DNA from: an uncultured Verrucomicrobiaceae bacterium
GTDB taxonomy: Bacteria > Pseudomonadota > Gammaproteobacteria > Pseudomonadales > CAMLJR01
Assembly: GCA_964638025.1 (NCBI GenBank)
Contig: CAZWXW010000008.1
Location: forward strand, 12,285-76,284
Reading direction: 5' to 3'
Length of the DNA stretch: 64,000 nt
How positions within the stretch are numbered: position 1 is the stretch's first letter; each line of letters begins with the position of its first letter. Position numbers and translations under genes: made by a program. Positions 1 through 64,000 of this stretch are shown here, piece by piece. Under the pieces are notes generated by a model, which made no database searches, had not been told where the DNA came from, and saw nothing but the letters and a program-made list of their open reading frames with translations.

Positions 1-9
1 AGCCGCGAG

Positions 10-987
10 TTGCGCGGGGTCGACGCGGTCGATCCGCTGCAATCCGTGGTGAAGAAATACATGGATCGGATGATCGAGGCGACCACCGATCGCTTCTCGG
101 TTTCGGGCCTTGATGCGCTGGCGGCGGACCAGGCGTGGCTGTTCATGAGCAACCATCGCGATATCGCTCTCGATCCGGCCTTCCTCAGCTACGCGCTCTA
201 CCACAACGATCACGAGACGGTGCGGATCGCCATCGGCGACAACCTGCTGTCGAAACCGTTCGCCGCCGATCTGATGCGACTCAACAAGAGCTTCATCGTC
301 AAGCGCTCGGCGAAGGGGCCGCGCGCGATGCTGGCGGCCTACAGGCAGCTCTCCGGTTACATCCGTCACTCGATCGAAGTCGACAACAACCCGATCTGGA
401 TCGCGCAGCGCGAGGGGCGGGCGAAGGACGGTCTCGATCGCACCGAGCCGGCCATCATCAAGATGCTGACGATGGCGCAGGACAAGGCGGTCGAGTCGTT
501 CAGCGACTATGTCAACCGCCTGCGGATCGTGCCGGTCGCTATCTCCTATGAGTTCGATCCGTGCGATAGCGCCAAGGCGCAGGAGCTCTATGTGCGCGCG
601 ACCACCGGCGGCTATGAAAAGGCGGAGCACGAAGATCTGCGCAGCATCGGTCTTGGCATTGCCGGTACCAAGGGCGACGTGCACGTCAGTTTCGGTCGGC
701 CGCTGGTGGGCGAGTTCGCCGATGCCGATGCGGTGGCGGCTGCGATCGACCGTCAGGTGATTGCCTGCTACGTTCTGCATCCCACCAATTTCTTTGCCTA
801 CCGGATGCTGCATGGCGCAATGCCGGATCTGCCGTGCGGCGCCGACGGATCGCCGTTTGCCGCTGATCATTACCGCGATATCGAGCAGCGCTTTGCGGCA
901 CGGATAGCGGCATTGCCCGAGTCGCACCGGCCCTATGCCCTGGCGATCTACGCCAATCCGATCGTCAGCAAGCTGGAACTGGTCTGA
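10..987 (+). CDS. PlsC/GPAT-family acyltransferase (5' end probably outside the window)
   Basis: The reading frame is open back to base 1. Acyltransferase-like blocks 'FMSNHRDIALDPAF' and 'IAQREGRAKDG' are present. High GC3 coding signal. Confidence 0.6.
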   Translation: MRGVDAVDPLQSVVKKYMDRMIEATTDRFSVSGLDALAADQAWLFMSNHRDIALDPAFLSYALYHNDHETVRIAIGDNLLSKPFAADLMRLNKSFIVKRSAKGPRAMLAAYRQLSGYIRHSIEVDNNPIWIAQREGRAKDGLDRTEPAIIKMLTMAQDKAVESFSDYVNRLRIVPVAISYEFDPCDSAKAQELYVRATTGGYEKAEHEDLRSIGLGIAGTKGDVHVSFGRPLVGEFADADAVAAAIDRQVIACYVLHPTNFFAYRMLHGAMPDLPCGADGSPFAADHYRDIEQRFAARIAALPESHRPYALAIYANPIVSKLELV

Positions 988-1048
988 GCCGCCGTGCGGC
1001 GGCAGCTCGTTTGCCGATGCTGATACGAAACGCTGATATGAATCGCCG

Positions 1049-3163
1049 ATGTTGACCGAAGCCCTCAAGTCCACCATTCAGCAGGCCTACCGGCGCTGGC
1101 TCGACAGCAAGGGGCTGAAGGCGCGCTATGGTCAGCGGCTGATGATCGCCGAGGTAGCGCGCACGCTGGCCAATGCCGGCAGCGACGAATCGGCGATTGC
1201 GGTGGTGGAGGCCGGCACCGGCACCGGCAAGACCGTCGCCTACGGCCTCGCCGCGATTCCGGTGGCGAAGGCGCTCGATAAACGGTTGGTCATTGCCACT
1301 GCCACCATCGCGCTGCAGGAGCAGGTGGTCTACAAGGATCTGCCCGACCTGCAGAAACATTCCGGCCTCGCCTTCAGCTACGCGCTGGCCAAGGGGCGCG
1401 GCCGCTACCTCTGCCTGGCCAAGCTCGACGGCGCGCTGACCGATGCCGGTGCCGCCGATCCGACGCTGGCACTCTATCCCGACGAATTGCAGATCAAGCT
1501 CGACGTCGCCACCCGCAGCCAGTTGCAGGTGCTGCTGGAGAAGCTCGGCAGTGACGAATGGGACGGCGATCGTGACCGCTGGCCGGAGCCGATTGCCGAC
1601 GAGGTCTGGAGTCGCGTCACCACCGATCACGCGCAGTGCACCGGGCGTCGTTGCCCGCATGTGCGCCAGTGCTGCTTCTTCAAGGCGCGCGAAGCGATCG
1701 AGAAGGTCGATGTCATCGTCACCAACCACGATCTGGTGCTGGCTGACCTCGCCCTCGGCGGTGGTGCGATCCTGCCGGCGCCGGCCGACTGCATCTATAT
1801 CTTTGACGAGGGGCATCACCTGCCCGACAAGGCGCGCGACCACTTCGCCTGCAGCGTGCGGCTGCGCGCCACCGATCGTGCGTTAGAGCAGAGTATTCGC
1901 GGCCTCGCTGGTGCGGCCGGCGAGATTGGCGAGACCGGTGGCGTCGACCGCCAGTTCGAACTGCTGCCGTCGATCATTCACGGTTTGCGTCAGCAGCTGG
2001 CGGCTGTGCGTACACCGCTCGAGCAGTTGCTCGAAGAGCACGCAGACGGTGTCGACAACTCACCGCACTACCGTTTTCCGGCTGGCATCGTCGATGACTC
2101 AATTCGCGAGCTCTCTGCGCAGCTGCGCGATGGCTTCGAAGAGCTCGGCGAGCGGCTCGGGCGCATCTGCGCCGTGCTGGAAGAGGCGCTCGAAGATGCC
2201 GCGCTGCAGGCCGTGCGGGCGGCGGCCGAGCGCTGGTATCCGCCGCTGAGCCTGCTGCGCGCCCGCGCCGAGGCCAACCGCGAGCTGTGGTTTCACTTTG
2301 CCCGCGATGCCGGCGACGAGAACCCGCCGCGCGCGCGCTGGGTCGCGGCCGTCAGTGGCAGTAGCGGCGTGTTCGATCTCGAACTGAACTGCAGCCCGAT
2401 CCTGGCGGCCGGCACGCTGCAGCATCATCTCTGGTCCACCTGCGCTGGCGCGCTGGTGACCTCGGCGACGCTGACGGCGCTGGGCAAGTTCGACCGCTTC
2501 CGCCAGCGCGCCGGTGTGCCGCTGGAGGCGACGACGGTGGTGGTGCCGAGTCCGTTCGACTATCCGCGCGCCGGGTTGTTATCTGTGCCGCCGATGCGCA
2601 GCGACCCCGGCAATCCGGCCGATCACACCGCCGAGCTGATCGAGCAGCTGCCGCGGCTGTTGAACCCGGACGAAGGCAGTCTGGTGCTGTTCGCGTCGCG
2701 GCGGCAGATGGAGGAGGTCTACGACGGCCTGACAGCGGTGTGGCAGGCACGCATCCTGAAGCAGGATCACCTCAGCAAGCAGGAGCTGCTGCGCCGCCAT
2801 CGCGAGACCATCGACGGCGGCACCGGCTCGGTGATTTTCGGTCTGGCCAGCTTTGCCGAGGGCGTCGACCTGCCGGGCGCCTACTGTCGCCACGTCGTCA
2901 TCGCCAAGATTCCATTCGCGGTGCCGGACGCACCGGTGGAGTCGGCGCTGGCGGAGTGGATCGAGGAGCGCGGCGGCAATCCGTTCATGGAGCTGGCGGT
3001 GCCGGATGCGGCAATCAAGCTGGTGCAGGCAGCGGGCCGGTTGCTGCGCACCGAGAGCGACAGCGGGCGCGTGACGCTGCTCGATCGGCGTATCGTCACC
3101 CGCCGTTACGGCCGCGCCATTCTCGATTCGTTGCCACCGTTCAGACGGGAGATCTCGACATGA
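1049..3163 (+). CDS. dinG: ATP-dependent DNA helicase DinG (XPD/Rad3-like, Fe-S)
   Basis: 704-aa ORF. Walker A 'EAGTGTGKT', DEAH-type box 'IFDEGHHL' and a Cys cluster 'CTGRRCPHVRQCC' are present. The N-terminus is collinear with E. coli DinG as I recall it. Confidence 0.85.
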   Translation: MLTEALKSTIQQAYRRWLDSKGLKARYGQRLMIAEVARTLANAGSDESAIAVVEAGTGTGKTVAYGLAAIPVAKALDKRLVIATATIALQEQVVYKDLPDLQKHSGLAFSYALAKGRGRYLCLAKLDGALTDAGAADPTLALYPDELQIKLDVATRSQLQVLLEKLGSDEWDGDRDRWPEPIADEVWSRVTTDHAQCTGRRCPHVRQCCFFKAREAIEKVDVIVTNHDLVLADLALGGGAILPAPADCIYIFDEGHHLPDKARDHFACSVRLRATDRALEQSIRGLAGAAGEIGETGGVDRQFELLPSIIHGLRQQLAAVRTPLEQLLEEHADGVDNSPHYRFPAGIVDDSIRELSAQLRDGFEELGERLGRICAVLEEALEDAALQAVRAAAERWYPPLSLLRARAEANRELWFHFARDAGDENPPRARWVAAVSGSSGVFDLELNCSPILAAGTLQHHLWSTCAGALVTSATLTALGKFDRFRQRAGVPLEATTVVVPSPFDYPRAGLLSVPPMRSDPGNPADHTAELIEQLPRLLNPDEGSLVLFASRRQMEEVYDGLTAVWQARILKQDHLSKQELLRRHRETIDGGTGSVIFGLASFAEGVDLPGAYCRHVVIAKIPFAVPDAPVESALAEWIEERGGNPFMELAVPDAAIKLVQAAGRLLRTESDSGRVTLLDRRIVTRRYGRAILDSLPPFRREIST

Positions 3164-3495
3164 CAGTTCACACCCCCACGGTTTACACAGATGTCGCCTC
3201 GCTGCTGATCGATCTCGAGGCCGAATTGCGGCGCGGCGGTTACTGGCAGGCAGAGCCGCTGGACGCGGCGGCGCTGGCCAGTGTCGAGCCGTTCGGCGTC
3301 GACACGATGACGCTGGCGCAGTGGCTGCAGTTCATCTTCATTCCGCGCATGCATCTGCTGGCGGCGGCGCAGCAGCCGCTGCCGGGGCGCTGCGAAGTGG
3401 TACCGATTGCGGAGGAGTTTTTCGGCAAGGGCCCCGCGGAGCAGAAAATTCTCGCGCTCATCGACGCGCTGGACAGGGCGATCAATCGCGGCTGA
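3160..3495 (+). CDS. YqcC-family (DUF446) protein
   Basis: ATG at 3160 overlaps the dinG stop codon (ATGA). 'TMTLAQWLQFIFIPRMHLLAAAQQPLPG' matches the recalled E. coli YqcC block 'TMEPLEWLQWVLIPRMHDLLDNKQPLPG'. Confidence 0.75.
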   Translation: MTVHTPTVYTDVASLLIDLEAELRRGGYWQAEPLDAAALASVEPFGVDTMTLAQWLQFIFIPRMHLLAAAQQPLPGRCEVVPIAEEFFGKGPAEQKILALIDALDRAINRG

Positions 3496-3542
3496 CGGTT
3501 CCGTGGTGGCTGCTGCTGCAAGGCGTGGCGCCTAGCCATGGC

Positions 3543-4034
3543 TTACCAGCGGTACTTTCCCCAGTTGTCCGGATTGGCCCAGTACTGCGAGTTGTTCCAG
3601 CTGCGTTTGCGGTTGTAGCTGCCGAGGTCGTAGCGATAGAGCGTCAGCAGGCGGCCGTCGTCATCGAATTCGCCGGCGCGCTGCAGGGCCAGCGCCAGCC
3701 AGTCGGTCAGCGACCAGCGCGGGTCGGCGGCGGTCAGCACGTAGAGCAGGTCGGTGTGCAGCGTGCGCAGTCGCCCCAGCAGTTCGATGGCATCGCGTTT
3801 GTCGAGCGCTTCGGTCAGGTCGATCACCAGCGCCATGTCGACATGGCCGATGTCGTTGAGCGCCATGTCGTTGAGCGGGAGGTCGTCGCGACTGATCAGT
3901 TGTTGGCAGAGGGGTTGGCACAGTGCCGGCCAGCGCGGGTCGCGGCTCAGCAGGAGCAGGGTCGACGGCTGCCGCTCGCGCAACAGCCGTTCGATCTCGG
4001 TCTCTGCGGTGGTCACGACGCCCGCCGCGGTCAC
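3543..4034 (-). CDS. Conserved hypothetical protein (C-terminus 'YWANPDNWGKYRW')
   Basis: 163-aa ORF. Its GTG start overlaps the stop of the upstream response regulator (GTGA), which implies translational coupling. I cannot assign a family with confidence. Confidence 0.6.
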   Translation of the reverse strand: MTAAGVVTTAETEIERLLRERQPSTLLLLSRDPRWPALCQPLCQQLISRDDLPLNDMALNDIGHVDMALVIDLTEALDKRDAIELLGRLRTLHTDLLYVLTAADPRWSLTDWLALALQRAGEFDDDGRLLTLYRYDLGSYNRKRSWNNSQYWANPDNWGKYRW

Positions 4035-4660
4035 GGCGGTGCCAGCAGGTCGCCGTCGCCGATGGCCATCACCATGCGCACCAGATGCGCCAGCGATTTG
4101 GCTTCCAGTTTTTCCATGACGCGGGCGCGATGGATTTCAACGGTGCGCTGGCTGATGTCGAGATCGGCGGCGATCACCTTGTTGGCGCGCCCCTCGACCA
4201 TCAGTCGCAGCACGTCGAGTTCGCGCGGCGTCAGGCTGTCGACCCGCAGGCGGATCACCTGGCGCTGCTGCAGTCCCTGCCGGCTTTCGCGGTCCAGCTC
4301 GATCGCGTGCTCGATCTTCTCCAGCAGCTCCTGCTCGCGATAGGGCTTCTGCACGAAGTCGACGGCACCGTGCTGCATTGCCTCGACCGCCATCGGCACG
4401 TCGCCGTGGCCGGTGACGAAGATGATCGGCAGGATCGAGTTGCGTTCGTTCAGCTTGCGCTGCAGTTCCATGCCGTTGATGCCGGGCATGCGGATGTCGA
4501 GCAGCAGGCAGCCGCTCATGTCGGCATCCCAGGCATCGAGGAAGGCGGTACCTGTGGAGTAGGTGGAAACCTTGTAGCCGACCGACTCCAACACCATCTG
4601 CAGCGAGTCGCGCACGGCTTCATCGTCTTCGACGACATAAACAGACGGGGTGTCGCGCAT
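4031..4660 (-). CDS. FixJ/NarL-type response regulator (REC + LuxR-type HTH)
   Basis: N-terminal receiver 'VYVVEDDEAVRDSL...LLDIRMPGINGMEL' and C-terminal HTH 'LTPRELDVLRLMVEGRANKVIAADLDISQRTVEIHRARVMEKL'. Confidence 0.9.
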   Translation of the reverse strand: MRDTPSVYVVEDDEAVRDSLQMVLESVGYKVSTYSTGTAFLDAWDADMSGCLLLDIRMPGINGMELQRKLNERNSILPIIFVTGHGDVPMAVEAMQHGAVDFVQKPYREQELLEKIEHAIELDRESRQGLQQRQVIRLRVDSLTPRELDVLRLMVEGRANKVIAADLDISQRTVEIHRARVMEKLEAKSLAHLVRMVMAIGDGDLLAPP

Positions 4661-4946
4661 CTGTATCTCCTTGTGGTCGGAACCGTGCGGCGATCCGGCT
4701 TCGGGCGGTGCCGGTCACTCCTGCGTCAATTACGTATATCCGTTGCCGACGACGCGTTCTAGGCTCCGGGAGTGCCCGGGGGTGGGGCGCGTCGCGGGCT
4801 ATCGATCCCGGCGTGATCCTCTGTCTGCAGCTCGACGCAGTGCCACAGCGTTGCGGACGCTGCTGTGAAGCACTGCAAATAACAACAACGACGCACACTA
4901 GCCCAATCCTCGGGGCTTGCCAATGCGATGACACGGATGGAAGGGA

Positions 4947-6698
4947 ATGGCTGCAAACCCCTCGATGAGGCGCGCCCTGCTGCCCGCACTGATGCTGGCG
5001 GTGCCGCCGTTGCTGCTGCTGATGTCGCTGCAGCTGATCCAGCCCGCCCTGCTCGCAACGCCCTGGTCGTGGCTGCTGGCTTTCATGCTGATCGCCGTCG
5101 GCATCTCCATGTTTGGTCGTTATCTCTACCGCCGGGCAGTGCTGGTCGGCGAGCAGTTGCTGGCGGCCGGTCGTGGCGAAGTCGGTGCCGATCCTTTCGA
5201 TGGCGATCCGCACGGGCCGGTGCAGCGGGCACTGGCTTATATCCTCGAACGGCACCGGCGCAGTGAACGGGCGCTGCGCGCCAGCGAGCAGCGTTTCCAG
5301 CTGGCGCTGGAGGCCAGCGATGCCCACCTGTGGGAGCACTGCCTGAAGAGCGGCAGGCTCACCTTCGATACGTCGATCGGCCGCATGTTTCTGGAAGACC
5401 AGATGCCGCTGGAGAAAGAGCCGCACTCGGTCGACACCCATTCGGTCGACACTGAGGTGCCGCTCAAACGGTTCATCGGCATCATTCATCCCGATGACCT
5501 GCCGCGTTTGCAGCACAGCAGCGAGGAGTTCTTCCGCAGCGGAGAGTTCACCTGTGAATACCGCTGCCGCCACCGCGAGCGCGGTTACATCTGGATGCGC
5601 TGTCGCGGCCGCGTCATGGAGCGGGCCGAGGATGGCACGCCGCTGCGCGCGCTGGGGACGATGACCGATATCAGCGACCTGAAACAGATCGAGGAGCGGC
5701 TGCAGGCGGCGTTGATCACCGCGCAGGATGCCAACCACGCGCGCGCGCAGTTCTTCGCCGGCATCAGCCACGAGCTGCGCACGCCGCTCAACGGCGTGCT
5801 CGGCTACACCCAGCTACTGTTGCGCGACGCGGTCGTCGACAGCGAGCCGCGCAGCCATCTGCAGGCGATCGAGCGCTGCGGCCAGCACCTGCTGCGGCTG
5901 ATCAACGACATCATCGATCTGGCGCAGATCGACAGCGGTCGCGTCGATCTGCACGAGGCGGAGTGCGATCTCCCCGTGCTGCTGGATAACGTCGGCCATG
6001 TGGCGCGGCAGCAGGCCGAGGCCAGGCAGCTGCAGTTCTCGCTGGAGCTCGATCCGCAGCTGCCGCCGCTGGTGCTGCTCGACGGAATCAAGTTGCGGCA
6101 GATTCTGTCGAACCTGCTCAACAACGCGGTCAAGTTCACCGAGCGCGGGGTCGTGACGCTGAAGGTCAGGGCCGTTGCCGGCGCCGCACCAGTGCTGCAA
6201 TTCGAGGTGCAGGACACCGGCATAGGCATTGCCGCCGAGCGATTGGCACAACTGTTCGAACCGTTCGGCCGCCCTGGCGAAAGCGACGACAGCGGCTTCG
6301 GGCTGGCAGTCAGCCAGCGGCTGTGCGAGTTGATGGGTGGACAGATAACGGTGAGCAGCGCGCCCGGCGCCGGCAGCTGCTTCCGCTTCGCGCTGCCGTG
6401 CCGGCGTATCGACGCCTGGAGCAGCGCGACTGCACCGCTGTCGCCGGTGGCGATGGCCGGCCCGCCGGCGACGGCCGTGGCGGGCGAGCCGCTGCGCCAG
6501 TTGCCGGAGTCGGCGCTGGTGCCGCTGCGCTCGGCGCTGGCGCTCGGCGACCTCGAAGGGCTGCGCTCGGCGCTGGCCGCGCTGCGCCAGCGGGTGCCGG
6601 CGGCGCAGTCGCTGATCGACCACTGCAACGCGCTGCTGGAGGGATTCGAGCTGGAGCGGATTCGCGAGCTGCTGGAAGATCTGCCCGGAAACGTCTAG
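4947..6698 (+). CDS. Membrane PAS sensor histidine kinase
   Basis: Two N-terminal hydrophobic segments, a PAS-like region ('IIHPDDL...EYRCRHRERGYIWMRCRG'), the H-box 'FFAGISHELRTPLNGVLGY' and an HATPase region 'VQDTGIGI...GFGLAVSQRL'. Confidence 0.9.
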   Translation: MAANPSMRRALLPALMLAVPPLLLLMSLQLIQPALLATPWSWLLAFMLIAVGISMFGRYLYRRAVLVGEQLLAAGRGEVGADPFDGDPHGPVQRALAYILERHRRSERALRASEQRFQLALEASDAHLWEHCLKSGRLTFDTSIGRMFLEDQMPLEKEPHSVDTHSVDTEVPLKRFIGIIHPDDLPRLQHSSEEFFRSGEFTCEYRCRHRERGYIWMRCRGRVMERAEDGTPLRALGTMTDISDLKQIEERLQAALITAQDANHARAQFFAGISHELRTPLNGVLGYTQLLLRDAVVDSEPRSHLQAIERCGQHLLRLINDIIDLAQIDSGRVDLHEAECDLPVLLDNVGHVARQQAEARQLQFSLELDPQLPPLVLLDGIKLRQILSNLLNNAVKFTERGVVTLKVRAVAGAAPVLQFEVQDTGIGIAAERLAQLFEPFGRPGESDDSGFGLAVSQRLCELMGGQITVSSAPGAGSCFRFALPCRRIDAWSSATAPLSPVAMAGPPATAVAGEPLRQLPESALVPLRSALALGDLEGLRSALAALRQRVPAAQSLIDHCNALLEGFELERIRELLEDLPGNV

Positions 6699-6771
6699 AG
6701 ATAACGGGCGTTGTGGGGGCGGTCATGCCGATGACGAGCCCGGCTTCGATAACAAACCAGGATGGAGAGGC

Positions 6772-8310
6772 GTGGTGAATTCGGTCATCGATTACGGCGA
6801 GCAGATCCTGCTGGTCGACGACAACCCGATCAACCTGCAGATTCTCTACAAGACGCTGCAGGGCAACGGCTATCGCCTGCTGATCGCGCGCAACGGCGAG
6901 TCGGCGCTCGACATCGCGCGCCAGGCGCGGCCGTCGCTGGTGCTGCTCGACGTGATGATGCCGGGCATGGATGGCTTCGAGGTGTGTCAGCAACTGAAGT
7001 CGGCACCGGAGACGCGCGACTGCGCCGTCATCTTTCTCTCCGCGCTGGGCGACAGCCAGGCCAAGGTGCGCGGCTTCGCGCTCGGCGGCGTCGACTACAT
7101 CGCCAAGCCGTTCCAGGCCGACGAGGTGGTGGCGCGGGTGCGCACCCACGTCAAGATCCAGCGCCTCGAACGCCAGCTGGCGCGCCGCAACACCGAGCTG
7201 GAGGAGGAGAACCAGCAGATTCTGAATGCCGTCGCGGAGGGCATCATGGCGCTCGATCCGGAGGGGCGCATCACGCTGGTCAACCCGGCGGCGACGACGA
7301 TCACCGGCTGGCCGGCGGCCGATGCCATCGGCGAAAACGTGCAGCAGCTGCGGCTGTTTCGCGATGAGCTCGGCACCAGCGTCGCCGAGGAGCTGACGCC
7401 GCCCTACCGCGCCTATTGCCTCGGCCAGAGCGTGGTCAGCGACTTCGAGCTGCTCTATCGCCGCGACGGCAGAACCATGCCGGTGGAGCTGGCCTGCTCG
7501 CCGCGCCGCGACGGTGGCGCGGTGATGGTGCTGCGCGACATCAGCGAGTGGCTGGCGAGCGAGGAGGCGCTGCGGCATGCGCGCGAGGAGATGGAGTCGC
7601 AGCGCCAGCACATGGCGCACATGGAGCGGCTATCGAGTTCCGGCGAAATGGCGGCCGGCATCGCCCACGAGGTCAACCAGCCGCTGACGGCGGTGGTCAA
7701 CTACGCGCGCGTCGGCCGGCGCATGCTGCAGCAGGCGGAGTTCGACCGCGACAAGCTGGAGGAACTGCTGACCAAGCTCGACCTGCAGGCGGTGCGCGCG
7801 TCGGAGGTGATCCAGCGGCTGCGCAGCTATGTGCAGAAGCCGCTCGGCGGTCGCACCCGCGTCGACATCAATGCACTGCTGCAGGAGGTGATCTCGCTGG
7901 CCGAGGTCGATTCGCGCATCAGCGACGTGGCGATCCACTTCGAGCCGGGCAGGGATCTGCTGCCGGTGATCGTCGACAGCGTGCAGATCCAGCAGGTGGC
8001 GCTGAACCTGATCCGCAACGCGATGGAGGCGATGGCGGCGTCGCCGCAGCGCAATCTCGGGGTGGTCGTCGAAAGTGGCATGGAGGCGGGGCAGGTCAGC
8101 TTTCGCGTCATCGACCGCGGTTGCGGGCTGTCGGCGGAGGCGGAGGCGCAGCTGTTCAACCCGTTCTTCACGACCAAGACCAATGGCATGGGAATCGGGC
8201 TGTCGATCTGCCAGGGCATCGTGCAACGGCACGGTGGCGAGATCGGTTTTCGGCGCAATGCCGAGGGCGGAGTGACCTTCTACTGCAGGTTGCCGCCGGC
8301 GGAGGCGTAA
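6772..8310 (+). CDS. REC-PAS-histidine kinase (FixL/DctB-type H-box)
   Basis: N-terminal receiver 'ILLVDDNPINLQIL...LLDVMMPGMDGFEV', a PAS segment, the H-box 'AAGIAHEVNQPLTAVVNY' and an ATPase region 'VIDRGCGL...GMGIGLSICQGIV'. GTG start with a GGAGAG motif upstream. Confidence 0.88.
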   Translation: MVNSVIDYGEQILLVDDNPINLQILYKTLQGNGYRLLIARNGESALDIARQARPSLVLLDVMMPGMDGFEVCQQLKSAPETRDCAVIFLSALGDSQAKVRGFALGGVDYIAKPFQADEVVARVRTHVKIQRLERQLARRNTELEEENQQILNAVAEGIMALDPEGRITLVNPAATTITGWPAADAIGENVQQLRLFRDELGTSVAEELTPPYRAYCLGQSVVSDFELLYRRDGRTMPVELACSPRRDGGAVMVLRDISEWLASEEALRHAREEMESQRQHMAHMERLSSSGEMAAGIAHEVNQPLTAVVNYARVGRRMLQQAEFDRDKLEELLTKLDLQAVRASEVIQRLRSYVQKPLGGRTRVDINALLQEVISLAEVDSRISDVAIHFEPGRDLLPVIVDSVQIQQVALNLIRNAMEAMAASPQRNLGVVVESGMEAGQVSFRVIDRGCGLSAEAEAQLFNPFFTTKTNGMGIGLSICQGIVQRHGGEIGFRRNAEGGVTFYCRLPPAEA

Positions 8311-8362
8311 CGTCCGGCCAGATGACGCCGGTTGCCTCCGCCGCGGTGAACGCGGTGCGGAA

Positions 8363-8554
8363 TTACTGCTCGCTGTCGGCCGGCTGGCCGATCTCGTCCT
8401 GAATCCGGCGATAGACCTCTTCGCGGTGCACGCTGACCTCTTTCGGGGCCGCGATGCCGAGCCGCACCTGGTTGCCGCTGATGCCGAGTACGGTGATCTT
8501 GATCTCGTCGCCGATGATCAGGGTTTCTCCGAGACGTCTGGAGAGTACCAACAT
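8363..8554 (-). CDS. csrA: Carbon storage regulator CsrA/RsmA family, copy 1 (63 aa)
   Basis: '[52 protein letters not shown]' is collinear with E. coli CsrA. A GGAGGA Shine-Dalgarno lies 6 nt upstream. It sits inside a longer listed ORF (8363..8920). Confidence 0.9.
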
Positions 8555-8676
8555 GCCGAATTCCTCCTGGGGGCACATCAAGGGCCGCTCCGGAGAAAAC
8601 CCTGGAGCGGCCGAGGCGATTGCATCGCCATGTGGTGCCCTTGAGGGCACCGGTTGATTGGTTATCCGCGATCCGG

Positions 8677-8871
8677 TCAGCCGGTGGCGACGCGGTCGTT
8701 GCGGTCCAGCTCTTCCTGGATACGACGGTAGACCTCTTCGCGGTGCACGCTGACCTCTTTCGGGGCCGCGATGCCTAGTCGCACTTGATTGCCATTGATG
8801 CCGAGTACCGTCAGTTTGATGTCGTCGCCGATCATCACGGTTTCGCCGAGGCGTCTGGAAAGTACCAACAT
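8677..8871 (-). CDS. csrA: Carbon storage regulator CsrA/RsmA family, copy 2 (64 aa)
   Basis: '[52 protein letters not shown]'. GGAGA lies upstream of the ATG. Confidence 0.9.
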
Positions 8872-9150
8872 TGCCGTATCTCCGGTTTCCGTACAGGTGT
8901 TGCCAGTGTAGAAAGGGCACCCTTGCGGCGAAATTCGCTCATGTACCTACCGCGTTACGGAATAGTCCGTATCTGGATAGGGAGGCAGCGAAGAACGGCG
9001 AAACGAAGAACAGGCGGAGCGACGGCGGGCAATCGCGGCGGCGGCATTGTAGGTTTCGGTTTTCAACACCCGTAATAGGTAATTTCACCTAGGGTTCATT
9101 CGACTGGCGGCGCGCATACGGGCGCCACCGGCGAGCGTGGGAGGAAGGGG

Positions 9151-9900
9151 ATGGTCTGGCGTCTGCTGGCGGGATTGATGGCACTGGTGTGGTGGGCGGG
9201 CGCGATGGCGGCGGACAGCGCCGTGCTGCGGGTGGGCACGGCGTTCGACCGGCCGCCGCTGAGCTTTCAGAGCGAGGGCGAGTGGGTCGGCATGGAGGCG
9301 GATTTCGCCCGTGTGCTGGCGGCCCAGCTCGGCCGCAAGCTGCAGCCGGTGCCGCTGGCGCGCAGTGCCCTGCTGCCGGCATTGCAGAGCGGCGAGATCG
9401 ATATCGCCATGGCCGGGCTGGTCATCGACGACGCGGGGCTGGCACAGGCTGATTTCACCATGTCGTATCAGAAGGCGGGGCTGATGCCGGTGATCCGCGT
9501 CGTCGACGTGCAGCGCTTCCGTGGCCCCGGCAGCCTGATGCAGCCCGGCTACCGGCTCGGCTACGTCCGCGACAGTGGCGGCGGTCGCGTCGCCGAGCAG
9601 CTCGGGATCAAGGATGGCATCGGCTTCGACGCGCCGGCGCAGGGGCTGCAGGCGCTGCTCGACGGCAAGATCGACCTGCTGATCGATCGCGCGGCGACCA
9701 GCTGGGTGCTGCCGACCGAGCCGCGCTACGGCGACTTGATGAGCCTCGACCGGCTGCTGACCGAGGAGTTGCTGGCGTGGGCGGTACGCAAGGGCGATGA
9801 CGCCTGGCGGCAGCGCATCGACGCCGAGCTGGGGCGGATGCGGCAGACCGGCGTGCAGCAGCACATCCTCGACCGCTGGGTGCCGGTGCAACCGCAGTAG
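9151..9900 (+). CDS. Periplasmic substrate-binding protein, family 3 (amino-acid ABC type), orphan
   Basis: Signal peptide 'MVWRLLAGLMALVWWAGAMAADS'. SBP_bac_3-like blocks 'LRVGTAFDRPPLSF' and 'GEIDIAMAGLVIDD'. No permease or ATPase gene is adjacent. Confidence 0.75.
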   Translation: MVWRLLAGLMALVWWAGAMAADSAVLRVGTAFDRPPLSFQSEGEWVGMEADFARVLAAQLGRKLQPVPLARSALLPALQSGEIDIAMAGLVIDDAGLAQADFTMSYQKAGLMPVIRVVDVQRFRGPGSLMQPGYRLGYVRDSGGGRVAEQLGIKDGIGFDAPAQGLQALLDGKIDLLIDRAATSWVLPTEPRYGDLMSLDRLLTEELLAWAVRKGDDAWRQRIDAELGRMRQTGVQQHILDRWVPVQPQ

Positions 9901-10075
9901 TGGCGACGCGAGCGGCCCTGCATGTCGGCGCTGGATATGTCCACACGGGATTGGCACTGCGCCGCATTTGTCGCAGATCAACCCGCTGTCGGCTCCGCAG
10001 TGGCGCCGCGTCGACTACCATCTGCCGGTACAAAAAAATAAGGTTCGGCGATGTTGCCGGGCGGCGGTGGCGGGG

Positions 10076-10777
10076 GTGACATTGCGTCGACTGGGGTGGG
10101 TTCTGATTGCGCTGCTGGCGGGGTGCCATTTGTGGCCGCGCGAGGCCGAGGTGGCGCTGCCTCCCGCTGGCGAGATGCCGGTGCTGTCGGAGCAGGGCGC
10201 GACGCTGTACCGGGTCAGAGACAGCGCCTCGGTGGTCACGCTGAGGGTTTACCGCGAGGGCATGCTGGCGAAGCTCGGCCACAACCACGTCATCACCGCC
10301 ACCCGCATCTCCGGCACCGTCTTCCTGCAGGGTGAGCTGTGGCGCTCCGGCGCCCGCCTGCTGATCCCGGTGCGCGATCTCGCGGTCGACCGCCCGGCCG
10401 ACCGCCGCGCCGCCGGCAAGGAGTTTCCCGGCACGCTGAAGCCCGAGGCGATCGAGGGCACCCGCCGCAACATGCTCTCCACTCAGCTGCTCTATGCCGA
10501 GGCGCACCAGTTCATCGAATTGCGCGTGGCCGGCATACGCGGCGATCCGCCCAACGTGACGCTGGTGGCGCGCGCCAAGGTGCGGGGAAAGGTCAGCGAC
10601 CTGCTGATACCGGCCCGTCTGGAGGTGACGCCGAACCGCATCAAGGTGATGGGGTCGATGCAGATCTCGCAGCGCGAGCTCGGGCTGGAGCCGTTCAGCG
10701 TGCTGAATGGCAACCTGCGGGTGCGGGATGTGGTCGACGCCGACTTTTATTTGATAGCGAACCGCGTGCCGCAATAG
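10076..10777 (+). CDS. YceI-like lipid/polyisoprenoid-binding lipoprotein
   Basis: Lipobox 'LLAGC'. YceI-like features 'LAKLGHNHVI' and 'ISQRELGLEPFSVLNGNLRVRDVVDADFYL'. The start (GTG at 10076) is uncertain. Confidence 0.65.
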   Translation: MTLRRLGWVLIALLAGCHLWPREAEVALPPAGEMPVLSEQGATLYRVRDSASVVTLRVYREGMLAKLGHNHVITATRISGTVFLQGELWRSGARLLIPVRDLAVDRPADRRAAGKEFPGTLKPEAIEGTRRNMLSTQLLYAEAHQFIELRVAGIRGDPPNVTLVARAKVRGKVSDLLIPARLEVTPNRIKVMGSMQISQRELGLEPFSVLNGNLRVRDVVDADFYLIANRVPQ

Positions 10778-10882
10778 CCAGCGATAGCTGGCAGGCGGCG
10801 TGGGGTGGCGTTCGGGAAAGGCGGCCGCCAGGCGGCCGCGGAAGATATCAGGCCGCTGGTCGCGGCCTGTTGGCTATCGGGC

Positions 10883-11038
10883 TCAGTCGTCCCGGCGGTC
10901 GCGACCCGAGCGGCGCTCGGGGCCGCTGTAGTCGACACTCTTTTCCTTCTCCTTGCGGCGATCGGCGCGAGTCTTGCGCTCTTCCAGGGCCGATTCGATC
11001 ACCTTCACCTTCTTCGGGGTCAACGTCGTTTCGCTCAT
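10883..11038 (-). CDS. Small basic hypothetical protein (51 aa, below the ORF-track cutoff)
   Basis: Hand translation gives MSETTLTPKKVKVIESALEERKTRADRRKEKEKSVDYSGPERRSGRDRRDD. A GAAGGA Shine-Dalgarno lies 5 nt upstream of the ATG. Codon third positions are GC-rich. Confidence 0.45.
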   Translation of the reverse strand: MSETTLTPKKVKVIESALEERKTRADRRKEKEKSVDYSGPERRSGRDRRDD

Positions 11039-11251
11039 GATCCTTCTCTATGACCCCCTGGGGGGCTTGTCACAGTGGCGGCGCAAACCGCGCCGATAAC
11101 AGCCTTTAGTTATAGACCCGGTTTAGGGTTTATCAACCGCCCGCTGCGCGGCGGCCAGGCGCTGGTTGCAGCGGGGGGTGCGACGGCGGGAGGTACGGCA
11201 GGCGGTACAACAGGAGCCACAACAGATATCCGGTGGGGTGGCGGCGGCCGT

Positions 11252-11899
11252 TCAGCGGGTCGCGGCACCGGTTGCAGGAGCGGGAATTGTAGCCGGCACC
11301 GCGCCCGCTGCTGCCGCCCTGGCTGCCGGCGGCAGATCGAGATAGCGCTGCAGGGCCTGCTGGCCGAGCGCCTCGGCGTCGCGCTCCACCGCCTGATAGT
11401 CGTCGACATAGCGCTGGGCGAAGGCGGCGGTGCCGCCCCAGTGCCGGTACTGCAGCAGATGCCCCAGTTCATGCCCCCACCAGCGCGCGTCGGCGGCGCT
11501 GGCGAAGGTCGGCTCACGGCTGAAGATGATCAGGTCGGGCACCGACACCGCGTGGTCCTGGTCGAGCAGTTCGCGGTGGCCGCGATTCAGCAGCGCCGGC
11601 AGCGTCGGCGCATCGATGCTGACGGTATAGCGAGCCTGCGCCAGCAGCTCGTCCGGCAGCAGGCCGCGCATCAGTTCCCGCACCGGCGCCGGCAGCGGCC
11701 GGCCGTCGGCGACGTGGCGGTCGCGGGCGTAGCGCAGTTCGACATCGAGCTGGTTGATCGCCAGCGCGCGCACCGTCTGCAGCCACGGTGGTTGTACCGG
11801 TGCCGCCTGAGCCGGGTGCAGCGGTGTTTCCTGCGCCGGCAGGGTTGGCGAAGAGAGTGCGGCCAGTGTCAGCAGCAGGGTCGGAAGCAGTTTCGGCAT
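11252..11899 (-). CDS. Secreted HExxH-motif protein (putative zinc metallopeptidase-like)
   Basis: Signal peptide 'MPKLLPTLLLTLAALSSPTLPAQE' and motif 'WWGHELGHLLQY'. It is the 3' part of the listed 11252..13207 ORF. The upstream part of that ORF is antisense to the AI-2E transporter gene and is judged spurious. Confidence 0.6.
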   Translation of the reverse strand: MPKLLPTLLLTLAALSSPTLPAQETPLHPAQAAPVQPPWLQTVRALAINQLDVELRYARDRHVADGRPLPAPVRELMRGLLPDELLAQARYTVSIDAPTLPALLNRGHRELLDQDHAVSVPDLIIFSREPTFASAADARWWGHELGHLLQYRHWGGTAAFAQRYVDDYQAVERDAEALGQQALQRYLDLPPAARAAAAGAVPATIPAPATGAATR

Positions 11900-12067
11900 G
11901 CGGTATCGGTAGTCGCTCGGTGATCGGTCGATGGGTGGCGGCGCGAGTGTGGCAGGTGGCGCTGAATCAGTGCTGAACACTGTTATCGCTGCGCGGTTGT
12001 GAGGGGTGGCAAATGTTGCAATGATCGCGGCCTTTGATTGTGGCTTTGCCGAAAACGGAGATGGACG

Positions 12068-13126
12068 ATGTCGGGAAGACTTGAGCGCAACACCTTCCTG
12101 TTGCTGCTGATTCTGGTGACGATCCTGTTCTTCCGGCTGCTGCTGCCATTCTTCGGTGCCATCTTCTGGGCGATCGCCCTGACCGTGCTGTTCCTGCCGC
12201 TGCAGCAGCTGATTCGCCAGCGCGGCCGGCTCGGTCCCAACCTGGCGGCGCTGGCGACACTGCTCTGCTGCATCCTGATCGTGGTGGTGCCGATGGCGAT
12301 CGTGCTCAGCTCGGGGGTGCAGCAGGGGATCGACCTCTATCACAAGCTGGAGAGCGGCGAGATCGACTACACCGTCTATGTCGATCGCGCCAAGGCCGCT
12401 TTCCCGCAGGTGATCGCCCTGCTCGACCGCGTTGGCATCGACCCGGACGGCCTGCGCAAACAGCTCTCCGATGTCGCCGTGGCGACCAGCCAGTTCGTCG
12501 CCAAGCGCTCGCTGACGATCGGCCAGAATGCCCTGAACCTGACCGTCAGCGTCGTGCTGATGCTCTACATGACCTTCTTCTTCCTGCGCGACAACCGCAG
12601 TCTGGTCGACCTGCTGATTCGCGCGCTGCCGCTGGGCGACGCGCGCGAGCGGCTGCTGTTCTCCAAGTTCGCCGAAGTGACGCGCGCCACGGTCAAGGGC
12701 AACCTGGTGGTGGCGGCGACGCAGGGCGCGCTGGGCGGCCTGATCTTCTGGATTCTCGATGTGCAGGCGGCGCTGCTGTGGGGGGTGGTGATGGCGATCG
12801 CCTCGCTGGTGCCGGCGGTCGGCGCCGCGCTGATCTGGGCGCCGGTGGCGATCTACTTCCTGCTCAGTGGCGACTATTTCAGCGGCGTCGTGCTGATTGT
12901 GTTTGGCGCCGGGGTCATCGGTCTGGTCGACAATGTGCTGCGCCCGGTGCTGGTGGGGCGCGATACCCGCATGCCGGACTATCTGGTGCTGCTGTCGACG
13001 CTGGGCGGGTTCGCCATGTTCGGCATCAACGGTTTCGTCATCGGGCCGCTGGTGGCGGCGCTGTTCCTCGCCTTCTGGGACATCTTCATTCGCGAGTTCA
13101 ACCCGGAAACGGCCGGTAACGTGTAG
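12068..13126 (+). CDS. AI-2E family transporter (PerM/YhhT, UPF0118)
   Basis: Multi-pass membrane protein with blocks 'TVKGNLVVAATQGALGGLIFWIL' and 'VDNVLRPVLVGRDTRMPDYLVLLSTLGG'. Start chosen at MSGRLE. Confidence 0.85.
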   Translation: MSGRLERNTFLLLLILVTILFFRLLLPFFGAIFWAIALTVLFLPLQQLIRQRGRLGPNLAALATLLCCILIVVVPMAIVLSSGVQQGIDLYHKLESGEIDYTVYVDRAKAAFPQVIALLDRVGIDPDGLRKQLSDVAVATSQFVAKRSLTIGQNALNLTVSVVLMLYMTFFFLRDNRSLVDLLIRALPLGDARERLLFSKFAEVTRATVKGNLVVAATQGALGGLIFWILDVQAALLWGVVMAIASLVPAVGAALIWAPVAIYFLLSGDYFSGVVLIVFGAGVIGLVDNVLRPVLVGRDTRMPDYLVLLSTLGGFAMFGINGFVIGPLVAALFLAFWDIFIREFNPETAGNV

Positions 13127-13194
13127 CCGTGGGGCCGGTCGCGTGCAGACGCCGGCAAGGGGCGGATCGATGCGGTTGTAAACGGCGGAAAGCA

Positions 13195-13220
13195 AACGGG
13201 GCGGCAAATGCCGCCCCGTT
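13195..13220. terminator. Bidirectional rho-independent terminator
   Basis: Perfect 11-bp stem AACGGGGCGGC/GCCGCCCCGTT with loop AAAT. T-rich tracts flank it on both strands (CCGTTTC on plus, TTTGCTTTCC on minus). It lies between convergent genes. Confidence 0.65.
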
Positions 13221-13274
13221 CCGTTTCAGTCTCGCCACAGCCCGCAGGGGGTGTGGCGATTGCAGCCCTTCCGG

Positions 13275-13535
13275 TTACTTGCAGGCCTTCTTGGCGGCGC
13301 TGATCTGTTTCTTGTCGCAGTCGTCCTTCAGGCCGACGCCCTGGCACCAGAGCTTGCGGTTGTTCCAGGCGCTGACCTCTTTCTCCTCGCCGTCCGAACA
13401 CTTGACCTTGAACTGCGCGTAGATCTCATCGTCGACCGGAACTTCCTGCACGTAGACGATGCTGGTGGGCTTGCCGGCAAAGGCAGCACTGGCAACGAAG
13501 GTCAGCGCGGCAGCCATCAGAATCTTTTTGTTCAT
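13275..13535 (-). CDS. Small secreted Cys-containing hypothetical protein (86 aa)
   Basis: Start MNKKIL with an AGGAGA Shine-Dalgarno. Signal peptide 'MNKKILMAAALTFVASAAFAG'. Four Cys residues in the mature part. Confidence 0.7.
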   Translation of the reverse strand: MNKKILMAAALTFVASAAFAGKPTSIVYVQEVPVDDEIYAQFKVKCSDGEEKEVSAWNNRKLWCQGVGLKDDCDKKQISAAKKACK

Positions 13536-13624
13536 GACATCTCTCCTGGTAGTACATCGGCAGCAACCGATGCGAATCTGTATCTCACGCTGACAGTAAA
13601 TATCCGCGCGGCAGACAACGCCAA

Positions 13625-15487
13625 TTACGGTTGCGTAACCCGGTGCGGGTGAGCCTCCGGGTTCGTTTGCGCCGAGGGTGAAGTCGTCGCTTCGCCCTGC
13701 TCCTGCTGCAGACGCCACATCTGGGCGAAGCGTCCGCCGAGGGTGAGCAGCTCGCTGAAGGTTCCCTGCTCGACCAGCTGGCCGTGCTCCAGCACCAGAA
13801 TGCGATCGGCGTCGACCACGGTGGAGAGACGGTGGGCGATCACCAGCGTGGTGCGATCGGTCGAGATCGCTTTCAGTTCGTCCTGGATCGCGCGCTCGGT
13901 GCGCGAGTCGAGTGCCGAGGTCGCTTCGTCGAAGATCAGGATGGCGGGATTCTTCAGCAGCGTGCGCGCGATCGCCACGCGCTGCTTCTCGCCTCCGGAC
14001 AGTTTCAGCCCGCGTTCGCCGACCATGGCGTCGTAGCCGTCGGGCAGGCGCTTGATGAAGTCGTGAATGTGAGCGGCGCGGGCGGCGGCGATCACTTCGT
14101 CGCGCGTCGCCTCGGGGCGGCCGTAGGCGATGTTGTAGAAAATGGTGTCGTTGAACAGCACGGTGTCCTGCGGCACGATGCCGAGCGCCGCGCGCAGGCT
14201 GGTCTGGGTGACGTCGCGAATATCCTGGCCGTCGATGGTGATGCGGCCGCTGTTGACGTCGTAGAAGCGGAACAGCAGTCGCGACAGCGTCGACTTGCCG
14301 GCGCCGGAGCTGCCGACCACGGCGACGGTGTGGCCGGCCGGAATGTCGAAGTCGACGCCGAACAGAATCTGGCGGCGAGATTCATAGCCGAAGTCGACGC
14401 GCTCGAAGCGGATCGCCGCGCCGGCGCGAGTATCGAGTGGCAGCGCATCCGGCTTGTCGCGCACCTCCTGATGTTCGTGCAGCAGCGTGAACATCCGCTC
14501 CAGATCGATCAGCGCCTGCTTGATCTCGCGATACATCACGCCGAAGAAGTTGAGCGGCACGTAGAGCTGGATCAGCAGCGCGTTGACCATCACCAGGTCG
14601 CCGACCGTCAACTGACCGGCGGCGATGCCGACCGATGCGCGCCACATCAGCAGCGTTACCGTCAGCGCGATCACCGCGCTCTGCACCGCGTTGAGGATGC
14701 CGAGCGAGGTTTCGCTCTTGACTGCCGCCCCTTCGTAACGCTGCAGGTTGCCGTCGTAGCGCTGCGTCTCATAGGCCTCGTTGCCGAAATACTTCACCGT
14801 CTCGTAATTCAGCAGCGAGTCGATCGCCTTGGTGTTGGCGCGCGAATCCTCGTCGTTCATCGTGCGCCGGTGTGCCGTGCGCCACTCGGTGATGGCGAAT
14901 GTGGTGGCGATGTAGATGGCGACGCCGCCGATCGTGATCAGCGCGAACTCGATGCCGAGGCGGGTGTAGAGCAGCGCGGTGACCAGCACCAGTTCGAACA
15001 GTGTCGGCAGCACGCTGAAGATCAGGTAGCTCATCAGCGTGCCGATGCCGCGCGTGCCGCGCTCGATGTCGCGCGAGACACCGCCGGTGTGGCGCTCGAG
15101 GTGGAAGCGCAGGCTCAGTGCATGCAGGTGGCGGAAGACGCTGAGCGCGATGCGTCGGGTCGCGCGCTGCGTCACGCGCACGAACAGGATGTCGCGCAAC
15201 TCGCCGAACAGGGTGGCCGAAAGTCGCAGCAGGCCGTAGGCGGCGAGCAGCGCCACCGGCACCACGGCGATCGCCGCCGGCCCGCTGAAACCATCGACGA
15301 TCTGCTTCATCAGCAGCGGCACGCCGATGTTGGCGAACTTGGCGATCACCAGCAGCAGCAACGCCAGTGCGACGCGGCCGCGATACTCGCGCAGGTAGGG
15401 CAGCAGCTGGCGCAGCGCGCCCCATTCGCTGCCGGAACCCGCGGTCGATGTTTTTTCGGAAGAGGGATTCGAGCGGGAAGCGGTCAT
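13625..15487 (-). CDS. ABC transporter permease/ATPase fusion, ABCB Atm1/HMT1-like exporter
   Basis: Six-TM N-terminal domain. Walker A 'GSSGAGKST', signature 'LSGGEKQRVAIAR' and Walker B 'ILIFDEATSALD'. Confidence 0.88.
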   Translation of the reverse strand: MTASRSNPSSEKTSTAGSGSEWGALRQLLPYLREYRGRVALALLLLVIAKFANIGVPLLMKQIVDGFSGPAAIAVVPVALLAAYGLLRLSATLFGELRDILFVRVTQRATRRIALSVFRHLHALSLRFHLERHTGGVSRDIERGTRGIGTLMSYLIFSVLPTLFELVLVTALLYTRLGIEFALITIGGVAIYIATTFAITEWRTAHRRTMNDEDSRANTKAIDSLLNYETVKYFGNEAYETQRYDGNLQRYEGAAVKSETSLGILNAVQSAVIALTVTLLMWRASVGIAAGQLTVGDLVMVNALLIQLYVPLNFFGVMYREIKQALIDLERMFTLLHEHQEVRDKPDALPLDTRAGAAIRFERVDFGYESRRQILFGVDFDIPAGHTVAVVGSSGAGKSTLSRLLFRFYDVNSGRITIDGQDIRDVTQTSLRAALGIVPQDTVLFNDTIFYNIAYGRPEATRDEVIAAARAAHIHDFIKRLPDGYDAMVGERGLKLSGGEKQRVAIARTLLKNPAILIFDEATSALDSRTERAIQDELKAISTDRTTLVIAHRLSTVVDADRILVLEHGQLVEQGTFSELLTLGGRFAQMWRLQQEQGEATTSPSAQTNPEAHPHRVTQP

Positions 15488-15625
15488 GTTGCCATCCGGT
15501 GTCGCGGCAACGGCTGGCCGCGGGTGGCCGGATTGTAGCGAATGGTGCCGGATACGCAGGGGCGTTGCTTGCTGCGCCCGGTCTGGGGCTGCGGCAGGTT
15601 CAGGGAGGGACGCGTTCCGGGGATA

Positions 15626-16849
15626 TCAATTGGCGTGCGACATGATGAAGTCGCGCACCAGCGGGTAGACCTCGTTCTCCCAGCGCCGGCCGCTGAAAAC
15701 ACCGTAGTGGCCGACACCGGGCTGCACATGGTGCTTCTTCTTGTACTGGCGCAGGTTCTTGCACATATCCTGCGCCGCCAGCGTCTGCCCGAGCGAGCAG
15801 ACGTCGTCGCGCTCGCCCTCGATGGTGAACAGCGCGGTCTTGCGGATCTTGCCGCAGTCGATGTCGCGCCCTTTCACTTTCATGATGCCGCGCGGCAGGT
15901 GGTACTCCTGAAACACGGTTCTGACGGTCTGCAGGTAGAACTCGGCGGGCATGTCCATCACCGCCAGATACTCTTCGTAGAAGTCGCGCACCGACTCCGC
16001 CTCGCTGCGTTCGTTGCGCACGAAGTTGGCGAACATATCGATCATCGAGGAGGCGTGACGGCCGGGGTTCATCGACATGAACGCGGTGATCTGCAGGAAG
16101 CCGGGGTAGACCTTGCGCAGTGCACCGCGATAGCGCAGCGGCACCGTGCTGATGACATTGCGCTCGAACCATTCGATCGGCTTGTCGTTGGCGAGCTTGT
16201 TTACCTCGGACGGGTTGATGCGGCAGTCGATCGGCCCGGCCATCAGCGTCATCGATGCCGGTTGCGCCGGATTCTCCTCGGCCGCCATCAGTGCCACCGC
16301 GGCCAGCGTCGGCACCGTCGGCTGGCAGACCGAAACGACATGCGTGTCGGGGCCGAGCAGTTCGAGATGGCCGATCACATGCAGGATGAAATCGTCGAGA
16401 TCGAAACGGCCGGCGTACAGCGGAATATCGCGCGCGTTGTGCCAGTCGGTGATGTAGACATCGTGGTCGCGCAGCAGCGTGGTCAGTGTCGCTCGCAGCA
16501 GCGTGGCGAAATGGCCCGAAACCGGCGCCACCAGCAGCACCTTCGGCTGGGCGATGTCGATCTGCTTGCGAAAATGCAGCAGGGAGCAGAACGGCGTACG
16601 CTGCACCACCACTTCCTCGATCGCCACGTCGCGGCGACCCACCTTCACCGAGGGAATGCCGTAAGCAGGGCGGTCGTGGGTGAGACCGGCGAGCGCGGTG
16701 AACTCGCAGGCGCCGGTGGCCATTCGCAGCAGCAGGCTCTTGTCGCGCAGCGGATTGTTGAGCAGTGGCAGCATGCTGCGGGCGAAGCCGCGCGCCGGCG
16801 CTGTCATGTCCGCATAGGCCTGGTACGCCTGATAAAGCAGCGAGAACAT
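15626..16849 (-). CDS. phaZ: Intracellular polyhydroxyalkanoate (PHB) depolymerase
   Basis: Start MFSLLYQAYQ. Blocks 'LLVAPVSGHFATLLR', 'VSVCQPTVP' and the C-terminal 'HVQPGVGHYGVFSGRRW' match my recollection of the PHB_depo_C / PhaZ family. Confidence 0.8.
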   Translation of the reverse strand: MFSLLYQAYQAYADMTAPARGFARSMLPLLNNPLRDKSLLLRMATGACEFTALAGLTHDRPAYGIPSVKVGRRDVAIEEVVVQRTPFCSLLHFRKQIDIAQPKVLLVAPVSGHFATLLRATLTTLLRDHDVYITDWHNARDIPLYAGRFDLDDFILHVIGHLELLGPDTHVVSVCQPTVPTLAAVALMAAEENPAQPASMTLMAGPIDCRINPSEVNKLANDKPIEWFERNVISTVPLRYRGALRKVYPGFLQITAFMSMNPGRHASSMIDMFANFVRNERSEAESVRDFYEEYLAVMDMPAEFYLQTVRTVFQEYHLPRGIMKVKGRDIDCGKIRKTALFTIEGERDDVCSLGQTLAAQDMCKNLRQYKKKHHVQPGVGHYGVFSGRRWENEVYPLVRDFIMSHAN

Positions 16850-17309
16850 CTTGGCCTCACGAGTGTCAATCGTTGAAGTGGTCAGCACGGCCGTCGGTCC
16901 AAGCAATGTTGTGATCCATGCACGTGGATGATCCAGGCAATGGATGAAGTGAGTGGAGCAACATGCATGCCACACGTCCGCAGCGAATGTCGCAGTACCA
17001 AGGCGCCATGCTGGTGCGCAATTTGCACTGCACCTCTGCAGGTGCTGTAACTATTTGGTAACAGGCCGAGTTGTTGAATGCGGCAGTCCTGCTGAAGCAG
17101 CCTGCCGTGTTGAACCCTACGGCGCTGAAATGACACTAGCATGGCATCTCCGCCTGTCGACACAGTAAAGGTACTTATGCTGCAGCAAAGGTACCTCTGT
17201 GGAGCTCACGGCAGGCGCTGCCGGCGGCAGCGCTTCAGCCGCAGGACGCGCACTTGATGCGCCGAGATTTTTGTTCGTCTACACACTGATAAACCGACGG
17301 AAATCCGCC

Positions 17310-17960
17310 ATGGCAACACTTACCATCAGCAGCAAGAACTACTCCTCCTGGTCCCTGCGCGGCTGGCTGCTGGCCCGTTTCGCCGGCATCGAGTTCGACG
17401 AGAAGACGGTCTCGCCGGATGACCCCGAAGTGCGTGCCGAGATCCTGTTGCTCTCCTCGTCGATCCGCGTGCCGCGTCTCGAATACGACGGCGTCGAGTG
17501 CTGGGATACGCTGGCGATCGCCGAGTTCCTGAATGAACTCTGTCCACAGGCGCAGCTGCTGCCGGACGATCGCGCGGCGCGCGCCCACTGCCGCTCGATC
17601 TGCGGCGAGATGCACTCCGGCTTCACCGCACTGCGCTCGGCGCTGCCGATGAACATCAAGGCGCACTTCAAGAGCTTCAAGATCTGGTCGCGCGCGCAGG
17701 CCGATATCGATCACATCACCGATATCTGGCGCGACTGCCTCAATCGCTACGGCGGCCCGTTCCTGTTCGGCGCCAGGCCGACCATCGCCGACGCGATGTA
17801 TGCACCGGTGGTACTGCGCCTGAAGACCTACGACGTCGCGCTGGATCCGGTTTGCACGGCGTACTGCAAAGAGATTCTGGCGCTGCCGGATCTGCAGGCG
17901 TGGATCGAGGAGGCACAGAAGGAGCCCGATGACATCGATGAGCTCGAAGCCGAGTTCTGA
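17310..17960 (+). CDS. Glutathione S-transferase family protein
   Basis: 'ISSKNYSSWSLRGWLL' and 'RVPRLEYDGVECWDTLAIAEFL' form a thioredoxin-like GST N-domain. A helical C-domain follows. Start at MATLTI. Confidence 0.8.
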   Translation: MATLTISSKNYSSWSLRGWLLARFAGIEFDEKTVSPDDPEVRAEILLLSSSIRVPRLEYDGVECWDTLAIAEFLNELCPQAQLLPDDRAARAHCRSICGEMHSGFTALRSALPMNIKAHFKSFKIWSRAQADIDHITDIWRDCLNRYGGPFLFGARPTIADAMYAPVVLRLKTYDVALDPVCTAYCKEILALPDLQAWIEEAQKEPDDIDELEAEF

Positions 17961-18093
17961 GACTGCGACCACGGTGCCGGGCACGCTGTTGGTGCCGCGC
18001 TGAGGTTTGCGCACCAGCGAAGGGCGGCTCGCTGCACCGATGCGGTGTGAAGCGGGGGACGTGAACACGGCGCGGGAACCGGGAGAGGGCACG

Positions 18094-18933
18094 ATGCGGC
18101 GGGTGGTGTTCAATCAGAAAGGTGGTGTCGGCAAGTCGAGCATCGCCTGCAACCTCGCCGCGATCAGTGCCAGTCGCGGTCTGCGCACGCTGCTGATCGA
18201 TCTCGATGTGCAGGGCAACTCCAGTTACTACCTCGGCGTCGATGTGCATGCACCGGAGACTCGCGAGGCCGAGGAGAGTGTCGCCCACCTGCTGCGGCGC
18301 AGTGCCGGCGGCTGGTTCAACTCGCCGAAGGCGGCGATCGGTTACGTGCAGGAGACCCGCTTCGAGCACCTCGACCTGCTCGCCGCCAGCCCGCTGCTGA
18401 ATGCGATCGTCACCGAGCTTGAAAGCCGCTACAAGATCTACAAGCTGCGCGAAGCGCTCGACGAGCTGGCCAGCGAATACGATCGCGTCTACATCGACAC
18501 ACCGCCCAACTTCAATTTCTACAGCAAGATCGCGCTGATCGCCGCCGACCGCGTGCTGATTCCGTACGACTGCGACAGCTTTTCGAAGCAGGCGCTCTAC
18601 CAGCTGCTCGACAACGCGCTGGAGTTGAAGCAGGACCACAATCCCGCGCTCGCCATCGAGGGTATCGTCGTCAACCAGTTCAACGGCCAGGCCAATCTGC
18701 CGCGCACCTTGATCGCCGAATTGAAGGCGGAGCAGCTGCCGGTGCTCGACCAGTTCCTGTCGACGTCGGTAAAGATGAAGGAGTCGCATCGCGAGCAGAA
18801 GCCGCTGATCTTCGCCGCGCCGAATCACAAGCTGACGAAAGAGTTCGTGGCGCTGTTCGAGCAGCTGGAGGGCGCGGCACCCGTCGCCGGCCGTGCGCCA
18901 GCCGAACAGGTGCTGCCCGATCCGGTGGCCTGA
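18094..18933 (+). CDS. ParA/MinD-family ATPase (orphan, no parB nearby)
   Basis: Deviant Walker A 'NQKGGVGKSS' and Walker A' 'LLIDLDVQGN'. Start at MRRVVF. Confidence 0.85.
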   Translation: MRRVVFNQKGGVGKSSIACNLAAISASRGLRTLLIDLDVQGNSSYYLGVDVHAPETREAEESVAHLLRRSAGGWFNSPKAAIGYVQETRFEHLDLLAASPLLNAIVTELESRYKIYKLREALDELASEYDRVYIDTPPNFNFYSKIALIAADRVLIPYDCDSFSKQALYQLLDNALELKQDHNPALAIEGIVVNQFNGQANLPRTLIAELKAEQLPVLDQFLSTSVKMKESHREQKPLIFAAPNHKLTKEFVALFEQLEGAAPVAGRAPAEQVLPDPVA

Positions 18934-18948
18934 CTGCGTAGCGGTATG

Positions 18949-19368
18949 TCAGTCGAATAAGCGTGCACCGAATACCTGTACCCAGTAGTGGTGCATCTGC
19001 TGCCAGTCGGGGTCGACGCTGCAGTGGCCGAGGCCGGTCTCGGTAAAGTCGGCGCCCAGAATGTTGGCGCGGTGCCCCTCGCTCTGCATCCACCAGTCGA
19101 ACACGGCGGCAACGTCGTCGAGGCCGGCGGAGATATTTTCGCCCGCCCAGCGATAGCGGTAGCCGCTGTCGTTCAGGCGTTCGCCGACAGCGCGATGCTG
19201 GCGATCGACGTGATCGAAATAGCCCTGCGTTGCCATCGCCTGCGCGTGCCGTTGCGCCACCGCCGCAAGCTGTGCCGACCACTGCAGCGGCGCGACGCCG
19301 TGTGCCTGGCGCGCGTTGTTGCACAGCGCCAGCAGCTGTTGGTCACGGCTGGCCGGATCATTGTTCAC
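18949..19368 (-). CDS. CAP/SCP/PR1-like domain protein (YkwD-like)
   Basis: 'LQWSAQLAAVAQRHAQAMATQGYFDH' and 'AGENISAG...WMQSEGHRANIL'. GTG start with an AAGGAG Shine-Dalgarno 6 nt upstream. No signal peptide is evident from that start. Confidence 0.7.
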   Translation of the reverse strand: MNNDPASRDQQLLALCNNARQAHGVAPLQWSAQLAAVAQRHAQAMATQGYFDHVDRQHRAVGERLNDSGYRYRWAGENISAGLDDVAAVFDWWMQSEGHRANILGADFTETGLGHCSVDPDWQQMHHYWVQVFGARLFD

Positions 19369-19543
19369 GCGTTTCTCCTTGTTGGACGTTGGATCGCGCT
19401 TCGTCGAAACCCTCGATAAGGGGTACGAGGCGATCCGGCACCGTTCGCGCAAGCCGGCAAATATTTGTATTTCCATCGGCACATTCGGGTGGCGGCCGAC
19501 TATGCTGCTCTGGCTCGATCGGTAATTGGGCATGAGCAGCATA

Positions 19544-19627
19544 GTCGTAAGGCGATCAGCCTATAAAACAGTCGTAAGGCGGTCGGCCCATAAAACAACA
19601 GCAGTAAGGCAATCGGTCTATAAAGAC
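19544..19627. repeat. Three tandem imperfect 27-30-bp direct repeats
   Basis: GTCGTAAGGCGATCAGCCTATAAAACA / GTCGTAAGGCGGTCGGCCCATAAAACAACA / GCAGTAAGGCAATCGGTCTATAAAGAC, lying in a divergent intergenic region. Confidence 0.8.
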
Positions 19628-19760
19628 GTGTCCATCCGTGGACTGATAACAACAGCCAACGATGCAGCTGTTCGACGGTAGGAATCAGGTCGCCGCATCC
19701 GGGCTCCCCGCCCCGCGTCGCCAGACCGTGATACCGCTGCGCAACTAACGGAGTAGTTCC

Positions 19761-22700
19761 ATGTCCGGCTCAAACCCGGATACCTATGCCGGCGCGCCAA
19801 CCCAGCACCGCCGCCTGCTCCTCACCCTCGACACCTATGCCCGCCAGGAGCTGGAGGTGTTGCTGGTGCATCTGCTCGACGAGGCCGAGATCGTCCTTGT
19901 CGATTCCGCGTTTTCGAACCGCTCGACACAGCACCGCCTGCAGGCACTGGAGGCGGTTGGCGCGCTGCGGCGACTGAAGATGCAGCCGCCGAACCTGTGT
20001 CGCGCGGCCTGTTTCGTGGCGGTTGCTGCAGCCACGTCGACAAGCGCCGCGCCGGATGATGCCGAGCTGCAGGCCAGCCATCAGCTCGCGCTGGTCGCGC
20101 TCGACGAGTTCGAGGTGCAGCTGGCGCTGCGCAAGGCCATTCGCCACGGCAGCGAGCGCTGCGAGCTGGCACAGTTGGCATTGATGCGGCGGCTCGGTCA
20201 TCTGCTGCAGCGCGAACTCGATGAATCCGTCTTTCCGCTCGCCATCCCGACGCTGCTGCAGGCGCTGTGCCGGGAACTGCTCGCCGCCGGCATCGATGTG
20301 ACGCTGCTGCCGGTATTGCTCGGCGTCGCCCGGCGCACCCTGATCGACGGTCTGGCCCAGCTCTACGACGAACTGAACGAGCGGCTGAAGCAGGTCGGCG
20401 TGCTGCCCGGGTTCGAGATCGACCAGTGGCCAGCGCTGCAGCGCGCCCGCAGTCAGTCGTCATCACCGGAGGAAGGGGCAGCGAAGGAAGGCGCACGGGA
20501 GGAGCAGCCGCGGGAGGAGGCGCTGCCGCCTGATGCAGTGCCGGAGAGCGTCGAGGCGGCCGACCCGGCCCCGGCGGTCTACCGCGCCTCGCAGCAGTTG
20601 CTGCAATTGCTGCACGAAGTGGCGCCAGGCGGACACGAAGCCGTCGAGCTGCTCGGTTCCGAAGGCGTCATCGATGTGCTGTCGGCACTGCAGTCGCAGC
20701 CGGGCAGGGCGGCATTGAGCCGGCCGCTGCTGGCGCGGGTCGAGGAGTATCTGGCGGCGCAGGGGCTCGAGCGCGCGCTGCCGCAGCAGAGCGCTGCGCA
20801 GATCCAGCTCTCGGAGCATGTCATCGAGATGCTGGCGCGACTGCTGCGTGATCTGCCGGAGCTGCAGCAGCTGGTGCGACGGTTGGAGATTCCACTGGCC
20901 GCAGCGTCGCTGGCCGACACGACGCTGTTCGAGCATCCGGAGCACCCCGCCCACCATCTGGTCAACACGATGGGCGAGCTGTCGGCCTATCGCAGCCAGA
21001 TCGATGGCGCCCTCGGCGCCCGCATCGCCGACATCCTGACGCCGGTTACCGCCAGCGTGCCCTGCGCCGAGACGCAGCTGGCCGAGGCGAACCGCGCCCT
21101 GACCGCGCTCAGCGAGCGCCAGCGCAAGGCGCGGGACAAGAGCATTCAACGGCTGGTCGAGGCCTGCGAGGGGCAGCAGCGGCTGTTGCAGGCCGGCAAC
21201 GCCGTCGACCGCGAGCTGTACAAGCGGCTGGCGCATGTCGACGTGGCGCGCCCGCTGATCAACCTGGTGGAGAACGGCTGGCGCGAGCTGCTGCGCCTGA
21301 CCTGGCTGCGCGACGGCGTGGACAGCGCGGCGTGGAGCGAGGCGCTCGGCATGCTCGACGAGCTGCTGTGGTGGTTCAGCCGGCTCGACAAGACGATGCG
21401 TCAGGGCGATGAGGCCCAGAGCGGTGATTCGCAGGCGTGGATGACCGAGGTCGCGCTGCTCAGCGAGCGCGTGCAGCAGCGGCTGCAGCGCAGCTTTCCG
21501 GTCGATTTTCGCCATGGCGAACTGGTCGATGCGGTGCGCGCGGTGTTGAGTCGCGAGCGGCCGCTGCAGCTGGAGCAGGGGCCGTTCGCCTTCCAGCCGC
21601 GGCCGGCCCGGGTCAAGGGCTTGCTGCGCGCCGAGCTGGAGCACGCCTACCCGGAACTGACGCCGTGGCTGCGCCGGTTGCGCGACTATCGCACCGGGGA
21701 AACCTTCGCCTACACCGACGATCGCAGCGGCATGCAGCACACGCTGGTCTGGATCAGCGCGGACCACCAGAATTTCGTCTTCGTCGACAACGCCGGCAGC
21801 AAGTCGCTCGATCTCGACATCGTCGATTTTGCGCGCGAGCTGTCGCGCGGTCTCAAGCCGCTGGCGGACAGCGATCGCCAGCCGCTGGTCAATCGCGCCA
21901 TTGCCGATTCGGCGCAGAGTGCCTTCGAGCAGATCATCGATCGGCAGTCGGTCGACGAGATCACCGGTCTGCTGAACCGCCGCTATTTCGAGGAGAAGGT
22001 GCACAGCGCGGTGCTGCGCGCGCGCAGCCAGCAGCAGCGCTATACGCTGCTCTACATCGATGTCGACCACTTCGCGGTGGTCAACCAGCTCTACGGTCAC
22101 GTTGCCGGTGACGAGCTGCTGCGTCGGGTCGGCATCACGCTGGCGCAGGTCGCCGGCAGCGATGCTGAAATTGCGCGCCTGATGGGCAATGAGTTCGCGC
22201 TGCTGATACCGACCGAGCGCAGTCGCGCCGCGCAGCTTGCCGATGCGATGCGCGAGCAGGTGCGGCAGACCGTGTATCACCTCGCGGCCGGCAATGCCGA
22301 GGTAACGCTCAGCATCGGCGCGGTGGAGATCGACAAGTTCGCCGAGAATGCAGCCACTGTTCTGCGCGACGCCCTGTTCGCCTGTTCCGAGGCGAAAACA
22401 CATGGCCGCGACCAGCTGCAGCTGTTCGAAGGCAGCGACGAGACGATCCTGCGTCGGGACCGGATGCTGCACTGGATCAACCAGCTGGGCGAGCTGCTCG
22501 ATGAGCAGGCGCTGGCGTTGCGGGTGCAGCCGATCGTCGCCGTTGGCGATATCGCGCGGGTCAGCCACTACGAAGTGCTGCTGGGGCTGCGCGGTGAAAA
22601 TGGCGAGCTGGGTTCGCCGATCGAATTCATCGAGGCCGCCGAGCGCTACGGCAGCATGCGCCGGGTCGACCGCTGGGTGATCGATCAGGCGCTGGCGTGG

Positions 22701-23255
22701 CTGGGCGCGGCGGTCCGCCGCCATGCGCGACCGCTGTCGCTGGCGATCAACCTGTCGGCCAACAGCCTCAACGATCCGTCGCTGGCCGATTTTCTGTTCG
22801 AGCGCTTTGGCGCGCATGGCGTGGCGCCGAGGCTGGTCTGTTTCGAAATCACCGAGACGGCGACCATCGACAACCTGATCAGTACCGCCGACTTCATTCG
22901 TCGCGTCAAACGGCTCGGCTGCTCGTTCGCACTCGACGATTTCGGTACCGGGCGCTGCTCCTACGAATACCTGAAGCAGCTTCCCGTCGACTACCTGAAG
23001 ATCGATGGCGCCTTCATCGAGAGCATCAACGACAGCGCCGAGGACCTGCTGATCGTGCGCTCGATCAATGAGATCGCCCATGCCATGGGGATTCGGACCA
23101 TCGCCGAGTATGTCTCCAGCGACGCCGTGCTGGCGCGGCTGGTCGAGATTGGCGTCGATTTCGCGCAGGGCTTCGCCATCGGTCGGCCGGTGGCGATCGA
23201 TGCCATCGACGCGGATATCGCGCGGATGAACCCGTCTGCGGCGTCGTATCAATAA
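19761..23255 (+). CDS. DUF1631-like N-terminal region fused to a degenerate GGDEF domain and an EAL domain
   Basis: 1164 aa. The GGDEF position reads 'RLMGNEFALL'. EAL-domain blocks are 'YEVLLGL', 'AINLSANS', 'CFEITETA', 'DDFGTGRCSYEYL', 'LKIDGAFI' and 'FAQGFAIGRP'. Confidence 0.85.
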   Translation: MSGSNPDTYAGAPTQHRRLLLTLDTYARQELEVLLVHLLDEAEIVLVDSAFSNRSTQHRLQALEAVGALRRLKMQPPNLCRAACFVAVAAATSTSAAPDDAELQASHQLALVALDEFEVQLALRKAIRHGSERCELAQLALMRRLGHLLQRELDESVFPLAIPTLLQALCRELLAAGIDVTLLPVLLGVARRTLIDGLAQLYDELNERLKQVGVLPGFEIDQWPALQRARSQSSSPEEGAAKEGAREEQPREEALPPDAVPESVEAADPAPAVYRASQQLLQLLHEVAPGGHEAVELLGSEGVIDVLSALQSQPGRAALSRPLLARVEEYLAAQGLERALPQQSAAQIQLSEHVIEMLARLLRDLPELQQLVRRLEIPLAAASLADTTLFEHPEHPAHHLVNTMGELSAYRSQIDGALGARIADILTPVTASVPCAETQLAEANRALTALSERQRKARDKSIQRLVEACEGQQRLLQAGNAVDRELYKRLAHVDVARPLINLVENGWRELLRLTWLRDGVDSAAWSEALGMLDELLWWFSRLDKTMRQGDEAQSGDSQAWMTEVALLSERVQQRLQRSFPVDFRHGELVDAVRAVLSRERPLQLEQGPFAFQPRPARVKGLLRAELEHAYPELTPWLRRLRDYRTGETFAYTDDRSGMQHTLVWISADHQNFVFVDNAGSKSLDLDIVDFARELSRGLKPLADSDRQPLVNRAIADSAQSAFEQIIDRQSVDEITGLLNRRYFEEKVHSAVLRARSQQQRYTLLYIDVDHFAVVNQLYGHVAGDELLRRVGITLAQVAGSDAEIARLMGNEFALLIPTERSRAAQLADAMREQVRQTVYHLAAGNAEVTLSIGAVEIDKFAENAATVLRDALFACSEAKTHGRDQLQLFEGSDETILRRDRMLHWINQLGELLDEQALALRVQPIVAVGDIARVSHYEVLLGLRGENGELGSPIEFIEAAERYGSMRRVDRWVIDQALAWLGAAVRRHARPLSLAINLSANSLNDPSLADFLFERFGAHGVAPRLVCFEITETATIDNLISTADFIRRVKRLGCSFALDDFGTGRCSYEYLKQLPVDYLKIDGAFIESINDSAEDLLIVRSINEIAHAMGIRTIAEYVSSDAVLARLVEIGVDFAQGFAIGRPVAIDAIDADIARMNPSAASYQ

Positions 23256-23266
23256 TCCAATCCGCA

Positions 23267-23725
23267 TCAATCCGTTGCGGCGGGCGGTTGCAGGGCGTGG
23301 TGATACTCGTCGATCAGCGCGCGCAGCAGTGTCTCGTTGCTGCGGCGCAGCTTCTCCAGCTCGTCGCGCGCCGCGCGTTCTCCAGCCGCGGCGACCGGCT
23401 CGGTAATCCGGCGCACATCGTCCGCCATCGCCTGCACCTCCTGCAGGGCGCGCGGATCCTCCAGCTGCTGCTCCAGCAAGCGGGCCATCTGCAGTACCAG
23501 ATCGGTCAGCTTGCCGAGCTGTTTGCCGGGGCTGGCGACGGTGGTGTAGATGGTCTGCTCCAGCGCCGCATTGCCGCGGTAGAGCGTCGGTGCTTCCCAT
23601 ACCGTATGCGGCTGGTAGGTGAAGCCGCCGATATCGCCGCTGCCGGGCAGGCGGATCGACGTTGGGGTGCGCAGTGCGGCGCTCATCGCCTGCAGCCAGG
23701 CCTCGAACAGATTCTGCGTAGACAT
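23267..23725 (-). CDS. Hypothetical protein (152 aa)
   Basis: Start MSTQNLF preceded by GGAGA. High GC3. No family recognised. Confidence 0.55.
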   Translation of the reverse strand: MSTQNLFEAWLQAMSAALRTPTSIRLPGSGDIGGFTYQPHTVWEAPTLYRGNAALEQTIYTTVASPGKQLGKLTDLVLQMARLLEQQLEDPRALQEVQAMADDVRRITEPVAAAGERAARDELEKLRRSNETLLRALIDEYHHALQPPAATD

Positions 23726-24004
23726 ATCGCTATCTCCTGAAGAACCTTCTCCTGAAAAGCCATCTCCCGAAGAACTGCCCCGCATCGTTGTGGAGTGGCG
23801 GTATCGCGATTGATAACGAGCCCGATCCCGAGGTCAATCAGGTACCGATTCGAGTCCAGATATTTGGACTTCAGATTCTTGCGTTTTCGTAATGTGTCGG
23901 AAAATTTTGCACGATATATCCTCGCATCGAGTTAGTGGTTCGCTGCTCAGGGAGCCGTATGTCGCGGCGGCAACATAATTTTAATAACTAGCGGGGACAT
24001 CAAT

Positions 24005-26383
24005 ATGAACCAGTCAGTCGTTGGGTATCGCCCGATCGCCGTGGCGGTACGTCATGCGTTGAGAAATGGGGGGACATTGAGGAAAGGGGCGATCACCGCC
24101 GCCTTGTCGATTTCGATGTTGCCATTCGGCGGTCTTGCGCAGGCGCAGGAAGCAGCGGCAGCGCCGCAACACGAGGGGCGCTCGGCTATCGAGGAGGTGC
24201 TGGTGACGGCGCGGCGGCGTGAAGAGAATGCGCAGTCCGTGCCGATTGCCGTCAATGCATTCGGCGCGGAGACGCTGCAGGATTTTCGCGTCGAGAAGAT
24301 GGAGGACCTGAAAACCATCGCGCCATCGCTCTCCGTCAGTTCGTCGTCCGGCCGCGCCAATTCGCCGGTCTACTCGCTGCGCGGCGTGCGTCCGACCGAA
24401 GCGCTGTATGGCCAGGATCCGACCGTTGCCATCTATTTTGCCGATGTGGTGCTGTCGCCGGCGAAGGGCAGCAACCTCGGCATGTATGACCTCGGTTCGG
24501 TGCAGATATTGAAAGGGCCGCAGGGCACGCTGTTCGGTCGCAACACCACCGGTGGCGCCATCCTGCTGACACCGAAGCGCCCCGGCGATGTGCTCGCTGG
24601 CGAAGTGACACTCGGCTATGGCAACTACGACCGCAACGAAACGCAGTTCGGCATCGATCTGCCGGTGGCCGACAATTTCAAGGTGCGCGTCGCCGGCCGC
24701 ACCGTGGACAGCGACGGCTTCCAGACCAACGTCGCCGACAACCAGCTCAACGGCGACAAACTCGGCGGCCGTCGCGATCGCTCCGGTCGTATCACCGCTG
24801 TCTGGAACATCAGCGACAGTATCGAGAACGACACCATCCTGACCTGGGACGAGATGTACATCGACGGTCGCGGCCATGTGTTGCAGGCGGTCAATCCGGA
24901 CGCGTTTACCGGTGCGAACATCGCGACCTACTACGTGCCGCTGTCGCAGACGCTGGAGCGTGCGCGCCACCGCAGCAACACCAAGATCGAATCCGACCTG
25001 CAGCAATCCAGCGAGGTCGAAGTGTGGGGTGTGTTCAACACCACCACGTTCGATCTCAGTGAGGATCTGACGCTCAAGAGCATCTTTGGCTATCGCGACA
25101 TGCAGGCCTACGAGGTGGTCGATCTCGACGGCTCGGCGGTGCTGCCGCAAGTGGTCTCTTCCGACCAGACCTCGACGCTGAACCACGGCAGCTACGAGTT
25201 GCAGCTGCTCGGCAAGGCGTTCGACAACAAACTCGACTGGGTGACCGGGCTCTACTACTACTACGAGGATGGCATCGAGGATTCGCCCGGCTACAACCGG
25301 GGCGTGCGCGTTCTGCAGACGGCCGACATGACCAACCAGAGTTTCTCGCTGTTCGCGCAGGGCACCTACCACTTTAGCGACCAGTGGTCGGCCACCGGCG
25401 GTGTGCGCTGGACCTACGACGACAAGGAGATGACGATCGCCAACCGCGCGATTGCCGGCGGCTCTACCCTGTGCACGATGTTCGACAACAACAACGTGCG
25501 CCTGCCGCCCGACCAGTGTTCGGTCAAGTCGGATGCGTCGTTCGATCAGCCGACCGGCACCGCGTCGATCGAATACAAGCCCAACGACGAGATGCTGTTC
25601 TATATCGCCAGTCGTTACGGTTATCGCGCCGGTGGTTTCAACGCGCGCGCTTCGCGTTATGCCGAGCGCGAGCCGTTCGATCCGGAGACCGTGCTGGACC
25701 TGGAGTTCGGTTCGAAGATCGACTGGTTCGTCGGCGACTGGCAGATGCGCAGCAACGTCGCTCTCTATCAGCAGTGGTATGACGACATCCAGCGCACGGT
25801 GGGCGTCAATAGCGGAGGTATTCCGGGTTCGTCGATCCAGAACGCGGCGAAAGCGGAGATTTTCGGTATCGAAATCGACCAGACCATCGCGCCGACCGAG
25901 AATCTGAGTTTCACCATCAGCTACATCTTCACCGATCCGGAATACAAGGAGTGGGTAAACCCGGCAACGGGCGCCGATCTTTCCAACACGCCGTTCCAGT
26001 TCACTCCCGAGCACGCGGCCAGCATCACCGCCAACTACACCTGGCCGCTGGGTGAAGCCGGATCGCTGCGCTTCACGGCGGGTGCGTCCTATCAGGATGA
26101 TGTCTGGATCAACTCGCTGCAGACCAGCGCGGATATCGCCGCTATTCCCGAGAGTGTGCACTCGACGATGCAACAGGAAGCGTACTGGCTCTACGACGCC
26201 AGCGTGGCGTGGAACGAGGTGATGGGCGGGCCGCTCGATATCACCGCCTTCGTCAAGAACCTCACCGATGAGGAGTATTCACTCGGCGGCATCCAGCTCT
26301 ACCACAACGCCAGCGTCGGCCTTAATACCAAGGTGTTTGGCGATCCGCGTACCTACGGCCTGCAGTTCAGGTTCCGCTTCTGA
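24005..26383 (+). CDS. TonB-dependent receptor
   Basis: Signal peptide. Plug-domain blocks 'IEEVLVTARRREENAQSVPIAV' and 'ILKGPQGTLFGRNTTGGAI'. C-terminal beta-barrel ending 'YGLQFRFRF'. Confidence 0.92.
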   Translation: MNQSVVGYRPIAVAVRHALRNGGTLRKGAITAALSISMLPFGGLAQAQEAAAAPQHEGRSAIEEVLVTARRREENAQSVPIAVNAFGAETLQDFRVEKMEDLKTIAPSLSVSSSSGRANSPVYSLRGVRPTEALYGQDPTVAIYFADVVLSPAKGSNLGMYDLGSVQILKGPQGTLFGRNTTGGAILLTPKRPGDVLAGEVTLGYGNYDRNETQFGIDLPVADNFKVRVAGRTVDSDGFQTNVADNQLNGDKLGGRRDRSGRITAVWNISDSIENDTILTWDEMYIDGRGHVLQAVNPDAFTGANIATYYVPLSQTLERARHRSNTKIESDLQQSSEVEVWGVFNTTTFDLSEDLTLKSIFGYRDMQAYEVVDLDGSAVLPQVVSSDQTSTLNHGSYELQLLGKAFDNKLDWVTGLYYYYEDGIEDSPGYNRGVRVLQTADMTNQSFSLFAQGTYHFSDQWSATGGVRWTYDDKEMTIANRAIAGGSTLCTMFDNNNVRLPPDQCSVKSDASFDQPTGTASIEYKPNDEMLFYIASRYGYRAGGFNARASRYAEREPFDPETVLDLEFGSKIDWFVGDWQMRSNVALYQQWYDDIQRTVGVNSGGIPGSSIQNAAKAEIFGIEIDQTIAPTENLSFTISYIFTDPEYKEWVNPATGADLSNTPFQFTPEHAASITANYTWPLGEAGSLRFTAGASYQDDVWINSLQTSADIAAIPESVHSTMQQEAYWLYDASVAWNEVMGGPLDITAFVKNLTDEEYSLGGIQLYHNASVGLNTKVFGDPRTYGLQFRFRF

Positions 26384-26395
26384 CGTTGATTGATC

Positions 26396-26421
26396 GACCG
26401 CGGCGCAGGCTGGCCGCGGTC
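26396..26421 (+). terminator. Rho-independent terminator after the TonB-dependent receptor gene
   Basis: 9-bp stem GACCGCGGC/GCCGCGGTC, 8-nt loop, followed by GCTTTTCTCC. Confidence 0.7.
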
Positions 26422-26507
26422 GCTTTTCTCCCGCAATTTTTCACCACGCTTTCCCGGTACTCGATCGCGTAATATTCGCGGCATCGAAAATCAGCGGAGC
26501 GGCGCCC

Positions 26508-27227
26508 ATGCATTCCAGCAAGATCGAATACACCGACGGCAAGACAACATTCATCGGGCAGATCTATCGGGACGAGTCACTCGGCGGCAAGCGCCCGGGT
26601 GTCGTTGTTTTTCCCGAGGCGTTCGGGTTGAACGATCACGCGCGCCAGCGCGCCGAGCGGCTGGCGCGACTCGGATACGTTGCACTGGCGGCAGACGTGA
26701 TTGGCGAGGGCGCCGTGTTTGCGGATATTCCCAGTGTTGCGCCGGTCATGCAGGGGCTGTTCGCCGACCGGGCGGGGTGGCGGGCACGGGCGCGTGCCGC
26801 GCTCGATGCGCTGGCGGCACAACCGCAGGTGGATGCCGGCAAGCTGGCTGCCATCGGTTTCTGTTTCGGCGGTGCGACCGCACTGGAACTGGCTCGCAGC
26901 GGCGCGCCGCTGGCGGCGATCACGACGTTTCATGCCGGCCTGGTTCCCGAGTTGCCGGAGGACGCGGGGCGCAATCGGGCGAAGGTGCTGATCTGCCACG
27001 GTGCCGCGGACCCGCTGGTCAAGAGGGAGGTCGTCGATGCGGTGATGGCGGAGTTTCAGCGCGATGGGATCGACTGGCAATTCATCCACTACGGCAACAC
27101 GGCGCACAGCTTCAGCGATCCCGAGGCGGATCAGCGCGGTATTCCCGGGCTGGCTTACAACCGGAGCGCGGATCAGCGCTCCTGGGCGGCGATGCGCGGC
27201 TTTTTTGAAGAGACATTTGGTCAGTAG
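26508..27227 (+). CDS. Dienelactone hydrolase family protein
   Basis: 'GVVVFPEAFGLNDH', the nucleophile-region block 'AIGFCFGG', and 'HGAADPLV...HYGNTAHSF'. Confidence 0.82.
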   Translation: MHSSKIEYTDGKTTFIGQIYRDESLGGKRPGVVVFPEAFGLNDHARQRAERLARLGYVALAADVIGEGAVFADIPSVAPVMQGLFADRAGWRARARAALDALAAQPQVDAGKLAAIGFCFGGATALELARSGAPLAAITTFHAGLVPELPEDAGRNRAKVLICHGAADPLVKREVVDAVMAEFQRDGIDWQFIHYGNTAHSFSDPEADQRGIPGLAYNRSADQRSWAAMRGFFEETFGQ

Positions 27228-27243
27228 ATTGGACTAAATAAAT

Positions 27244-27281
27244 CAGCGGCACTGTTTGCTGTTTGCAATGCAGTGCCGCTG
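27244..27281. terminator. Hairpin between convergent genes (putative bidirectional terminator)
   Basis: 11-bp stem CAGCGGCACTG/CAGTGCCGCTG with a 16-nt loop. AT-rich flanks. Confidence 0.5.
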
Positions 27282-27321
27282 TTGATGCCGGGCGCGATGC
27301 CCTTTGCTCGATGAAACAGCC

Positions 27322-27996
27322 TCAGTCGGCAGGCGCTGTTTCCAGCTTCTCGACGCTGGCGGCGATGGCGTTGCTGACGGTGATCACCACCTGCTTGCCG
27401 ACATAATCCGATGACAAGGCGACGTCGTCGCGCACCTTCACCACGCGGCTGCTGCCGTCATTGAATTTCAGCGTGGCCGTGCGCTGTACCTCATCGAGCG
27501 ATTCCACGGTAGCTGTCACCTGGCTGCTTTCGGCGACCAGGAAACCCGGTGCTTCACCTTTGGCTGCCTGGGCGGCCATGCCACCCTGCTGATCGGTGGC
27601 GGTGCCGGGCTCCTCCACGGAGATGACGGTTTCGCGTGCGGCGGCGATCTTGACGTGGTCACCGACCTGTACCTGATCGAAGTTGACCCGCTCCGGCGGT
27701 ACATAGACCTGACGCTGGTGTCCGGCCTCGTCTTCCAGCACGACGAGACGTTTCTCCCGGTTGAGATCAACGATCGTGGCTTCGAGTGTTTCCACTTCCG
27801 AGTAGACCCCGCCCGGAACGCCGTCGATCTGGGTTTCGACAATGGCGGTTTCGGTGTCCAGCTGTTCGCTGGGCGGGTTGTGCGCGGCGGGCGTCGACTC
27901 GGCCGCCGTGGCGGGAGTCTCGTCTCGCTTGCAGGCCGTCAGCAGAATCAGGGCGGAGAGGATGGAGGCGTGACAGATAAGTCGGGTGGTAGCCAT
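27322..27996 (-). CDS. Hypothetical lipoprotein
   Basis: Lipobox 'LLTAC' after a hydrophobic leader. Start chosen at MATTRL (GGAG lies 8 nt upstream). Confidence 0.65.
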   Translation of the reverse strand: MATTRLICHASILSALILLTACKRDETPATAAESTPAAHNPPSEQLDTETAIVETQIDGVPGGVYSEVETLEATIVDLNREKRLVVLEDEAGHQRQVYVPPERVNFDQVQVGDHVKIAAARETVISVEEPGTATDQQGGMAAQAAKGEAPGFLVAESSQVTATVESLDEVQRTATLKFNDGSSRVVKVRDDVALSSDYVGKQVVITVSNAIAASVEKLETAPAD

Positions 27997-28095
27997 GGAT
28001 AACACTCCTTTGAACCATTGAGCTTCGGGGATGAATTGAGCTGCGAGTAAGCCGCAGCCATTCTTCCACTTCTCCGGCGATTCTCCAATGGCTCT

Positions 28096-30525
28096 TTATG
28101 CGGTGTGTTCGCCCTGGCCGGCAATCAGCTGGCCGATTTCCGCGCGGTTCAGCGGCTTGTGGAACAGATAGCCCTGAAAGCGCTTGCAGTCGTTGTCCAG
28201 CAGGAACTGCAGCTGGCGCCGGGTTTCGACGCCTTCCGCCACCACTTCGCAGTTGAGTACCTTGGCCAGCATCATGATCAGCTGGATGATGCGATCGCTG
28301 CGCTGGTTCTTGCCGATGGCAACGATGAAGGAGCGATCGATCTTGATCGCATGAATCGGGTACTCGCTCAGTTTTTTCAGCGAGGAGTAACCGGTGCCGA
28401 AATCGTCGATGGCAATCCTCAGGCCGATGGCGATCAGCCGCTCCAGATTGCGTCGGGCGATCTCGTCGTTTTCGATCAGGCCGGTCTCGGTGATTTCGAG
28501 ATGCAGCCAGGCCGGGTCGATCCGGTGGCGCTGCAATGCCCGCTGTATGAAAGCCGCCAGATCGTCGCGCTGCAGGTCGATACCCGACAGATTGATCGCG
28601 ACCGGCCAGACCTTGCCGAAATCCGCATGCCAGCTCGCCAGCTGGCGGCAGACCTCTTCGATGACGAACTCGCTGATCATGTGAATCTTGCCGATATGTT
28701 CGGCCAGCGGAATGAATTCCGCCGGCGGGACATTGCCGAGCTCGGCGGAGTGCCAGCGTATCAGTGCCTCAAGCCCGCGAATCGATTTCGCGGCATCCAC
28801 CTTGGGCTGGTAGACGAGCGAGAATTCGTTGCGCGCGAGCGCACTGGAGAGCGCCAGGCTGATGTCGATCTCCCGGTGTATCTCGCGTGCGCTGTCCTCG
28901 CTGAACAACACCAGCGGGCCCTTGGCGTGTCGGCGGGCAATTTCCAGCGCGCGCTCGCCGCGGTGAATGAGGTCGCCGGCGGATACCTCCTTGCCGCGGG
29001 TGAAGGCGACACCGACGGAGACCTCCAGCTCGACGGTCTGGTTTTCCCACGCATGCCGGGAGGGAATATCGTCGATGAAGTTTTCAAGCACGGCCTTGAT
29101 CTGCTCCGGTGTCGAGCAGCCGGTCACCACGATCACAAAGACGACGCCGCGCAGCCTGAAAATCTGAAAGTTGGTGCGGCGATGCTGCGACAGCAGGACC
29201 GAGAACTCGCGGATCAGGTCGTCGCCGCGAGCATGACCAAATTTTTCATTGATGGAGCGGATGCTGTTCAGGCGCAGGCAGGCGACTGCCAGCAGCGCAC
29301 CGCGCCGCGCCGGCGGAGGTTCATCCATCAGTTTCTGCAGGCGTTCCTGCAGCGATTCGCGATTGGGCAGATCGGTCAGCTGGTCATAGGCGGTCAAGCG
29401 TTCGCGCGCGGCGTTGGCCATTTGCAGGTCGCGCTCCATCGCGCGCAGCGCGCTGACGTCACGCATGCTGATCAGCAGACAGTGCTGGCTCAGCGACTTG
29501 ATGGTCAGCAACACCTCCCTGCTGCCGTCCACGGTCGATCGTGTCAGAAACTCATCTTCGCTGAAGCCGGTGGTCAGCGCTGTATGAATCGCCGTATCGA
29601 GTCGCTTGCCGGTTGCAACCGGTTCGAAAAAGTCGATGAGTTCGATCGCCGGGTCGATGGCATTACCGTGCCGTCCCAGCAGGGCGCTGGCCTTTTTGTT
29701 GATTCTCAATATTCGCCCGCCGCGATTGCAGATCAGCGTCGGGCCGCCGGCGTGCTCGAACACATCCCGGTAGAGCAGGTTGCTCTGCTGCAGGCGCTGG
29801 GCGATCTGTCGATTGCCGGTCACGCTGGCATTCAGCGCCGATACCACGCGGAACAGTGCCAGCGGTATCGACAGGTTGAAGAACAGGAACAGCAGCGCAT
29901 GCACGTAGAGATGGGAGCTCGGCATCAGCATGTCGATGCCGAACGGGATCAGCGGTCGCTCTGGCGACACCATGTAGAGAAAGGGGAGGGTGTTCGCCAG
30001 CATCAGCACGGCAGCCGTGATGCGGCCGAAATGGATCCAGGCGATGACCGGGGCAACATAGAGAAAGATGACGCCGAGATCGGACAGCGCGTAGTCGCCG
30101 ACGCCGAACAGGATCAGCAGGCCGCAGATGTAGACCATCAGCAACAGCAGGCCGGCGCCCAGATTCGGAAACCTTGCTCCGATCCGCAACGCCACGATCA
30201 GCGCCACGTAGTACGACGCGATGGTGGCGATGACGGAGACAACGCCGAGTTTCCACGCGGTCGTGAAGGAGTGGATGGCCAGCAGCAGGCACAGCAGCAG
30301 TGAGCTGGCGATGATGATTCTGTAGGTGCTGAGTCGCCAGCGTCGCGGGTCGCCGTCGACATTGTCGAGCAGCAGCCATTCGCTCAGGCCATTGCTCCAG
30401 CCGCGTTTGTCTTTGCGTTGTGCACTGTCCGGCGAATTGCCCAAGGAGTTGGGCAGCGCGATCCAGTCGTCGTCCAGCTCGGTGAGCGCGGAATTGGCAG
30501 CGGCACCCTTTATTTCTATTGTCAT
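28096..30525 (-). CDS. Membrane PAS / degenerate-GGDEF / EAL phosphodiesterase
   Basis: Multi-TM N-terminus. The GGDEF position reads 'RLRGVVFVIVV'. EAL-domain blocks are 'LEALIRW', 'AINLS', 'HLEITETG', 'DDFGTGYSSL', 'KIDRSF', 'VAEGVETRRQ' and 'FQGYLF'. Confidence 0.88.
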   Translation of the reverse strand: MTIEIKGAAANSALTELDDDWIALPNSLGNSPDSAQRKDKRGWSNGLSEWLLLDNVDGDPRRWRLSTYRIIIASSLLLCLLLAIHSFTTAWKLGVVSVIATIASYYVALIVALRIGARFPNLGAGLLLLMVYICGLLILFGVGDYALSDLGVIFLYVAPVIAWIHFGRITAAVLMLANTLPFLYMVSPERPLIPFGIDMLMPSSHLYVHALLFLFFNLSIPLALFRVVSALNASVTGNRQIAQRLQQSNLLYRDVFEHAGGPTLICNRGGRILRINKKASALLGRHGNAIDPAIELIDFFEPVATGKRLDTAIHTALTTGFSEDEFLTRSTVDGSREVLLTIKSLSQHCLLISMRDVSALRAMERDLQMANAARERLTAYDQLTDLPNRESLQERLQKLMDEPPPARRGALLAVACLRLNSIRSINEKFGHARGDDLIREFSVLLSQHRRTNFQIFRLRGVVFVIVVTGCSTPEQIKAVLENFIDDIPSRHAWENQTVELEVSVGVAFTRGKEVSAGDLIHRGERALEIARRHAKGPLVLFSEDSAREIHREIDISLALSSALARNEFSLVYQPKVDAAKSIRGLEALIRWHSAELGNVPPAEFIPLAEHIGKIHMISEFVIEEVCRQLASWHADFGKVWPVAINLSGIDLQRDDLAAFIQRALQRHRIDPAWLHLEITETGLIENDEIARRNLERLIAIGLRIAIDDFGTGYSSLKKLSEYPIHAIKIDRSFIVAIGKNQRSDRIIQLIMMLAKVLNCEVVAEGVETRRQLQFLLDNDCKRFQGYLFHKPLNRAEIGQLIAGQGEHTA

Positions 30526-30942
30526 GCTGAGTCATCAATGGGCCAATGAAACCGAACTGCATCGCGAGGAGCCAGGGCTGTGATCAGCAGTCGATCGGCC
30601 TGATCCGGCAATTCGCGGCAATAGGGTACGAACCTGATGATTCAGGGGTGACGGCGAGAGGTAGGGAAGGCGCACGAACCGCAGTTGATACCTTTATGCG
30701 TGCCGCCTATGTGTTACTTCCATCCGTGAATAGACCATCCAGCAAGCCGTTTCGGCAGTTCCGCTGTCGTAGGGCGCGCACCCTCATGGCGTGCGCCCCT
30801 TAGACCGGTGACTTTGCGAACTGAACCTTTCGGTACAGTCAGCCCTGAACAAAACGTGGAACCAAGCCTAGCAGAGCGTTTTTCGATTTCAAGATTTTGA
30901 GAAGCCGGTCACGCGGAGGGTTCATTCATTGGCCTTGGAAAT

Positions 30943-32010
30943 CTACAGCGACACCACCGCGCCATCGCGCGCGGCGGAGTCGCGGATGGCGTCGAGTACT
31001 TCCATGCAGGCCAGGCCGTCGTGAAACGTCGGCGGCGGCACGGCGCTGTCGATCGCGCGACCATCGACACCGGCGCGCAACACTTCGCAAAGGCGGATAT
31101 AGGGCCCTGGCTCCCTGACTGCCTGGCGCGGATCGTCGCTGCTGGCCGGCGGCGGCAGCTGCAGATCCTCGGGTACCGGCAGCTCGCGCACGCCGTCGCG
31201 ATCGGCAATGCGGACAACACCGCGTTCGGACCAGAGTGTTCCCTGCGTGCCCGCCACGCGCGCCATGTCGGCCGATGGCCCCCAGGCGCCGGCGGTGTGC
31301 TGAACCACGCCCTGCACGCCATTGGCGAGACGGAAGCGCACGACGTAGCTGTCTTCGGCTCCGCCTTCGCGCGCGGAGATGGTCGGCAACGCGGCGCTGA
31401 CGCTGGCGAACTCGCCCAGCCAGCTGCGAACCTGATCGACGATGTGAGAGCCGTGCGCGCCGAGCCAGCCGCCGCCGGCGCCTTCATCGAACCACCAGTC
31501 CGGCATCTTGGCATCGGGCGCGGCGACCAGCGGCAGATAACTGGTCAGTGTCAGCAAGCCGGGCTTGCCGATCATGCCGCTGTGAAGTGCGCGCGCGATG
31601 ATGGCGCGCTCCGGTGCCCAGCGAAACTGATTGCCCATCAGGTGCGTGACGCCGGCGCGCTCGGCGGCCTGCAACATCGTGCGCGCTTCGTCGACATTGC
31701 TGGCCATCGGCTTTTCGCAGATCACATGGCAGCCGTGCGAGATCGCGGTCAGCGTCAATGCCGCATGCGTGGCTGGCGGCGTGGCGATGGTGACGGCGAC
31801 AGCACCGGTCTTGCGGATGGCATCGTCGAGATCGGTGAAGGCCCGCGCGATGCCATTCGCCGCCGCGCGTTTTGCAGTACGCTCGGCATCGCTGCCGACC
31901 AGGCCGACGACGTCGAAGCCAGCGGCGCGCAGGGCCGGTACATGGATGCGACAGCCGAAGCCGGTGCCTGCGACCAGCGCCGGTGGCGCGGCGGACGTGG
32001 ATTTGGTCAT
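30943..32010 (-). CDS. Gfo/Idh/MocA family oxidoreductase
   Basis: Start MTKSTS. Rossmann fold 'LVAGTGFGCRIHVPALRAAG' and the family block 'CEKPMA'. Confidence 0.8.
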   Translation of the reverse strand: MTKSTSAAPPALVAGTGFGCRIHVPALRAAGFDVVGLVGSDAERTAKRAAANGIARAFTDLDDAIRKTGAVAVTIATPPATHAALTLTAISHGCHVICEKPMASNVDEARTMLQAAERAGVTHLMGNQFRWAPERAIIARALHSGMIGKPGLLTLTSYLPLVAAPDAKMPDWWFDEGAGGGWLGAHGSHIVDQVRSWLGEFASVSAALPTISAREGGAEDSYVVRFRLANGVQGVVQHTAGAWGPSADMARVAGTQGTLWSERGVVRIADRDGVRELPVPEDLQLPPPASSDDPRQAVREPGPYIRLCEVLRAGVDGRAIDSAVPPPTFHDGLACMEVLDAIRDSAARDGAVVSL

Positions 32011-32056
32011 GGTTGAATCTCCAGCGAAGCCAATCGGATAAACAGCGTGGATCGTT

Positions 32057-33169
32057 TTGGGCGTGGATAGTATCAACTGTCTGGTGATAGGTGCCGGCGT
32101 GGTGGGGCTGGCCGTCGCGCGCGAACTGCAGCGCGCCGGTTGCGAAACCGTTGTCGTCGAGCGCCATCCGCGGTTCGGCATGGAGACCAGTTCGCGCAAC
32201 TCCGAAGTGATTCACGCCGGCATCTATTACGCGCCGGGCAGCCTGAAGGCGCAGCTGTGTGTGCGCGGCAAGGCGCTGCTGTATGACTACTGCCGGTCGC
32301 ACGGCGTGTCGTGCAATCGCATCGGCAAGCTCATCGTTGCCACCACGCATGCGGAGCTGGCGCTGCTGGAAAACTACCGCACGCGGGCGCAGGCCAATGG
32401 CGTCGACGATCTGCAGCTGCTCGATGTCGATGAGTTGACGACGATGGAGCCGGCGATCGCGGCCTGTGGCGGATTGCTGTCGCCGAGCACTGGCATCGTC
32501 GATTCGCACGCGCTGATGGCCAGCCTTGCAGCGGAATTCGAGCGCGCCGGCGGCACGCTGGTGTACCGCAGCGAGGTGGTGCAGTTGCAGCGCGCGGGCG
32601 ATGGTGTCGCCGCCACGCTGGCCGATGGCTATCGCCTGTCGACGCGGCATGTCGTCAACTGCGCGGGGCTGCAGGCGCCGCTGCTCGCGAGCTGGCTGGG
32701 TCTCGACGAGTTTGCGCCGGTGCCGGTGCCGCGCTACTGCAAGGGACACTACTACCAGTACGTCGGCGCTTCACCGTTCAACCGGCTGATCTATCCGGTC
32801 GCGGTGGCCGGTGGCCTCGGTGTGCATGTGACGCTCGATCTGGCCGGACAGGTCCGGTTCGGCCCCGATGTGCGCTGGGTCGATGAGCCGGACTATGCGT
32901 TCGACGATTCGCAGCAACAGCGCTTCGTCGATGCGATCAGGCGCTACTACCCCGAACTCGACGAAGCGCGCCTGTTACCCGGGTACACCGGCCTTCGTCC
33001 GAAGATTTTTCCCGAGGGCGCGCGCGACGAGGATTTCGTATTGCGGCTGCAGCGCATCGGCAGTGGCGCGGCGATTCATCTGCTCGGCATCGAATCGCCG
33101 GGGCTGACGGCGGCGCTCGCCATTGCCGAGCGGGTTCGACATCGCTTGCTGATGGATTTCGATCCTTGA
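32057..33169 (+). CDS. FAD-dependent oxidoreductase, L-2-hydroxyglutarate oxidase (LhgO)-like
   Basis: 'CLVIGAGVVGLAVAREL' and 'SSRNSEVIHAGIYYAPGSLKAQLCVRG' parallel the recalled E. coli LhgO block '[23 protein letters not shown]'. The start codon is uncertain (TTG or GTG). Confidence 0.7.
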   Translation: MGVDSINCLVIGAGVVGLAVARELQRAGCETVVVERHPRFGMETSSRNSEVIHAGIYYAPGSLKAQLCVRGKALLYDYCRSHGVSCNRIGKLIVATTHAELALLENYRTRAQANGVDDLQLLDVDELTTMEPAIAACGGLLSPSTGIVDSHALMASLAAEFERAGGTLVYRSEVVQLQRAGDGVAATLADGYRLSTRHVVNCAGLQAPLLASWLGLDEFAPVPVPRYCKGHYYQYVGASPFNRLIYPVAVAGGLGVHVTLDLAGQVRFGPDVRWVDEPDYAFDDSQQQRFVDAIRRYYPELDEARLLPGYTGLRPKIFPEGARDEDFVLRLQRIGSGAAIHLLGIESPGLTAALAIAERVRHRLLMDFDP

Positions 33170-33271
33170 TGCCTGCTGTGCGAGCCGCATGAGCAGCCGG
33201 TGTGCAAACAGATACAACCGATGTGAAAGCAATAAAACAAAACCGGCGAGGTGACGCAGCGGGTCTCGTGA

Positions 33272-33480
33272 GTATTCGCGGAGCTGGGCTACACCGATCA
33301 GGATGCGCTGGCGTCGATGGGCGATCTGTTCGCGCTGGTTCATCCCGACGATGCCGTCGCCGTCAGGCAGGCGATCGATGCGCATGCAGCCGGCAAGACG
33401 ATGCAATACCGCAGCGATTTTCGCCTGCGCGCCTGCGACGGTCGCTGGGTCTGGTATGCCAACTTCTGCGCGAGCCGGAG
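33272..33480 (+). pseudogene. Remnant of a PAS-domain sensor gene
   Basis: Short frame 'ELGYTDQDALASMGDLFALVHPDDAVAVRQAIDAHAAGKTMQYRSDFRLRACDGRWVWYANF' is a PAS core. A stop codon lies immediately upstream and no output domain follows. Downstream, the frame runs antisense into the TauD gene. Confidence 0.55.
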
Positions 33481-33508
33481 CGTATCGATCGAGTGTTTCT
33501 GGCAACGA

Positions 33509-34354
33509 TCAGGCAATCGCCTCGTAGCCCTTCAGCGTGGTGCGGTGCATCAGGCGCTTGGAGGCTTCGTTGTAGGGATACGAGCGGTGCATCAGCCCCG
33601 GATTGTTGAAGATCACCACATCGCCTTTCTGCCATTTGTGCCGGTAGGTGAACTGCTCCTGGGTGCACCAGTCGGAAAGCTCCTGCAGCAGCGCATAGCC
33701 CTCTTCGTGCGGCATGCCGACGATGTCCATGGCAGTTGCGCCGATCACCAGTGACGTTCTGCCGTCCTTCTGTTTCCACACCAGTGGGTGTTCGGTGCGC
33801 GGAAATACCTGGTTCCAGCGTTCGACATCGTCGGCGGTCGGCTTTTCGTAGAGCTTGATGCCGACCGCTTCCATGCAGTGCACCACGCGCAGCCCGTTCA
33901 GTCGCTGCTTCATCGCCGGCGGCATGGCCTCGTATGCCGCAAACAGATTGGCGAAGCCGGTATCGCCACCTTCGATCGGCGCGCTTTCGCATTTCAGCAG
34001 CGTGCCTTTGCCCGGAATGGCGTAGGAGGTGCCATCCATGTGCCAGAAGTCATTGCCTTTGACGTACTCCAGCTGGGACTTGTCGTTCTTGTCCAGCGCG
34101 ATGCGGTAGATGCCCTTGCTGGCCGTCTCGGAGCCGTCGATGGTGGTTTTCGGTGGCTCGTATGGCCCCAGCGATTTGGTCAGCGCGAGAAACTGCTCGT
34201 CGCTCATGGTGGTCTGCGGAAACACCAGCACGTTGTATCTGTTCAGTGCGGCCAGGATCTGCCCGGGAACCCCCTCGTTGGTGACGTCTTCCGCCGCCAC
34301 CTTGATGTAGGCGCCAATTTTCGGCGTGATCGGTTCGATGATTACGTTGGTCAT
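33509..34354 (-). CDS. TauD/TfdA-family Fe(II)/2-oxoglutarate dioxygenase
   Basis: Start MTNVII with a GGAGGA Shine-Dalgarno. 'FWHMDGTS' supplies the HxD iron ligands. C-terminal block 'GDVVIFNNPGLMHRSYPY...RLMHRTTL'. Confidence 0.82.
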   Translation of the reverse strand: MTNVIIEPITPKIGAYIKVAAEDVTNEGVPGQILAALNRYNVLVFPQTTMSDEQFLALTKSLGPYEPPKTTIDGSETASKGIYRIALDKNDKSQLEYVKGNDFWHMDGTSYAIPGKGTLLKCESAPIEGGDTGFANLFAAYEAMPPAMKQRLNGLRVVHCMEAVGIKLYEKPTADDVERWNQVFPRTEHPLVWKQKDGRTSLVIGATAMDIVGMPHEEGYALLQELSDWCTQEQFTYRHKWQKGDVVIFNNPGLMHRSYPYNEASKRLMHRTTLKGYEAIA

Positions 34355-34590
34355 GTTTTCCTCCGACTGCGATCGGCCAGGTATTCGTTCGCATATGCGT
34401 ACATTTGTTTGCGTATACGTTGATGTGGGGCAAATAGACCAAAAGATCGGGCGGAAATCAATAAGTAGTCCCACAGGCTGCGCCGCGGATAGCGAATGCG
34501 TCTGGTCAACGCGGGTCTGAAATGTGAGACTCTGCGCCCCCAAAATCGATCCCGGCGCTGCCTGGATCCGTCACCCCCGAGAATTGCAAC

Positions 34591-34923
34591 GTGTCGAAGA
34601 AATCCGGCGGCGACAGCGCCGATACCGCGCGCGGTGGTCTGGTACAGGCCTCCTATAACGCCGGCCTTGCCGAAGGGCGGCTGCAGGCAATCGAAGAGAG
34701 CATCGACGCCGTGGCGAGATTGATCGTCAAGGCGGAGACGATGATCGTCGCGTTCACCGGTGAAACCAGCCAGACCACCCGCGACAACGCCGATCACACA
34801 CTGCGCGCGCTGCAGCTGGCGTTTGCCGCGGTGACGGGCTCCAAGAGCGGCAGTCCGGCGTTTCAGGCATTGCTGAGCCAGTCGAAACAGCGCCTGCAGA
34901 AAGCCGCGTCGACGATGCATTGA
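34591..34923 (+). CDS. Hypothetical protein (110 aa)
   Basis: GTG start. Strong GC3 bias in this frame. The competing antisense ORF (34351..34920) is Arg-rich and looks like noise. No family recognised. Confidence 0.5.
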   Translation: MSKKSGGDSADTARGGLVQASYNAGLAEGRLQAIEESIDAVARLIVKAETMIVAFTGETSQTTRDNADHTLRALQLAFAAVTGSKSGSPAFQALLSQSKQRLQKAASTMH

Positions 34924-34953
34924 TGCACGGTCGATAGACGCGCAGATGCGCCG

Positions 34954-35646
34954 CTATACCGCAGCGATCTCGGCGGCGGTCAGCTGGCGGTAGCTGCCCG
35001 GTTGAAGGGCTGCATCGAGTTCAATCGCGCCCATCGACAATCGGTGCAGCGCGGTCACTTCATTCTGGAAGTGGCCGAACATGCGCTTGATCTGGTGGTA
35101 GCGCCCCTCGTAGATCGTCAGCTCGGCGCGGTGGCTGGCGAGAATGTTCAGCTCGGCCGGCAGCGTGGTCAGGTTCTCGTAGCGGAAGTAGAACCCCTCG
35201 GCGAATTTCCGCACGTAGTCGGCCGTGATCTCCCCTCGGGTTTCGACCAGATAACGCTTCGGAATCTTTTGTTGCGGCAGCGTGATGCGCCGCGACCAGC
35301 GGCCATCGTTGGTCAGCAGCAACAGGCCGGTGGTGTTGAAGTCGAGGCGACCGGCCAGATGCAGTTCTGTCTTGTCGGGCAGATCGATCAGGTCGAGCAC
35401 GGTGGGGTGTTTGTCGTCGATGGTCGCGGAGGCGCAGCCGCGCGGTTTGTGCAGCATCAGGTAGCGTGCTTCGCGCGCCTGCTGCACGACCTTGCCGTCG
35501 ACTTCGACGTGGCAGAACCCGGAGATGGAGACGCACCCCTGTTCCGCCGTGCTGCCGTTCAACTGCACGCGCTGTTCGGCGAACAGGTGACGAACGGAGC
35601 GGGCAGAGAGGGCGAGGCGGGATTCGATCAGGCGGTCGAGGCGCAT
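34954..35646 (-). CDS. rsuA: 16S rRNA pseudouridine synthase RsuA family
   Basis: S4-like N-terminus 'MRLDRLIESRL'. Catalytic block 'AGRLDFNTTGLLLLTNDGRW'. 'EGRYHQIKRMF' is also present. Collinear with E. coli RsuA as recalled. Confidence 0.8.
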   Translation of the reverse strand: MRLDRLIESRLALSARSVRHLFAEQRVQLNGSTAEQGCVSISGFCHVEVDGKVVQQAREARYLMLHKPRGCASATIDDKHPTVLDLIDLPDKTELHLAGRLDFNTTGLLLLTNDGRWSRRITLPQQKIPKRYLVETRGEITADYVRKFAEGFYFRYENLTTLPAELNILASHRAELTIYEGRYHQIKRMFGHFQNEVTALHRLSMGAIELDAALQPGSYRQLTAAEIAAV

Positions 35647-35710
35647 TGAATAGTGTGTCGCGGCAGAACAGTGCGGACGCTGGTTGTATTGCGCCAGCGC
35701 CCGCTTCGGG

Positions 35711-36880
35711 TCAACCCGCTTTTTTCGGCAGCGCGATTTCGGCGGTGGCGGTGCACATGATGGTGCCTTTCTGCGTGGCCATCTTGTGTTTGACCTGGAT
35801 CAGATGGCGCCCCTGGTCATCGACCAGCTTGTCGACGACTTCGGCGGTCTGGATGGTGATGTCGCCGGACAGCGCCGGGCCGCGATAGTTGGCGACCGAG
35901 TGGACCACCTTGCCGTGTTCGCCGGCCCAGCCCGCCAGATAGTCGGTCACCCAGGCACCCATCGACGCACCGTAGCCATAGGAGCGCGGCATGCCGATCT
36001 TGCGCGCCCACTGCGGGAACAGGTGTCCTCGCGACGGGCCGTGGTAGGCGCCGTCGGTCAGCGCCGGATTGATCAGCTGCATGTCGGGGTCGTTTTCATA
36101 ACCCGCCATTTCCGGCGTGAAGCCGAGCGCGAGCAGGTCATTCTTGCGCAGATCCATCGTGCCCCAGATGCTGAACAGATAGGCGCGCCATTCGGTGGTG
36201 AAACTGGCAACGGAGTGGGGGCCGAACACTCGCTCCGGCAGCGTGTCGCCGACCTTCACGTCGTCCCACCAGCGCTCCTTGTGGCCGAGATCGTGCAGCA
36301 TCTGGACCCAGGTGAATTTGCGTTCTTCGAGCGCCTTGAGCTCCTCCTCGCTCCAGACCGGATCGTCGGCTTCGCCGGTATCGACCGATTCGCCGCCCGC
36401 TTCGGCCAGATAACGAATCGCGGTGGAGCGCTGTTTGGCGACCAGTTCGCCGTGCTGGTTGCGATAGATGTTGTCGCCGCGCTGGAAGCAGGTGGGGCCG
36501 GCGAATTTGGTCTCCTTGACCACGTAGTCGAACGGGATGCGCTCGTTGTAGATGAAGTCGCCGGCAAACGTGCGCGCATCGTAGAACCACCACTCGTCAC
36601 CACCGAACAGCAGATGCGAATCGGGAATGCAGCCGACGCAGGCCGGCGCAGCGCCATGGCCGTCGTCGATCGCGATCGGGAAACTCTGCGGTGCGACCAG
36701 CTTGCCCCAGCGGCTTTCGCTGGCAAAGGCGGGGTCGTAGTGCAGCCGGTTCGGGTAGTGCATCGCATGCGCCCAGCGACGGATATCGTTGTTGCCGATC
36801 GGTTCGCGCAGTGGCGAGGAGTCCATCGTCTTGCCGAGGTATTTGTCGATGTCGGAGGTGTCGAGGGTTTTTGCAGCCAT
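35711..36880 (-). CDS. Double hot-dog acyl dehydratase/hydratase (MaoC-like)
   Basis: 389-aa ORF with an N-terminal dehydratase-like half and a C-terminal half ending in a MaoC-like fold. The family call is from overall resemblance only. Confidence 0.55.
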   Translation of the reverse strand: MAAKTLDTSDIDKYLGKTMDSSPLREPIGNNDIRRWAHAMHYPNRLHYDPAFASESRWGKLVAPQSFPIAIDDGHGAAPACVGCIPDSHLLFGGDEWWFYDARTFAGDFIYNERIPFDYVVKETKFAGPTCFQRGDNIYRNQHGELVAKQRSTAIRYLAEAGGESVDTGEADDPVWSEEELKALEERKFTWVQMLHDLGHKERWWDDVKVGDTLPERVFGPHSVASFTTEWRAYLFSIWGTMDLRKNDLLALGFTPEMAGYENDPDMQLINPALTDGAYHGPSRGHLFPQWARKIGMPRSYGYGASMGAWVTDYLAGWAGEHGKVVHSVANYRGPALSGDITIQTAEVVDKLVDDQGRHLIQVKHKMATQKGTIMCTATAEIALPKKAG

Positions 36881-36959
36881 GTCAAATCTCGCTGTCTGTC
36901 ATTTCTGATCGGGATGGAGGGTTCGTGGGGCGCGAATATCGCTGTCGGGCTGGCCAGGT

Positions 36960-37091
36960 GACCGGCGCTTCGCCCACCAGCGTGGTGCGGCGCATCAGGC
37001 GTTTGCTGTCGAGCGGGTACTCATCGGCGCGGTGCATGGTACCGGTGTTGTCGAACAACAGGAAATCGTCGGCCTGCCGCTGGATCCGACG
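36960..37091 (-). pseudogene. C-terminal remnant of a TauD/TfdA-family dioxygenase
   Basis: 'RQADDFLLFDNTGTMHRADEYPLDSKRLMRRTTLVGEAPV' aligns with 'WQKGDVVIFNNPGLMHRSYPYNEASKRLMHRTTLKGYEAIA' of the intact paralog at 33509..34354. It has no N-terminal 85% and starts directly after the stop of the DUF385 gene. Confidence 0.6.
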
Positions 37092-37093
37092 CT

Positions 37094-37609
37094 TCAGCTC
37101 TGCCTTGTGCCGGTGGCGTCGGACTCCTTGAAGACGGGAATCGCTTCGAGCGGCTTCATCATCACCAGCGGCAGTATGCGCGAGGTCGATGCCTGGTAAT
37201 TGGCGTAGAAAGGGTGGCAGTCGATGAAGAAATCCCACACCTTCTTGCGCTCGGCACCCTCGGGTTCGCGCCAGCTGCCACGAAATGCCTGCGTGGCGAT
37301 CTGAAACTCGATCTCGTTGCTGGCAGCGATATTCAGATACCACTCCGGGTGGTGATCGGCGCCGCCCTTCGAACCGCAGATCACCACCTCGCCACCAATG
37401 TCGGCGTAGCAGAGTGGCGTGATGAAGATTTTGCCGCTCTTGCGCCCGCGATATTTGACCAGGCAGTGCGTGGCGAAGAAGCGGCCGCCGACGGGGGTGA
37501 TGTCCATGATGTGCCCTTCGGCGCCGCCCGAGCGCAGATACATCTCGCGGTGCTCGGTGACCCAGTCGCGGCGCACGGCGCTGATCGCTGCGGAAGATTC
37601 GTCGCTCAT
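37094..37609 (-). CDS. Nitroreductase/quinone-reductase family protein (DUF385, deazaflavin-dependent Ddn-like)
   Basis: 'KYRGRKSGKIFITPLCY', 'GSKGGADHHPEWYLNI' and 'FYANYQASTSRILPLVMMKP' match my recollection of the family consensus. Confidence 0.75.
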   Translation of the reverse strand: MSDESSAAISAVRRDWVTEHREMYLRSGGAEGHIMDITPVGGRFFATHCLVKYRGRKSGKIFITPLCYADIGGEVVICGSKGGADHHPEWYLNIAASNEIEFQIATQAFRGSWREPEGAERKKVWDFFIDCHPFYANYQASTSRILPLVMMKPLEAIPVFKESDATGTRQS

Positions 37610-37610
37610 G

Positions 37611-38027
37611 CTATTGATCCTCGTATTTCAGTTCGATGTGGGTCATCTCGCCATTCGGGCCCATCGGCGAGTCGTATTCGATTACCGAGCAGACCGGATT
37701 GGCGTGGCCGGCGAACAGTCGCGCTTCATCTTCCTTGATCAGGTCGAGGCGATCCGGCGAGGCGATGATGCGCTGCGAATTCTCGAAATCGTCGCGGCTG
37801 TTCCACCAGATTTCCATGATGCAGTCATAGCCGGGGTCGTGAACCTCGCCGGTGACCGGGTTCCTCTCCGGTTGCAGGTAGCGCCTTACGTAACGCACGG
37901 CATTGGGAAGCGACGGCGCGCGCCCCTGTCGTTTCGACAGCTGCGAGTGCTGCTGCTCGTAGTAGTCCATGAACTCGTCCAGGGTCATGTCCGGGCGTTT
38001 CCGGAAGAAACAGATTTGTTTGAACAT
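37611..38027 (-). CDS. EthD domain-containing protein
   Basis: 'MFKQICFFRKRPDMTLDEFMDYYEQQHSQL' is typical of the EthD family N-terminus. There is a 1-nt gap to the downstream DUF385 gene. Confidence 0.7.
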   Translation of the reverse strand: MFKQICFFRKRPDMTLDEFMDYYEQQHSQLSKRQGRAPSLPNAVRYVRRYLQPERNPVTGEVHDPGYDCIMEIWWNSRDDFENSQRIIASPDRLDLIKEDEARLFAGHANPVCSVIEYDSPMGPNGEMTHIELKYEDQ

Positions 38028-38163
38028 GGCGTCACCCGCTTGTTTTTATTGATGGCCAAGGAAGCCGCCTCGCGGCGGCAGACAGTGTGCCCGGGCGGTG
38101 TTATGTTTCCCAATGCATATTTGGTTTGGATCCATGTGATTTTGTTATGGGTGTGGCGTTTCG

Positions 38164-39042
38164 ATGGAATTGTCGATAGGCAAGTTGCAGCAACTGGTGA
38201 CGGTGGCGCGCACCGGCAGCTTCTCCAAGGCGGCGGTAGAGCTGAACATCAGCCAGCCGGCGCTCAGTCGCAGCATTGCGGCGATCGAGGATCGCTACGG
38301 CTTCCAGATATTCAATCGCATGGGGCACGGCGTGCAGCTGACGGCGGCGGGCGTACAGGTCATCGAGCTGGCGCAGCCGCTGCTGCAGCGCATGCATGTG
38401 TTCGACAACAACCTGCGGCTGTTCGGTGCCGGCAAGGGCGGGACGCTGGCGGTCGGGCTGGCGCCGCTGCTGGCGAGTCAGGCGCTGGCGCAATTCGCCA
38501 TCGAGTTCTTTGGCGCATCGACCCGGGCGCAACTGCAGGTGGTGATTCGCTCAGGCGCGATCCTGGTCGAAAGTTTGCGCAATGCGTCAATCGAGCTGTT
38601 CTTCTTTCCCGAGGGGTATATCGAGGCCGATCCGGAGATCGACGTCGAGGCGGTGGGCAGCATCGCTCCGCTGTGCGTGGTTCGCCGCGACCATCCACTG
38701 GCCGGGAAAAAGAAGCTGACGCTGGAAGCGCTGGCCGATTTTCCATGGGCCAGTTCGGTGGCCCCGGCGGTGATCGAGGAGGTTCTGCACCCCGTGCAGT
38801 TCATCTGCGACAACTACCACATCCTGCGCGACACGGTGCTCGGCAGCGATCTCGTCTGCATCTGCACGGCGGCGTTCGTGGCCGATCAGCTGGCCGATGG
38901 TTCGTTGCGGGAAATTCGGGTGGAGGGATTGCCGCTGCCGACGACGACGATCTACACGGCGAAACTGCATGGGCGTGTCAGATCGCCGTTGGCGGAAGAG
39001 GCTGTCAGGCAGATGCGACAGCAGCTGAGTGAACGATACTGA
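38164..39042 (+). CDS. LysR-family transcriptional regulator
   Basis: N-terminal HTH 'LQQLVTVARTGSFSKAAVELNISQPALSRSIAAIE' followed by a substrate-binding domain. Confidence 0.9.
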   Translation: MELSIGKLQQLVTVARTGSFSKAAVELNISQPALSRSIAAIEDRYGFQIFNRMGHGVQLTAAGVQVIELAQPLLQRMHVFDNNLRLFGAGKGGTLAVGLAPLLASQALAQFAIEFFGASTRAQLQVVIRSGAILVESLRNASIELFFFPEGYIEADPEIDVEAVGSIAPLCVVRRDHPLAGKKKLTLEALADFPWASSVAPAVIEEVLHPVQFICDNYHILRDTVLGSDLVCICTAAFVADQLADGSLREIRVEGLPLPTTTIYTAKLHGRVRSPLAEEAVRQMRQQLSERY

Positions 39043-39048
39043 GCTGGT

Positions 39049-39954
39049 TTATCGGATGGTTCGTGCCTGCGCCGACATCAGCCGCTGAATGTCCCGCCCC
39101 GGCGGGTTGCCGAACAGGCGGGCATATTCGCGGCTGAACTGCGACGGGCTTTCATAACCGACGCGATAGGCTGTGCTGGCGGCATCCTGCATCTCCGCCA
39201 GCATGATCTGTCGCGCTTCCATCAGCCGCAGTCGCTTCTGATACTGCAGCGGACTCATCGCTGTGACCGCTTTGAAGTGAGCGTGGAATGAAGAGACGCT
39301 CATGCCGATCTGATCGGCCAGTGCCTCCACCTTGATCGGTTTGTCGTAGTTCGACTTGAGTTGCCTGATGGCGGTGGCGATGCGCTGCATGTGGCTACCG
39401 CTCTGGGCGAGCTGCGCGATCATCGTGCCGTGCTCGCCGTTCAGCAGTCGATAGTAGATTTCCCGCTTGATCATCGGCGCCAGCAGCGCAATGTCCTGCG
39501 GCGCTTTCAGCAGGCGTGCCAGACGCAACACCGGGTCGCTGAGCGTGCCATCCATATTGCCGACAAAAATGCCGCGTCTGGCTGATGCCCTCCGATCGAC
39601 CGGCAGGCGCGCCTGAACCAGCAGCTCGGCCAGCTGGTGCTGATCCAGCCCAATCTGTAGACACAGGTAGGGTTTGCTCCTGCTCGCCTCCGTCACTTCG
39701 CCAATGACCGGCAGGTCGACAGACACGGCCAGATATTCGGATGGCTGATAGTCATACGCCTCGTCTTCCAGCAACACCCGCTTTTTGCCCTGCACGATGA
39801 CGCACAGACAGGGCGTGTAAACGCTCGGCAGTCGCGCATTTGGTGCGCTGAAGGAAATGCAGTTCACGCCGGCAATGGCGGTTCCATGAATGCCGTCTCC
39901 GTCGGAGAATTCGTCAATGAGGGCGGAGAGCTCCCTGATCTGATATTTGTTCAT
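39049..39954 (-). CDS. AraC-family transcriptional regulator
   Basis: C-terminal HTH_18 region 'LADQIGMSVSSFHAHFKAVTAMSPLQYQKRLRLMEARQIM...YESPSQFSREYARLFG'. Confidence 0.9.
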   Translation of the reverse strand: MNKYQIRELSALIDEFSDGDGIHGTAIAGVNCISFSAPNARLPSVYTPCLCVIVQGKKRVLLEDEAYDYQPSEYLAVSVDLPVIGEVTEASRSKPYLCLQIGLDQHQLAELLVQARLPVDRRASARRGIFVGNMDGTLSDPVLRLARLLKAPQDIALLAPMIKREIYYRLLNGEHGTMIAQLAQSGSHMQRIATAIRQLKSNYDKPIKVEALADQIGMSVSSFHAHFKAVTAMSPLQYQKRLRLMEARQIMLAEMQDAASTAYRVGYESPSQFSREYARLFGNPPGRDIQRLMSAQARTIR

Positions 39955-40168
39955 GACCGCTGAAATAGCCTTGAAAAGTCTGGGGGAGGTTATCGCTGGT
40001 GCCGCTCAATATCCACGGAGTTGGAGGAGTAGGCAATAACGGTGGAAATCTGTGTATCGGTGAAAAGGCACTGTCTCGATACTGTGTCCTCCATCAGCCG
40101 GGTGGCTGAATTGCAGGTCACACCCAACCGCCAATCCACGATGCAGACAATGTTTGGGGATCACGACG

Positions 40169-40912
40169 ATGGAAAACGCAAAAGAGAAAGTGGTACTGAT
40201 CACCGGCGCCAGCAGCGGTATCGGCGAGGCGACCGCCAGAGTGCTGGCTGCCAGCGGCGCGAAAGTCGTTCTCGGCGCCCGCCGCACCGAGCGGCTGGAG
40301 GCGATCGCCAGCGATATTCGCAACGCCGGTGGTACTGCAGAGTTTCAGCGGCTGGATGTCGCTGACGCGCAATCGGTGGCAGCGTTTGTCGCGTTCGCGG
40401 CAGCGCGCTTCGGGCGCGTCGATGTGCTGTTCAACAACGCCGGCATTATGCCGCTGTCGCCGATGAATGCCCTGAAGACGAGCGAATGGAACGACATCAT
40501 CGATATCAATATCAAAGGCGTGCTGAATGGCATCGCGGCGGTGCTGCCGATCATGGAGGCGCAGGGTCATGGGCAGATCATCAACACCGCTTCGACCGGT
40601 GCCCATGCCGTCGGCGCTTCGTGCGCCGTCTACTGCGCCAGCAAATACGCTGTTCGCGCCATCAGCGAGGGGCTGCGTCAGGAGACCGACAAGATTCGGG
40701 TCACGGTGATCTCGCCCGGCGTCACCACCACTGAGCTGGGGCACGACATCACCGACGCCAATGCCGCAGAGCTGCTGACCCAGCTGCGCACCACGTCGCT
40801 GTCGCCGGAAGCGGTTGCGAACGCCGTGCTGTTTGCCATCTCGCAACCAGCCGGTGTAGATGTGAACGAGCTGGTCATCCGCACGGTGGCGAGTCACGGT
40901 CACGCGTTCTAG
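40169..40912 (+). CDS. SDR-family oxidoreductase
   Basis: 'VVLITGASSGIGEA' (TGxxxGxG), 'NNAG' and 'YCASKYAV' (YxxxK). Confidence 0.9.
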   Translation: MENAKEKVVLITGASSGIGEATARVLAASGAKVVLGARRTERLEAIASDIRNAGGTAEFQRLDVADAQSVAAFVAFAAARFGRVDVLFNNAGIMPLSPMNALKTSEWNDIIDINIKGVLNGIAAVLPIMEAQGHGQIINTASTGAHAVGASCAVYCASKYAVRAISEGLRQETDKIRVTVISPGVTTTELGHDITDANAAELLTQLRTTSLSPEAVANAVLFAISQPAGVDVNELVIRTVASHGHAF

Positions 40913-41163
40913 ATTGGCGGCGCAGTGGCGATTCTTCTGGATGACAAGGCTGGCTGGATCAATGCGCAACGCATCGAAGTATCGGGCGGGCAGGGCATCT
41001 GATCGAGGCGTTCCGATCAGGCCGGATCGTGTCGATAACTGGCCGTTGCCCGGCGGCGTGCATTGCTTAATCGCGGCTTCGGAAATATGTTCTCGAACGA
41101 TCTGCGTTGATTGCGAGTCCGTCGTTGGTCGGCGCGCCAATTCAAGCGTTTAGGGGCACTGTC

Positions 41164-41958
41164 ATGGTGAGTGTGGGGCTGGGTCAGCTGACAGCTATCG
41201 ATGTGAGTCCCGTCGAATATATTTCGATCGCGGCGGAAGCGGGTTGTCAGGCCGTTTCCCTGTTTGTCCAACAGCCGGGTGGGCAGGGGAAGTTTCCGCT
41301 GACCAGTCGGGACAATCTCGACGCCGTGCAGCAGCGGCTGCGCGCCACCGGGCTGCAGGTGGCAAGCGTGGAGTGCTTCATGTTGGTTCCCAATGTCGAT
41401 GTCGAGACCTGGCGCCCCGCGCTGGCGCTGGGTGCGGAGCTGGGTGCCAAAGGGGCGACGGCGCTGCTCTACGATGGCGATGAAGCGCGGGTCATTCGCA
41501 ATCTCTCGCGCCTGTGTCAGCTGGCGGAGGAGGTGGGGCTGCGTATCAACGTCGAATTCATGCCGCTGGCACCGACGGGTAAAACTGTTCACACCGCAGC
41601 CGAACTGATCAGAAAGGTTGGCGCGCCCAACCTCGGTCTCTGCATCGACCTGCTGCACCTGATCCGCTCCGGCGGTACGCCGGCGGATGTCGCTGCAATC
41701 GATCCGAACCTGATTTATTGCGTGCAGCTGTGCGACAGCATGGATTTGAGTGTCACGACGGATTACGCACGGGAAGCGGGCGCTGAGCGCCTCGCACCGG
41801 GTGAAGGGAAATTTCCCGTGCAGGCGTTTCTGAAAGCGCTGCCTGCCGGCACGCTCATCGAGCTTGAGGTACCACAGCCGGCGGATCGTCCGGCGAGCGA
41901 CCGGGTCGAGAGAATTGTGTTGGCGGCAAGACGGCAGATTGATTTGGCGGAGATGTGA
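41164..41958 (+). CDS. Sugar phosphate isomerase/epimerase (xylose isomerase-like TIM barrel)
   Basis: 265-aa ORF. Blocks 'EAGCQAVSLF', 'INVEFMP' and 'LGLCIDLLHL' fit the AP-endonuclease-2/TIM-barrel family. Confidence 0.65.
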   Translation: MVSVGLGQLTAIDVSPVEYISIAAEAGCQAVSLFVQQPGGQGKFPLTSRDNLDAVQQRLRATGLQVASVECFMLVPNVDVETWRPALALGAELGAKGATALLYDGDEARVIRNLSRLCQLAEEVGLRINVEFMPLAPTGKTVHTAAELIRKVGAPNLGLCIDLLHLIRSGGTPADVAAIDPNLIYCVQLCDSMDLSVTTDYAREAGAERLAPGEGKFPVQAFLKALPAGTLIELEVPQPADRPASDRVERIVLAARRQIDLAEM

Positions 41959-41961
41959 CCC

Positions 41962-42603
41962 ATGACCGGATCGGTCAACAGCGAAGAGATTCGTGGTGTC
42001 GAGTTCGACATCGATGCGCGCGAAGCGGAGATCATCGGCAAGCCGCAGCGCATCAAGTCGCTGAAGAAAGACGAGCTCGATGACGAGGCGCTGGCGCTGA
42101 TCGCAAGGCTGCGCGAATCGCTGAACAGCATGACCTCGGATATGTCCGAAGTGTTTGGCCTGATGCTGCGGCACCCGGGTCTCTTTCAATGCCAGATGGA
42201 TACGGCGTTCCAGCTGGTTGGCAACGGTGTGATTGATCGCCGCGACCGCGAGCTGGCGATTCTGCGCGTGGCCTGGTGGTGTCGTGCGCCTTATGAATGG
42301 GGTGAGCATGTTCGCGTCGCGAAGCGTTACGGCATCAGCGAGGAGGAGATTGCGCGGGTGCGAAACGGTTCATCTGCCCCGGGCTGGAGCGATCACGAGC
42401 GCGCGATTCTGCGAGGTGTCGAAGAGTTGCTTGGCGATCAGATGATCTCCGATGCAACGTGGGATGTATTGGCGCGCACCTGGAACGAAAAGCAGCTGAT
42501 GGAGTTTCCCTACCTGGTAGGACAGTATTTTCTTACCGCGTTGCAGCAGAACTCGCTACGCGTCGGGTTGGACAAATACAACATCGGATTGCGTCAAAGC
42601 TGA
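41962..42603 (+). CDS. Carboxymuconolactone decarboxylase (AhpD-like) family protein
   Basis: 'RELAILRVAWWCRAPYEWGEHVRVAKRYGISEEEI' matches the CMD-domain pattern. It starts 3 nt after the preceding gene. Confidence 0.7.
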   Translation: MTGSVNSEEIRGVEFDIDAREAEIIGKPQRIKSLKKDELDDEALALIARLRESLNSMTSDMSEVFGLMLRHPGLFQCQMDTAFQLVGNGVIDRRDRELAILRVAWWCRAPYEWGEHVRVAKRYGISEEEIARVRNGSSAPGWSDHERAILRGVEELLGDQMISDATWDVLARTWNEKQLMEFPYLVGQYFLTALQQNSLRVGLDKYNIGLRQS

Positions 42604-42627
42604 ATCCTGCGTTCTGGCTGTGTTGAT

Positions 42628-43257
42628 CTACTTTTCCTGCAACCGCTGCTGCGCAACTTTCCAGTCTTGTTCAGACATGGCGAGCCGGAAGCCGATATGT
42701 GACATCGGGTTGAATGGGTCGTTGCCGCGTCGGGCACTCGGTCGATAACTGGTGCAGTAGTCTTCGCTGCACAGGAAGGATCCGCCGCGAATGACACGGC
42801 TGGGAGCGCTCTTGGGTGCGGAGTGCGTATCTGCGTTATGGCTGTCCAAGGGGCCGGTCGGGTTTGCTGACACAGGTATATGTGCGGCGAGCTGAAACGC
42901 ATCGGATCGGTACCAGTCCGCCACCCATTGCCAGGCATTCCCGGCCATGTCGTAGAGACCGTAGCCATTGGGCGAATAGGCTTTGACGGGCGTGGTGCCG
43001 GCAATGCCGAGTGTTTTGCTGGTGACAACCGGGAAGGGGTCCTAACGTTTACCCATCGAGCGGCGCGTACCGTAGGGCGCGGGCGGCGGTTTCTGGTCCA
43101 CACCGTAACGATGGGTGCCAGCGCGCGCGGTGCCACCGTTGGCCTTGTCGCGCAGCACGGCGCGAATGGTCTCGGCGGCTTTGACGGGGCCGGTGGTCTC
43201 CGTCGTTGCTTCGGGAGCGATGGCCGCAGGCGTGGAATCGTGAGTGTTCTTCGACAT
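42628..43257 (-). pseudogene. Formylglycine-generating-enzyme (SUMF1/EgtB/PvdO) family gene, 5'-truncated, with an in-frame TAG
   Basis: '[27 protein letters not shown]...[23 protein letters not shown]...GFRLA' is the C-terminal half of the FGE fold. An in-frame TAG lies at 43042..43044. The N-terminal half of the domain is absent. Confidence 0.65.
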
Positions 43258-43398
43258 GACTGAATGAGGCAAGGGCTTGGGGGCCGGCATTATAGCCTCC
43301 GGGCGATCTGGCTCGTCACTTCCTGGAACGCCGGGACATCCATGACATCGAGGTGGCGCTCGCAAGGGACGAGGATCTTGCTTTCGGTTAAAGGGATG

Positions 43399-46300
43399 TC
43401 AATTGACCGGTGCCTGGCGTTTGCCAAACAACTTGCCGACCCTCATCTCCAAACCGTGAATATAAGTGAACGTGACGGGCACCACGAGCAGACTGAGCGC
43501 AGTGGACGTAATGAGACCGCCGATCACCGAAATCGCCATCGGCTGACGAAAGCTCGCATCGCCGCCAAAACCCAGGGCAATGGGCACCATGCCGGCAATC
43601 ATGGCGATGGTGGTCATCACGATCGGGCGCGCGCGTTTGTGGCAGGCGTCGATGATCGCGTCATGCCGGTTGAGGCCGTGCTCTCGCATGTCGACGATGG
43701 TGTATTCCACCAGCAGAATCGAGTTCTTGGTGACGATGCCCAGCAGCATCACGATGCCGATCAGGGCCGGCAGCGCCAGTTGTTCACCGGTGAGCAGCAG
43801 CGCGACCACGGCACCACCGATGGATAACGGGATCGCCGACAGAATCGTGATCGGCTGGTAAAAATCCTTGAACAGCAGTACCAGAACGCAGAATACGCAG
43901 AGCACGCCGATGCCGATGGCTGCGCCGAAGTTGGAAAACAGTTCCCTCATGATTTCGGCATCACCGGTTTCGATGAGTTTGACACTGGAGGGCATGCCGG
44001 TGATGGCAGGCAGTGCTTTGGCGCTTTCGAGCGCCTTGCCAAGCGGCGAACCGCCGAGGTCGGCGTTGACGGTGACGAAACGCTGGCGGTCGTAGCGGTC
44101 GATTTGCGAGGGGCCGGTGCTGGTGGAGATGTCGGCGACGGTGGCCAGCGACGTGGTGCCGTTGCGTGTCGGTACGCGCAGGTTGGACAGCGTTGCGAGG
44201 TCCTGACGTGCGGTATCGGCGAGACGCACGCGGATGTAAACCTGCCGGCTGTCGAGATTCATCTTGGAGAGCTGGGCATCGAAATCCCCCGCCGTCGCTA
44301 TTCGCACGGTATCGCCGATGGTCTGACTGGTGACCCCCAATTCCGCCGCGCGCGCCCGGTCGGGCCGCACCACGATTTCAGGGCGATCGAGGCTCGCCGT
44401 GGTGCTGATATTGCTCAGCCCGGCAATGCCGCGAAGTTGCTGGGCAAGGTTTTGTGCGGTAACGGTCAATGCCGAGGCGTTATCGCTCGCCAGCAGGATG
44501 GCGACCTTTTCGCCGGGACCGCCTGAACTCAACGCAAAGCGCGCACCGGGCACTGTCGCCAGCTGCGCGCGAATATCGTTTTCGATGGCGTTCTGACTGC
44601 GGCGTTTGCCGCGCTCGCCGAATACCACCACCAGATTGCCCCGGCGCACTTCACCGGCCTGCTCCAGTCCGGCACCGCCTGCCACCTGCATTTCGCCAAC
44701 GGTTGTGAACACATGGTCGATGTCGGCGATATTCTTGAGCGCGTGGCGCGCCATTTCGGCGGTGGCCAGTGTGCGTTCGAGCGAGCTGCCGGGCGGTAAC
44801 TCGACGGTGACGGTGGTGTAGCCGCGATCCGCGGGCGGAATGAAACCGGCGGGCAGCGTCGCCATCAATCCGAGCGATGCCACGAAGAACAACGTCGCCG
44901 AAATCATCGTGGTCTTGCGATGGGCGAGACACCAGTTCACCGCTCGCAGGTAATTGCGCATGATCGCGCCGTCCGGTTTTTCTGGCGCAGAGTCGGCCTT
45001 CAGGAAATAGACCGCCATGACGGGCGTGACCAGACGCGCGACCAGCAGCGATGCCAGCACAGAAATGACGATCGTCCAGCCAAACTCCCTGAAAACCTTC
45101 CCCGACACGCCGCTCATCAGCGAGGTCGGCATGAACACCACCACCAGCGCGAAGGTGGTCGCCAGCACGGCCAGCGCAATTTCGCTGACGGCATCTTCCG
45201 CCGCCTTGCGCACCGGTTTTCCCATGTGCTTGTGACGGACGATGTTCTCGACTTCGACGATGGCATCGTCGACCAGAATGCCGACCACCACCGCGAGGGC
45301 GAGCATGGTCAGGGTATTCAGCGAAAATCCCAGCCAGTGGATAGCGGCGAACGTCGGGATGATCGACAGCGGCAGTGCCACCGCCGAAATCAGCGTCGCG
45401 CGCCAGTCGCGCAGGAAGAACCAGACGACGATGACGGCGAGGATCGCGCCCTCGTACAGCATGTGCATCGAGCCGTCGTACTGTTCGAGCGTGTAATCGA
45501 CCGGGTTGTTGACCAGCGTGACGGACAGATCCGGATAAGCCTGTTTCAGCTTTTCAAGCTCGGCAACGACGTCGCGGGTGATCTCCGTTTCGTCGAACCC
45601 CTTGGCGCGATAGAAACGAAAACCCACGGTGGGTTTGCCATCCAGCAGCGCCTGCTGGGTGCGCTCGGCGAAGGTGTCGCTGATGGTGGCCACCTGATCG
45701 AGACGCACCGTGCGTCCGTCGAGCAGCGCGATCGGCATCGCCGCGAGATCGGCGGCGCGCGCGACGGTCGCCACCGTGCGCACCGATTGTTCGACCTGAC
45801 CAATCTGGGTGCGGCCGCCCGACGACTCCATCTGCACCTGCTTCAGCGCGCGGGAGATTTCGGTGGCGCTGACGCCGAGCGCCGCCATTTTCACCGGGTC
45901 GACGGTAATACGCATCTCGCGATTGACGCCGCCGATCCGTTCGAACTTACCGACGCCTTTGACGGCGAGCAGTGTTTTTCCGATGGTGTCCTCGACGAAC
46001 CATGACAATGCTTCCTCGTCCATTTTGGTGGAGGAAATTGCATAGGTGGAGAGTGGCTCGGAGGCGATATGGACGGCGCTGACGGCGGGCTGCAGCAGGT
46101 CGGCGGGCAGATCGGAACGCACGCTGTCGACCGCGTCCTTGGTTTCGATCAGCGCCTCGGACAGCGGCTTTTCCAGCACGAATTCGACGGTAATCGTCAC
46201 GGTGCCGTCGGTGATCGCGGTGCTGATGTGCTTGAGGCCCGACAGCGTCGCCAGCGAATCCTCGACCTTGCGCGCGACCTCGGTTTCGAGCTGCGACGGT

Positions 46301-46464
46301 GCCGCACCGGGCAGGCTCAGCCGGATGTTTACCGCCGGCAGATCCATATCCGGGAAGTTCTGGATCGGCAGCGCGCGGAAGCCGATCACGCCCGCCAGTG
46401 TCAGCAGCATGAACAGCAGGATCGAAGGAATCGGATTGCGGATCGACCAGGTGGCGAAGTTCAT
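43399..46464 (-). CDS. RND efflux transporter permease (AcrB/HAE1-like)
   Basis: 1021 aa, 12-TM architecture. N-terminus 'MNFATWSIRNPIPSILLFMLLTLAG'. The start overlaps the stop of the upstream adaptor gene. Confidence 0.92.
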   Translation of the reverse strand: MNFATWSIRNPIPSILLFMLLTLAGVIGFRALPIQNFPDMDLPAVNIRLSLPGAAPSQLETEVARKVEDSLATLSGLKHISTAITDGTVTITVEFVLEKPLSEALIETKDAVDSVRSDLPADLLQPAVSAVHIASEPLSTYAISSTKMDEEALSWFVEDTIGKTLLAVKGVGKFERIGGVNREMRITVDPVKMAALGVSATEISRALKQVQMESSGGRTQIGQVEQSVRTVATVARAADLAAMPIALLDGRTVRLDQVATISDTFAERTQQALLDGKPTVGFRFYRAKGFDETEITRDVVAELEKLKQAYPDLSVTLVNNPVDYTLEQYDGSMHMLYEGAILAVIVVWFFLRDWRATLISAVALPLSIIPTFAAIHWLGFSLNTLTMLALAVVVGILVDDAIVEVENIVRHKHMGKPVRKAAEDAVSEIALAVLATTFALVVVFMPTSLMSGVSGKVFREFGWTIVISVLASLLVARLVTPVMAVYFLKADSAPEKPDGAIMRNYLRAVNWCLAHRKTTMISATLFFVASLGLMATLPAGFIPPADRGYTTVTVELPPGSSLERTLATAEMARHALKNIADIDHVFTTVGEMQVAGGAGLEQAGEVRRGNLVVVFGERGKRRSQNAIENDIRAQLATVPGARFALSSGGPGEKVAILLASDNASALTVTAQNLAQQLRGIAGLSNISTTASLDRPEIVVRPDRARAAELGVTSQTIGDTVRIATAGDFDAQLSKMNLDSRQVYIRVRLADTARQDLATLSNLRVPTRNGTTSLATVADISTSTGPSQIDRYDRQRFVTVNADLGGSPLGKALESAKALPAITGMPSSVKLIETGDAEIMRELFSNFGAAIGIGVLCVFCVLVLLFKDFYQPITILSAIPLSIGGAVVALLLTGEQLALPALIGIVMLLGIVTKNSILLVEYTIVDMREHGLNRHDAIIDACHKRARPIVMTTIAMIAGMVPIALGFGGDASFRQPMAISVIGGLITSTALSLLVVPVTFTYIHGLEMRVGKLFGKRQAPVN

Positions 46465-47588
46465 CGCTGCGCGTCCGTCTCCCCGACCACACGCACGGTG
46501 TCGCCTTCATTCAGGAATCCCGCGCCTTGCATGACCACGCGCGCGCCGCTATCGAGGCCATCGGTGATTTCGACGTCGCTGCCGTTATGGCGTCCCGTCG
46601 TTACCGGTTGCTGCGCAACCTTGTACACCGCCTCACCGTTGCGCGTATCGCCAGTGGGCGTGCCGCCGACGGTGAAAACATAGGTGCGGCCATCGCGAAT
46701 GATGACGCTGACGGCGGGCACGACCAGAGCCGGCCGCGTCTGCATGGAAATCGTACCGCTGGCATACATGCCGGCATGCGCGCTGCTGCCGGGCAGAATA
46801 TCGGCATACGCAATCGCCATGCGCGATTGTGCATCGAGCGATGGCGACAGCTGGCGAATGGTCGCTTGCGCCGTACTGCGATCAGGCAGGACAAGCACGA
46901 CCGCCTGACCGGTTTTGACCTGGGACAGTTGCTCGGCGCTGAGCTCACCGCGCCATTCCAGACGACCATTCAGAATCAGGCGGAATAACTCGCCACCCAC
47001 GGCGCCGATGGCGCCCAGCGTTGCGCTGCGGGCGCTGATGATGCCGTCCTCCGGGGCAACAATCGTGGCATAGCGCACTTGCAGTTTTTTGGCTTCGAGC
47101 CGTGCCTTCGCGATCGCTGCCTGATTGACGTAACTGCCTATTTGCTGGCGGCTCAGCGCCCCCTTTCCTTCCAGGGCAGTGGCGCGCGCGCCGTCAGCCT
47201 CCGCCTGTTGCCACGCGGCCTGCAGCTCGGCCTGCTCGGCTTGCAACGTATCCGAGTTATAGCGCGCGAGCACCTCGCCCTTTTTTACCCGGTCACCGAC
47301 ATTGACCCGCAGCTCGATCAACCGCTGCCCCGAAATTTCCGAACCGATGATCGCTTCCTGCCACGCCACGATCGGACCGGAAACCTCCACGGTTTCCGGC
47401 CAGTCCGCCAGGGTGGCGGTGGCGATCTGTACGGTCAGTGCTGGTGCCGCCTGTGGTGCCGGCTTCTCCTCTTTCTTTGCGTCGCAACCGTGCATGGACG
47501 CAAGGATGGGCACCGCCGCCAGCGCGACAACGGGAATTAGCCACCAGCGGTGCTGACGGCCACGGCTGAGAGAAGACGTTGAGGTCAT
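46461..47588 (-). CDS. RND efflux periplasmic adaptor (MFP) subunit
   Basis: Start MTSTSS. Lipobox-like 'ASMHGC'. Coiled-coil and beta-barrel pattern ('VKKGEVLARYNSDTLQAEQAELQAA'). No outer-membrane factor gene is adjacent. Confidence 0.88.
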   Translation of the reverse strand: MTSTSSLSRGRQHRWWLIPVVALAAVPILASMHGCDAKKEEKPAPQAAPALTVQIATATLADWPETVEVSGPIVAWQEAIIGSEISGQRLIELRVNVGDRVKKGEVLARYNSDTLQAEQAELQAAWQQAEADGARATALEGKGALSRQQIGSYVNQAAIAKARLEAKKLQVRYATIVAPEDGIISARSATLGAIGAVGGELFRLILNGRLEWRGELSAEQLSQVKTGQAVVLVLPDRSTAQATIRQLSPSLDAQSRMAIAYADILPGSSAHAGMYASGTISMQTRPALVVPAVSVIIRDGRTYVFTVGGTPTGDTRNGEAVYKVAQQPVTTGRHNGSDVEITDGLDSGARVVMQGAGFLNEGDTVRVVGETDAQR

Positions 47589-47875
47589 GATTATTACTTT
47601 GGTTTGTGGGGACTTACGGGAGGGTTTTTCAATACGTGCGAAAAGTAACACGGCTGACGGCCTATTGCGCGAAAGCCTTCGCGCGCCCCGCGTGGCAGCG
47701 CACGCTGAGCCTCTGCGCCGAGCGGCAGGGCGTGGAGGCTGTGTCCCCATATGGGGATATGCAGGGCTTCACCTCCTGAGAGATCTTCCCTGAATCCGAT
47801 CCGCTGACCTTGCATGTGCACCTGCCCATGTCGGTCGGCAGAGATTCCATACGGGACAAATCAAGGGGGGTGTTT

Positions 47876-48682
47876 ATGGATCTGCAGCTGAAAGGCCGCC
47901 GCGTACTCGTCACTGGCAGCAGCAGCGGCATCGGTGAAGCCATGGTGCGCCTGCTTGCGGAGGAGGGTGCTGTGGTGGTCGTTCACGGCCGCAATAGGGA
48001 GCGTGCCGAGAAAATTGCCAACGAGATCGAGGCCGCCGGCGTTGCCATCGGCGATCTCGGAACAGACGAGGGCGCTGCCGCCGTCCATGAGCAGGCGCTG
48101 GCCGCGCTGGGCGGAAATATCGAAATCCTCATCAATAACGCGGGCGGCAGTTCCACCGGCAACACCTCGAAAGCACCCATCGAGATCAAGGCGGCGGATT
48201 TCCTGTCGAACTATCACGCCAACACGCTGGCGGCGGTGCGCCTCGCGCTGCTCGCGGTACCGGCGATGGTCGCCGCCAAATTCGGGCGCGTCATCAATGT
48301 CTCCAGCGCCGTTGCGATTCAGCCGAACAACGTCGGTGCGGACTACTCCGCCGCCAAGTCCGCGCTGAACAATTTCACCGTCAGCCTGGCGGGTTCGCTC
48401 AAGGGCGTCGGTGTCACCGTCAACACCATCACGCCGGGCGTCATCATGGTCGATGGTCTGGTTCGGTTCGGCCGTACCCGCTACAACGATCCCGACATGC
48501 CGTTCGACGAGATCGCGCAGCGGTTGGCCGCTGAAAAGGTTTTCGACCTGCCGCCGGTTGGCCGCCTCGGACTGCCGGAGGAGGTGGCGCTCGTCGCCTG
48601 CACGCTCGCCAGTCCGCGCCTCGGTTTTGTCACCGGCTCGAACTATCGCGTCGATGGTGGCCAAGTGCGTTCGGTCGTTTAA
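47876..48682 (+). CDS. SDR-family oxidoreductase
   Basis: 'VLVTGSSSGIGEA', 'NNAG' and 'YSAAKSAL'. Start at MDLQLKG. Confidence 0.88.
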   Translation: MDLQLKGRRVLVTGSSSGIGEAMVRLLAEEGAVVVVHGRNRERAEKIANEIEAAGVAIGDLGTDEGAAAVHEQALAALGGNIEILINNAGGSSTGNTSKAPIEIKAADFLSNYHANTLAAVRLALLAVPAMVAAKFGRVINVSSAVAIQPNNVGADYSAAKSALNNFTVSLAGSLKGVGVTVNTITPGVIMVDGLVRFGRTRYNDPDMPFDEIAQRLAAEKVFDLPPVGRLGLPEEVALVACTLASPRLGFVTGSNYRVDGGQVRSVV

Positions 48683-48777
48683 GAAGATGCGTTCGGTCGT
48701 TTAAAGAAGCTGCGCTCGGTCGTCTGAAAATAATCAGGTCCATTGGCTCGACCAACTGGCCCGCAGAGGAGACACCC

Positions 48778-49845
48778 ATGTCCCAGAAAACCTATCGCGT
48801 CATCCAATGGTGCACCGGCGTTGTCGGCTCGGCCTCGTTGAAGCACTTCATCGAAAATCCGATTTTCGAGCTGGTCGGTGTACTGGTGACGAATCCGGAC
48901 AAGGTCGGCAAGGATGCCGCCGACCTGGTCGGCCTGCCGACCAGGACCGGCGTGCTGGCGACCAACGATATCGAGCAGATCATCGCGCTCAAGGCCGACG
49001 GCGTGCACTTCGCGCCGATCGTCACCGATGTCGAGATGATTTGCCGGCTGCTGCGCTCCGGCAAGAACGTCGTCTCGCCGGCGGGACCGTTCGTGCCCAG
49101 CAAATATTTTCCCGACGAGTCCGACAAGATCGCAGCGGCCTGCAAAGAGGGTGGCGTGTCCTATCACGGCTGCGGTGTCCATCCCGGCTTCTCCGGCGAC
49201 ATCCTGCCGCTGACGCTGACCCGGCTGATGAACCGCATCGATCATATCCAGGTCATCGAGTTCATCGACAAAGACCGAAACCCGATGGTCTACACCGAGA
49301 TGATGGGCTTCGGTGCCGATCCGGACGAACTGCTCGCCAAGCCGCGCCGCGCGGCTGACACCTGGCGCTACTTCTACCAGTCGCTGGAGATGATCGCGAC
49401 AGGACTGGGCAAGCAGATCGAGAAAGTGACCAGCAAGTTCGACGTGGCGAAAGCGACGCAGGATATTCCCTACACGCTGGGCGCGGGTCGCAGCGGTGGC
49501 GGTGTCGTCAAAAAAGGGACCGTCGGCGGGCAGCACTACGAGTGGACGGCCTGGGTCGAGGGCAAGCCGCTGATCACCTATCACTTCTACTGGACGATGG
49601 GCGAGCACGTCGAACCGCAGTGGGATATCGACAGCCGTTATCAGGTGGTGATCGATGGCGATCCGCCGCTGGAGGTGCGACTGATGGCTCGCCCCGACGC
49701 TGACGGCGTTCGCCCTTTCCTCGGCTTGCACTGGACCGGACTGCTGGGTGCCACCGCACTGCCAGCGGTATGCGATGCGAAGGCGGGCGTGGTTACTCAC
49801 ATCGATCTCGGCGTCGTGCAGCCGCATGGCCTCGTGCGTAGATAA
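48778..49845 (+). CDS. NAD(P)-binding DapB-like / amine-dehydrogenase-family protein
   Basis: N-terminal Rossmann fold 'YRVIQWCTGVVGSASLKHF'. The overall length and pattern resemble proteins annotated as dihydrodipicolinate-reductase-like. The function is uncertain. Confidence 0.55.
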   Translation: MSQKTYRVIQWCTGVVGSASLKHFIENPIFELVGVLVTNPDKVGKDAADLVGLPTRTGVLATNDIEQIIALKADGVHFAPIVTDVEMICRLLRSGKNVVSPAGPFVPSKYFPDESDKIAAACKEGGVSYHGCGVHPGFSGDILPLTLTRLMNRIDHIQVIEFIDKDRNPMVYTEMMGFGADPDELLAKPRRAADTWRYFYQSLEMIATGLGKQIEKVTSKFDVAKATQDIPYTLGAGRSGGGVVKKGTVGGQHYEWTAWVEGKPLITYHFYWTMGEHVEPQWDIDSRYQVVIDGDPPLEVRLMARPDADGVRPFLGLHWTGLLGATALPAVCDAKAGVVTHIDLGVVQPHGLVRR

Positions 49846-49888
49846 ATAGCCTCGTGCGCAGATAAACAAGACAAGGGACCAAAGCCCG

Positions 49889-52096
49889 ATGAATTTCGAA
49901 CTGACCGACGTTCAGGAGATGCTGCGCAGCACCTTCGCCCGCTTTCTGGATGAAAACAGCAGCACGGTGCGGGTGCGTGCGGCGCTGCCGTCGGGATTCG
50001 ACCGGAAACTGTGGCAGGGGCTCGGCGAACTCGGTGCCTTTGCAATCCGGGTTCCCGAGTCTGCCAACGGACTGGGGCTCGGTCTGCTGGATGCCGCGCT
50101 GTTGATGGAGGAGGCGGGGCGCACGCTGGTCTCCGGTCCGCTGGCCGAAACCATCGTCAGCGCGCGCCTGCTGGCGCAACTGGGTGGAGACAGTGTCGAG
50201 CCTCTGCTTGCGCGGGTGATGTCGGGCGAAGCTGTCGCGACGTTGGCTTTTCGCGACGCGGCAGAGAATCCTGTGCAATGGATCGCCGGCGGTGCGGTGG
50301 CTGAAGCTGTGCTGGCGCGCAGCGGCAACGACGTCGTTCTGATCAACCTCCCCGAGGGCGCAGGCAGCGGCGAACCGACGTTGGCCTCGACGCCGCTTGC
50401 CGAAATCGATCTCTGCAAGTATCCGCACACGGTACTGGCCAGTGGTGCGCTCGCACTCAAGACCCATGCGCAGGCGATCGAGGAGTGGAAGCTGCTGATC
50501 TCGGCAGCGCTCGCGGGGCTGGCGCGCAAATCGATCGAGCTGGCGGCCGCCTATGCCAGCGAGCGCAAACAGTTCGGCCAGTTCATCGGCACCTTTCAGG
50601 CCATCTCCCACCCGCTCGCCGATCGGCTGGGCGACGTCGACGGCGGCAAGCTGCTGGTGTGGAAAGCCATTCGCGATATCGCCGACGCTTCGCCGGAGGC
50701 GGGCGCAACGATTTCGCTGGCGGCGTGGTGGAACTGCGACGCGGCGGCGAAAAGCGTTGCACAGGCGCTGCACACCTTTGGTGGTTACGGACTCACCACC
50801 GAATACGACATCCACCTGTTCAACCTTCGCGCCAAGGCGTGGCCGCTGGTCATCGGCGACCCGCTGAGCCTGCTGGAGGAGGCCGGGCGGCGACTTCATG
50901 CCGGCGAGCAGGCCGAGTTGCCCGACGCGGGCGACGTTCCGATCGATTTCGATCTCGGCGATGAAGCACGCGCCATTGCCGAAGAGATTGATGCGTTCTT
51001 TGCACAGAGCGTCACGCCGGCGATGCGCGAGCAGTTTCACTACTCGTGGGAAGGCTACAACCCGGCGATCAACAAAAAGCTCGCCGATGCGAAACTGCTG
51101 TTTCTCGGCTGGAGCAAAGAGATGGGCGGACGTGGCATCTCCCCCTATGCACGTCTTGCGGCCATGGAGGCGTTTGAAGAGCAGGGTTACAACAATCCGG
51201 CTCACAACGTCACCACCATGGTGGCCACTATCCTGCATCGTTTCGGCAGCGAGGAGGTCAAACGCGACGTGCTGGAGAAAATCGTCGCCGGAGACGCGAT
51301 CTGTGCCCTCGGCTATTCCGAGCCGGGCTCGGGCTCCGACGTGTTTGCCGCCCAGTGCAAGGCGACGCGCGACGGCGACGGCTGGCGCATCGACGGCACC
51401 AAGATGTTCACCAGCGGCGCCAACCTGGCCGACTATGTGTTCATGTTGACGCGGACCGATCCGGACGCGCCAAAGCACAAAGGCTTGACGATGTTCCTGG
51501 TGCCGCTGAAAACCGAGGGCGTGACCATCCAGCCGGTCTACACCTTCCAGGACGAGCGCACCAACATCACCTTCTACGACGGCGTCTACATCCCCGACAG
51601 CTATCGCCTCGGCGGCGTCAACGAAGGCTCGAAAACCATGACCGCCGGTCTGGAGCAGGAGCACAGCGGCGGCTTCTCCAAATCGCAGCGCGCGATGCTG
51701 CGCGCGGCGGTGCAGTTGTGTCGCGACATCGAACACAACGGGCGGCCATTGATTCAGCAGCCACTGGCACAGATGCGTCTCGCACGCTCGGCGGCCAATC
51801 TGATGGTCTCGGACATGCTCACCTTCCGTTCGCTGTGGGCCAGCGTGAACAAGAAGCCGAATATCGGCTTCGGGCCGATGGCAAAAATGTACTCCTCGGA
51901 AAAATTCCTCGGCGACGCGCGCGACCTGCTCGACCTGACCGCGCCCTATTCGCTCGCCAAACGGGAGGGGCCGGCAGGGCTGCTCAACCTCTGTTATCGC
52001 CATGCACAAGGCACGACCATTTATGGCGGCACCAGCGAGGTCCATCGCAGCATGATCGCCGAGCGCGCCCTGGGGATGCCGCGCACGCGGGCCTGA
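49889..52096 (+). CDS. Fused two-module acyl-CoA dehydrogenase (735 aa)
   Basis: The C-module has the ACAD signature 'GYSEPGSGSD' and 'IYGGTSEV'. The N-module keeps 'HTFGGYGLTTEYDIHLFNLRAKAW' but has no '[ST]-E-x2-G-[ST]-D' signature. Confidence 0.85.
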   Translation: MNFELTDVQEMLRSTFARFLDENSSTVRVRAALPSGFDRKLWQGLGELGAFAIRVPESANGLGLGLLDAALLMEEAGRTLVSGPLAETIVSARLLAQLGGDSVEPLLARVMSGEAVATLAFRDAAENPVQWIAGGAVAEAVLARSGNDVVLINLPEGAGSGEPTLASTPLAEIDLCKYPHTVLASGALALKTHAQAIEEWKLLISAALAGLARKSIELAAAYASERKQFGQFIGTFQAISHPLADRLGDVDGGKLLVWKAIRDIADASPEAGATISLAAWWNCDAAAKSVAQALHTFGGYGLTTEYDIHLFNLRAKAWPLVIGDPLSLLEEAGRRLHAGEQAELPDAGDVPIDFDLGDEARAIAEEIDAFFAQSVTPAMREQFHYSWEGYNPAINKKLADAKLLFLGWSKEMGGRGISPYARLAAMEAFEEQGYNNPAHNVTTMVATILHRFGSEEVKRDVLEKIVAGDAICALGYSEPGSGSDVFAAQCKATRDGDGWRIDGTKMFTSGANLADYVFMLTRTDPDAPKHKGLTMFLVPLKTEGVTIQPVYTFQDERTNITFYDGVYIPDSYRLGGVNEGSKTMTAGLEQEHSGGFSKSQRAMLRAAVQLCRDIEHNGRPLIQQPLAQMRLARSAANLMVSDMLTFRSLWASVNKKPNIGFGPMAKMYSSEKFLGDARDLLDLTAPYSLAKREGPAGLLNLCYRHAQGTTIYGGTSEVHRSMIAERALGMPRTRA

Positions 52097-52128
52097 GGGC
52101 TTTCCAGTAGCGGTGCTAGTATTCCCAA

Positions 52129-53244
52129 ATGGGAACTACCTCGCCGACATCCGCAAACACCGTCGACCTGCCGCTCGCGCTGATGAACGGCGCGTTCGAA
52201 ACACCGCGCTGGTCGACCTTTCTCGACGAACTGCGACGACGCACGCAGGCAGACTACGCAAGCCTCGTGTTTCGTCCGCCGGGATTGGCGTCGAACGCGG
52301 TGTTCTATCTCTATTCGGGAAAGCGCTGGCCGGCTCGCATGGAGAAGCTCTATCGGGAGAGCTTCCATGATCAGGGGCCACCTCATCACGAGATGACGGA
52401 AGGCGAGATATATACGCTCGACGAACTGTTCCGGCCGGACAATCCACTTCATGTTGCCTACCGCACGGCAGTGATCGCCCCCAGCGGCATGCATGCGGCC
52501 CGAATGATGCGCGTCGAGGAGGCCAGTGGCGTCAGCACTTGGCTGTCGATTACCCGGCGTCAGGGCGACTTCACTTCAAAGGACGAGGCGCTGTTGCGCT
52601 CGATTGCCCCCTACCTCCGCAGTGCACTGCGCAGTTATGTGGCGCTGGAGCGGGAGCGGACCAGCGCGGCGCTCGCCGGCGATGCCATTCAGCGCCTGAA
52701 CTTCGGCTGGATCACGCTCGATGCGACGGGACACATTCTGGAAGCCGACGCTCGCGGGCATCAGATCCTTGCGGAAGCAGAGGTCCTGCGCAGCGATACT
52801 CACGGTTTTCTCAAGGGATCGACGGTCAGGCAGAGCCAGGAGATCCTGGCGGCGATCAAGGCACTCACCACCACCGCCAACGCAAAACCGCGCGCCGTGG
52901 TGCTCAGCCGCGATCCGTGGCTGGACATGTTGCTGGTGCCCGCCAGCCGCAGCGCGATATCGGCGAAATCGGTGCCGGCCGTCATTGCCTACGTCCACAG
53001 CGACAGCGCGCTGTCGTCGGATCGCTGCGAACAGCTCGCGCAACTGTTCGGGTTATTGCCGAGCGAAGCGCGTCTCGCCCTCGCACTCGGACGTGGCATG
53101 AGCATTGCCGATGCGGCGCAGGAGCTCAACCTGACCGTGGAATCCGCGCGAACCTATTCGAAGAAGATCTACGCGAAAATGGGTGCGCGTGGCCACGCGG
53201 ATCTGGTGTTGTTCGTGCAGCGCAGTGTGTTGCAGATCGCCTGA
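52129..53244 (+). CDS. LuxR-family transcriptional regulator
   Basis: C-terminal HTH 'LLPSEARLALALGRGMSIADAAQELNLTVESARTYSKKIYAKMG'. No family was recognised for the N-terminal sensor region. Confidence 0.8.
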   Translation: MGTTSPTSANTVDLPLALMNGAFETPRWSTFLDELRRRTQADYASLVFRPPGLASNAVFYLYSGKRWPARMEKLYRESFHDQGPPHHEMTEGEIYTLDELFRPDNPLHVAYRTAVIAPSGMHAARMMRVEEASGVSTWLSITRRQGDFTSKDEALLRSIAPYLRSALRSYVALERERTSAALAGDAIQRLNFGWITLDATGHILEADARGHQILAEAEVLRSDTHGFLKGSTVRQSQEILAAIKALTTTANAKPRAVVLSRDPWLDMLLVPASRSAISAKSVPAVIAYVHSDSALSSDRCEQLAQLFGLLPSEARLALALGRGMSIADAAQELNLTVESARTYSKKIYAKMGARGHADLVLFVQRSVLQIA

Positions 53245-53295
53245 TTCTGAAATCATGGGTGAGGCAAAGGGAAACATCTGATCCCGGGTTCCCTA

Positions 53296-53568
53296 TTGAT
53301 AGAATCGCCGCCTGCCATGAACGGTAGTTGTGAGGGGCAAGTGAATCCAGAAGACCTGCAGTTGCTTGTGCAACGCGAGATGCCCTACGGCAAATACAAA
53401 GGCCGGCTAATCGCCGACCTTCCCGGTTCCTACTTGGGTTGGTTTGCGCGGCAGGGATTTCCCACAGGAGAGATCGGTCGACTGCTGGCGCTGATGTATG
53501 AGATCGATCACAACGGCTTGAAGGATCTGCTCAAGCCATTGCGAACGAAACCATCTCAATACATTTGA
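53296..53568 (+). CDS. DUF3820-family protein
   Basis: 'MPYGKYKGRLIADLPGSYLGWFARQGFPTGEIGRLLALMYEI' matches the recalled DUF3820 core. The true start may be internal (MNGS at 53317). Confidence 0.7.
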   Translation: MIESPPAMNGSCEGQVNPEDLQLLVQREMPYGKYKGRLIADLPGSYLGWFARQGFPTGEIGRLLALMYEIDHNGLKDLLKPLRTKPSQYI

Positions 53569-53572
53569 CGCA

Positions 53573-53695
53573 TCAGGCGGGCAGGCAAAGCCCCAGCAAC
53601 ACAAACGATATCCCCATCGACATCACGCCGATATGCCACGGGGTCACGATTCGGGGGGAGGTTTCTGCATGCAGTTCTGCGGTGGAATCAGACAT
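53573..53695 (-). CDS. Small membrane peptide (40 aa) downstream of a LexA-type box
   Basis: MSDSTAELHAETSPRIVTPWHIGVMSMGISFVLLGLCLPA. The C-terminal 21 residues are hydrophobic. GGAG motifs lie upstream of the ATG. The peptide lies inside the listed ORF 53573..53764. Confidence 0.45.
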   Translation of the reverse strand: MSDSTAELHAETSPRIVTPWHIGVMSMGISFVLLGLCLPA

Positions 53696-53704
53696 CTCCA
53701 GTCT

Positions 53705-53742
53705 CCGTACATATACTGTATATAAGACCAGTATATGTACGG
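53705..53742 (-). promoter_or_regulatory. SOS (LexA)-box-like perfect palindrome overlapping a putative promoter
   Basis: CCGTACATATACTG-N10-CAGTATATGTACGG, with perfect 14-bp arms. The core TACTGTATATAAGACCAGTA (53714..53733) matches the gammaproteobacterial consensus TACTG(TA)5CAGTA at 16 of 20 positions. A TGGATA -35-like hexamer lies 17-18 nt upstream of TTATAT on the minus strand. Confidence 0.6.
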
Positions 53743-53760
53743 ATATCCAGAGGCGCCAGC

Positions 53761-54204
53761 TCAATCCGGAATTTCCGGCTCCACCAGGCGTGCCAGGTGT
53801 TCGAGTGACTCCTGCCAGCCCAGATAACAGAACTCCGTTGGAATCTGTTCCGGAATGCCCTCCTGAACAATATTGATTTCGGTGCCACAGGTGACTTCGC
53901 GCAATGTCGCTGTTGTCACCATCTCACCGGGCAGGCCGGGATCGTCGAAGGCGTCGGTGTAGCGAATCCGCTCATTCGGCACCAGCTCCAGATAGGTGCC
54001 GCCGAACGCGTTGCTGTTGCCGGTGGTGAAATTGCGAAAGGCCATGCGGAATTGACCGCCGACGGTGGCATCGAGCTTCTCCACCTTGCAGGTATAGCCA
54101 TTGGGTGGCAGCCAGCGGGCCATGGCCTCGGCATCGGTGAACGCACGGTAGACCTTTTCGGGTTTTGCACGGAGTACGCGGTGCAGGCGGACGGTGCCGG
54201 TCAT
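53761..54204 (-). CDS. SRPBCC-family protein (Aha1/AHSA1-like domain)
   Basis: 'RVLRAKPEKVYRAFTDAEAMARWLPP' and 'GGTYLELVPNERIRYTDAF' fit the AHSA1/SRPBCC pattern. Confidence 0.78.
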   Translation of the reverse strand: MTGTVRLHRVLRAKPEKVYRAFTDAEAMARWLPPNGYTCKVEKLDATVGGQFRMAFRNFTTGNSNAFGGTYLELVPNERIRYTDAFDDPGLPGEMVTTATLREVTCGTEINIVQEGIPEQIPTEFCYLGWQESLEHLARLVEPEIPD

Positions 54205-54306
54205 GATCTTCTCCTTTCAGTGTGTGGTTGATCTGATCTCTAGTCGTATGAGGTTCAGATAAATCGACAAGCCAGTGGAGAAATTCTTGGGGAGCCTCTG
54301 CTCAGC

Positions 54307-55011
54307 TTAAAAACGCTCGCTGGAGGCCAGATAGCGCCATTGCCCCACGGGCAGTTTTCCCATCGGAACGCCGCCGATCCGAATGCGCTTCATCGACACG
54401 ATCTGCAGTCCGACGCGATCGCACATGAGCTTGATCAGGCCGGGGGTGATGCTCTTCAGGGCAAACCGTAACCGGGTTTCGTTCTGCCAGCTGACTTTGC
54501 AAGGAGGCAACGTGGCAGATCCGCGCTTGAGCAGCTCCAGTCCGTTGGCGACCATATCGCCGCTGACTTCAACGATGAACTCCTGTTCGAGGATGGCGGC
54601 ATCGTCGGTGAGCTTCCGTTGTACTTTCCAATCCTGCGTGAATACCACCAGTCCGGCCGCTTCAGGCGGCAGTGGGAAAAGATGGCTGTGGCGAATGAAA
54701 TGTTTTTTGAGCATTCGTACTTCTAAAGGGTCTTCGGCCCACCGGGGCGACGCGCTCAACAGCAATGACAGCGCTTCATCGTTTTCCTCAACGCCAGCCG
54801 GTTGGTGCAACAGCAGGGTCACTGGTTCGATGGCGGAGGCAGAAGCACCGGGCAGCAGTTCGACCTGCTGGTCGAGCACCTTGAACTGCGGCTCTTCCAC
54901 GACGACGCCGTCGACGGTCACCCAGCCCCCCTCGATATAGAGATCGGATTCGCGTCGCGAGCAGCCCACCAGTTCGATCAGGCGTTTGGAGAGGCGGATA
55001 GGTTCAGGCAT
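54307..55011 (-). CDS. RsuA/RluB/RluF-like pseudouridine-synthase homolog lacking the catalytic Asp
   Basis: S4-like N-terminus 'IRLSKRLIELVGCSRRESDLYIEGGWVTVDG'. The core block reads 'LFPLPPEAAGLVVFTQDW' where RsuA has 'AGRLDFNTTGLLLLTNDG'. Start at MPEPIR; an earlier in-frame Met is possible. Confidence 0.65.
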   Translation of the reverse strand: MPEPIRLSKRLIELVGCSRRESDLYIEGGWVTVDGVVVEEPQFKVLDQQVELLPGASASAIEPVTLLLHQPAGVEENDEALSLLLSASPRWAEDPLEVRMLKKHFIRHSHLFPLPPEAAGLVVFTQDWKVQRKLTDDAAILEQEFIVEVSGDMVANGLELLKRGSATLPPCKVSWQNETRLRFALKSITPGLIKLMCDRVGLQIVSMKRIRIGGVPMGKLPVGQWRYLASSERF

Positions 55012-55141
55012 GAGGAGAAGCTCGTGGGTATGGTTGTTGGGCATTGGCGTTGTCATTCCACGCGCAGTCGCGGAATCCATGGTCGGTGCACGTAGCGTGA
55101 TGGATTCTGCGACTTCGCTGCGCTGCGCGCAGAATGACGCA

Positions 55142-55570
55142 CTAAAAAAACAGGCTTGGGCTGATATGAAAACGATCAGACAACGCTTTGATGTGATTCT
55201 TGTTGAGGCTGCGCTCACCGGATAGCACACGAGACACCATCGACTTTGATCCGATTTCCGGAAGATCGGCGGTACCCAGGTTGTGCTGATCCATCAAGAG
55301 TCGAAGCATTGCCACGTCAGATGGCTGAGACATGGAGCGTTGCTCGAAAGCTGTCATCTCAGCATCTTTGTTCTCGTAAGATTCGATCGCGCGGCTCAGC
55401 AACTCAATGACACCGTTGAGCGGATCGTCATGTGAGTCTTGGGCTTCTTCCAGCAAGGATTCGATCAGCTCCAGCGCTTCTTCATAGTGTTGCTCATCGT
55501 TGATATGCAGATAGGGAGCCGCAGCCTGAGCGAAGCTGCGGCAAGCATCCTTAAAAGCGACGGCTGTCAT
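55142..55570 (-). CDS. higA: Type II antitoxin HigA-family (HTH) protein
   Basis: Its ATG overlaps the higB stop (ATGA). C-terminal HTH-like region 'GSKSMVSRVLSGERSLNKNHIKALSDRFHISPSLF'. Confidence 0.8.
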   Translation of the reverse strand: MTAVAFKDACRSFAQAAAPYLHINDEQHYEEALELIESLLEEAQDSHDDPLNGVIELLSRAIESYENKDAEMTAFEQRSMSQPSDVAMLRLLMDQHNLGTADLPEIGSKSMVSRVLSGERSLNKNHIKALSDRFHISPSLFF

Positions 55571-55881
55571 TTCAACTCTCCTCTTGCGTAGCGTTTGCAT
55601 ATTTTGTCGTACTCGGCATGAGTAACGATGTGCTTCACGTATATGCGGTTTTGGACAAACTGGATAAAGACGATCATTCGAAGATTGTTGCCGCCGATAT
55701 CAATGACCCACCATTTGTCCTTGTACTTAAAGTTGTCCAATGAAGGGAAAACCCTTCTCATTTCATCGGGAGAGGCGAACTCTTCCTTTTTGAGTACCTG
55801 ATACAGATCGTCAATCGCCTGTTTCTGATTGGGATAATCCCTGGCCGCCTCATTGAACGGGCGTTTGGATATGACGTGCAT
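55567..55881 (-). CDS. higB: Type II toxin HigB-family mRNA interferase
   Basis: 104 aa. 'MHVISKRPFNEAARDYPN...WVIDIGGNNLRMIVFIQFVQNRIYVKHIVTHAEYDK' matches the recalled HigB_toxin family pattern. AGGAG Shine-Dalgarno. Confidence 0.82.
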   Translation of the reverse strand: MHVISKRPFNEAARDYPNQKQAIDDLYQVLKKEEFASPDEMRRVFPSLDNFKYKDKWWVIDIGGNNLRMIVFIQFVQNRIYVKHIVTHAEYDKICKRYARGELK

Positions 55882-55891
55882 AGCTACTCCT

Positions 55892-55936
55892 GTTGACTAG
55901 GTGTCAACTTTAGTGAGCTGTTGCCATTTGGTCAAC
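55892..55936 (-). promoter_or_regulatory. higBA promoter with two operator palindromes
   Basis: GTTGAC-N5-GTCAAC at 55892..55908 and GTTGCC-N5-GTCAAC at 55920..55936. On the minus strand TTGACC-N17-TAAAGT gives a -35/-10 pair. The distal palindrome overlaps the -35. Confidence 0.6.
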
Positions 55937-56075
55937 TTTGTTGTGTGGCGGAGGGTTTTGGGGGGATTACCTTCTACTGCCTGCTCCTTCCCAATGACAC
56001 CGACTAATCTCAAATTTTGGTTGTGGCGACGACGGCTCGCCTCGTTAAAAAAGTGGAGAGAGGGTGTGATTCACA

Positions 56076-56433
56076 ATGTTCGCTGGTATTGATTTTGGTA
56101 CATCGAATTGCCTGCTAGGGGTGTGGCGAAATGGTAAGGCCGATCTGCTTAAGCTTGAGGGAGACAATTGGATATTCAATTGGCCATGATGAAGCTCATG
56201 CCGCAACTTGGTCGCGGGCGCTGTGAGGTGCCGGCTTGCACCTCGTCACCGAAGTGGAACAACAGGCGGGCACCAAACCTGACTTGGTCTATGTGACTGG
56301 CGGTACCGCGAAGTCGCCCATCGTGCAAAATTTTTTGAATAGTAATCTGGCCGGTTACCCGATCGAGTACGGCAACCTTTTTGGCAGCGTGGGCTCAGGT
56401 CTAACTGCTTGGGCTGGTCAGATATTTCAGTAA
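56076..56433 (+). pseudogene. Hsp70-family (YegD-like) gene with a large internal deletion
   Basis: N-terminal 'MFAGIDFGTSNCLLGVWRNGKADLL' is the phosphate-1 motif; this frame stops after 37 aa. A C-terminal piece 'VYVTGGTAKSPIVQNFL...GSVGSGLTAWAGQIF' follows. About 350 aa of the middle are missing. Confidence 0.7.
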
Positions 56434-56439
56434 GGCCAA

Positions 56440-57207
56440 TTAGACCTGCCAGCCGATGATCATGGTCGGATAGGTGACCCAGAGTGTCCCCTCACGGTCC
56501 TCCGCCTTCAGGCCGAATATGTCCTGCCCTGATGCGGCATCACGCCGCAGGAGGGATCGAACATGGTCGAGCATTCCCGGCGGGGGAAAGGAGGTCGCCA
56601 GAACGGCCTCTAGTGGCAGACTTGTCATGCCGGTCCGTTCCGCAATTTCCGTCAGCCCCTGATTTCGCCCGAGGGTTCGCAATTCCTTCAGCGTCAACGC
56701 GCGTTTGTGCGAAGGATCGCGGATCAGTTCGATCGCGTCGAAAGCCGGCGACCGAGCGCTATCGGGCGACAGGTCCGACACGAAGATACGTCCACCTGGC
56801 GCGCAGGCGCGGTGCATCTCTGCGAGGGTCGCGGCAGGATCAGCGGCGTGATGGAACATGGAGCGGCTGATGACGATGTCGAAGCCGGCATCCTCCACGG
56901 GTAGCGATAGGGAGTCTGCGACTTCCCAGCGAATATTGTTGATCCCGGCAATGGCTGCATGAGCCTTCGCCTGATCGATCATCGCGAGTGTCAGATCGAC
57001 GCCGACCACCTCCTTCACAAACGCCGCAACGGTGACGGCGAACTGCCCCGATCCGCATCCGACATCCAATATCCGGTGGGCCGGCTGAGGCTCCATCAAT
57101 GTGATCAGCGGATCGACACGGGATTGTTGCTGCGAGTTGATGAGCGCGGCATAGGGGGCCGCCTGCCGGGTGAACTGGTCGCGCACACGTTCATTCTGAT
57201 CACTCAT
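56440..57207 (-). CDS. Class I SAM-dependent methyltransferase
   Basis: Start MSDQNER. Motif I 'ILDVGCGSGQF'. Post-I and motif II blocks 'VVGVDLTLAM' and 'FDIVISRSMFHH'. Confidence 0.85.
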   Translation of the reverse strand: MSDQNERVRDQFTRQAAPYAALINSQQQSRVDPLITLMEPQPAHRILDVGCGSGQFAVTVAAFVKEVVGVDLTLAMIDQAKAHAAIAGINNIRWEVADSLSLPVEDAGFDIVISRSMFHHAADPAATLAEMHRACAPGGRIFVSDLSPDSARSPAFDAIELIRDPSHKRALTLKELRTLGRNQGLTEIAERTGMTSLPLEAVLATSFPPPGMLDHVRSLLRRDAASGQDIFGLKAEDREGTLWVTYPTMIIGWQV

Positions 57208-57614
57208 GGCGCCGCCACCTTCATTGCGCCAGCAACCCCAGCCGGACGGAAACTGTGGTCGGCGCGAGCCCGGAAATTGAGAAGGCGGGTCGGCTCCGGT
57301 CCTGTTCGAAAACTGTAGGTGGTGCCTGCTGGGATATAGAGCGATCCTCCCGCCGCCAGCGCCTTGTCGTTCCAATGAAGCGAGCCCTCGGCAACGAAAA
57401 ATATCTCATCCTCGTCATGCGAATGGGGTGCGATCAGCGTGTGCGGGGCGAGGCGCATCTCCATCAGTTGCATGGCACCGTCAGTGCCCGATTCATGGAA
57501 GGAGAGATGGCCTTCGAGTTCTGTAGCGTCGATGTGATCCCGCATCCAGCCCATGGGGATGTCGCCCATCTTTCGCCATGTCAGCTGATCGGGATGATGT
57601 ACACGGATCGTCAT
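57204..57614 (-). CDS. Cupin domain protein
   Basis: 'HSHDEDEIFFVAEGSLHW...GGSLYIPAGTTYSF' gives the two cupin motifs. Its stop overlaps the methyltransferase start (ATGA). Confidence 0.8.
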   Translation of the reverse strand: MTIRVHHPDQLTWRKMGDIPMGWMRDHIDATELEGHLSFHESGTDGAMQLMEMRLAPHTLIAPHSHDEDEIFFVAEGSLHWNDKALAAGGSLYIPAGTTYSFRTGPEPTRLLNFRARADHSFRPAGVAGAMKVAAP

Positions 57615-57712
57615 TACCTGTCCTCCCTTGTTTGGAAGGGCAGGATGTCACTGGGCGCGTTTGACTGTCTCGCGACCATCGGCCAATCTCGCTGCTCAAA
57701 CGGCCATCAGGG

Positions 57713-58534
57713 ATGGAAGCGATGAGCACGCGCCCGATAATCGATCCCGACCGCGACGTGGGCCTTTCCACTCTGATCGATGCTGCCCAGCGCGCACCCG
57801 CAGGTGCCATCGTGCAGGACGAATTCGACATGGACTCGCCCTGGCACCATCACGACATGCACCAGATCCAGTATGCGTTCGAGGGTGCGATGGAGCTGGA
57901 GGATGACCACGGCCGCCATCTGCTGCCACGCAGCCTGGTGGGATGGATTCCGGCGGGTACGCGGCACCGCAACAGCCTGCACCGAATACGCTCCGTCTCT
58001 GTACTGCTGGCTCCGGACAGCGTGCCGAATGCCGGATCAGGGGTGCGCATCCTTCATGCATCGCCTTTGATGCGCGAGATGATTGCTGAAGCGGCGCGCT
58101 GGCCGCTCGACCGGCGAGCCGATGCAACCAGCATCGCTTTTTTCGCAGCCTTTGCCTGTCTTTGTGGTGAATGGATCGAGCACAGGGCACCGCTGACGCT
58201 ACCAACCACCACGGACGCTTCGCTCGGTCGCGCTCTCGCTCATGTTCGCAACGATCCGGCGGGCGCGAAGATGGAGGATGCCACTCGCATCGCCGGCCTG
58301 TCAGACCGGTCGCTGCGCCGCCACTGCCAAGCGTTGATCGGTATGGGATGGGACGAATATCGGCGGCGCGCACGCCTCCTGGCTGCCATCGAACCGCTGA
58401 CAGAGACCGATCACAGCATCGCGCGCATCGCGGCCGATGTTGGATTCGAGAGTCAGAGCGCCTTCGCTCGCGCCTTTCGCCTACTCATCGGGCAGACACC
58501 GCAGGCATTTCGAATGAGCGTGCGACGCGATTGA
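57713..58534 (+). CDS. AraC-family transcriptional regulator (cupin sensor + HTH)
   Basis: N-terminal 'WHHHDMHQIQYAFEG'. C-terminal 'IAADVGFESQSAFARAFRLLIGQTPQAFR'. It is divergent from the cupin-methyltransferase pair. Confidence 0.88.
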   Translation: MEAMSTRPIIDPDRDVGLSTLIDAAQRAPAGAIVQDEFDMDSPWHHHDMHQIQYAFEGAMELEDDHGRHLLPRSLVGWIPAGTRHRNSLHRIRSVSVLLAPDSVPNAGSGVRILHASPLMREMIAEAARWPLDRRADATSIAFFAAFACLCGEWIEHRAPLTLPTTTDASLGRALAHVRNDPAGAKMEDATRIAGLSDRSLRRHCQALIGMGWDEYRRRARLLAAIEPLTETDHSIARIAADVGFESQSAFARAFRLLIGQTPQAFRMSVRRD

Positions 58535-58806
58535 TACGAATCATAAGAAGCGACCCAAAATAGCAGAACAAATGGGTCACCTAGCTAGTAGGCGGTTGCA
58601 TCGTTTCGACCTGATATAACGCCGCCCCTTCTCCCGAGTAGAGCACTATCAATCGGCCGCTGCAGTTCCAGCCGATATAGTCGTAACGAGTGAATAGGAC
58701 TATTCAGTGTGTTTAACTTCAAGGCCCCGCTGCACGCCAAGCTGGGTGTAGCGGCGGAGTGAAATTGGTTTGAAATCCCAGTAGCCAACAGCATCACGGA
58801 GGCAAC

Positions 58807-59229
58807 ATGAAGAAGAAAGCATGGGCAGCGTGGACGGGCAGCATCAAAGAGGGTGGTGGCACAATTTCAACAGAAACGGGTGTTTTAAAAGAAGTCCCCT
58901 ATGGTTTTAAGTCACGGTTTGAGAGTGGGCCTGGCACTAATCCAGAAGAACTCATTGGGGCCGCACATGCAGGCTGTTTTTCGATGGCTTTTGCATTGAT
59001 GCTCGGCAATGCCGGTTTCACTCCGGACAAAATCGAAACGCAGGCGATCGTGACGCTCGAACAAAATTCGGATGGTTTCGCAATAACATCGAGTCACCTA
59101 ACCGTTGTGGCAAAAATTCCGGGAATCGATCAGGAAAAATTCGATGAGATCGTTAATGCTGCGAAGGTCGGTTGCCCGATATCAAAGGTATTAAATGCCA
59201 CGATATCGATGGATGCCATGCTGGTTTGA
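58807..59229 (+). CDS. osmC: OsmC-family peroxiredoxin
   Basis: 'GTNPEELIGAAHAGCFSMAF' and 'AKVGCPISKVL' carry the two conserved Cys motifs. 140 aa. Confidence 0.88.
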   Translation: MKKKAWAAWTGSIKEGGGTISTETGVLKEVPYGFKSRFESGPGTNPEELIGAAHAGCFSMAFALMLGNAGFTPDKIETQAIVTLEQNSDGFAITSSHLTVVAKIPGIDQEKFDEIVNAAKVGCPISKVLNATISMDAMLV

Positions 59230-59340
59230 AGGTGGATTACCGATCGGGATGCCGTCTGGCGTCGGCGTGTCGGGGCTGGAGTACGGCGGCGGCGATCAGT
59301 TCTTCTGCGGCGGGGGCGGAGGCGGAAAACTACGTGTAGT

Positions 59341-59793
59341 GCGCAGGCCGAAACGCGAAGCGATGTTATCGTGACGGCGGATCGGATTGCGGCGCAATGG
59401 ATTGGCAGGCGGTTCAATCAGGTGTGTCACCAAAGCGCCGCAGCATGACTGGACCGCTCCGCCGCCACCCACTCTCGGTCTTTGTAAGCGGCGTATCACG
59501 ACACACTCGGCCCCTATTGGCCTGTCGAGTGCCGCAACGTCAAAACCGGGTATCGACATCTGCCGTTTCCATTCGAGGAAAAGCAGCTTCCGACGCTTGC
59601 AATAGAGGTGTCATGGACGCTGCAGGAGCTCGTCAGTTACATCAGTACTTGGTCCGCTGTGGAGGTGATAGAGCAGGCGTCGGGTGCCGAACCGTTCAAG
59701 TATTTTTTGAAGGCACTGAGTGGCGCGTGGGGTGATAGAGATGTTCGGCGTCAGGCCCGGTGGCCGCTCTCTTCTTTTGTGGAGATTGTTTAG
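59341..59793 (+). pseudogene. Frameshifted remnant of a class I SAM-dependent methyltransferase
   Basis: Three frames carry consecutive family blocks. These are 'AQAETRSDVIVTADRIAAQWIGRRFNQV' (then TGA) and 'HPLSVFVSG'. The third is 'YHDTLGPYWPVECRNVKTGYRHLPFPFEEKQLPTLAIEVSWTLQELVSYISTWSAV...WGDRDVRRQARWPL'. No intact motif I is present. Confidence 0.5.
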
Positions 59794-60629
59794 CTGCGGA
59801 GTTTTAGATTTAGGTGCGGCTGTGCGAGGGGCGCCAATAAATACATAGAAAAAGGAAGGGTTTATCTCCTGGTTTAGACGCGTAGAGGAGATTCCTGCGA
59901 ATTTTGAGGGCCTATCTCGTCACCGCAAGTTCTAATTCCTTGGCGAGGGTTAGCAGTTTGTGCCCGTCGTGAATCTTCATGTCGTTGCCATAAAAGAAGA
60001 AGCTCAACTTTGGGGAGTAGATCTGTCGATGACAGTGGGAAATAACGATCGAGTTCATGGCGGAAACGTGCTCCATGCTTGCTTCAAGAACGCCACTCTT
60101 CGCACCGAATTCCCCTATTAGTGCGAGCGAGCTACTTAGGGGGAAATATACTCTCGTACCCTTAAGGCCAAATCCCGGGCTTTTTTGAAGTAGTGCTGGA
60201 ATTTTGCTTGGCTCTCTCCAGCTCAGTGAAGCAGGGTGGTCCGAAGTGATAAAGGGGCCATTCGATGCGTCAGTTTTGATTAGAAGCCAATCTCTACTTT
60301 GTAGGAAGGGGAGGATTTCTGAGATTAGATGGGCTTCTGACTGGATTATTTCAAAATTCGACAGCTCGTTCGGAAGGCTGTTGGTTGTATAAAATTCTTT
60401 GACTTGCTCAAAGGTGATGGATTCTGGGAATTCGATTCCTCTTTCTTTCATAGAGTCTTTGAGTTCTTCCCAGCACTCCTTCGATTTTAAAGCGCTCAGG
60501 ATCAAATTTTTGGTTGTTTCTTCCCGGAACGCGCCAAGGTGGGCTCGCATTTCTGGGGATCCGACGTCCCCCCCTATTTGAGTAGCGCTAGTGTTTAGAG
60601 TCCAATACCCCTGACCCAGGAGATTGGAC

Positions 60630-60893
60630 GTGAAGAAGCGTTTTACCGAAGAGCAGATCATTGGCTTCCTGCGCGAGGCCGACACCGGGGTGGCGATCAA
60701 GGAGCTGTGCCGCCGGCACGGCTTTTCCGAAGCCAGTTACTACCTGTGGCGCGCCAAGTTCGGCGGCATGGATGTGTCGGATGCCAAGCGGCTAAAGGCA
60801 CTGGAAGCCGAGAATGCGCGCCTGAAAAGGTTGCTGGCCGAGTCGCTGCTGGAGAACGAGATCACGCGCGAAGCGCTCCGAAAAAAGTGGTAG
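60630..60893 (+). CDS. IS3-family transposase OrfA (HTH)
   Basis: '[68 protein letters not shown]'. GTG start with an AGGAG Shine-Dalgarno. Confidence 0.88.
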
Positions 60894-61750
60894 GCGCACA
60901 GCCGCGCCGTGAGTTGGTGCGCCACATGATCGGTTGCGGCATGAGTGAGCGGCGCTCGCTGCGGGTCATTGGCATGAGTGCCAGCGCGCTGTGTTATCAG
61001 CCCGCTCCCGACCGCAACCAGGCTTTACGGCAGCAGATCGTCGCGCTCGCGCACCGGCATCGCCGATACGGCGCCGAGATGATTTATCTGAAGCTGCGCC
61101 AGGATGGTCTGCTGGTGAATCACAAGCGGGTGGAGCGACTGTACGCCGAGGCCGGCCTGCAGGTCAGGCGCCGCAAGCGCAAGAAGATTCCCGCGGCAGA
61201 TCGACAGCCGCTGGGTCGCCCACTGAGCGCCAATCAGGTGTGGTCGATGGACTTTGTGTTTGATCGCACGGCCGACGGGCGCGTCATCAAGTGTCTGACG
61301 ATCGTTGATGACGCCACTCATGAAGCGGTCGCCATCGTGCCGGAGCGCGCCATCGGTGGGGTTTCTTTAACTCGCATCCTTGATCGTCTGGCAGCGGATC
61401 GTGGGCTGCCGAAAGCGATACGCACTGACAATGGTATGGAGTTCTGTGGCAAGGCGATGCTGACATGGGCGCACGAACGCAGCGTGAAGCTGTTTCTGAT
61501 CGAACCTGGCAAGCCGAATCAAAATGCCTACATCGAATCGTTCAATGGCCGCTTCCGCGACGAGTGCCTGAACGAACACTGGTTCACCAGCTTGCCGCAC
61601 GCCAAGGTCGTCATTGAGCGGTGGCGGCGAGAATACAACGAGGAGCGACCGAAGAAAGGATTGGGCGGACTGACCCCGGCGGCTTACGCCAAACAACTGG
61701 CCATCCGATCCGCTACATTAACCGCGGACTCTAAAGCCGAGTGCTACTGA
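60881..61750 (+). CDS. IS3-family transposase OrfB (DDE integrase core), expressed as OrfAB by a -1 frameshift
   Basis: Slippery heptamer A AAA AAG at 60881..60887. The -1 frame continues '[13 protein letters not shown]...'. rve-type core blocks 'WSMDFVFD', 'IRTDNGMEF' and '[20 protein letters not shown]'. Confidence 0.88.
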
Positions 61751-62141
61751 ACACGGGGGGACGTCGGATCTAATCGAGAGCGTCGCGATTAGTGAAAGTA
61801 CGTTTTCTCGATGATCACCTTCGAATTTGTGGGTGCTTTCTATTTCAAGAATCGATTCTGAGACTTTTGATTCGAATTTGCTGAGATTTGTCTCAAGCTG
61901 GTTTGGATCGATATTGGGGATTTCTATTCTATTAAAGTCTCGAATTGCACCGACGTTTCTTGTTGTTGTTTCAAAGTGTTTGTTTGTCTTTAGATCGATA
62001 ACTGATAATTTTGATTTTTTGCTTCTTCCGCGAGTAAATCCCTTTAAGTAGCACTGGGAAAGATAGTGATGGTTTCTCGCGCTCATAGCCATATGATCCT
62101 GAGGTTCAGCCCTGATGCCTTGGGGTTATCGGTTCGTAGAC

Positions 62142-63890
62142 TCATGTGGAGTCTGTACGCAGCTGCCACTGAATTTGGCGGCGTGCGGAAGATATGATGT
62201 CGTTGAATAACACTCCGGATACATTTGGTTCAAGATTTTGGTTTGGGAAGTTTGGAGAGCGCTTGCCGCTGATCAGTAATACTTTTATTGGTTTGCTGAC
62301 GTGTTTAAGAAAATCATGCCGGTATCCAGTGGCTTGTTGGTAGTCTTTTAGGTTAAGTGGGTGTGAGGGTCTCTTGAATTCGATCAGAAGATACTCGCCG
62401 TTGAGGTTTTCATTGAGCAATAGATCGGGGCGCTTGGTTGCTTGCTTTCCTTGATACTTCTTGGCGAGATAATCCTCGACCTGTCTTTGCAGTGTCTGAT
62501 TTGAGCTGAAGAGTGAATATTCCGGGCCGAGAGTCCAGAGGTTTCGCTCCATAGCCTTATGCATGGTCACCTCAAGCGTTTCGTCGGTTTTAGCTAATAG
62601 AGCCAACTGATCTAGAAATTCTGAGCGAGCTCTGGCTTGTTCGACTAGGAAAGCCATGTCCGCCAAGCCAAAATCATTGAGGGAGTCCGCAATGGAGGCG
62701 ATATCGCGACGCTTTGCTTCTGCGAGGTGTTCAACGACTGATCGATAGTCGGAGCGTTCCAGCGCCTCTAGTACCACGAAAACGATGGGTTCGATTTTGT
62801 TGGCGGGCTCGTCATAATACTTTTCAAGAATCTTCTTGATCGCTCGGTCCGCATATTCGCGTTTGAATTCGGGCATCGCCGCCAAACGCTCATGGACTGC
62901 CTTTTGTAGGCGTGCATGAGCTAGCCGCATTTCCTGGCCGTGAGTTTCAGTGAACGCAGTGCGCAGCTTGTCTTGAACATACTGCGAGACATTCTGGTAT
63001 TGCTCGCTGTTTTCCACTACCGAGTCCCAGCCAGCTGTGACGAACTCGCTCAAGCCATTGGCTTCAATCTCTCCGTACATTTTTCTTAGAAGCTTTGGCG
63101 GGAAGCTGTCACATTGGTCTAAGCCAAAGAAGCTGGGTTTTCCTACGGCCTTTCCATCGACCATTAAGGTTATACCTGGCTCGCGGAGGCTGGTCTTTCC
63201 TCGGCTTATAGAGAAGCGCAGATTAATTTCGCCTGTGTTTGGCAAGGAAGTGGTTTCCTCTGTATATGTTCCGTCTAAATCATCAATGGCTAAAGGTTTT
63301 TCATCGATAACAATGTTGAAATCCTTTTGGCGTCCGTATTCCTGAATTAGGATTTGACGAAGACGATTGCTGTCGGGGTAAATGAGTCCTTGATGCAAGC
63401 TGGACAGGATAATCTTTGTGCCGTGCAGCTTCGGAGCGCAAGGCTTGATTGTTGGAGTAATCGGCAGGCGTTCTATGTCGGTAACCTTTTCCAGCTGAGC
63501 AAGGCTTAAAGTGAAGCTGACCTCAGTGCCGCGTGTTCTAGTCGTTAGTGTCATGACTGACGCCGCCATAAAGCCGGAAAACTTCCCAACTCCCTTGCGC
63601 CCTTTGATAGTGCGATGCTTGCTTGGCGTGCGCTCTCCACGTTTGGTTCGACGGTCAGATGCAATTTTCAGGTAATGAGCGTTGAGCTCCTGAGCTGTCA
63701 TGCCTGTGCCATCGTCTTCAATTACGATTGGCTCATCACTCATTGGCGGAGGTAGGGTGATTGATACCTGTTGTGCGTCTGCGTCCCAAGCGTTATCGAT
63801 TAGCTCCTTGAGAGCTTTCTCCGTTGAGGAGTACTCCTGGCTAAGTAGAGTGGCTATTCGAGAGTCGACTTTGAAACGCAGGTTCTTCAT
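62142..63890 (-). CDS. GHKL (HSP90/MutL/MORC-like) ATPase fused to a PD-(D/E)xK, Shedu/DUF4263-like nuclease domain
   Basis: 582 aa. N-box 'KELIDNAWDADA', G1 'IEDDGTGMT' and G2 'GRKGVGKFSGF'. C-terminal 'NLWTLGPEYSLFSS...KRPDLLLNENLNGEYLLIEFKRPSHPL' supplies the D...E-x-K motif. AT-rich. It ends 49 bp upstream of, and runs co-directionally with, the DUF4238 gene. Confidence 0.8.
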   Translation of the reverse strand: MKNLRFKVDSRIATLLSQEYSSTEKALKELIDNAWDADAQQVSITLPPPMSDEPIVIEDDGTGMTAQELNAHYLKIASDRRTKRGERTPSKHRTIKGRKGVGKFSGFMAASVMTLTTRTRGTEVSFTLSLAQLEKVTDIERLPITPTIKPCAPKLHGTKIILSSLHQGLIYPDSNRLRQILIQEYGRQKDFNIVIDEKPLAIDDLDGTYTEETTSLPNTGEINLRFSISRGKTSLREPGITLMVDGKAVGKPSFFGLDQCDSFPPKLLRKMYGEIEANGLSEFVTAGWDSVVENSEQYQNVSQYVQDKLRTAFTETHGQEMRLAHARLQKAVHERLAAMPEFKREYADRAIKKILEKYYDEPANKIEPIVFVVLEALERSDYRSVVEHLAEAKRRDIASIADSLNDFGLADMAFLVEQARARSEFLDQLALLAKTDETLEVTMHKAMERNLWTLGPEYSLFSSNQTLQRQVEDYLAKKYQGKQATKRPDLLLNENLNGEYLLIEFKRPSHPLNLKDYQQATGYRHDFLKHVSKPIKVLLISGKRSPNFPNQNLEPNVSGVLFNDIISSARRQIQWQLRTDST

Positions 63891-64000
63891 TGCGCTATTT
63901 CATCCTTGCTAGGTTGCTTCGCTGTCCAGTTTCTTCTTTTTGCTTAGTAAAGGGTGTTTTTCGTCATTTCCTGCCATAAAATCTTTCGATTAAGTTTTTT

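Follow-up and report, generated by a model that had tools for sequence, protein, structure and literature searches.

A compact module under predicted LexA control encodes a putative small membrane protein of a new family

What does a near-consensus LexA box control when the only candidate behind it is an unannotated open reading frame (ORF) of only 40 codons? This question is raised by a short segment of the window, that is, the entire stretch of 64,000 nucleotides analyzed here, in which a perfect palindrome separates a gene of the AHSA1/SRPBCC family from a tiny ORF on the same strand (Table 1). The preliminary description of this segment had read it as an SOS box governing a possible type I toxin-like gene. 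We consider it likely that the locus truly belongs to the SOS regulon, as a compact module of ~200 bp encoding a directly LexA-repressed small membrane protein of a new family; as detailed below, the predicted box and the peptide gene withstood scrutiny, and the toxin label did not.

Table 1. Coordinates of the module features and of the neighboring genes in the window
Feature	Position	Strand	Details
40-aa peptide gene, MSDSTAELHAETSPRIVTPWHIGVMSMGISFVLLGLCLPA	53573-53695	-	ATG at 53695, stop codon 53575-53573
Predicted C-terminal transmembrane helix, codons 17-37	53585-53647	-	AlphaFold2 helix and hydropathy; conserved columns
Shine-Dalgarno sequence GGAG	53703-53706	-	7 nt 5' of ATG
Predicted LexA (SOS) operator, 20-mer TACTGTATATAAGACCAGTA	53714-53733	.	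CTG-N10-CAG core at 53716-53731
Extended perfect palindrome enclosing the operator	53704-53743	.	Arms 53704-53718/53729-53743, 15 nt; 10-nt loop
Candidate sense promoter A	53730-53759	-	-35 CTGGCG 53759-53754, 18-nt spacer, -10 TATACT 53735-53730
Candidate sense promoter B	53720-53749	-	-35 TGGATA 53749-53744, 18-nt spacer, -10 TTATAT 53725-53720 inside the operator
Antisense promoter-like site	53689-53717	+	CAGACA, 17-nt spacer, TATACT; score 9/12; directed away from the ORF
Upstream neighbor, AHSA1/SRPBCC-family gene	53761-54204	-	Pfam PF08327, E = 4e-32
Convergent downstream neighbor, DUF3820/QSregVF_b gene	53296-53568	+	Pfam PF12843, E = 1e-30

Searches of 5.8 billion protein clusters, together with a HMMER search of 1.84 billion representatives, yielded nine further distinct relatives of the peptide, all of them unannotated and of metagenomic or metagenome-assembled genome (MAG) origin, so that the family, including the window, comprises ten loci. 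Across the family, dN/dS ranges from 0.10 to 0.46, all indels are in frame (3, 12, and 21 nt), and the peptide frame is the sole one of the six that is open in 10 of the 10 loci; taken together, these comparative data indicate that the 40-codon ORF is a real gene under purifying selection. The variable sites by codon position (25, 15, and 36 of 40) show that the third positions vary most, synonymous divergence is saturated between the subgroups of the family, and the window copy differs from one of the polB-linked relatives, L002, by 8.5 synonymous and 5.5 nonsynonymous differences (dN/dS of 0.19). Other readings of the same DNA were considered and rejected. A 63-aa ORF that would start with TTG at 53764 is longer merely because it translates the operator, and the loci have no related sequence upstream. 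An antisense 103-aa ORF (53565-53876) has its third codon positions in register with those of the peptide frame, but the corresponding antisense frames of other loci are interrupted by stop codons.

The predicted product agrees with the preliminary proposal of an acidic N terminus followed by a hydrophobic C-terminal helix. The net charge is -2 in the N-terminal part, the Kyte-Doolittle hydropathy averages 1.79 over the 20 C-terminal residues, and AlphaFold2 models a helix spanning residues 17 to 37, with block-mean pLDDT values of 84-88 over residues 21 to 40. Conservation is lowest in the N-terminal tail, for which the confidence of the model is also low. Residues W20, I22, G23, G28, L33, L34, G35, L38, and P39 are invariant in the family, and the small residues S26 and S30 lie near the invariant G23, G28, and G35 in the helix. 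The pattern formed by G23, G28, G35, W20, and the L38-P39 pair suggests that the helix packs specifically against another helix in the membrane, which could belong to a partner protein or to a second copy of the peptide. A lipoprotein signal was considered as well and rejected, given that the Cys is not conserved and is preceded by Leu or Phe. The window peptide yielded no matches in Pfam or NCBIfam at E values up to 0.1, and nothing usable was found in PHROGs, PADLOC, or PDB for nine family members. These results support the view, already expressed in the preliminary description, that the peptide belongs to no described family.

The case for SOS control starts from the operator. Scored with an E. 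coli-type LexA matrix, which may not represent the motif of the host, the 20-mer TACTGTATATAAGACCAGTA reaches 25.8 bits, compared with 10.1 bits for the runner-up site of the same scan across the 64-kb window; in dinucleotide-shuffled windows (n = 100), the maximum averaged 10.7 bits, the largest value being 20.5. The matrix was compiled from ~30 E. coli operators of the literature, and the median of these training sites is 21.7 bits. The 20-mer occurs once in the window, even when three mismatches are allowed, and has no matches in the dinucleotide shuffles. It agrees with the consensus LexA operator TACTGTATATATATACAGTA (PMC8072944) at 16 of the 20 positions, with one half-site reading CTGG rather than the CTGT of the palindromic E. 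coli-type motif CTGT-N8-ACAG (PMC8565304, PMC8072944). Thus, the assignment of the palindrome core as an SOS box stands as an operator prediction. The description of the surrounding inverted repeat as perfect also proved accurate, the arms being 100% complementary, but each arm is one nucleotide longer than the 14 bp originally given. The arms of the relatives reach only ~10 nt, indicating that the additional arm length is specific to the window.

Equally telling are the position and the conservation of the site. The 3' end of the operator lies 18 nt from the ATG of the peptide gene, a distance comparable with the 15-21 bp that separate box and start codon in directly repressed Salmonella SOS genes (21 bp in sulA, 17 in yebG, 15 in umuD, and 19 in dinI; PMC8072944). 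Among the ten loci, nine possess a CTGT-N8-ACAG-type box (19.8-27.2 bits) ending 17-18 nt before the start codon. Hence, the unit of box and ORF, for which the preliminary description had asked about conservation in relatives, is kept with matching spacing over a synonymous divergence that has reached saturation. In its motif, its position, and its conservation, the site has the appearance of an operator of the LexA regulon. The lexA gene does not lie within the 64-kb window, and it is from the conservation of the motif at the family loci that we infer a host LexA recognizing the E. coli-type motif.

Two candidate promoters overlap the operator. The hexamers TGGATA and TTATAT named in the preliminary description (promoter B) are present, but a second pair, CTGGCG and TATACT (promoter A), is conserved in more relatives, and both remain candidates. 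A promoter A-type pair is found at matching offsets from the ATG in eight of the nine box-bearing loci (-35 at -64 or -63, and -10 at -40 or -39), whereas the TGGATA hexamer is kept only in the window and in three of four close relatives, reading TGTATA in L003. The -10 hexamer of promoter A overlaps one operator arm, and both candidate -10 hexamers lie inside the 20-mer, so that bound LexA would block RNA polymerase at either promoter. From promoter A, transcription would start near the center of the box, giving a leader of ~28 nt; overall, the leader is estimated at ~30 nt at most, with the Shine-Dalgarno sequence exposed; all relatives have a purine block (GGAG, GAGG, or AGAG) 8-13 nt before the ATG. 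The predicted fold of the peptide mRNA is no better than that of shuffled sequences (z = +0.88), and no shared consensus structure was found among the mRNAs of the relatives, the best one being weak (-9.3 kcal/mol). A sigma-54 promoter at CTGGCA was rejected for want of a -12 element, as read off the family sequences.

The relatives place the module in the company of well-known damage-response genes. The peptide gene lies directly upstream of polB in three loci, diverges from umuDC in four, stands alone in two, and follows yebG in one. In two of the polB-linked loci (L002 and L004), polB starts 35 nt past the peptide stop codon, and homology of the intergenic region points to the same arrangement in the third (L003). 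The loci diverging from umuDC (L007-L010) carry umuD genes that are short and classical, encoding 124 aa in L008, the contig of which extends far enough to include umuC after umuD. The stand-alone copies, those of the window and of L001, are both intact. L011 is the locus without a box; there, a YebG-family gene (PF07130, 30.3 bits) precedes the peptide gene by 29 nt. The yebG gene is LexA-regulated in enterobacteria (PMC8072944), and in Pseudomonas aeruginosa, PA3413-PA3414, which includes a yebG homolog, is induced together with lexA, recA, and recN (PMC1250226). Outside the ~200-bp module, the sequence is unrelated between contexts. As judged from these arrangements, the family has repeatedly travelled and shared its operator with polB and umuDC and has travelled with yebG as well. 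The earlier statement that no other gene is available for the box to control accordingly holds for the window, but not for the relatives, in which the box also heads polB or serves the divergent umuDC. A leader peptide or upstream ORF of polB would be expected to stand immediately before that gene in every case, but polB follows the ORF in only 3 of the 10 loci and is lacking in the window.

The family is very rare, with ten sequences in all, several on contigs shorter than 1.5 kb, and the contexts rest on few independent lineages: L002 and L004 represent one context, as do L008 and L010, so that the seven polymerase-linked loci amount to about five independent contexts. A peptide-profile scan of 185,579 species-representative genomes recovered a single locus (L005), identical to L001, in a MAG labelled Verrucomicrobiaceae. 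No relatives were detected in JGI metagenome contigs by peptide patterns or by a degenerate codon pattern, in a scan of viral contigs, or, by tblastn with two family members as queries, among 72,556 plasmids. Because the viral and plasmid searches came back empty, the unit is not visibly phage- or plasmid-borne. The representative search also returned a 462-aa repeat protein (P0007), which matches only the acidic N-terminal motif and was disregarded.

On the reading that we favor, the module (~53759-53573, minus strand) would consist of a sigma-70 promoter, an overlapping strong LexA operator, a Shine-Dalgarno sequence, and the 40-codon gene. In an undamaged cell, as the position and strength of the site suggest, a LexA dimer seated on the operator would block RNA polymerase, and upon DNA damage, RecA-stimulated cleavage of LexA, as established for the SOS response, would free the promoter. 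The resulting mRNA, with its short and unstructured leader, would be translated directly. The product would carry an acidic N-terminal tail of ~16 residues, probably cytoplasmic because a single Arg or Lys stands just before the helix, and the predicted transmembrane helix would end the protein. We propose that the DNA-damage response directly induces the peptide as a small membrane effector, the target of which could be the divisome, membrane energetics, or membrane-held translesion polymerases.

In its build, the peptide resembles SidA of Caulobacter crescentus more closely than the RNA-controlled TisB and DinQ. SidA is an SOS-induced inner-membrane inhibitor of cell division, 29 aa in length, that contacts FtsW/FtsI/FtsN in the membrane (PMC4211646). 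The likeness is one of build only: like SidA, the peptide is a predicted single-pass membrane protein, a few dozen residues long and putatively under LexA control, and no antitoxin RNA dedicated to it was found at the locus; in addition, the invariant small-residue face of the helix suggests a comparable contact within the membrane. Unlike SidA, the present family is associated with an E. coli-type LexA motif and includes relatives linked to polB, umuDC, and yebG, links that are not reported for sidA, and searches of family libraries and protein databases returned no named relative of the peptide. The predicted regulatory logic, with one strong promoter-overlapping operator 15-21 bp from the start codon, is the same as that of sulA, yebG, dinI, and umuDC (PMC8072944), the products of which, in contrast to the undescribed 40-aa putative membrane peptide, are soluble and belong to known families. 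A further parallel is provided by ddrR-umuDAb of Acinetobacter, in which a small gene diverges from a umuD homolog via a shared operator (PMC7273328, PMC11332147), just as the peptide gene and umuD diverge from one operator in L007-L010. However, the Acinetobacter system is LexA-independent, its operator is atypical, larger, and bound by UmuDAb and DdrR, and DdrR acts as a co-repressor, whereas the umuD of L008 is of the short, classical kind and the window has no umuD.

The foremost alternative, which we nevertheless regard as unlikely, is the one that the preliminary description had raised, namely, a type I toxin in the style of tisB/istR-1 or dinQ/agrB that depolarizes the membrane and is silenced by an antisense small RNA (sRNA). 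As in those systems, an SOS box precedes a tiny hydrophobic membrane peptide missed by annotation (PMC3567139, PMC2577331, PMC11997105); furthermore, the peptide falls outside all known families, and its gene occupies several unrelated genomic contexts, as is often the case with mobile toxin-antitoxin cassettes. The transcripts, however, differ in kind. For tisB and dinQ, the leaders are long and undergo processing, and each gene has an sRNA of its own (PMC3567139); the ~330-nt dinQ transcript becomes active only after processing at +44 (PMC3567139), and the Salmonella tisB box is located 236 bp from the ATG (PMC8072944). In the window, by contrast, the short distance between box and ATG leaves no room in the leader for a standby site or 5' processing, the predicted mRNA fold is unremarkable, and no consensus structure is shared by the relatives. 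The flanks beyond the module are unrelated between contexts, implying that there is no conserved neighboring sRNA gene; the sole recurrent antisense promoter is directed away from the ORF and starts near the start of the sense transcript; and Rfam returned no known RNAs at the locus, only spurious microRNA-like matches on the palindrome. The search for an antisense or overlapping sRNA thus found none conserved at the locus itself, although an RNA encoded in trans elsewhere in the genome may play that part. The layout of the peptide, with a polar N terminus and the transmembrane helix at the extreme C terminus behind an acidic tail, is also opposite to that of most type I toxins and differs from that of TisB and DinQ, and the peptide has no match among the Pfam and NCBIfam families. 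Of the hallmarks of type I systems, therefore, the locus has the small hydrophobic membrane peptide, but no sRNA gene, structured transcript, or known toxin family was found, and the type I toxin-like label has no support from the architecture.

Ranking next, and improbable as well, is the possibility that the tail-anchored peptide is an unrecognized membrane component of the translesion branch, an accessory factor such as a membrane tether or release factor that holds or releases UmuC or Pol V, and perhaps Pol II or YebG. This role would fit the direct linkage of 7 of the 10 loci to translesion polymerase genes (three to polB and four, through the shared operator, to umuDC) and the location of an eighth downstream of yebG. 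In E. coli, UmuC is kept at the inner membrane until UmuD' forms (PMC4552617, PMC6375631), and it is not known to have a named membrane receptor. A membrane-anchored peptide with a conserved acidic tail in the cytoplasm, the topology predicted here, would suit a tether. Sharing of the operator alone, however, is an economical cause for the clustering of SOS genes and calls for no functional link, and the seven linked loci shrink to about five once related contexts are merged. Moreover, the window and L001 have intact copies but lack a neighboring polymerase gene, tblastn having detected no polB in the window, and the N-terminal tail is the part of the peptide that is least conserved and modeled at low confidence.

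It is very unlikely that the window unit is what a rearrangement has left stranded of the promoter region of polB or umuDC, functionless and persisting by inertia, as the missing downstream polymerase gene of the relatives might suggest. The antisense promoter-like site of the window would fit such decay. Its equivalent in the four umuDC-linked loci, T[AC]GACA-17-TATACT, with a -35 hexamer that overlaps the peptide start codon, scores 10/12 compared with 9/12 in the window; the divergent umuD promoter of the relatives has probably decayed in the window to the site seen there. The falling G+C content and the adjoining toxin-antitoxin and insertion-sequence genes likewise point to a rearrangement-prone setting. 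Against this, the ORF, the Shine-Dalgarno sequence, the spacing, and the 25.8-bit operator are all intact in the window, the palindrome of which is longer and more perfect than that of any relative; the window copy differs from L002 mostly synonymously; and L001 provides a second, independent stand-alone copy that is also intact. In addition, L011 retains the adjacency of the peptide and DUF3820 genes under a different SOS promoter layout, which points to SOS control of the peptide itself having been selected for.

Hardly tenable is the proposal that the palindrome is not a LexA site but a terminator or RNA hairpin of the AHSA1 gene, a repeat element, or the operator of another regulator: as RNA, the full palindrome does fold into a highly stable hairpin (-29.3 kcal/mol, z = -6.75), which starts 17 nt past the AHSA1 stop codon, but this hairpin lacks a trailing U-tract and is not called by the terminator scan, the palindrome is single in the window and hence not a dispersed repeat, the part kept across differing contexts is the LexA core CTGT-N8-ACAG with its TA flanks rather than the outer arms, and the companions of the box across loci are the peptide gene and classical SOS genes rather than AHSA1.

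If the locus is, as we favor, a LexA-repressed module for a small membrane protein, it adds a further family to the LexA-controlled membrane mini-proteins, such as TisB, DinQ, and SidA, that tie DNA damage to persistence, membrane energetics, and division. To our knowledge, every known LexA-controlled membrane mini-protein was a chance discovery in a model organism. The comparative-genomic support for the present one is unusually clean, with a fixed operator spacing, purifying selection, and repeated recruitment next to polB, umuDC, and yebG, and its absence from the annotation resources searched suggests that small effectors are still to be uncovered in the SOS regulons of uncultured bacteria. 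The sharing of an operator with error-prone polymerases provides a lead, in that the peptide may affect mutagenesis or polymerase localization, or else arrest division or growth during the action of those polymerases; should the translesion role prove true, the peptide would be a missing membrane partner in the spatial control of mutagenic polymerases described in E. coli. The practical weight of the finding is limited by the rarity of the family.

The immediate neighbors of the module are tightly packed around it. The stop codon of the AHSA1 gene is one base from a candidate -35 hexamer, and the terminator scan called nothing between the AHSA1 gene and the peptide gene. The hairpin that the palindrome would form in RNA pairs with the region just 5' of the ATG and, judging from this predicted fold, may have a side role in masking the ribosome-binding region in AHSA1 read-through transcripts. 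On the other side, the stop codon of the convergent DUF3820 gene is 4 nt from that of the peptide gene. The unit sits where the G+C content starts to fall, from ~0.62 to 0.48-0.56, next to the toxin-antitoxin and insertion-sequence genes, and the window has no tRNA genes. When the flanks were compared with plasmids by blastn, only 68-78% matches to scattered alpha- and betaproteobacteria were returned, and an exact look-up of the AHSA1 protein gave no match. In the three polB-linked loci (L002, L003, and L004), a GC-rich hairpin of 6-7 bp, with no U-tract, covers the peptide stop codon, the fold being unremarkable (z of -0.17 and -0.35).

The peptide of the window has no match in Pfam or NCBIfam, and PHROGs, PADLOC and PDB give nothing usable for its family. 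Three word-indexed searches of 5.8 billion protein clusters, the query alignment being widened step by step in two of them, and one exhaustive HMMER search of 1.84 billion cluster representatives recovered nine further distinct relatives of 40–47 residues, once over-extended gene calls were corrected. All nine are nameless in every source, and each stems from a metagenome assembly or a MAG. Members of the family are rare, and several lie on very short contigs. The sole species-representative genome with a family member (contig CAYLRA010000022.1, locus L005, identical to L001) is a MAG labelled 'uncultured Verrucomicrobiaceae', and its box is of the E. coli type, CTGT-N8-ACAG, despite that label; the contig may be mis-binned, the label may be wrong, or the taxonomic range of the motif may be broader than assumed.

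The 40-codon minus-strand frame behind the box, reported in the preliminary description, was borne out, with a GGAG 7 nt ahead of the ATG and the product MSDSTAELHAETSPRIVTPWHIGVMSMGISFVLLGLCLPA. Among the ten sequences, 25, 15 and 36 of the 40 sites vary at the first, second and third codon positions, respectively, pairwise dN/dS ranges from 0.10 to 0.46 for pairs with unsaturated dS, and the three indels in the family (3, 12 and 21 nt) are all in frame. Furthermore, in a six-frame comparison of the ten loci, the peptide frame alone is open in all. Taken together, these patterns indicate that the ORF is a protein-coding gene under purifying selection. A 103-aa antisense ORF, whose third codon positions are common with those of the peptide, was ruled out, its frame not being open in all ten loci.

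The operator was evaluated with a symmetrised LexA matrix built from ~30 E. coli operators of the literature, an E. coli motif that may not be that of the host. With this matrix, the palindrome core TACTGTATATAAGACCAGTA, to be compared with the LexA consensus TACTGTATATATATACAGTA and the CTGT-N8-ACAG motif (PMC8072944, PMC8565304), scores 25.8 bits, against a training-set median of 21.7 bits and 10.1 bits for the runner-up in the 64 kb, which bears out the near-consensus LexA box that had been proposed. In 100 dinucleotide shuffles of the window, the maximum averaged 10.7 bits and the largest was 20.5 bits. The core is absent from dinucleotide shuffles and occurs once in the window, even with three mismatches allowed. 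The surrounding inverted repeat is perfect, as claimed, but each arm is one base pair longer than the 14 bp stated, with 15-nt arms separated by 10 nt; these are the longest in the family, the arms being ~10 nt in relatives.

Features of the window and of related loci (window coordinates unless a locus is named)
Feature	Position	Strand	Remark
Inverted repeat, arms	53704-53718 / 53729-53743		
LexA box (palindrome core)	53714-53733		
Shine-Dalgarno GGAG	53706-53703	-	
Peptide gene	53695-53573	-	ATG at 53695, stop 53575-53573
103-aa antisense ORF	53565-53876		rejected
AHSA1/SRPBCC gene	53761-54204	-	neighbour of the module
DUF3820 (QSregVF_b) gene	53296-53568	+	convergent neighbour of the module
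152-aa ORF	55142-55600	-	weak C-terminal HTH_3 match; overlaps HigB-family gene
HigB-family toxin gene	55567-55881	-	Pfam, PF09907, E = 2e-27
IS3-family transposase gene	60707-61750	+	domain matches rve, HTH_21
DUF4238 gene half (profile 1-107)	61718-62092	-	flanks IS3 transposase
DUF4238 gene half (profile 155-277)	59912-60700	-	flanks IS3 transposase
c-di-GMP-I riboswitch aptamer	30751-30854	-	52.3 bits; Rfam gathering score 35
L002, hairpin around peptide stop	1052-1068		equivalents in L003, L004
L003, tandem duplication	975-1024		24 nt
L008, antisense promoter region	2706-2749		overlaps peptide start
L011, DUF3820 gene	381-473	-	convergent with peptide gene

When the ten loci were aligned on their start codons, a box of the CTGT-N8-ACAG type was found in nine, scoring 19.8–27.2 bits with the E. 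coli-based matrix. In all nine, the 20-mer ends 17–18 nt ahead of the ATG (18 nt in the window), and this spacing is constant despite differences in the 18 bases between box and ATG and saturation of synonymous sites between subgroups. In L003, the Shine-Dalgarno–ATG region is tandemly duplicated over 24 nt (GGCTAGAGATGCCTGAT... / GAGCTAGAGATGTCTGAT...), which creates two in-frame starts, of which the upstream one fits the box spacing, and a 48-aa form of the peptide is possible; a partial second LexA half-site lies immediately upstream of the box in this locus. The tenth locus, L011, is without a box: its homology to the window ends exactly at the right-hand box edge, and the peptide gene follows, after 29 nt, a YebG-family gene read in the same direction (PF07130, 30.3 bits; cut-off 27.5). 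yebG is a classical SOS gene; in Salmonella, 17 bp separate its box from the ATG (PMC8072944). The P. aeruginosa pair PA3413–PA3414 is co-induced with lexA, recA and recN (PMC1250226). Thus, judged by sequence, every known family member appears to be wired to the SOS system.

A simple hexamer scan located a sense promoter in eight of the nine box-bearing loci, with the −35 (CTGGCG, CTGGCA, TTGCGC or GTGACA) at −64 or −63 from the ATG, a 17–18-nt spacer and the −10 (TATACT; TATGCT in L009) at −40 or −39. Because this −10 sits within one box arm, transcription is predicted to start near the box centre, with a leader of ~28 nt. The promoter proposed earlier, TGGATA and TTATAT separated by 18 nt, is present as a pair, but TGGATA is kept nowhere outside the window except in three of its four close relatives. 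Whichever pair is used, LexA on the box would shut out RNA polymerase. On the mirror-image arm lies an antisense promoter, T[AC]GACA-17-TATACT, which is very probably that of umuD, since it matches at 10/12 positions in all four umuDC-linked loci. The −35 of this strong promoter overlaps the ATG-TCN codons of the peptide in these loci (L007–L010), and the sense and antisense transcripts would have abutting starts in the middle of the operator, so that two polymerases would compete for one 70-bp region. In the window, the antisense site is weakened (CAGACA-17-TATACT, 9/12) and serves no gene.

The genomic contexts are diverse. The window module stands alone between the AHSA1/SRPBCC and DUF3820 genes (L006, from a sister sample, has an identical sequence), and L001 is likewise stand-alone, with a divergent PAP2 gene on one side and a convergent GSDH-like gene on the other. 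In L002 and L004, the DNA polymerase II gene (polB; 1207 bits in L002, NCBIfam) starts 35 nt past the peptide stop, and the placement of polB in L003 rests on homology in its first codons and in the intergenic stretch. No box lies between the peptide stop and polB in these three loci, so polB is apparently read from the peptide's LexA-controlled promoter. The peptide stop is in the loop of a GC-rich 6–7-bp hairpin (CCCGCC-TGA-GGCGGG), 35 nt ahead of polB, without a U-tract and with an ordinary fold (z about −0.2 to −0.4). In L007–L010, the peptide gene is divergent from umuD, with one box 44–46 nt from the umuD start; umuC follows umuD in L008, the other three contigs being too short to show it. 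In L011, as in the window, the convergent neighbour of the peptide gene is the DUF3820 gene, an adjacency retained despite a different upstream side. The DUF3820 product weakly matches (E = 8e-6) the C-terminal part of the DnaQ-like 'DNA polymerase III epsilon' model PRK06310 and could be another DNA-metabolism neighbour. The statement that no other gene is available for the box to control is therefore right for the window, where tblastn finds no polB and the LexA matrix scan no second LexA-like site, but fails across the family, given polB and umuDC.

The product matches the earlier description of an acidic N-terminus followed by a C-terminal hydrophobic helix. AlphaFold2, run on a nine-sequence alignment, gives a confident helix at residues 17–37 (block-mean pLDDT 84–88 for residues 21–40) and a short low-confidence helix at residues 4–11. 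Except in L011, where its net charge is zero, the N-terminal part is net negative in every member, and a single basic residue stands just ahead of the helix. No charged residue occurs among the last 20, whose mean hydropathy is 1.6–1.9. The protein ends two or three residues beyond the predicted helix, so it is predicted to be tail-anchored; its N-terminus would be cytoplasmic and its membrane insertion post-translational. Residues M1, T5, I16, V17, W20, I22, G23, G28, L33, L34, G35, L38 and P39 are invariant, and small residues recur with a periodicity that suggests specific packing of the helix, either against a partner or through self-association.

The label of type I toxin-like gene finds no support in the architecture. 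The hallmarks of tisB/istR-1 and dinQ/agrB are a long primary transcript inert until processed, a structured initiation region and an antisense sRNA with a promoter of its own (PMC3567139), and none of the three was found at the peptide locus. Unlike in those systems, the leader is at most ~30 nt, with the Shine-Dalgarno exposed; the predicted mRNA is no more stably folded than its shuffled versions (−44.7 kcal/mol versus a mean of −48.3; z = +0.88), and eight relatives yield only a weak consensus structure (−9.3 kcal/mol). Outside the ~200-bp module, the sequence is unrelated between contexts, so there is no conserved neighbouring sRNA gene; the hexamer scan found no antisense promoter directed into the ORF, and Rfam nothing at the locus. 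The peptide may have a membrane-active effect. The gene appears to be built like a simple SOS gene under direct repression, the box-to-ATG distance being 15–21 bp for umuD, yebG, dinI and sulA (PMC8072944). Among small membrane proteins, the closest parallel in build to this peptide is SidA of Caulobacter, a LexA-induced protein of 29 aa in the inner membrane, which stops division via FtsW/FtsI/FtsN (PMC4211646).

In the window, a single base separates the AHSA1 stop from the candidate −35, and no terminator is predicted between them. Read-through from AHSA1 would transcribe the entire palindrome, and the whole repeat as RNA forms a hairpin of −29.3 kcal/mol (z = −6.75), the outer stem of which pairs with the CUGGAG directly upstream of the ATG; a transcript starting within the box would be without the 5′ arm. 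The hairpin could keep the peptide silent in read-through RNA, with translation only from its own LexA-controlled start.

Overall, the comparison strongly supports the regulatory reading of the preliminary description, in which a LexA-repressed promoter drives a genuine gene for a small membrane protein of a new family, and we rate the family as belonging with the SOS-controlled mini-proteins of the membrane. What appears to be new is that family members are found, again and again, physically coupled to genes of translesion polymerases and to yebG. Such coupling may be no more than the sharing of one operator, or it may point to a functional connection, one example being the way UmuC is sequestered at the membrane in E. 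coli (PMC4552617, PMC6375631).

G+C is 0.60–0.68 over most of the window and drops to 0.48–0.59 from ~54 kb on, and the 54000–64000 stretch holds a toxin-antitoxin pair, an insertion sequence and methyltransferase, AraC and OsmC genes; the SOS module thus looks to be at the edge of an accessory or island region. The apparent HigBA-type pair (55142-55881) is ~1.4 kb from the module, and the IS3 element looks to have split the DUF4238 gene by insertion (59912-62092). The sole Rfam match in the 64-kb window is the c-di-GMP-I riboswitch aptamer.

Follow-up and report, generated by a model that had tools for sequence, protein, structure and literature searches.

A putative paraMORC3-type GHKL-ATPase/nuclease gene beside an IS-interrupted DUF4238 gene: probably two single-gene anti-phage modules adjoining in a defence island

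Near the end of the 64,000-nucleotide stretch of DNA analysed here (the window), a gene for a 582-aa protein adjoins a gene for a DUF4238 protein. Very probably, these are two autonomous anti-phage modules of already-described single-gene types that lie next to each other in a defence island, and not one two-gene system. The first would be a paraMORC3 / GHKL-type Shedu-like immune nuclease, and the second appears to be a DUF4238 single-protein defence gene, here inactivated by an IS3-family element that duplicated its GATC target on insertion. Their adjacency probably reflects the build-up of defence genes in shared islands, and not joint working. The features of the locus are as follows.

59912..60561, minus strand: 3' part of the DUF4238 gene, codons ~110-323 and stop (Pfam DUF4238 2.3e-14; PADLOC DUF4238-Pers 5.3e-30)
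60562..61766, plus strand: IS3-family insertion sequence, 1205 bp, with orfA at 60624..60893 and orfB extending to 61750 (HTH_Tnp_1, rve and rve_3 domains, inverted repeats, excision test)
61767..62092, minus strand: 5' part of the DUF4238 gene, codons 1 to ~109, ending with a GATC target-site copy (Pfam DUF4238 5.2e-18; PADLOC DUF4238-Pers 5e-35; junction read)
62093..62141, minus strand: 49-bp intergenic spacer between the GHKL-nuclease gene and the DUF4238 gene (coordinates)
62142..63890, minus strand: intact gene of the predicted 582-aa GHKL-ATPase / PD-(D/E)xK nuclease (paraMORC3, GHKL-type Shedu-like; ORF, HATPase_c_3 1e-29, homologues, AlphaFold2 model)
63417..63833, minus strand: predicted GHKL (Bergerat) ATPase fold, aa 20-158 (Pfam, motif positions, residue invariance, Foldseek)
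63006..63413, minus strand: predicted beta-rich middle (S5/transducer-like) domain, ~aa 160-295 (secondary structure of the model, Foldseek alignments)
62547..63005, minus strand: predicted long helical region, ~aa 296-448 (helices in the model)
62160..62579, minus strand: predicted C-terminal PD-(D/E)xK nuclease domain, ~aa 438-577 (invariant residues, sub-threshold SduA_C, Foldseek, SduA cross-hits)
63944..64000, minus strand: last 18 codons and stop of a Cys-rich orphan gene of 376 aa, the remainder lying beyond the window (translation)

The earlier note on this DNA had described two co-directional minus-strand genes 49 bp apart in AT-rich surroundings, and both points agree with the coordinates and composition found here. 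The GHKL-nuclease gene occupies 62142..63890 and DUF4238 starts at 62092, therefore the gap between them is 49 bp; GC content is 48% in the last 2 kb versus 62% in the whole window. The low-GC insert consists of the GHKL-nuclease gene (49% GC), the DUF4238 gene (~44% GC) and the orphan 376-aa gene, and upstream of it, just past the window edge, is a fragment of a gcvP-like (glycine dehydrogenase) gene. An ORF fragment noticed earlier at that edge is real and represents the 3' end of the 376-aa gene, which is present in full in two contigs with an identical locus (L001 and L002).

Sequence motifs and the structural model together indicate that a GHKL ATPase and a PD-(D/E)xK nuclease are fused in the 582-aa protein. 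Pfam HATPase_c_3 covers aa 20-158 (1e-29), and all motifs of the Bergerat set that had been recognised by eye were located: ELIDNAWDA at aa 29-37, DDGTGM at 59-64, and GRKGVGKFSGF at 97-107. The corresponding boxes (N-box E29/N33, G1 D59-G63, and G2 G97-G102) are invariant in 66 homologues. The C-terminal motifs are NLWTLGPEY at aa 450-458, RPDLLLN at 487-493, and YLLIEFKRP at 500-508, and the putative nuclease residues E440, D489, E504, K506, and Q519 are invariant in the family (66 homologues for E440, D489, E504, and K506). The gene is uninterrupted and keeps every family-invariant residue, and the 1498 homologues are strongly conserved over the full length. In the AlphaFold2 model (pLDDT 79.5), the middle of the protein departs from the ~300-aa helical region that had been proposed: a beta-rich domain is modelled at aa 160-295, followed by about 150 aa of helices (296-337, 341-357, 363-379, 383-391, and 394-434). 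Foldseek searches with the full model retrieved Hsp90, TRAP1, MORC3, and MORC4 at E ~1e-13, with alignments of 370-470 columns that span the N-terminal and middle domains of Hsp90 and MORC, while the C-terminal domain model retrieved FokI, NucS/EndoMS, Bax1, and McrC.

The claim that this C-terminus is a Shedu-type nuclease stands in part: the predicted fold is PD-(D/E)xK and DUF4263 is the best family, but the match is under the Pfam threshold. For Pfam SduA_C the score is 18.9 bits (E 1.8e-3), short of the cut-off of 27, and the PADLOC SduA models do not match the 582-aa protein. Nevertheless, SduA_C is the recurrent top Pfam match, found in 13 of 14 family members at E<=0.01 (best 1e-5), and HMM cross-hits between the family and canonical SduA are weak, reciprocal, and specific. 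The nuclease core of canonical Shedu SduA, E..W.fG..(K)R.D..hhE.K, can be aligned with that of the 582-aa protein (hhalign aligned E..W.fG..R.D..E.K at E 0.0028 with a probability of only 11%), whereas the N-terminal region of canonical SduA, a non-enzymatic sensor, is entirely unlike that of the 582-aa protein. Distant relatives of the 582-aa protein match NucS_C or HSDR_N_2 instead of SduA_C, and in P. aeruginosa canonical SduA and a homologue of the 582-aa protein can be separate adjoining genes. Overall, it appears that Shedu DUF4263 is the best-matching family for the nuclease domain, though below the Pfam threshold.

A fusion of this kind, taken to be undescribed in the earlier note, had in fact been named twice. 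In 2008 paraMORC3 was defined as a proteobacterial family with GHKL, S5, and RE-fold nuclease domains and an E-D-ExK motif, either linked to restriction-modification (RM) genes or stand-alone (Iyer, Abhiman & Aravind, Biol Direct 3:8; PMC2292703). The ATP-binding motifs of the paraMORC3 GHKL domain are also intact in the 582-aa protein; the S5-type middle domain is matched by the modelled beta-rich aa 160-295 and by the structural alignments with Hsp90 and MORC, and the conserved E-D-ExK would correspond to E440/D489/E504/K506. The occurrence of paraMORC3, which is sporadic, laterally mobile, and frequent in RM operons including Type III, resembles that of the 582-aa family, members of which also occur alone. 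No substantive difference was found between the two, with paraMORC3, a family defined by profile searches, being compared by description. The same architecture was later classed as type 1D (I-D) Shedu (Gu et al. 2023/2025; Adams et al. 2025, PMC12137116). An HATPase_c_3 N-terminal domain and an Hsp90/MORC-like 'N24' middle domain characterise this type, and both appear to be present in the 582-aa protein. One such protein, VcSduA (A1552VC_00276) from VSP-II of Vibrio cholerae WASA, was validated in 2025 as a single-gene defence: it protects alone, and its E27A and K557A mutants are inactive (Adams et al. 2025, PMC12137116).

Like VcSduA, the 582-aa protein is a single polypeptide in a defence island, with a predicted GHKL ATPase, an Hsp90/MORC-like middle domain, and a DUF4263-related PD-(D/E)xK nuclease, and we infer that the two are akin by domain architecture. 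The catalytic N-box Glu and ExK Lys would be E29 and K506, as compared with E27 and K557 in VcSduA; they are separated by 477 residues, ~53 fewer than the 530 of VcSduA. Unlike type 1D Shedu, the 582-aa protein falls below the Pfam DUF4263 threshold and is undetected by the PADLOC SduA models, and no V. cholerae member was present among the distant relatives looked up. A possible mechanism can be described as follows. The GHKL ATPase (catalytic E29, Mg-binding N33, G1, and G2) and the Hsp90/MORC-type middle domain would probably pair up into a clamp-like dimer when ATP binds, and the ATP cycle would then license the C-terminal nuclease (E440, D489, E504, and K506) to cleave the DNA of an invader. 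Only for VcSduA have a requirement for both activities and stand-alone defence been demonstrated; by analogy of architecture they may extend to the 582-aa protein, for which the varying neighbourhoods of its homologues lend indirect support.

To place the gene in its wider context, homologues 49-81% identical to the 582-aa protein were surveyed in 80 species-level genome loci and 4 further contexts; their hosts are mostly beta- and gammaproteobacteria. The homologues inhabit defence islands, as had been suggested for the present locus. Genes on the same strand directly 3' of them are heterogeneous and include SduA, DUF4062, SLATT_5, RhuM, Mrr_cat, SLFN/AlbA_2, ABC-3C CTD2, HD, DUF2130, and ThsB, and ICE genes are found in 14/80 loci. 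RM genes recur in 33/80 loci (32/68 among those whose upstream sequence extends over at least 3 kb), and in 22 loci an RM gene, namely Type III res, hsdS, a PLD-SNF2 protein, or an MmeI-like enzyme, lies directly upstream on the same strand. This recurrence favours a different reading, in which the 582-aa protein serves RM systems as an accessory or alternative nuclease subunit, looping or translocating DNA for a Type I/III enzyme, and survives here as an orphan remnant without RM partners. A role of paraMORC proteins in RM systems was proposed by Iyer et al. 2008 (PMC2292703), and at 179 bits the N-terminal region is similar to the BbrUII/HgiDII restriction enzymes. However, one ICE-like gene order is common to all 14 loci that carry the c9 Type III res gene, so that these are not independent. 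More than half of the loci lack a recognisable RM gene, no DNA methyltransferase is present in the locus, and VcSduA works without an RM partner. Moreover, the nearest relatives (78-81% identity) have varying neighbours (canonical Shedu, CBASS, a helicase, or unknown genes) and not RM genes, and the six nearest (74-81% identity) each have a different neighbourhood. Therefore, the RM-subunit role is unlikely for this protein, and an autonomous immune nuclease is preferred.

The second gene had been recognised as DUF4238, a known single-gene defence protein, and both of its halves match Pfam DUF4238 and PADLOC DUF4238-Pers. The IS3-family element between them has imperfect terminal inverted repeats, is 75.6% identical to an IS1403-family element, and is flanked by a 4-bp GATC duplication at 60558-60561 and 61767-61770. 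Excising 1209 bp (the IS and one GATC copy) yields an uninterrupted 323-aa ORF, as had been predicted for deletion of 60562..61770, which is equivalent to deletion of 60558..61766, since given the 4-bp duplication the two cannot be told apart. The rebuilt protein matches DUF4238-Pers at 6.9e-71 (positions 3-308 of 309) and PHROG 29785 at 3.7e-67, and is at most ~50% identical to the intact homologues found. It thus matches end to end the profile of a system in which one protein (Rst_DUF4238 / PADLOC DUF4238-Pers) defends E. coli against T7 (Rousset et al. 2022, PMC9122126), and its relatives are stand-alone; the copy here differs in being disrupted by the IS. The earlier view that the insertion inactivates the pair is right for DUF4238, which is split and inactivated, but not for the GHKL-nuclease gene, which is intact and unaffected.

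The two genes had been put forward as one undescribed system, with the proviso that homologues never found as neighbours in other genomes would speak against it, and such is the outcome. DUF4238 adjoins a GHKL homologue in 0/80 loci and 0/4 extra contexts, and in the converse survey, in which 76 DUF4238 loci were searched for a GHKL homologue and for the 376-aa gene, a GHKL homologue was found in 0/76 loci even at tblastn E<=10. As far as these two genes are concerned, DUF4238 has a single-gene organisation in these loci, and its three closest relatives are stand-alone genes, the called neighbours of which are unrelated and mostly housekeeping. A co-transcribed, functionally coupled, undescribed system made up of DUF4238 and the GHKL-nuclease, perhaps joined by the upstream 376-aa gene, would explain the shared strand, the gaps of 49 bp and 54 bp, and the low GC of all three genes relative to the host. 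Since the genes are co-directional and low in GC, and neither a terminator-like nor a promoter-like site lies on the minus strand of the spacer (62093..62141), they may be transcribed together and may have been acquired together. Nevertheless, the pairing is unique to this locus, a DUF4238 protein and VcSduA each act alone, and the 376-aa gene occurs in none of the other loci examined (80 GHKL loci and 76 DUF4238 loci); a coupled system is therefore very unlikely. It is likewise quite improbable that the low-GC cassette, which was observed in this lineage alone and comprises the Cys-rich 376-aa protein, the paraMORC3-type nuclease, and DUF4238, is a locally assembled composite of co-transcribed and cooperating parts, in which infection might be sensed by the orphan 376-aa protein or by DUF4238 and then passed on to the ATP-gated nuclease. 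The 376-aa protein has no match in Pfam, PADLOC, PHROGs, or NCBIfam, and its gene is regarded as a neighbour of the two modules.

Finally, NCBIfam NF050001 (1.4e-52) and PADLOC REase_II (2e-24) suggest a conventional Type II restriction endonuclease with sequence specificity, of the GHKL-containing BbrUII/HgiDII kind, but this can hardly be credited for the 582-aa protein, since the NF050001 score is far under the equivalog cut-off of 550 bits, the best-scoring stretch for NF050001 and two PADLOC REase_II models is limited to the N-terminal GHKL region, and a cognate DNA methyltransferase is absent from this locus and from most others.

With two adjoining single-gene modules as the preferred reading, the practical value of the finding is modest. 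The widespread and well-conserved clade of the 582-aa protein (399 species-level genomes matched by two peptide patterns) carries a GHKL-nuclease architecture known to defend in VcSduA. The PADLOC 2.0 Shedu models do not detect this clade, and its DUF4263 match is sub-threshold; therefore, automated defence annotation of that vintage probably overlooks it. The locus also illustrates that a short gap and adjacency in a defence island do not amount to a functional pair, and that conservation of the neighbourhood needs to be checked. On ICEs, the gene recurs at the 3' end of RM operons of Type III and Type I, a placement that supports the paraMORC prediction of 2008 and raises the question of whether RM systems have GHKL-type Shedu-like nucleases as partners.

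The segment at positions 59912 to 64000 of the window very probably holds two independent defence modules of known types, which adjoin in a small low-GC insert and one of which has been inactivated by an IS element. Over its final 2 kb the window has a GC content of 48%, versus 62% overall. Both minus-strand genes reported in the earlier note are present, and the motifs quoted there are found at their reported places. The features of the segment are as follows:

62142..63890, minus strand: intact GHKL-nuclease gene (582-aa ORF)
62092, minus strand: start of the DUF4238 gene, by coordinates 49 bp downstream of the GHKL-nuclease gene
60562..61766: IS3-family element splitting the DUF4238 gene, with orfA and orfB (HTH_Tnp_1, rve, and rve_3 domains)
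63944..64000, minus strand, extending past the window: Cys-rich orphan gene, 376 aa by translation (L001:114-1244 and L002:443-1573 in two metagenomic contigs with the identical locus)

The IS3-family element has imperfect terminal inverted repeats, shares 75.6% identity with a member of the IS1403 family, and is flanked on both sides by a 4-bp GATC duplication. Computed excision of the element together with one GATC copy gives a DUF4238 protein of 323 aa without interruption, which the PADLOC model DUF4238-Pers matches over its whole length at 6.9e-71. The two genes had been taken to be inactivated as a pair; the DUF4238 gene is indeed disrupted and this copy is dead, whereas the GHKL-nuclease gene is intact.

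The frame left open at the window edge proved to be the 3' end of the 376-aa gene, which is complete in the two metagenomic contigs. This gene lies 54 bp upstream of the GHKL gene and encodes several CxxC pairs, and in both contigs the 3' end of gcvP is found upstream of it, as read from a translated fragment without profile confirmation. Pfam, PADLOC, PHROGs, and NCBIfam gave nothing for the 376-aa protein, viral contigs hold no relative, and none of the other 156 loci examined carries its gene (phmmer E<=0.01 for the 80 GHKL loci). Scanning the segment for promoters and terminators was uninformative: the minus strand had none, and shuffled controls gave more sites. Further along the window, at about 55142..55881 on the minus strand, a higB toxin gene and its higA-like neighbour are situated about 4 kb away from what remains of the DUF4238 gene. 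Since genes with host-like GC (OsmC, an AraC-family regulator, a cupin, and a small-molecule SAM methyltransferase) separate them from it, the defence island is patchy rather than contiguous.

In the 582-aa protein, Pfam HATPase_c_3 matches residues 20-158 at 1e-29, and the C-terminus gives weak Pfam matches to VRR_NUC and SduA_C (DUF4263). In an AlphaFold2 model from 66 homologues (pLDDT 79.5), the GHKL fold is followed by a beta-rich middle domain (about residues 160-295), long helices spanning approximately 150 residues, and a C-terminal domain of alpha/beta type. With Foldseek, the full model aligned over 370-470 columns with the N-terminal and middle domains of Hsp90, TRAP1, HtpG, MORC3, and MORC4 (E about 1e-13). 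Because Hsp90 dominated this search, the C-terminal domain (residues 425-582) was modelled separately (pLDDT 76), and it retrieved PD-(D/E)xK nucleases including the FokI cleavage domain, EndoMS/NucS, Bax1, BspD6I, McrC, and Can2, with no Shedu entry within the top 50. The family shows no variation at E440, D489, E504, and K506, which form the classical E-D-ExK signature.

The earlier note had assigned this C-terminus to the DUF4263/Shedu type. Its PD-(D/E)xK fold, as predicted by the model, is regarded as certain, whereas the finer assignment by sequence is "Shedu-like, sub-threshold". Of 14 members, 13 match SduA_C at E<=0.01 (best 1e-5), and this model recurs as the best in Pfam, always below the gathering threshold; none of the PADLOC SduA models matches the domain. 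Among the 3343 ORFs of the collected loci, a bona fide SduA and this domain each matched nothing but the other outside their own families (E about 1e-3), and hhalign to canonical Shedu aligned the catalytic core at E 0.0028 with a probability of only 11%. Distant full-length relatives matched NucS_C or HSDR_N_2 as often as SduA_C; a transitive link was sought in ten of them, none of which passed the SduA_C threshold. A profile search of PDB sequences returned GHKL N-terminal matches only and no Shedu structure. In P0496, a distant relative of 659 aa, the C-terminal domain exceeds the Pfam threshold of NucS_C (31.4 bits vs 24) rather than that of SduA_C, which suggests that the nuclease domains found in this GHKL superfamily form a bridge between NucS and Shedu.

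The GHKL-nuclease fusion paired with DUF4238 had been put forward as a candidate undescribed system; the architecture of the fusion is already that of paraMORC3 and, with its sub-threshold Shedu-like nuclease, resembles that of type 1D Shedu. The former combines GHKL, S5, and, at the C-terminus, a nuclease of RE fold bearing an E-D-ExK motif, is prevalent in proteobacteria, and is laterally mobile, either RM-linked or stand-alone (Iyer, Abhiman and Aravind 2008, PMC2292703); all these features are found in the 582-aa protein or its family. The latter comprises proteins with HATPase_c_3, a middle domain, and DUF4263 (Gu et al. 2023/2025). VcSduA of Vibrio cholerae, a single protein with homologues in about 1.2% of complete genomes, protects alone, in E. 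coli against T1-like phages and in V. cholerae against phage X29, and protection is abolished by the ATPase mutation E27A or the nuclease mutation K557A (Adams et al. 2025, PMC12137116). It is likened to the 582-aa protein, a putative homologue, by domain architecture. Candidates for VcSduA were sought in the representative set as relatives of 596-659 aa with Glu at N-box position 27; no V. cholerae protein was among ten relatives of 613-659 aa, three of which have this Glu. DUF4238 is likewise a single-protein system, active against T7 (Rousset et al. 2022, PMC9122126).

The 582-aa protein is part of a large and well-conserved family: it has 1498 matches, many with 63-81% identity at full length, and an exhaustive representative search gave 166 clusters at E<=1e-30, with full-length relatives down to about 25% identity. 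Two peptide patterns matched 399 species, and 80 species-level genome loci were fetched, in which all ORFs were called and clustered. An RM-accessory role, as predicted for paraMORCs, is plausible for part of this family. Recognisable RM genes occur in 33 of the 80 loci (32 of the 68 with at least 3 kb of upstream sequence), and in 22 loci the nearest upstream gene, in the same orientation, is an RM gene, either from a Type III mod-res or Type I hsdM/hsdS set or encoding a PLD-SNF2 protein or MmeI-like enzyme. The data do not require such a role, which we consider improbable for the 582-aa protein, and there is no DNA methyltransferase at the window's own locus. The 14 loci with one Type III res gene cluster (c9) share a common gene order, and most of the complete ones run on into DUF4400 and TraD; they appear to be a single ICE-type arrangement across many genera and are therefore not independent observations.

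The genera that carry a recurrent block (L019, L022-L027, L029, L035, L037, L038, L048, and L069; about 3200-10700 of complete loci) include Accumulibacter, Stenotrophomonas, Pandoraea, Thauera, Solimonas, and Lysobacter. The block runs from Type III mod (N6_N4_Mtase) through res (ResIII, 911 aa), GHKL-nuclease, and DUF4400 to TraD/TraG, with a 6-18 bp gap or overlap at the res/GHKL-nuclease junction, and it has the appearance of cargo carried by a single ICE family. Another conserved string, in Herbaspirillum, Limnohabitans, and Bosea (L062, L064, and L065, about 2000-9900), arrays an RM system, paraMORC3, and Thoeris head to tail: hsdS, an AAA_15/AAA_21 ATPase, an unannotated protein of ~300 aa (c107, c293), GHKL-nuclease, ThsB (TIR), and ThsA (SIR2-SLOG).

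A coupled system of two or three genes is very unlikely and is conceivable only as a lineage-specific oddity. Although the genes adjoin here, not one of the 80 species-level GHKL loci has DUF4238 as a neighbour, and 76 DUF4238 loci (353 kb in total, 34 of them reaching 1.8 kb or more upstream) yielded no GHKL homologue, even with tblastn relaxed to E<=10; the earlier note, which proposed the pairing, had itself named this outcome as refuting it. The nearest DUF4238 relatives are solitary amid housekeeping genes, and neighbours differ among each of the nearest GHKL relatives (74-81% identity). One such relative, on a metagenomic contig, is preceded by CBASS and followed by an AAA_15/21 gene; on another contig the neighbours are an integrase and a DEAD/ResIII helicase, and the remaining ones have neighbours of unknown function. 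Same-strand genes directly downstream in other loci are mixed (among them DUF4062, SLATT_5, RhuM, Mrr_cat, SLFN/AlbA_2, ABC-3C CTD2, HD, DUF2130, and ThsB then ThsA).

In P. aeruginosa (L003-L008, e.g. L003:8001-10965), a 78%-identical GHKL-nuclease, with a resolvase upstream, is followed 62 bp downstream by a canonical 384-aa Shedu SduA (PADLOC SduA at 1.3e-166), so that two nucleases whose catalytic cores are related stand in tandem.

A conventional Type II enzyme of the BbrUII/HgiDII kind was rejected (179 bits versus a cut-off of 550, a best-scoring stretch confined to the N-terminal region, and no methylase at the locus).

For the GHKL-nuclease as an independent module, the most likely mechanism is that ATP binding by the GHKL fold would lead to dimerisation and, as in MutL, Hsp90, and MORC, the middle and helical regions would rearrange like a clamp, which would govern access of the C-terminal PD-(D/E)xK site to DNA. 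We infer this gating by analogy; the fold and catalytic residues are seen in the 582-aa protein itself, and a requirement for both ATPase and nuclease activity, shown for VcSduA only, may hold for it as well. A useful by-product of the analysis is an annotation gap, in which a widespread GHKL-nuclease clade is missed by the PADLOC 2.0 Shedu models and the Pfam DUF4263 threshold.
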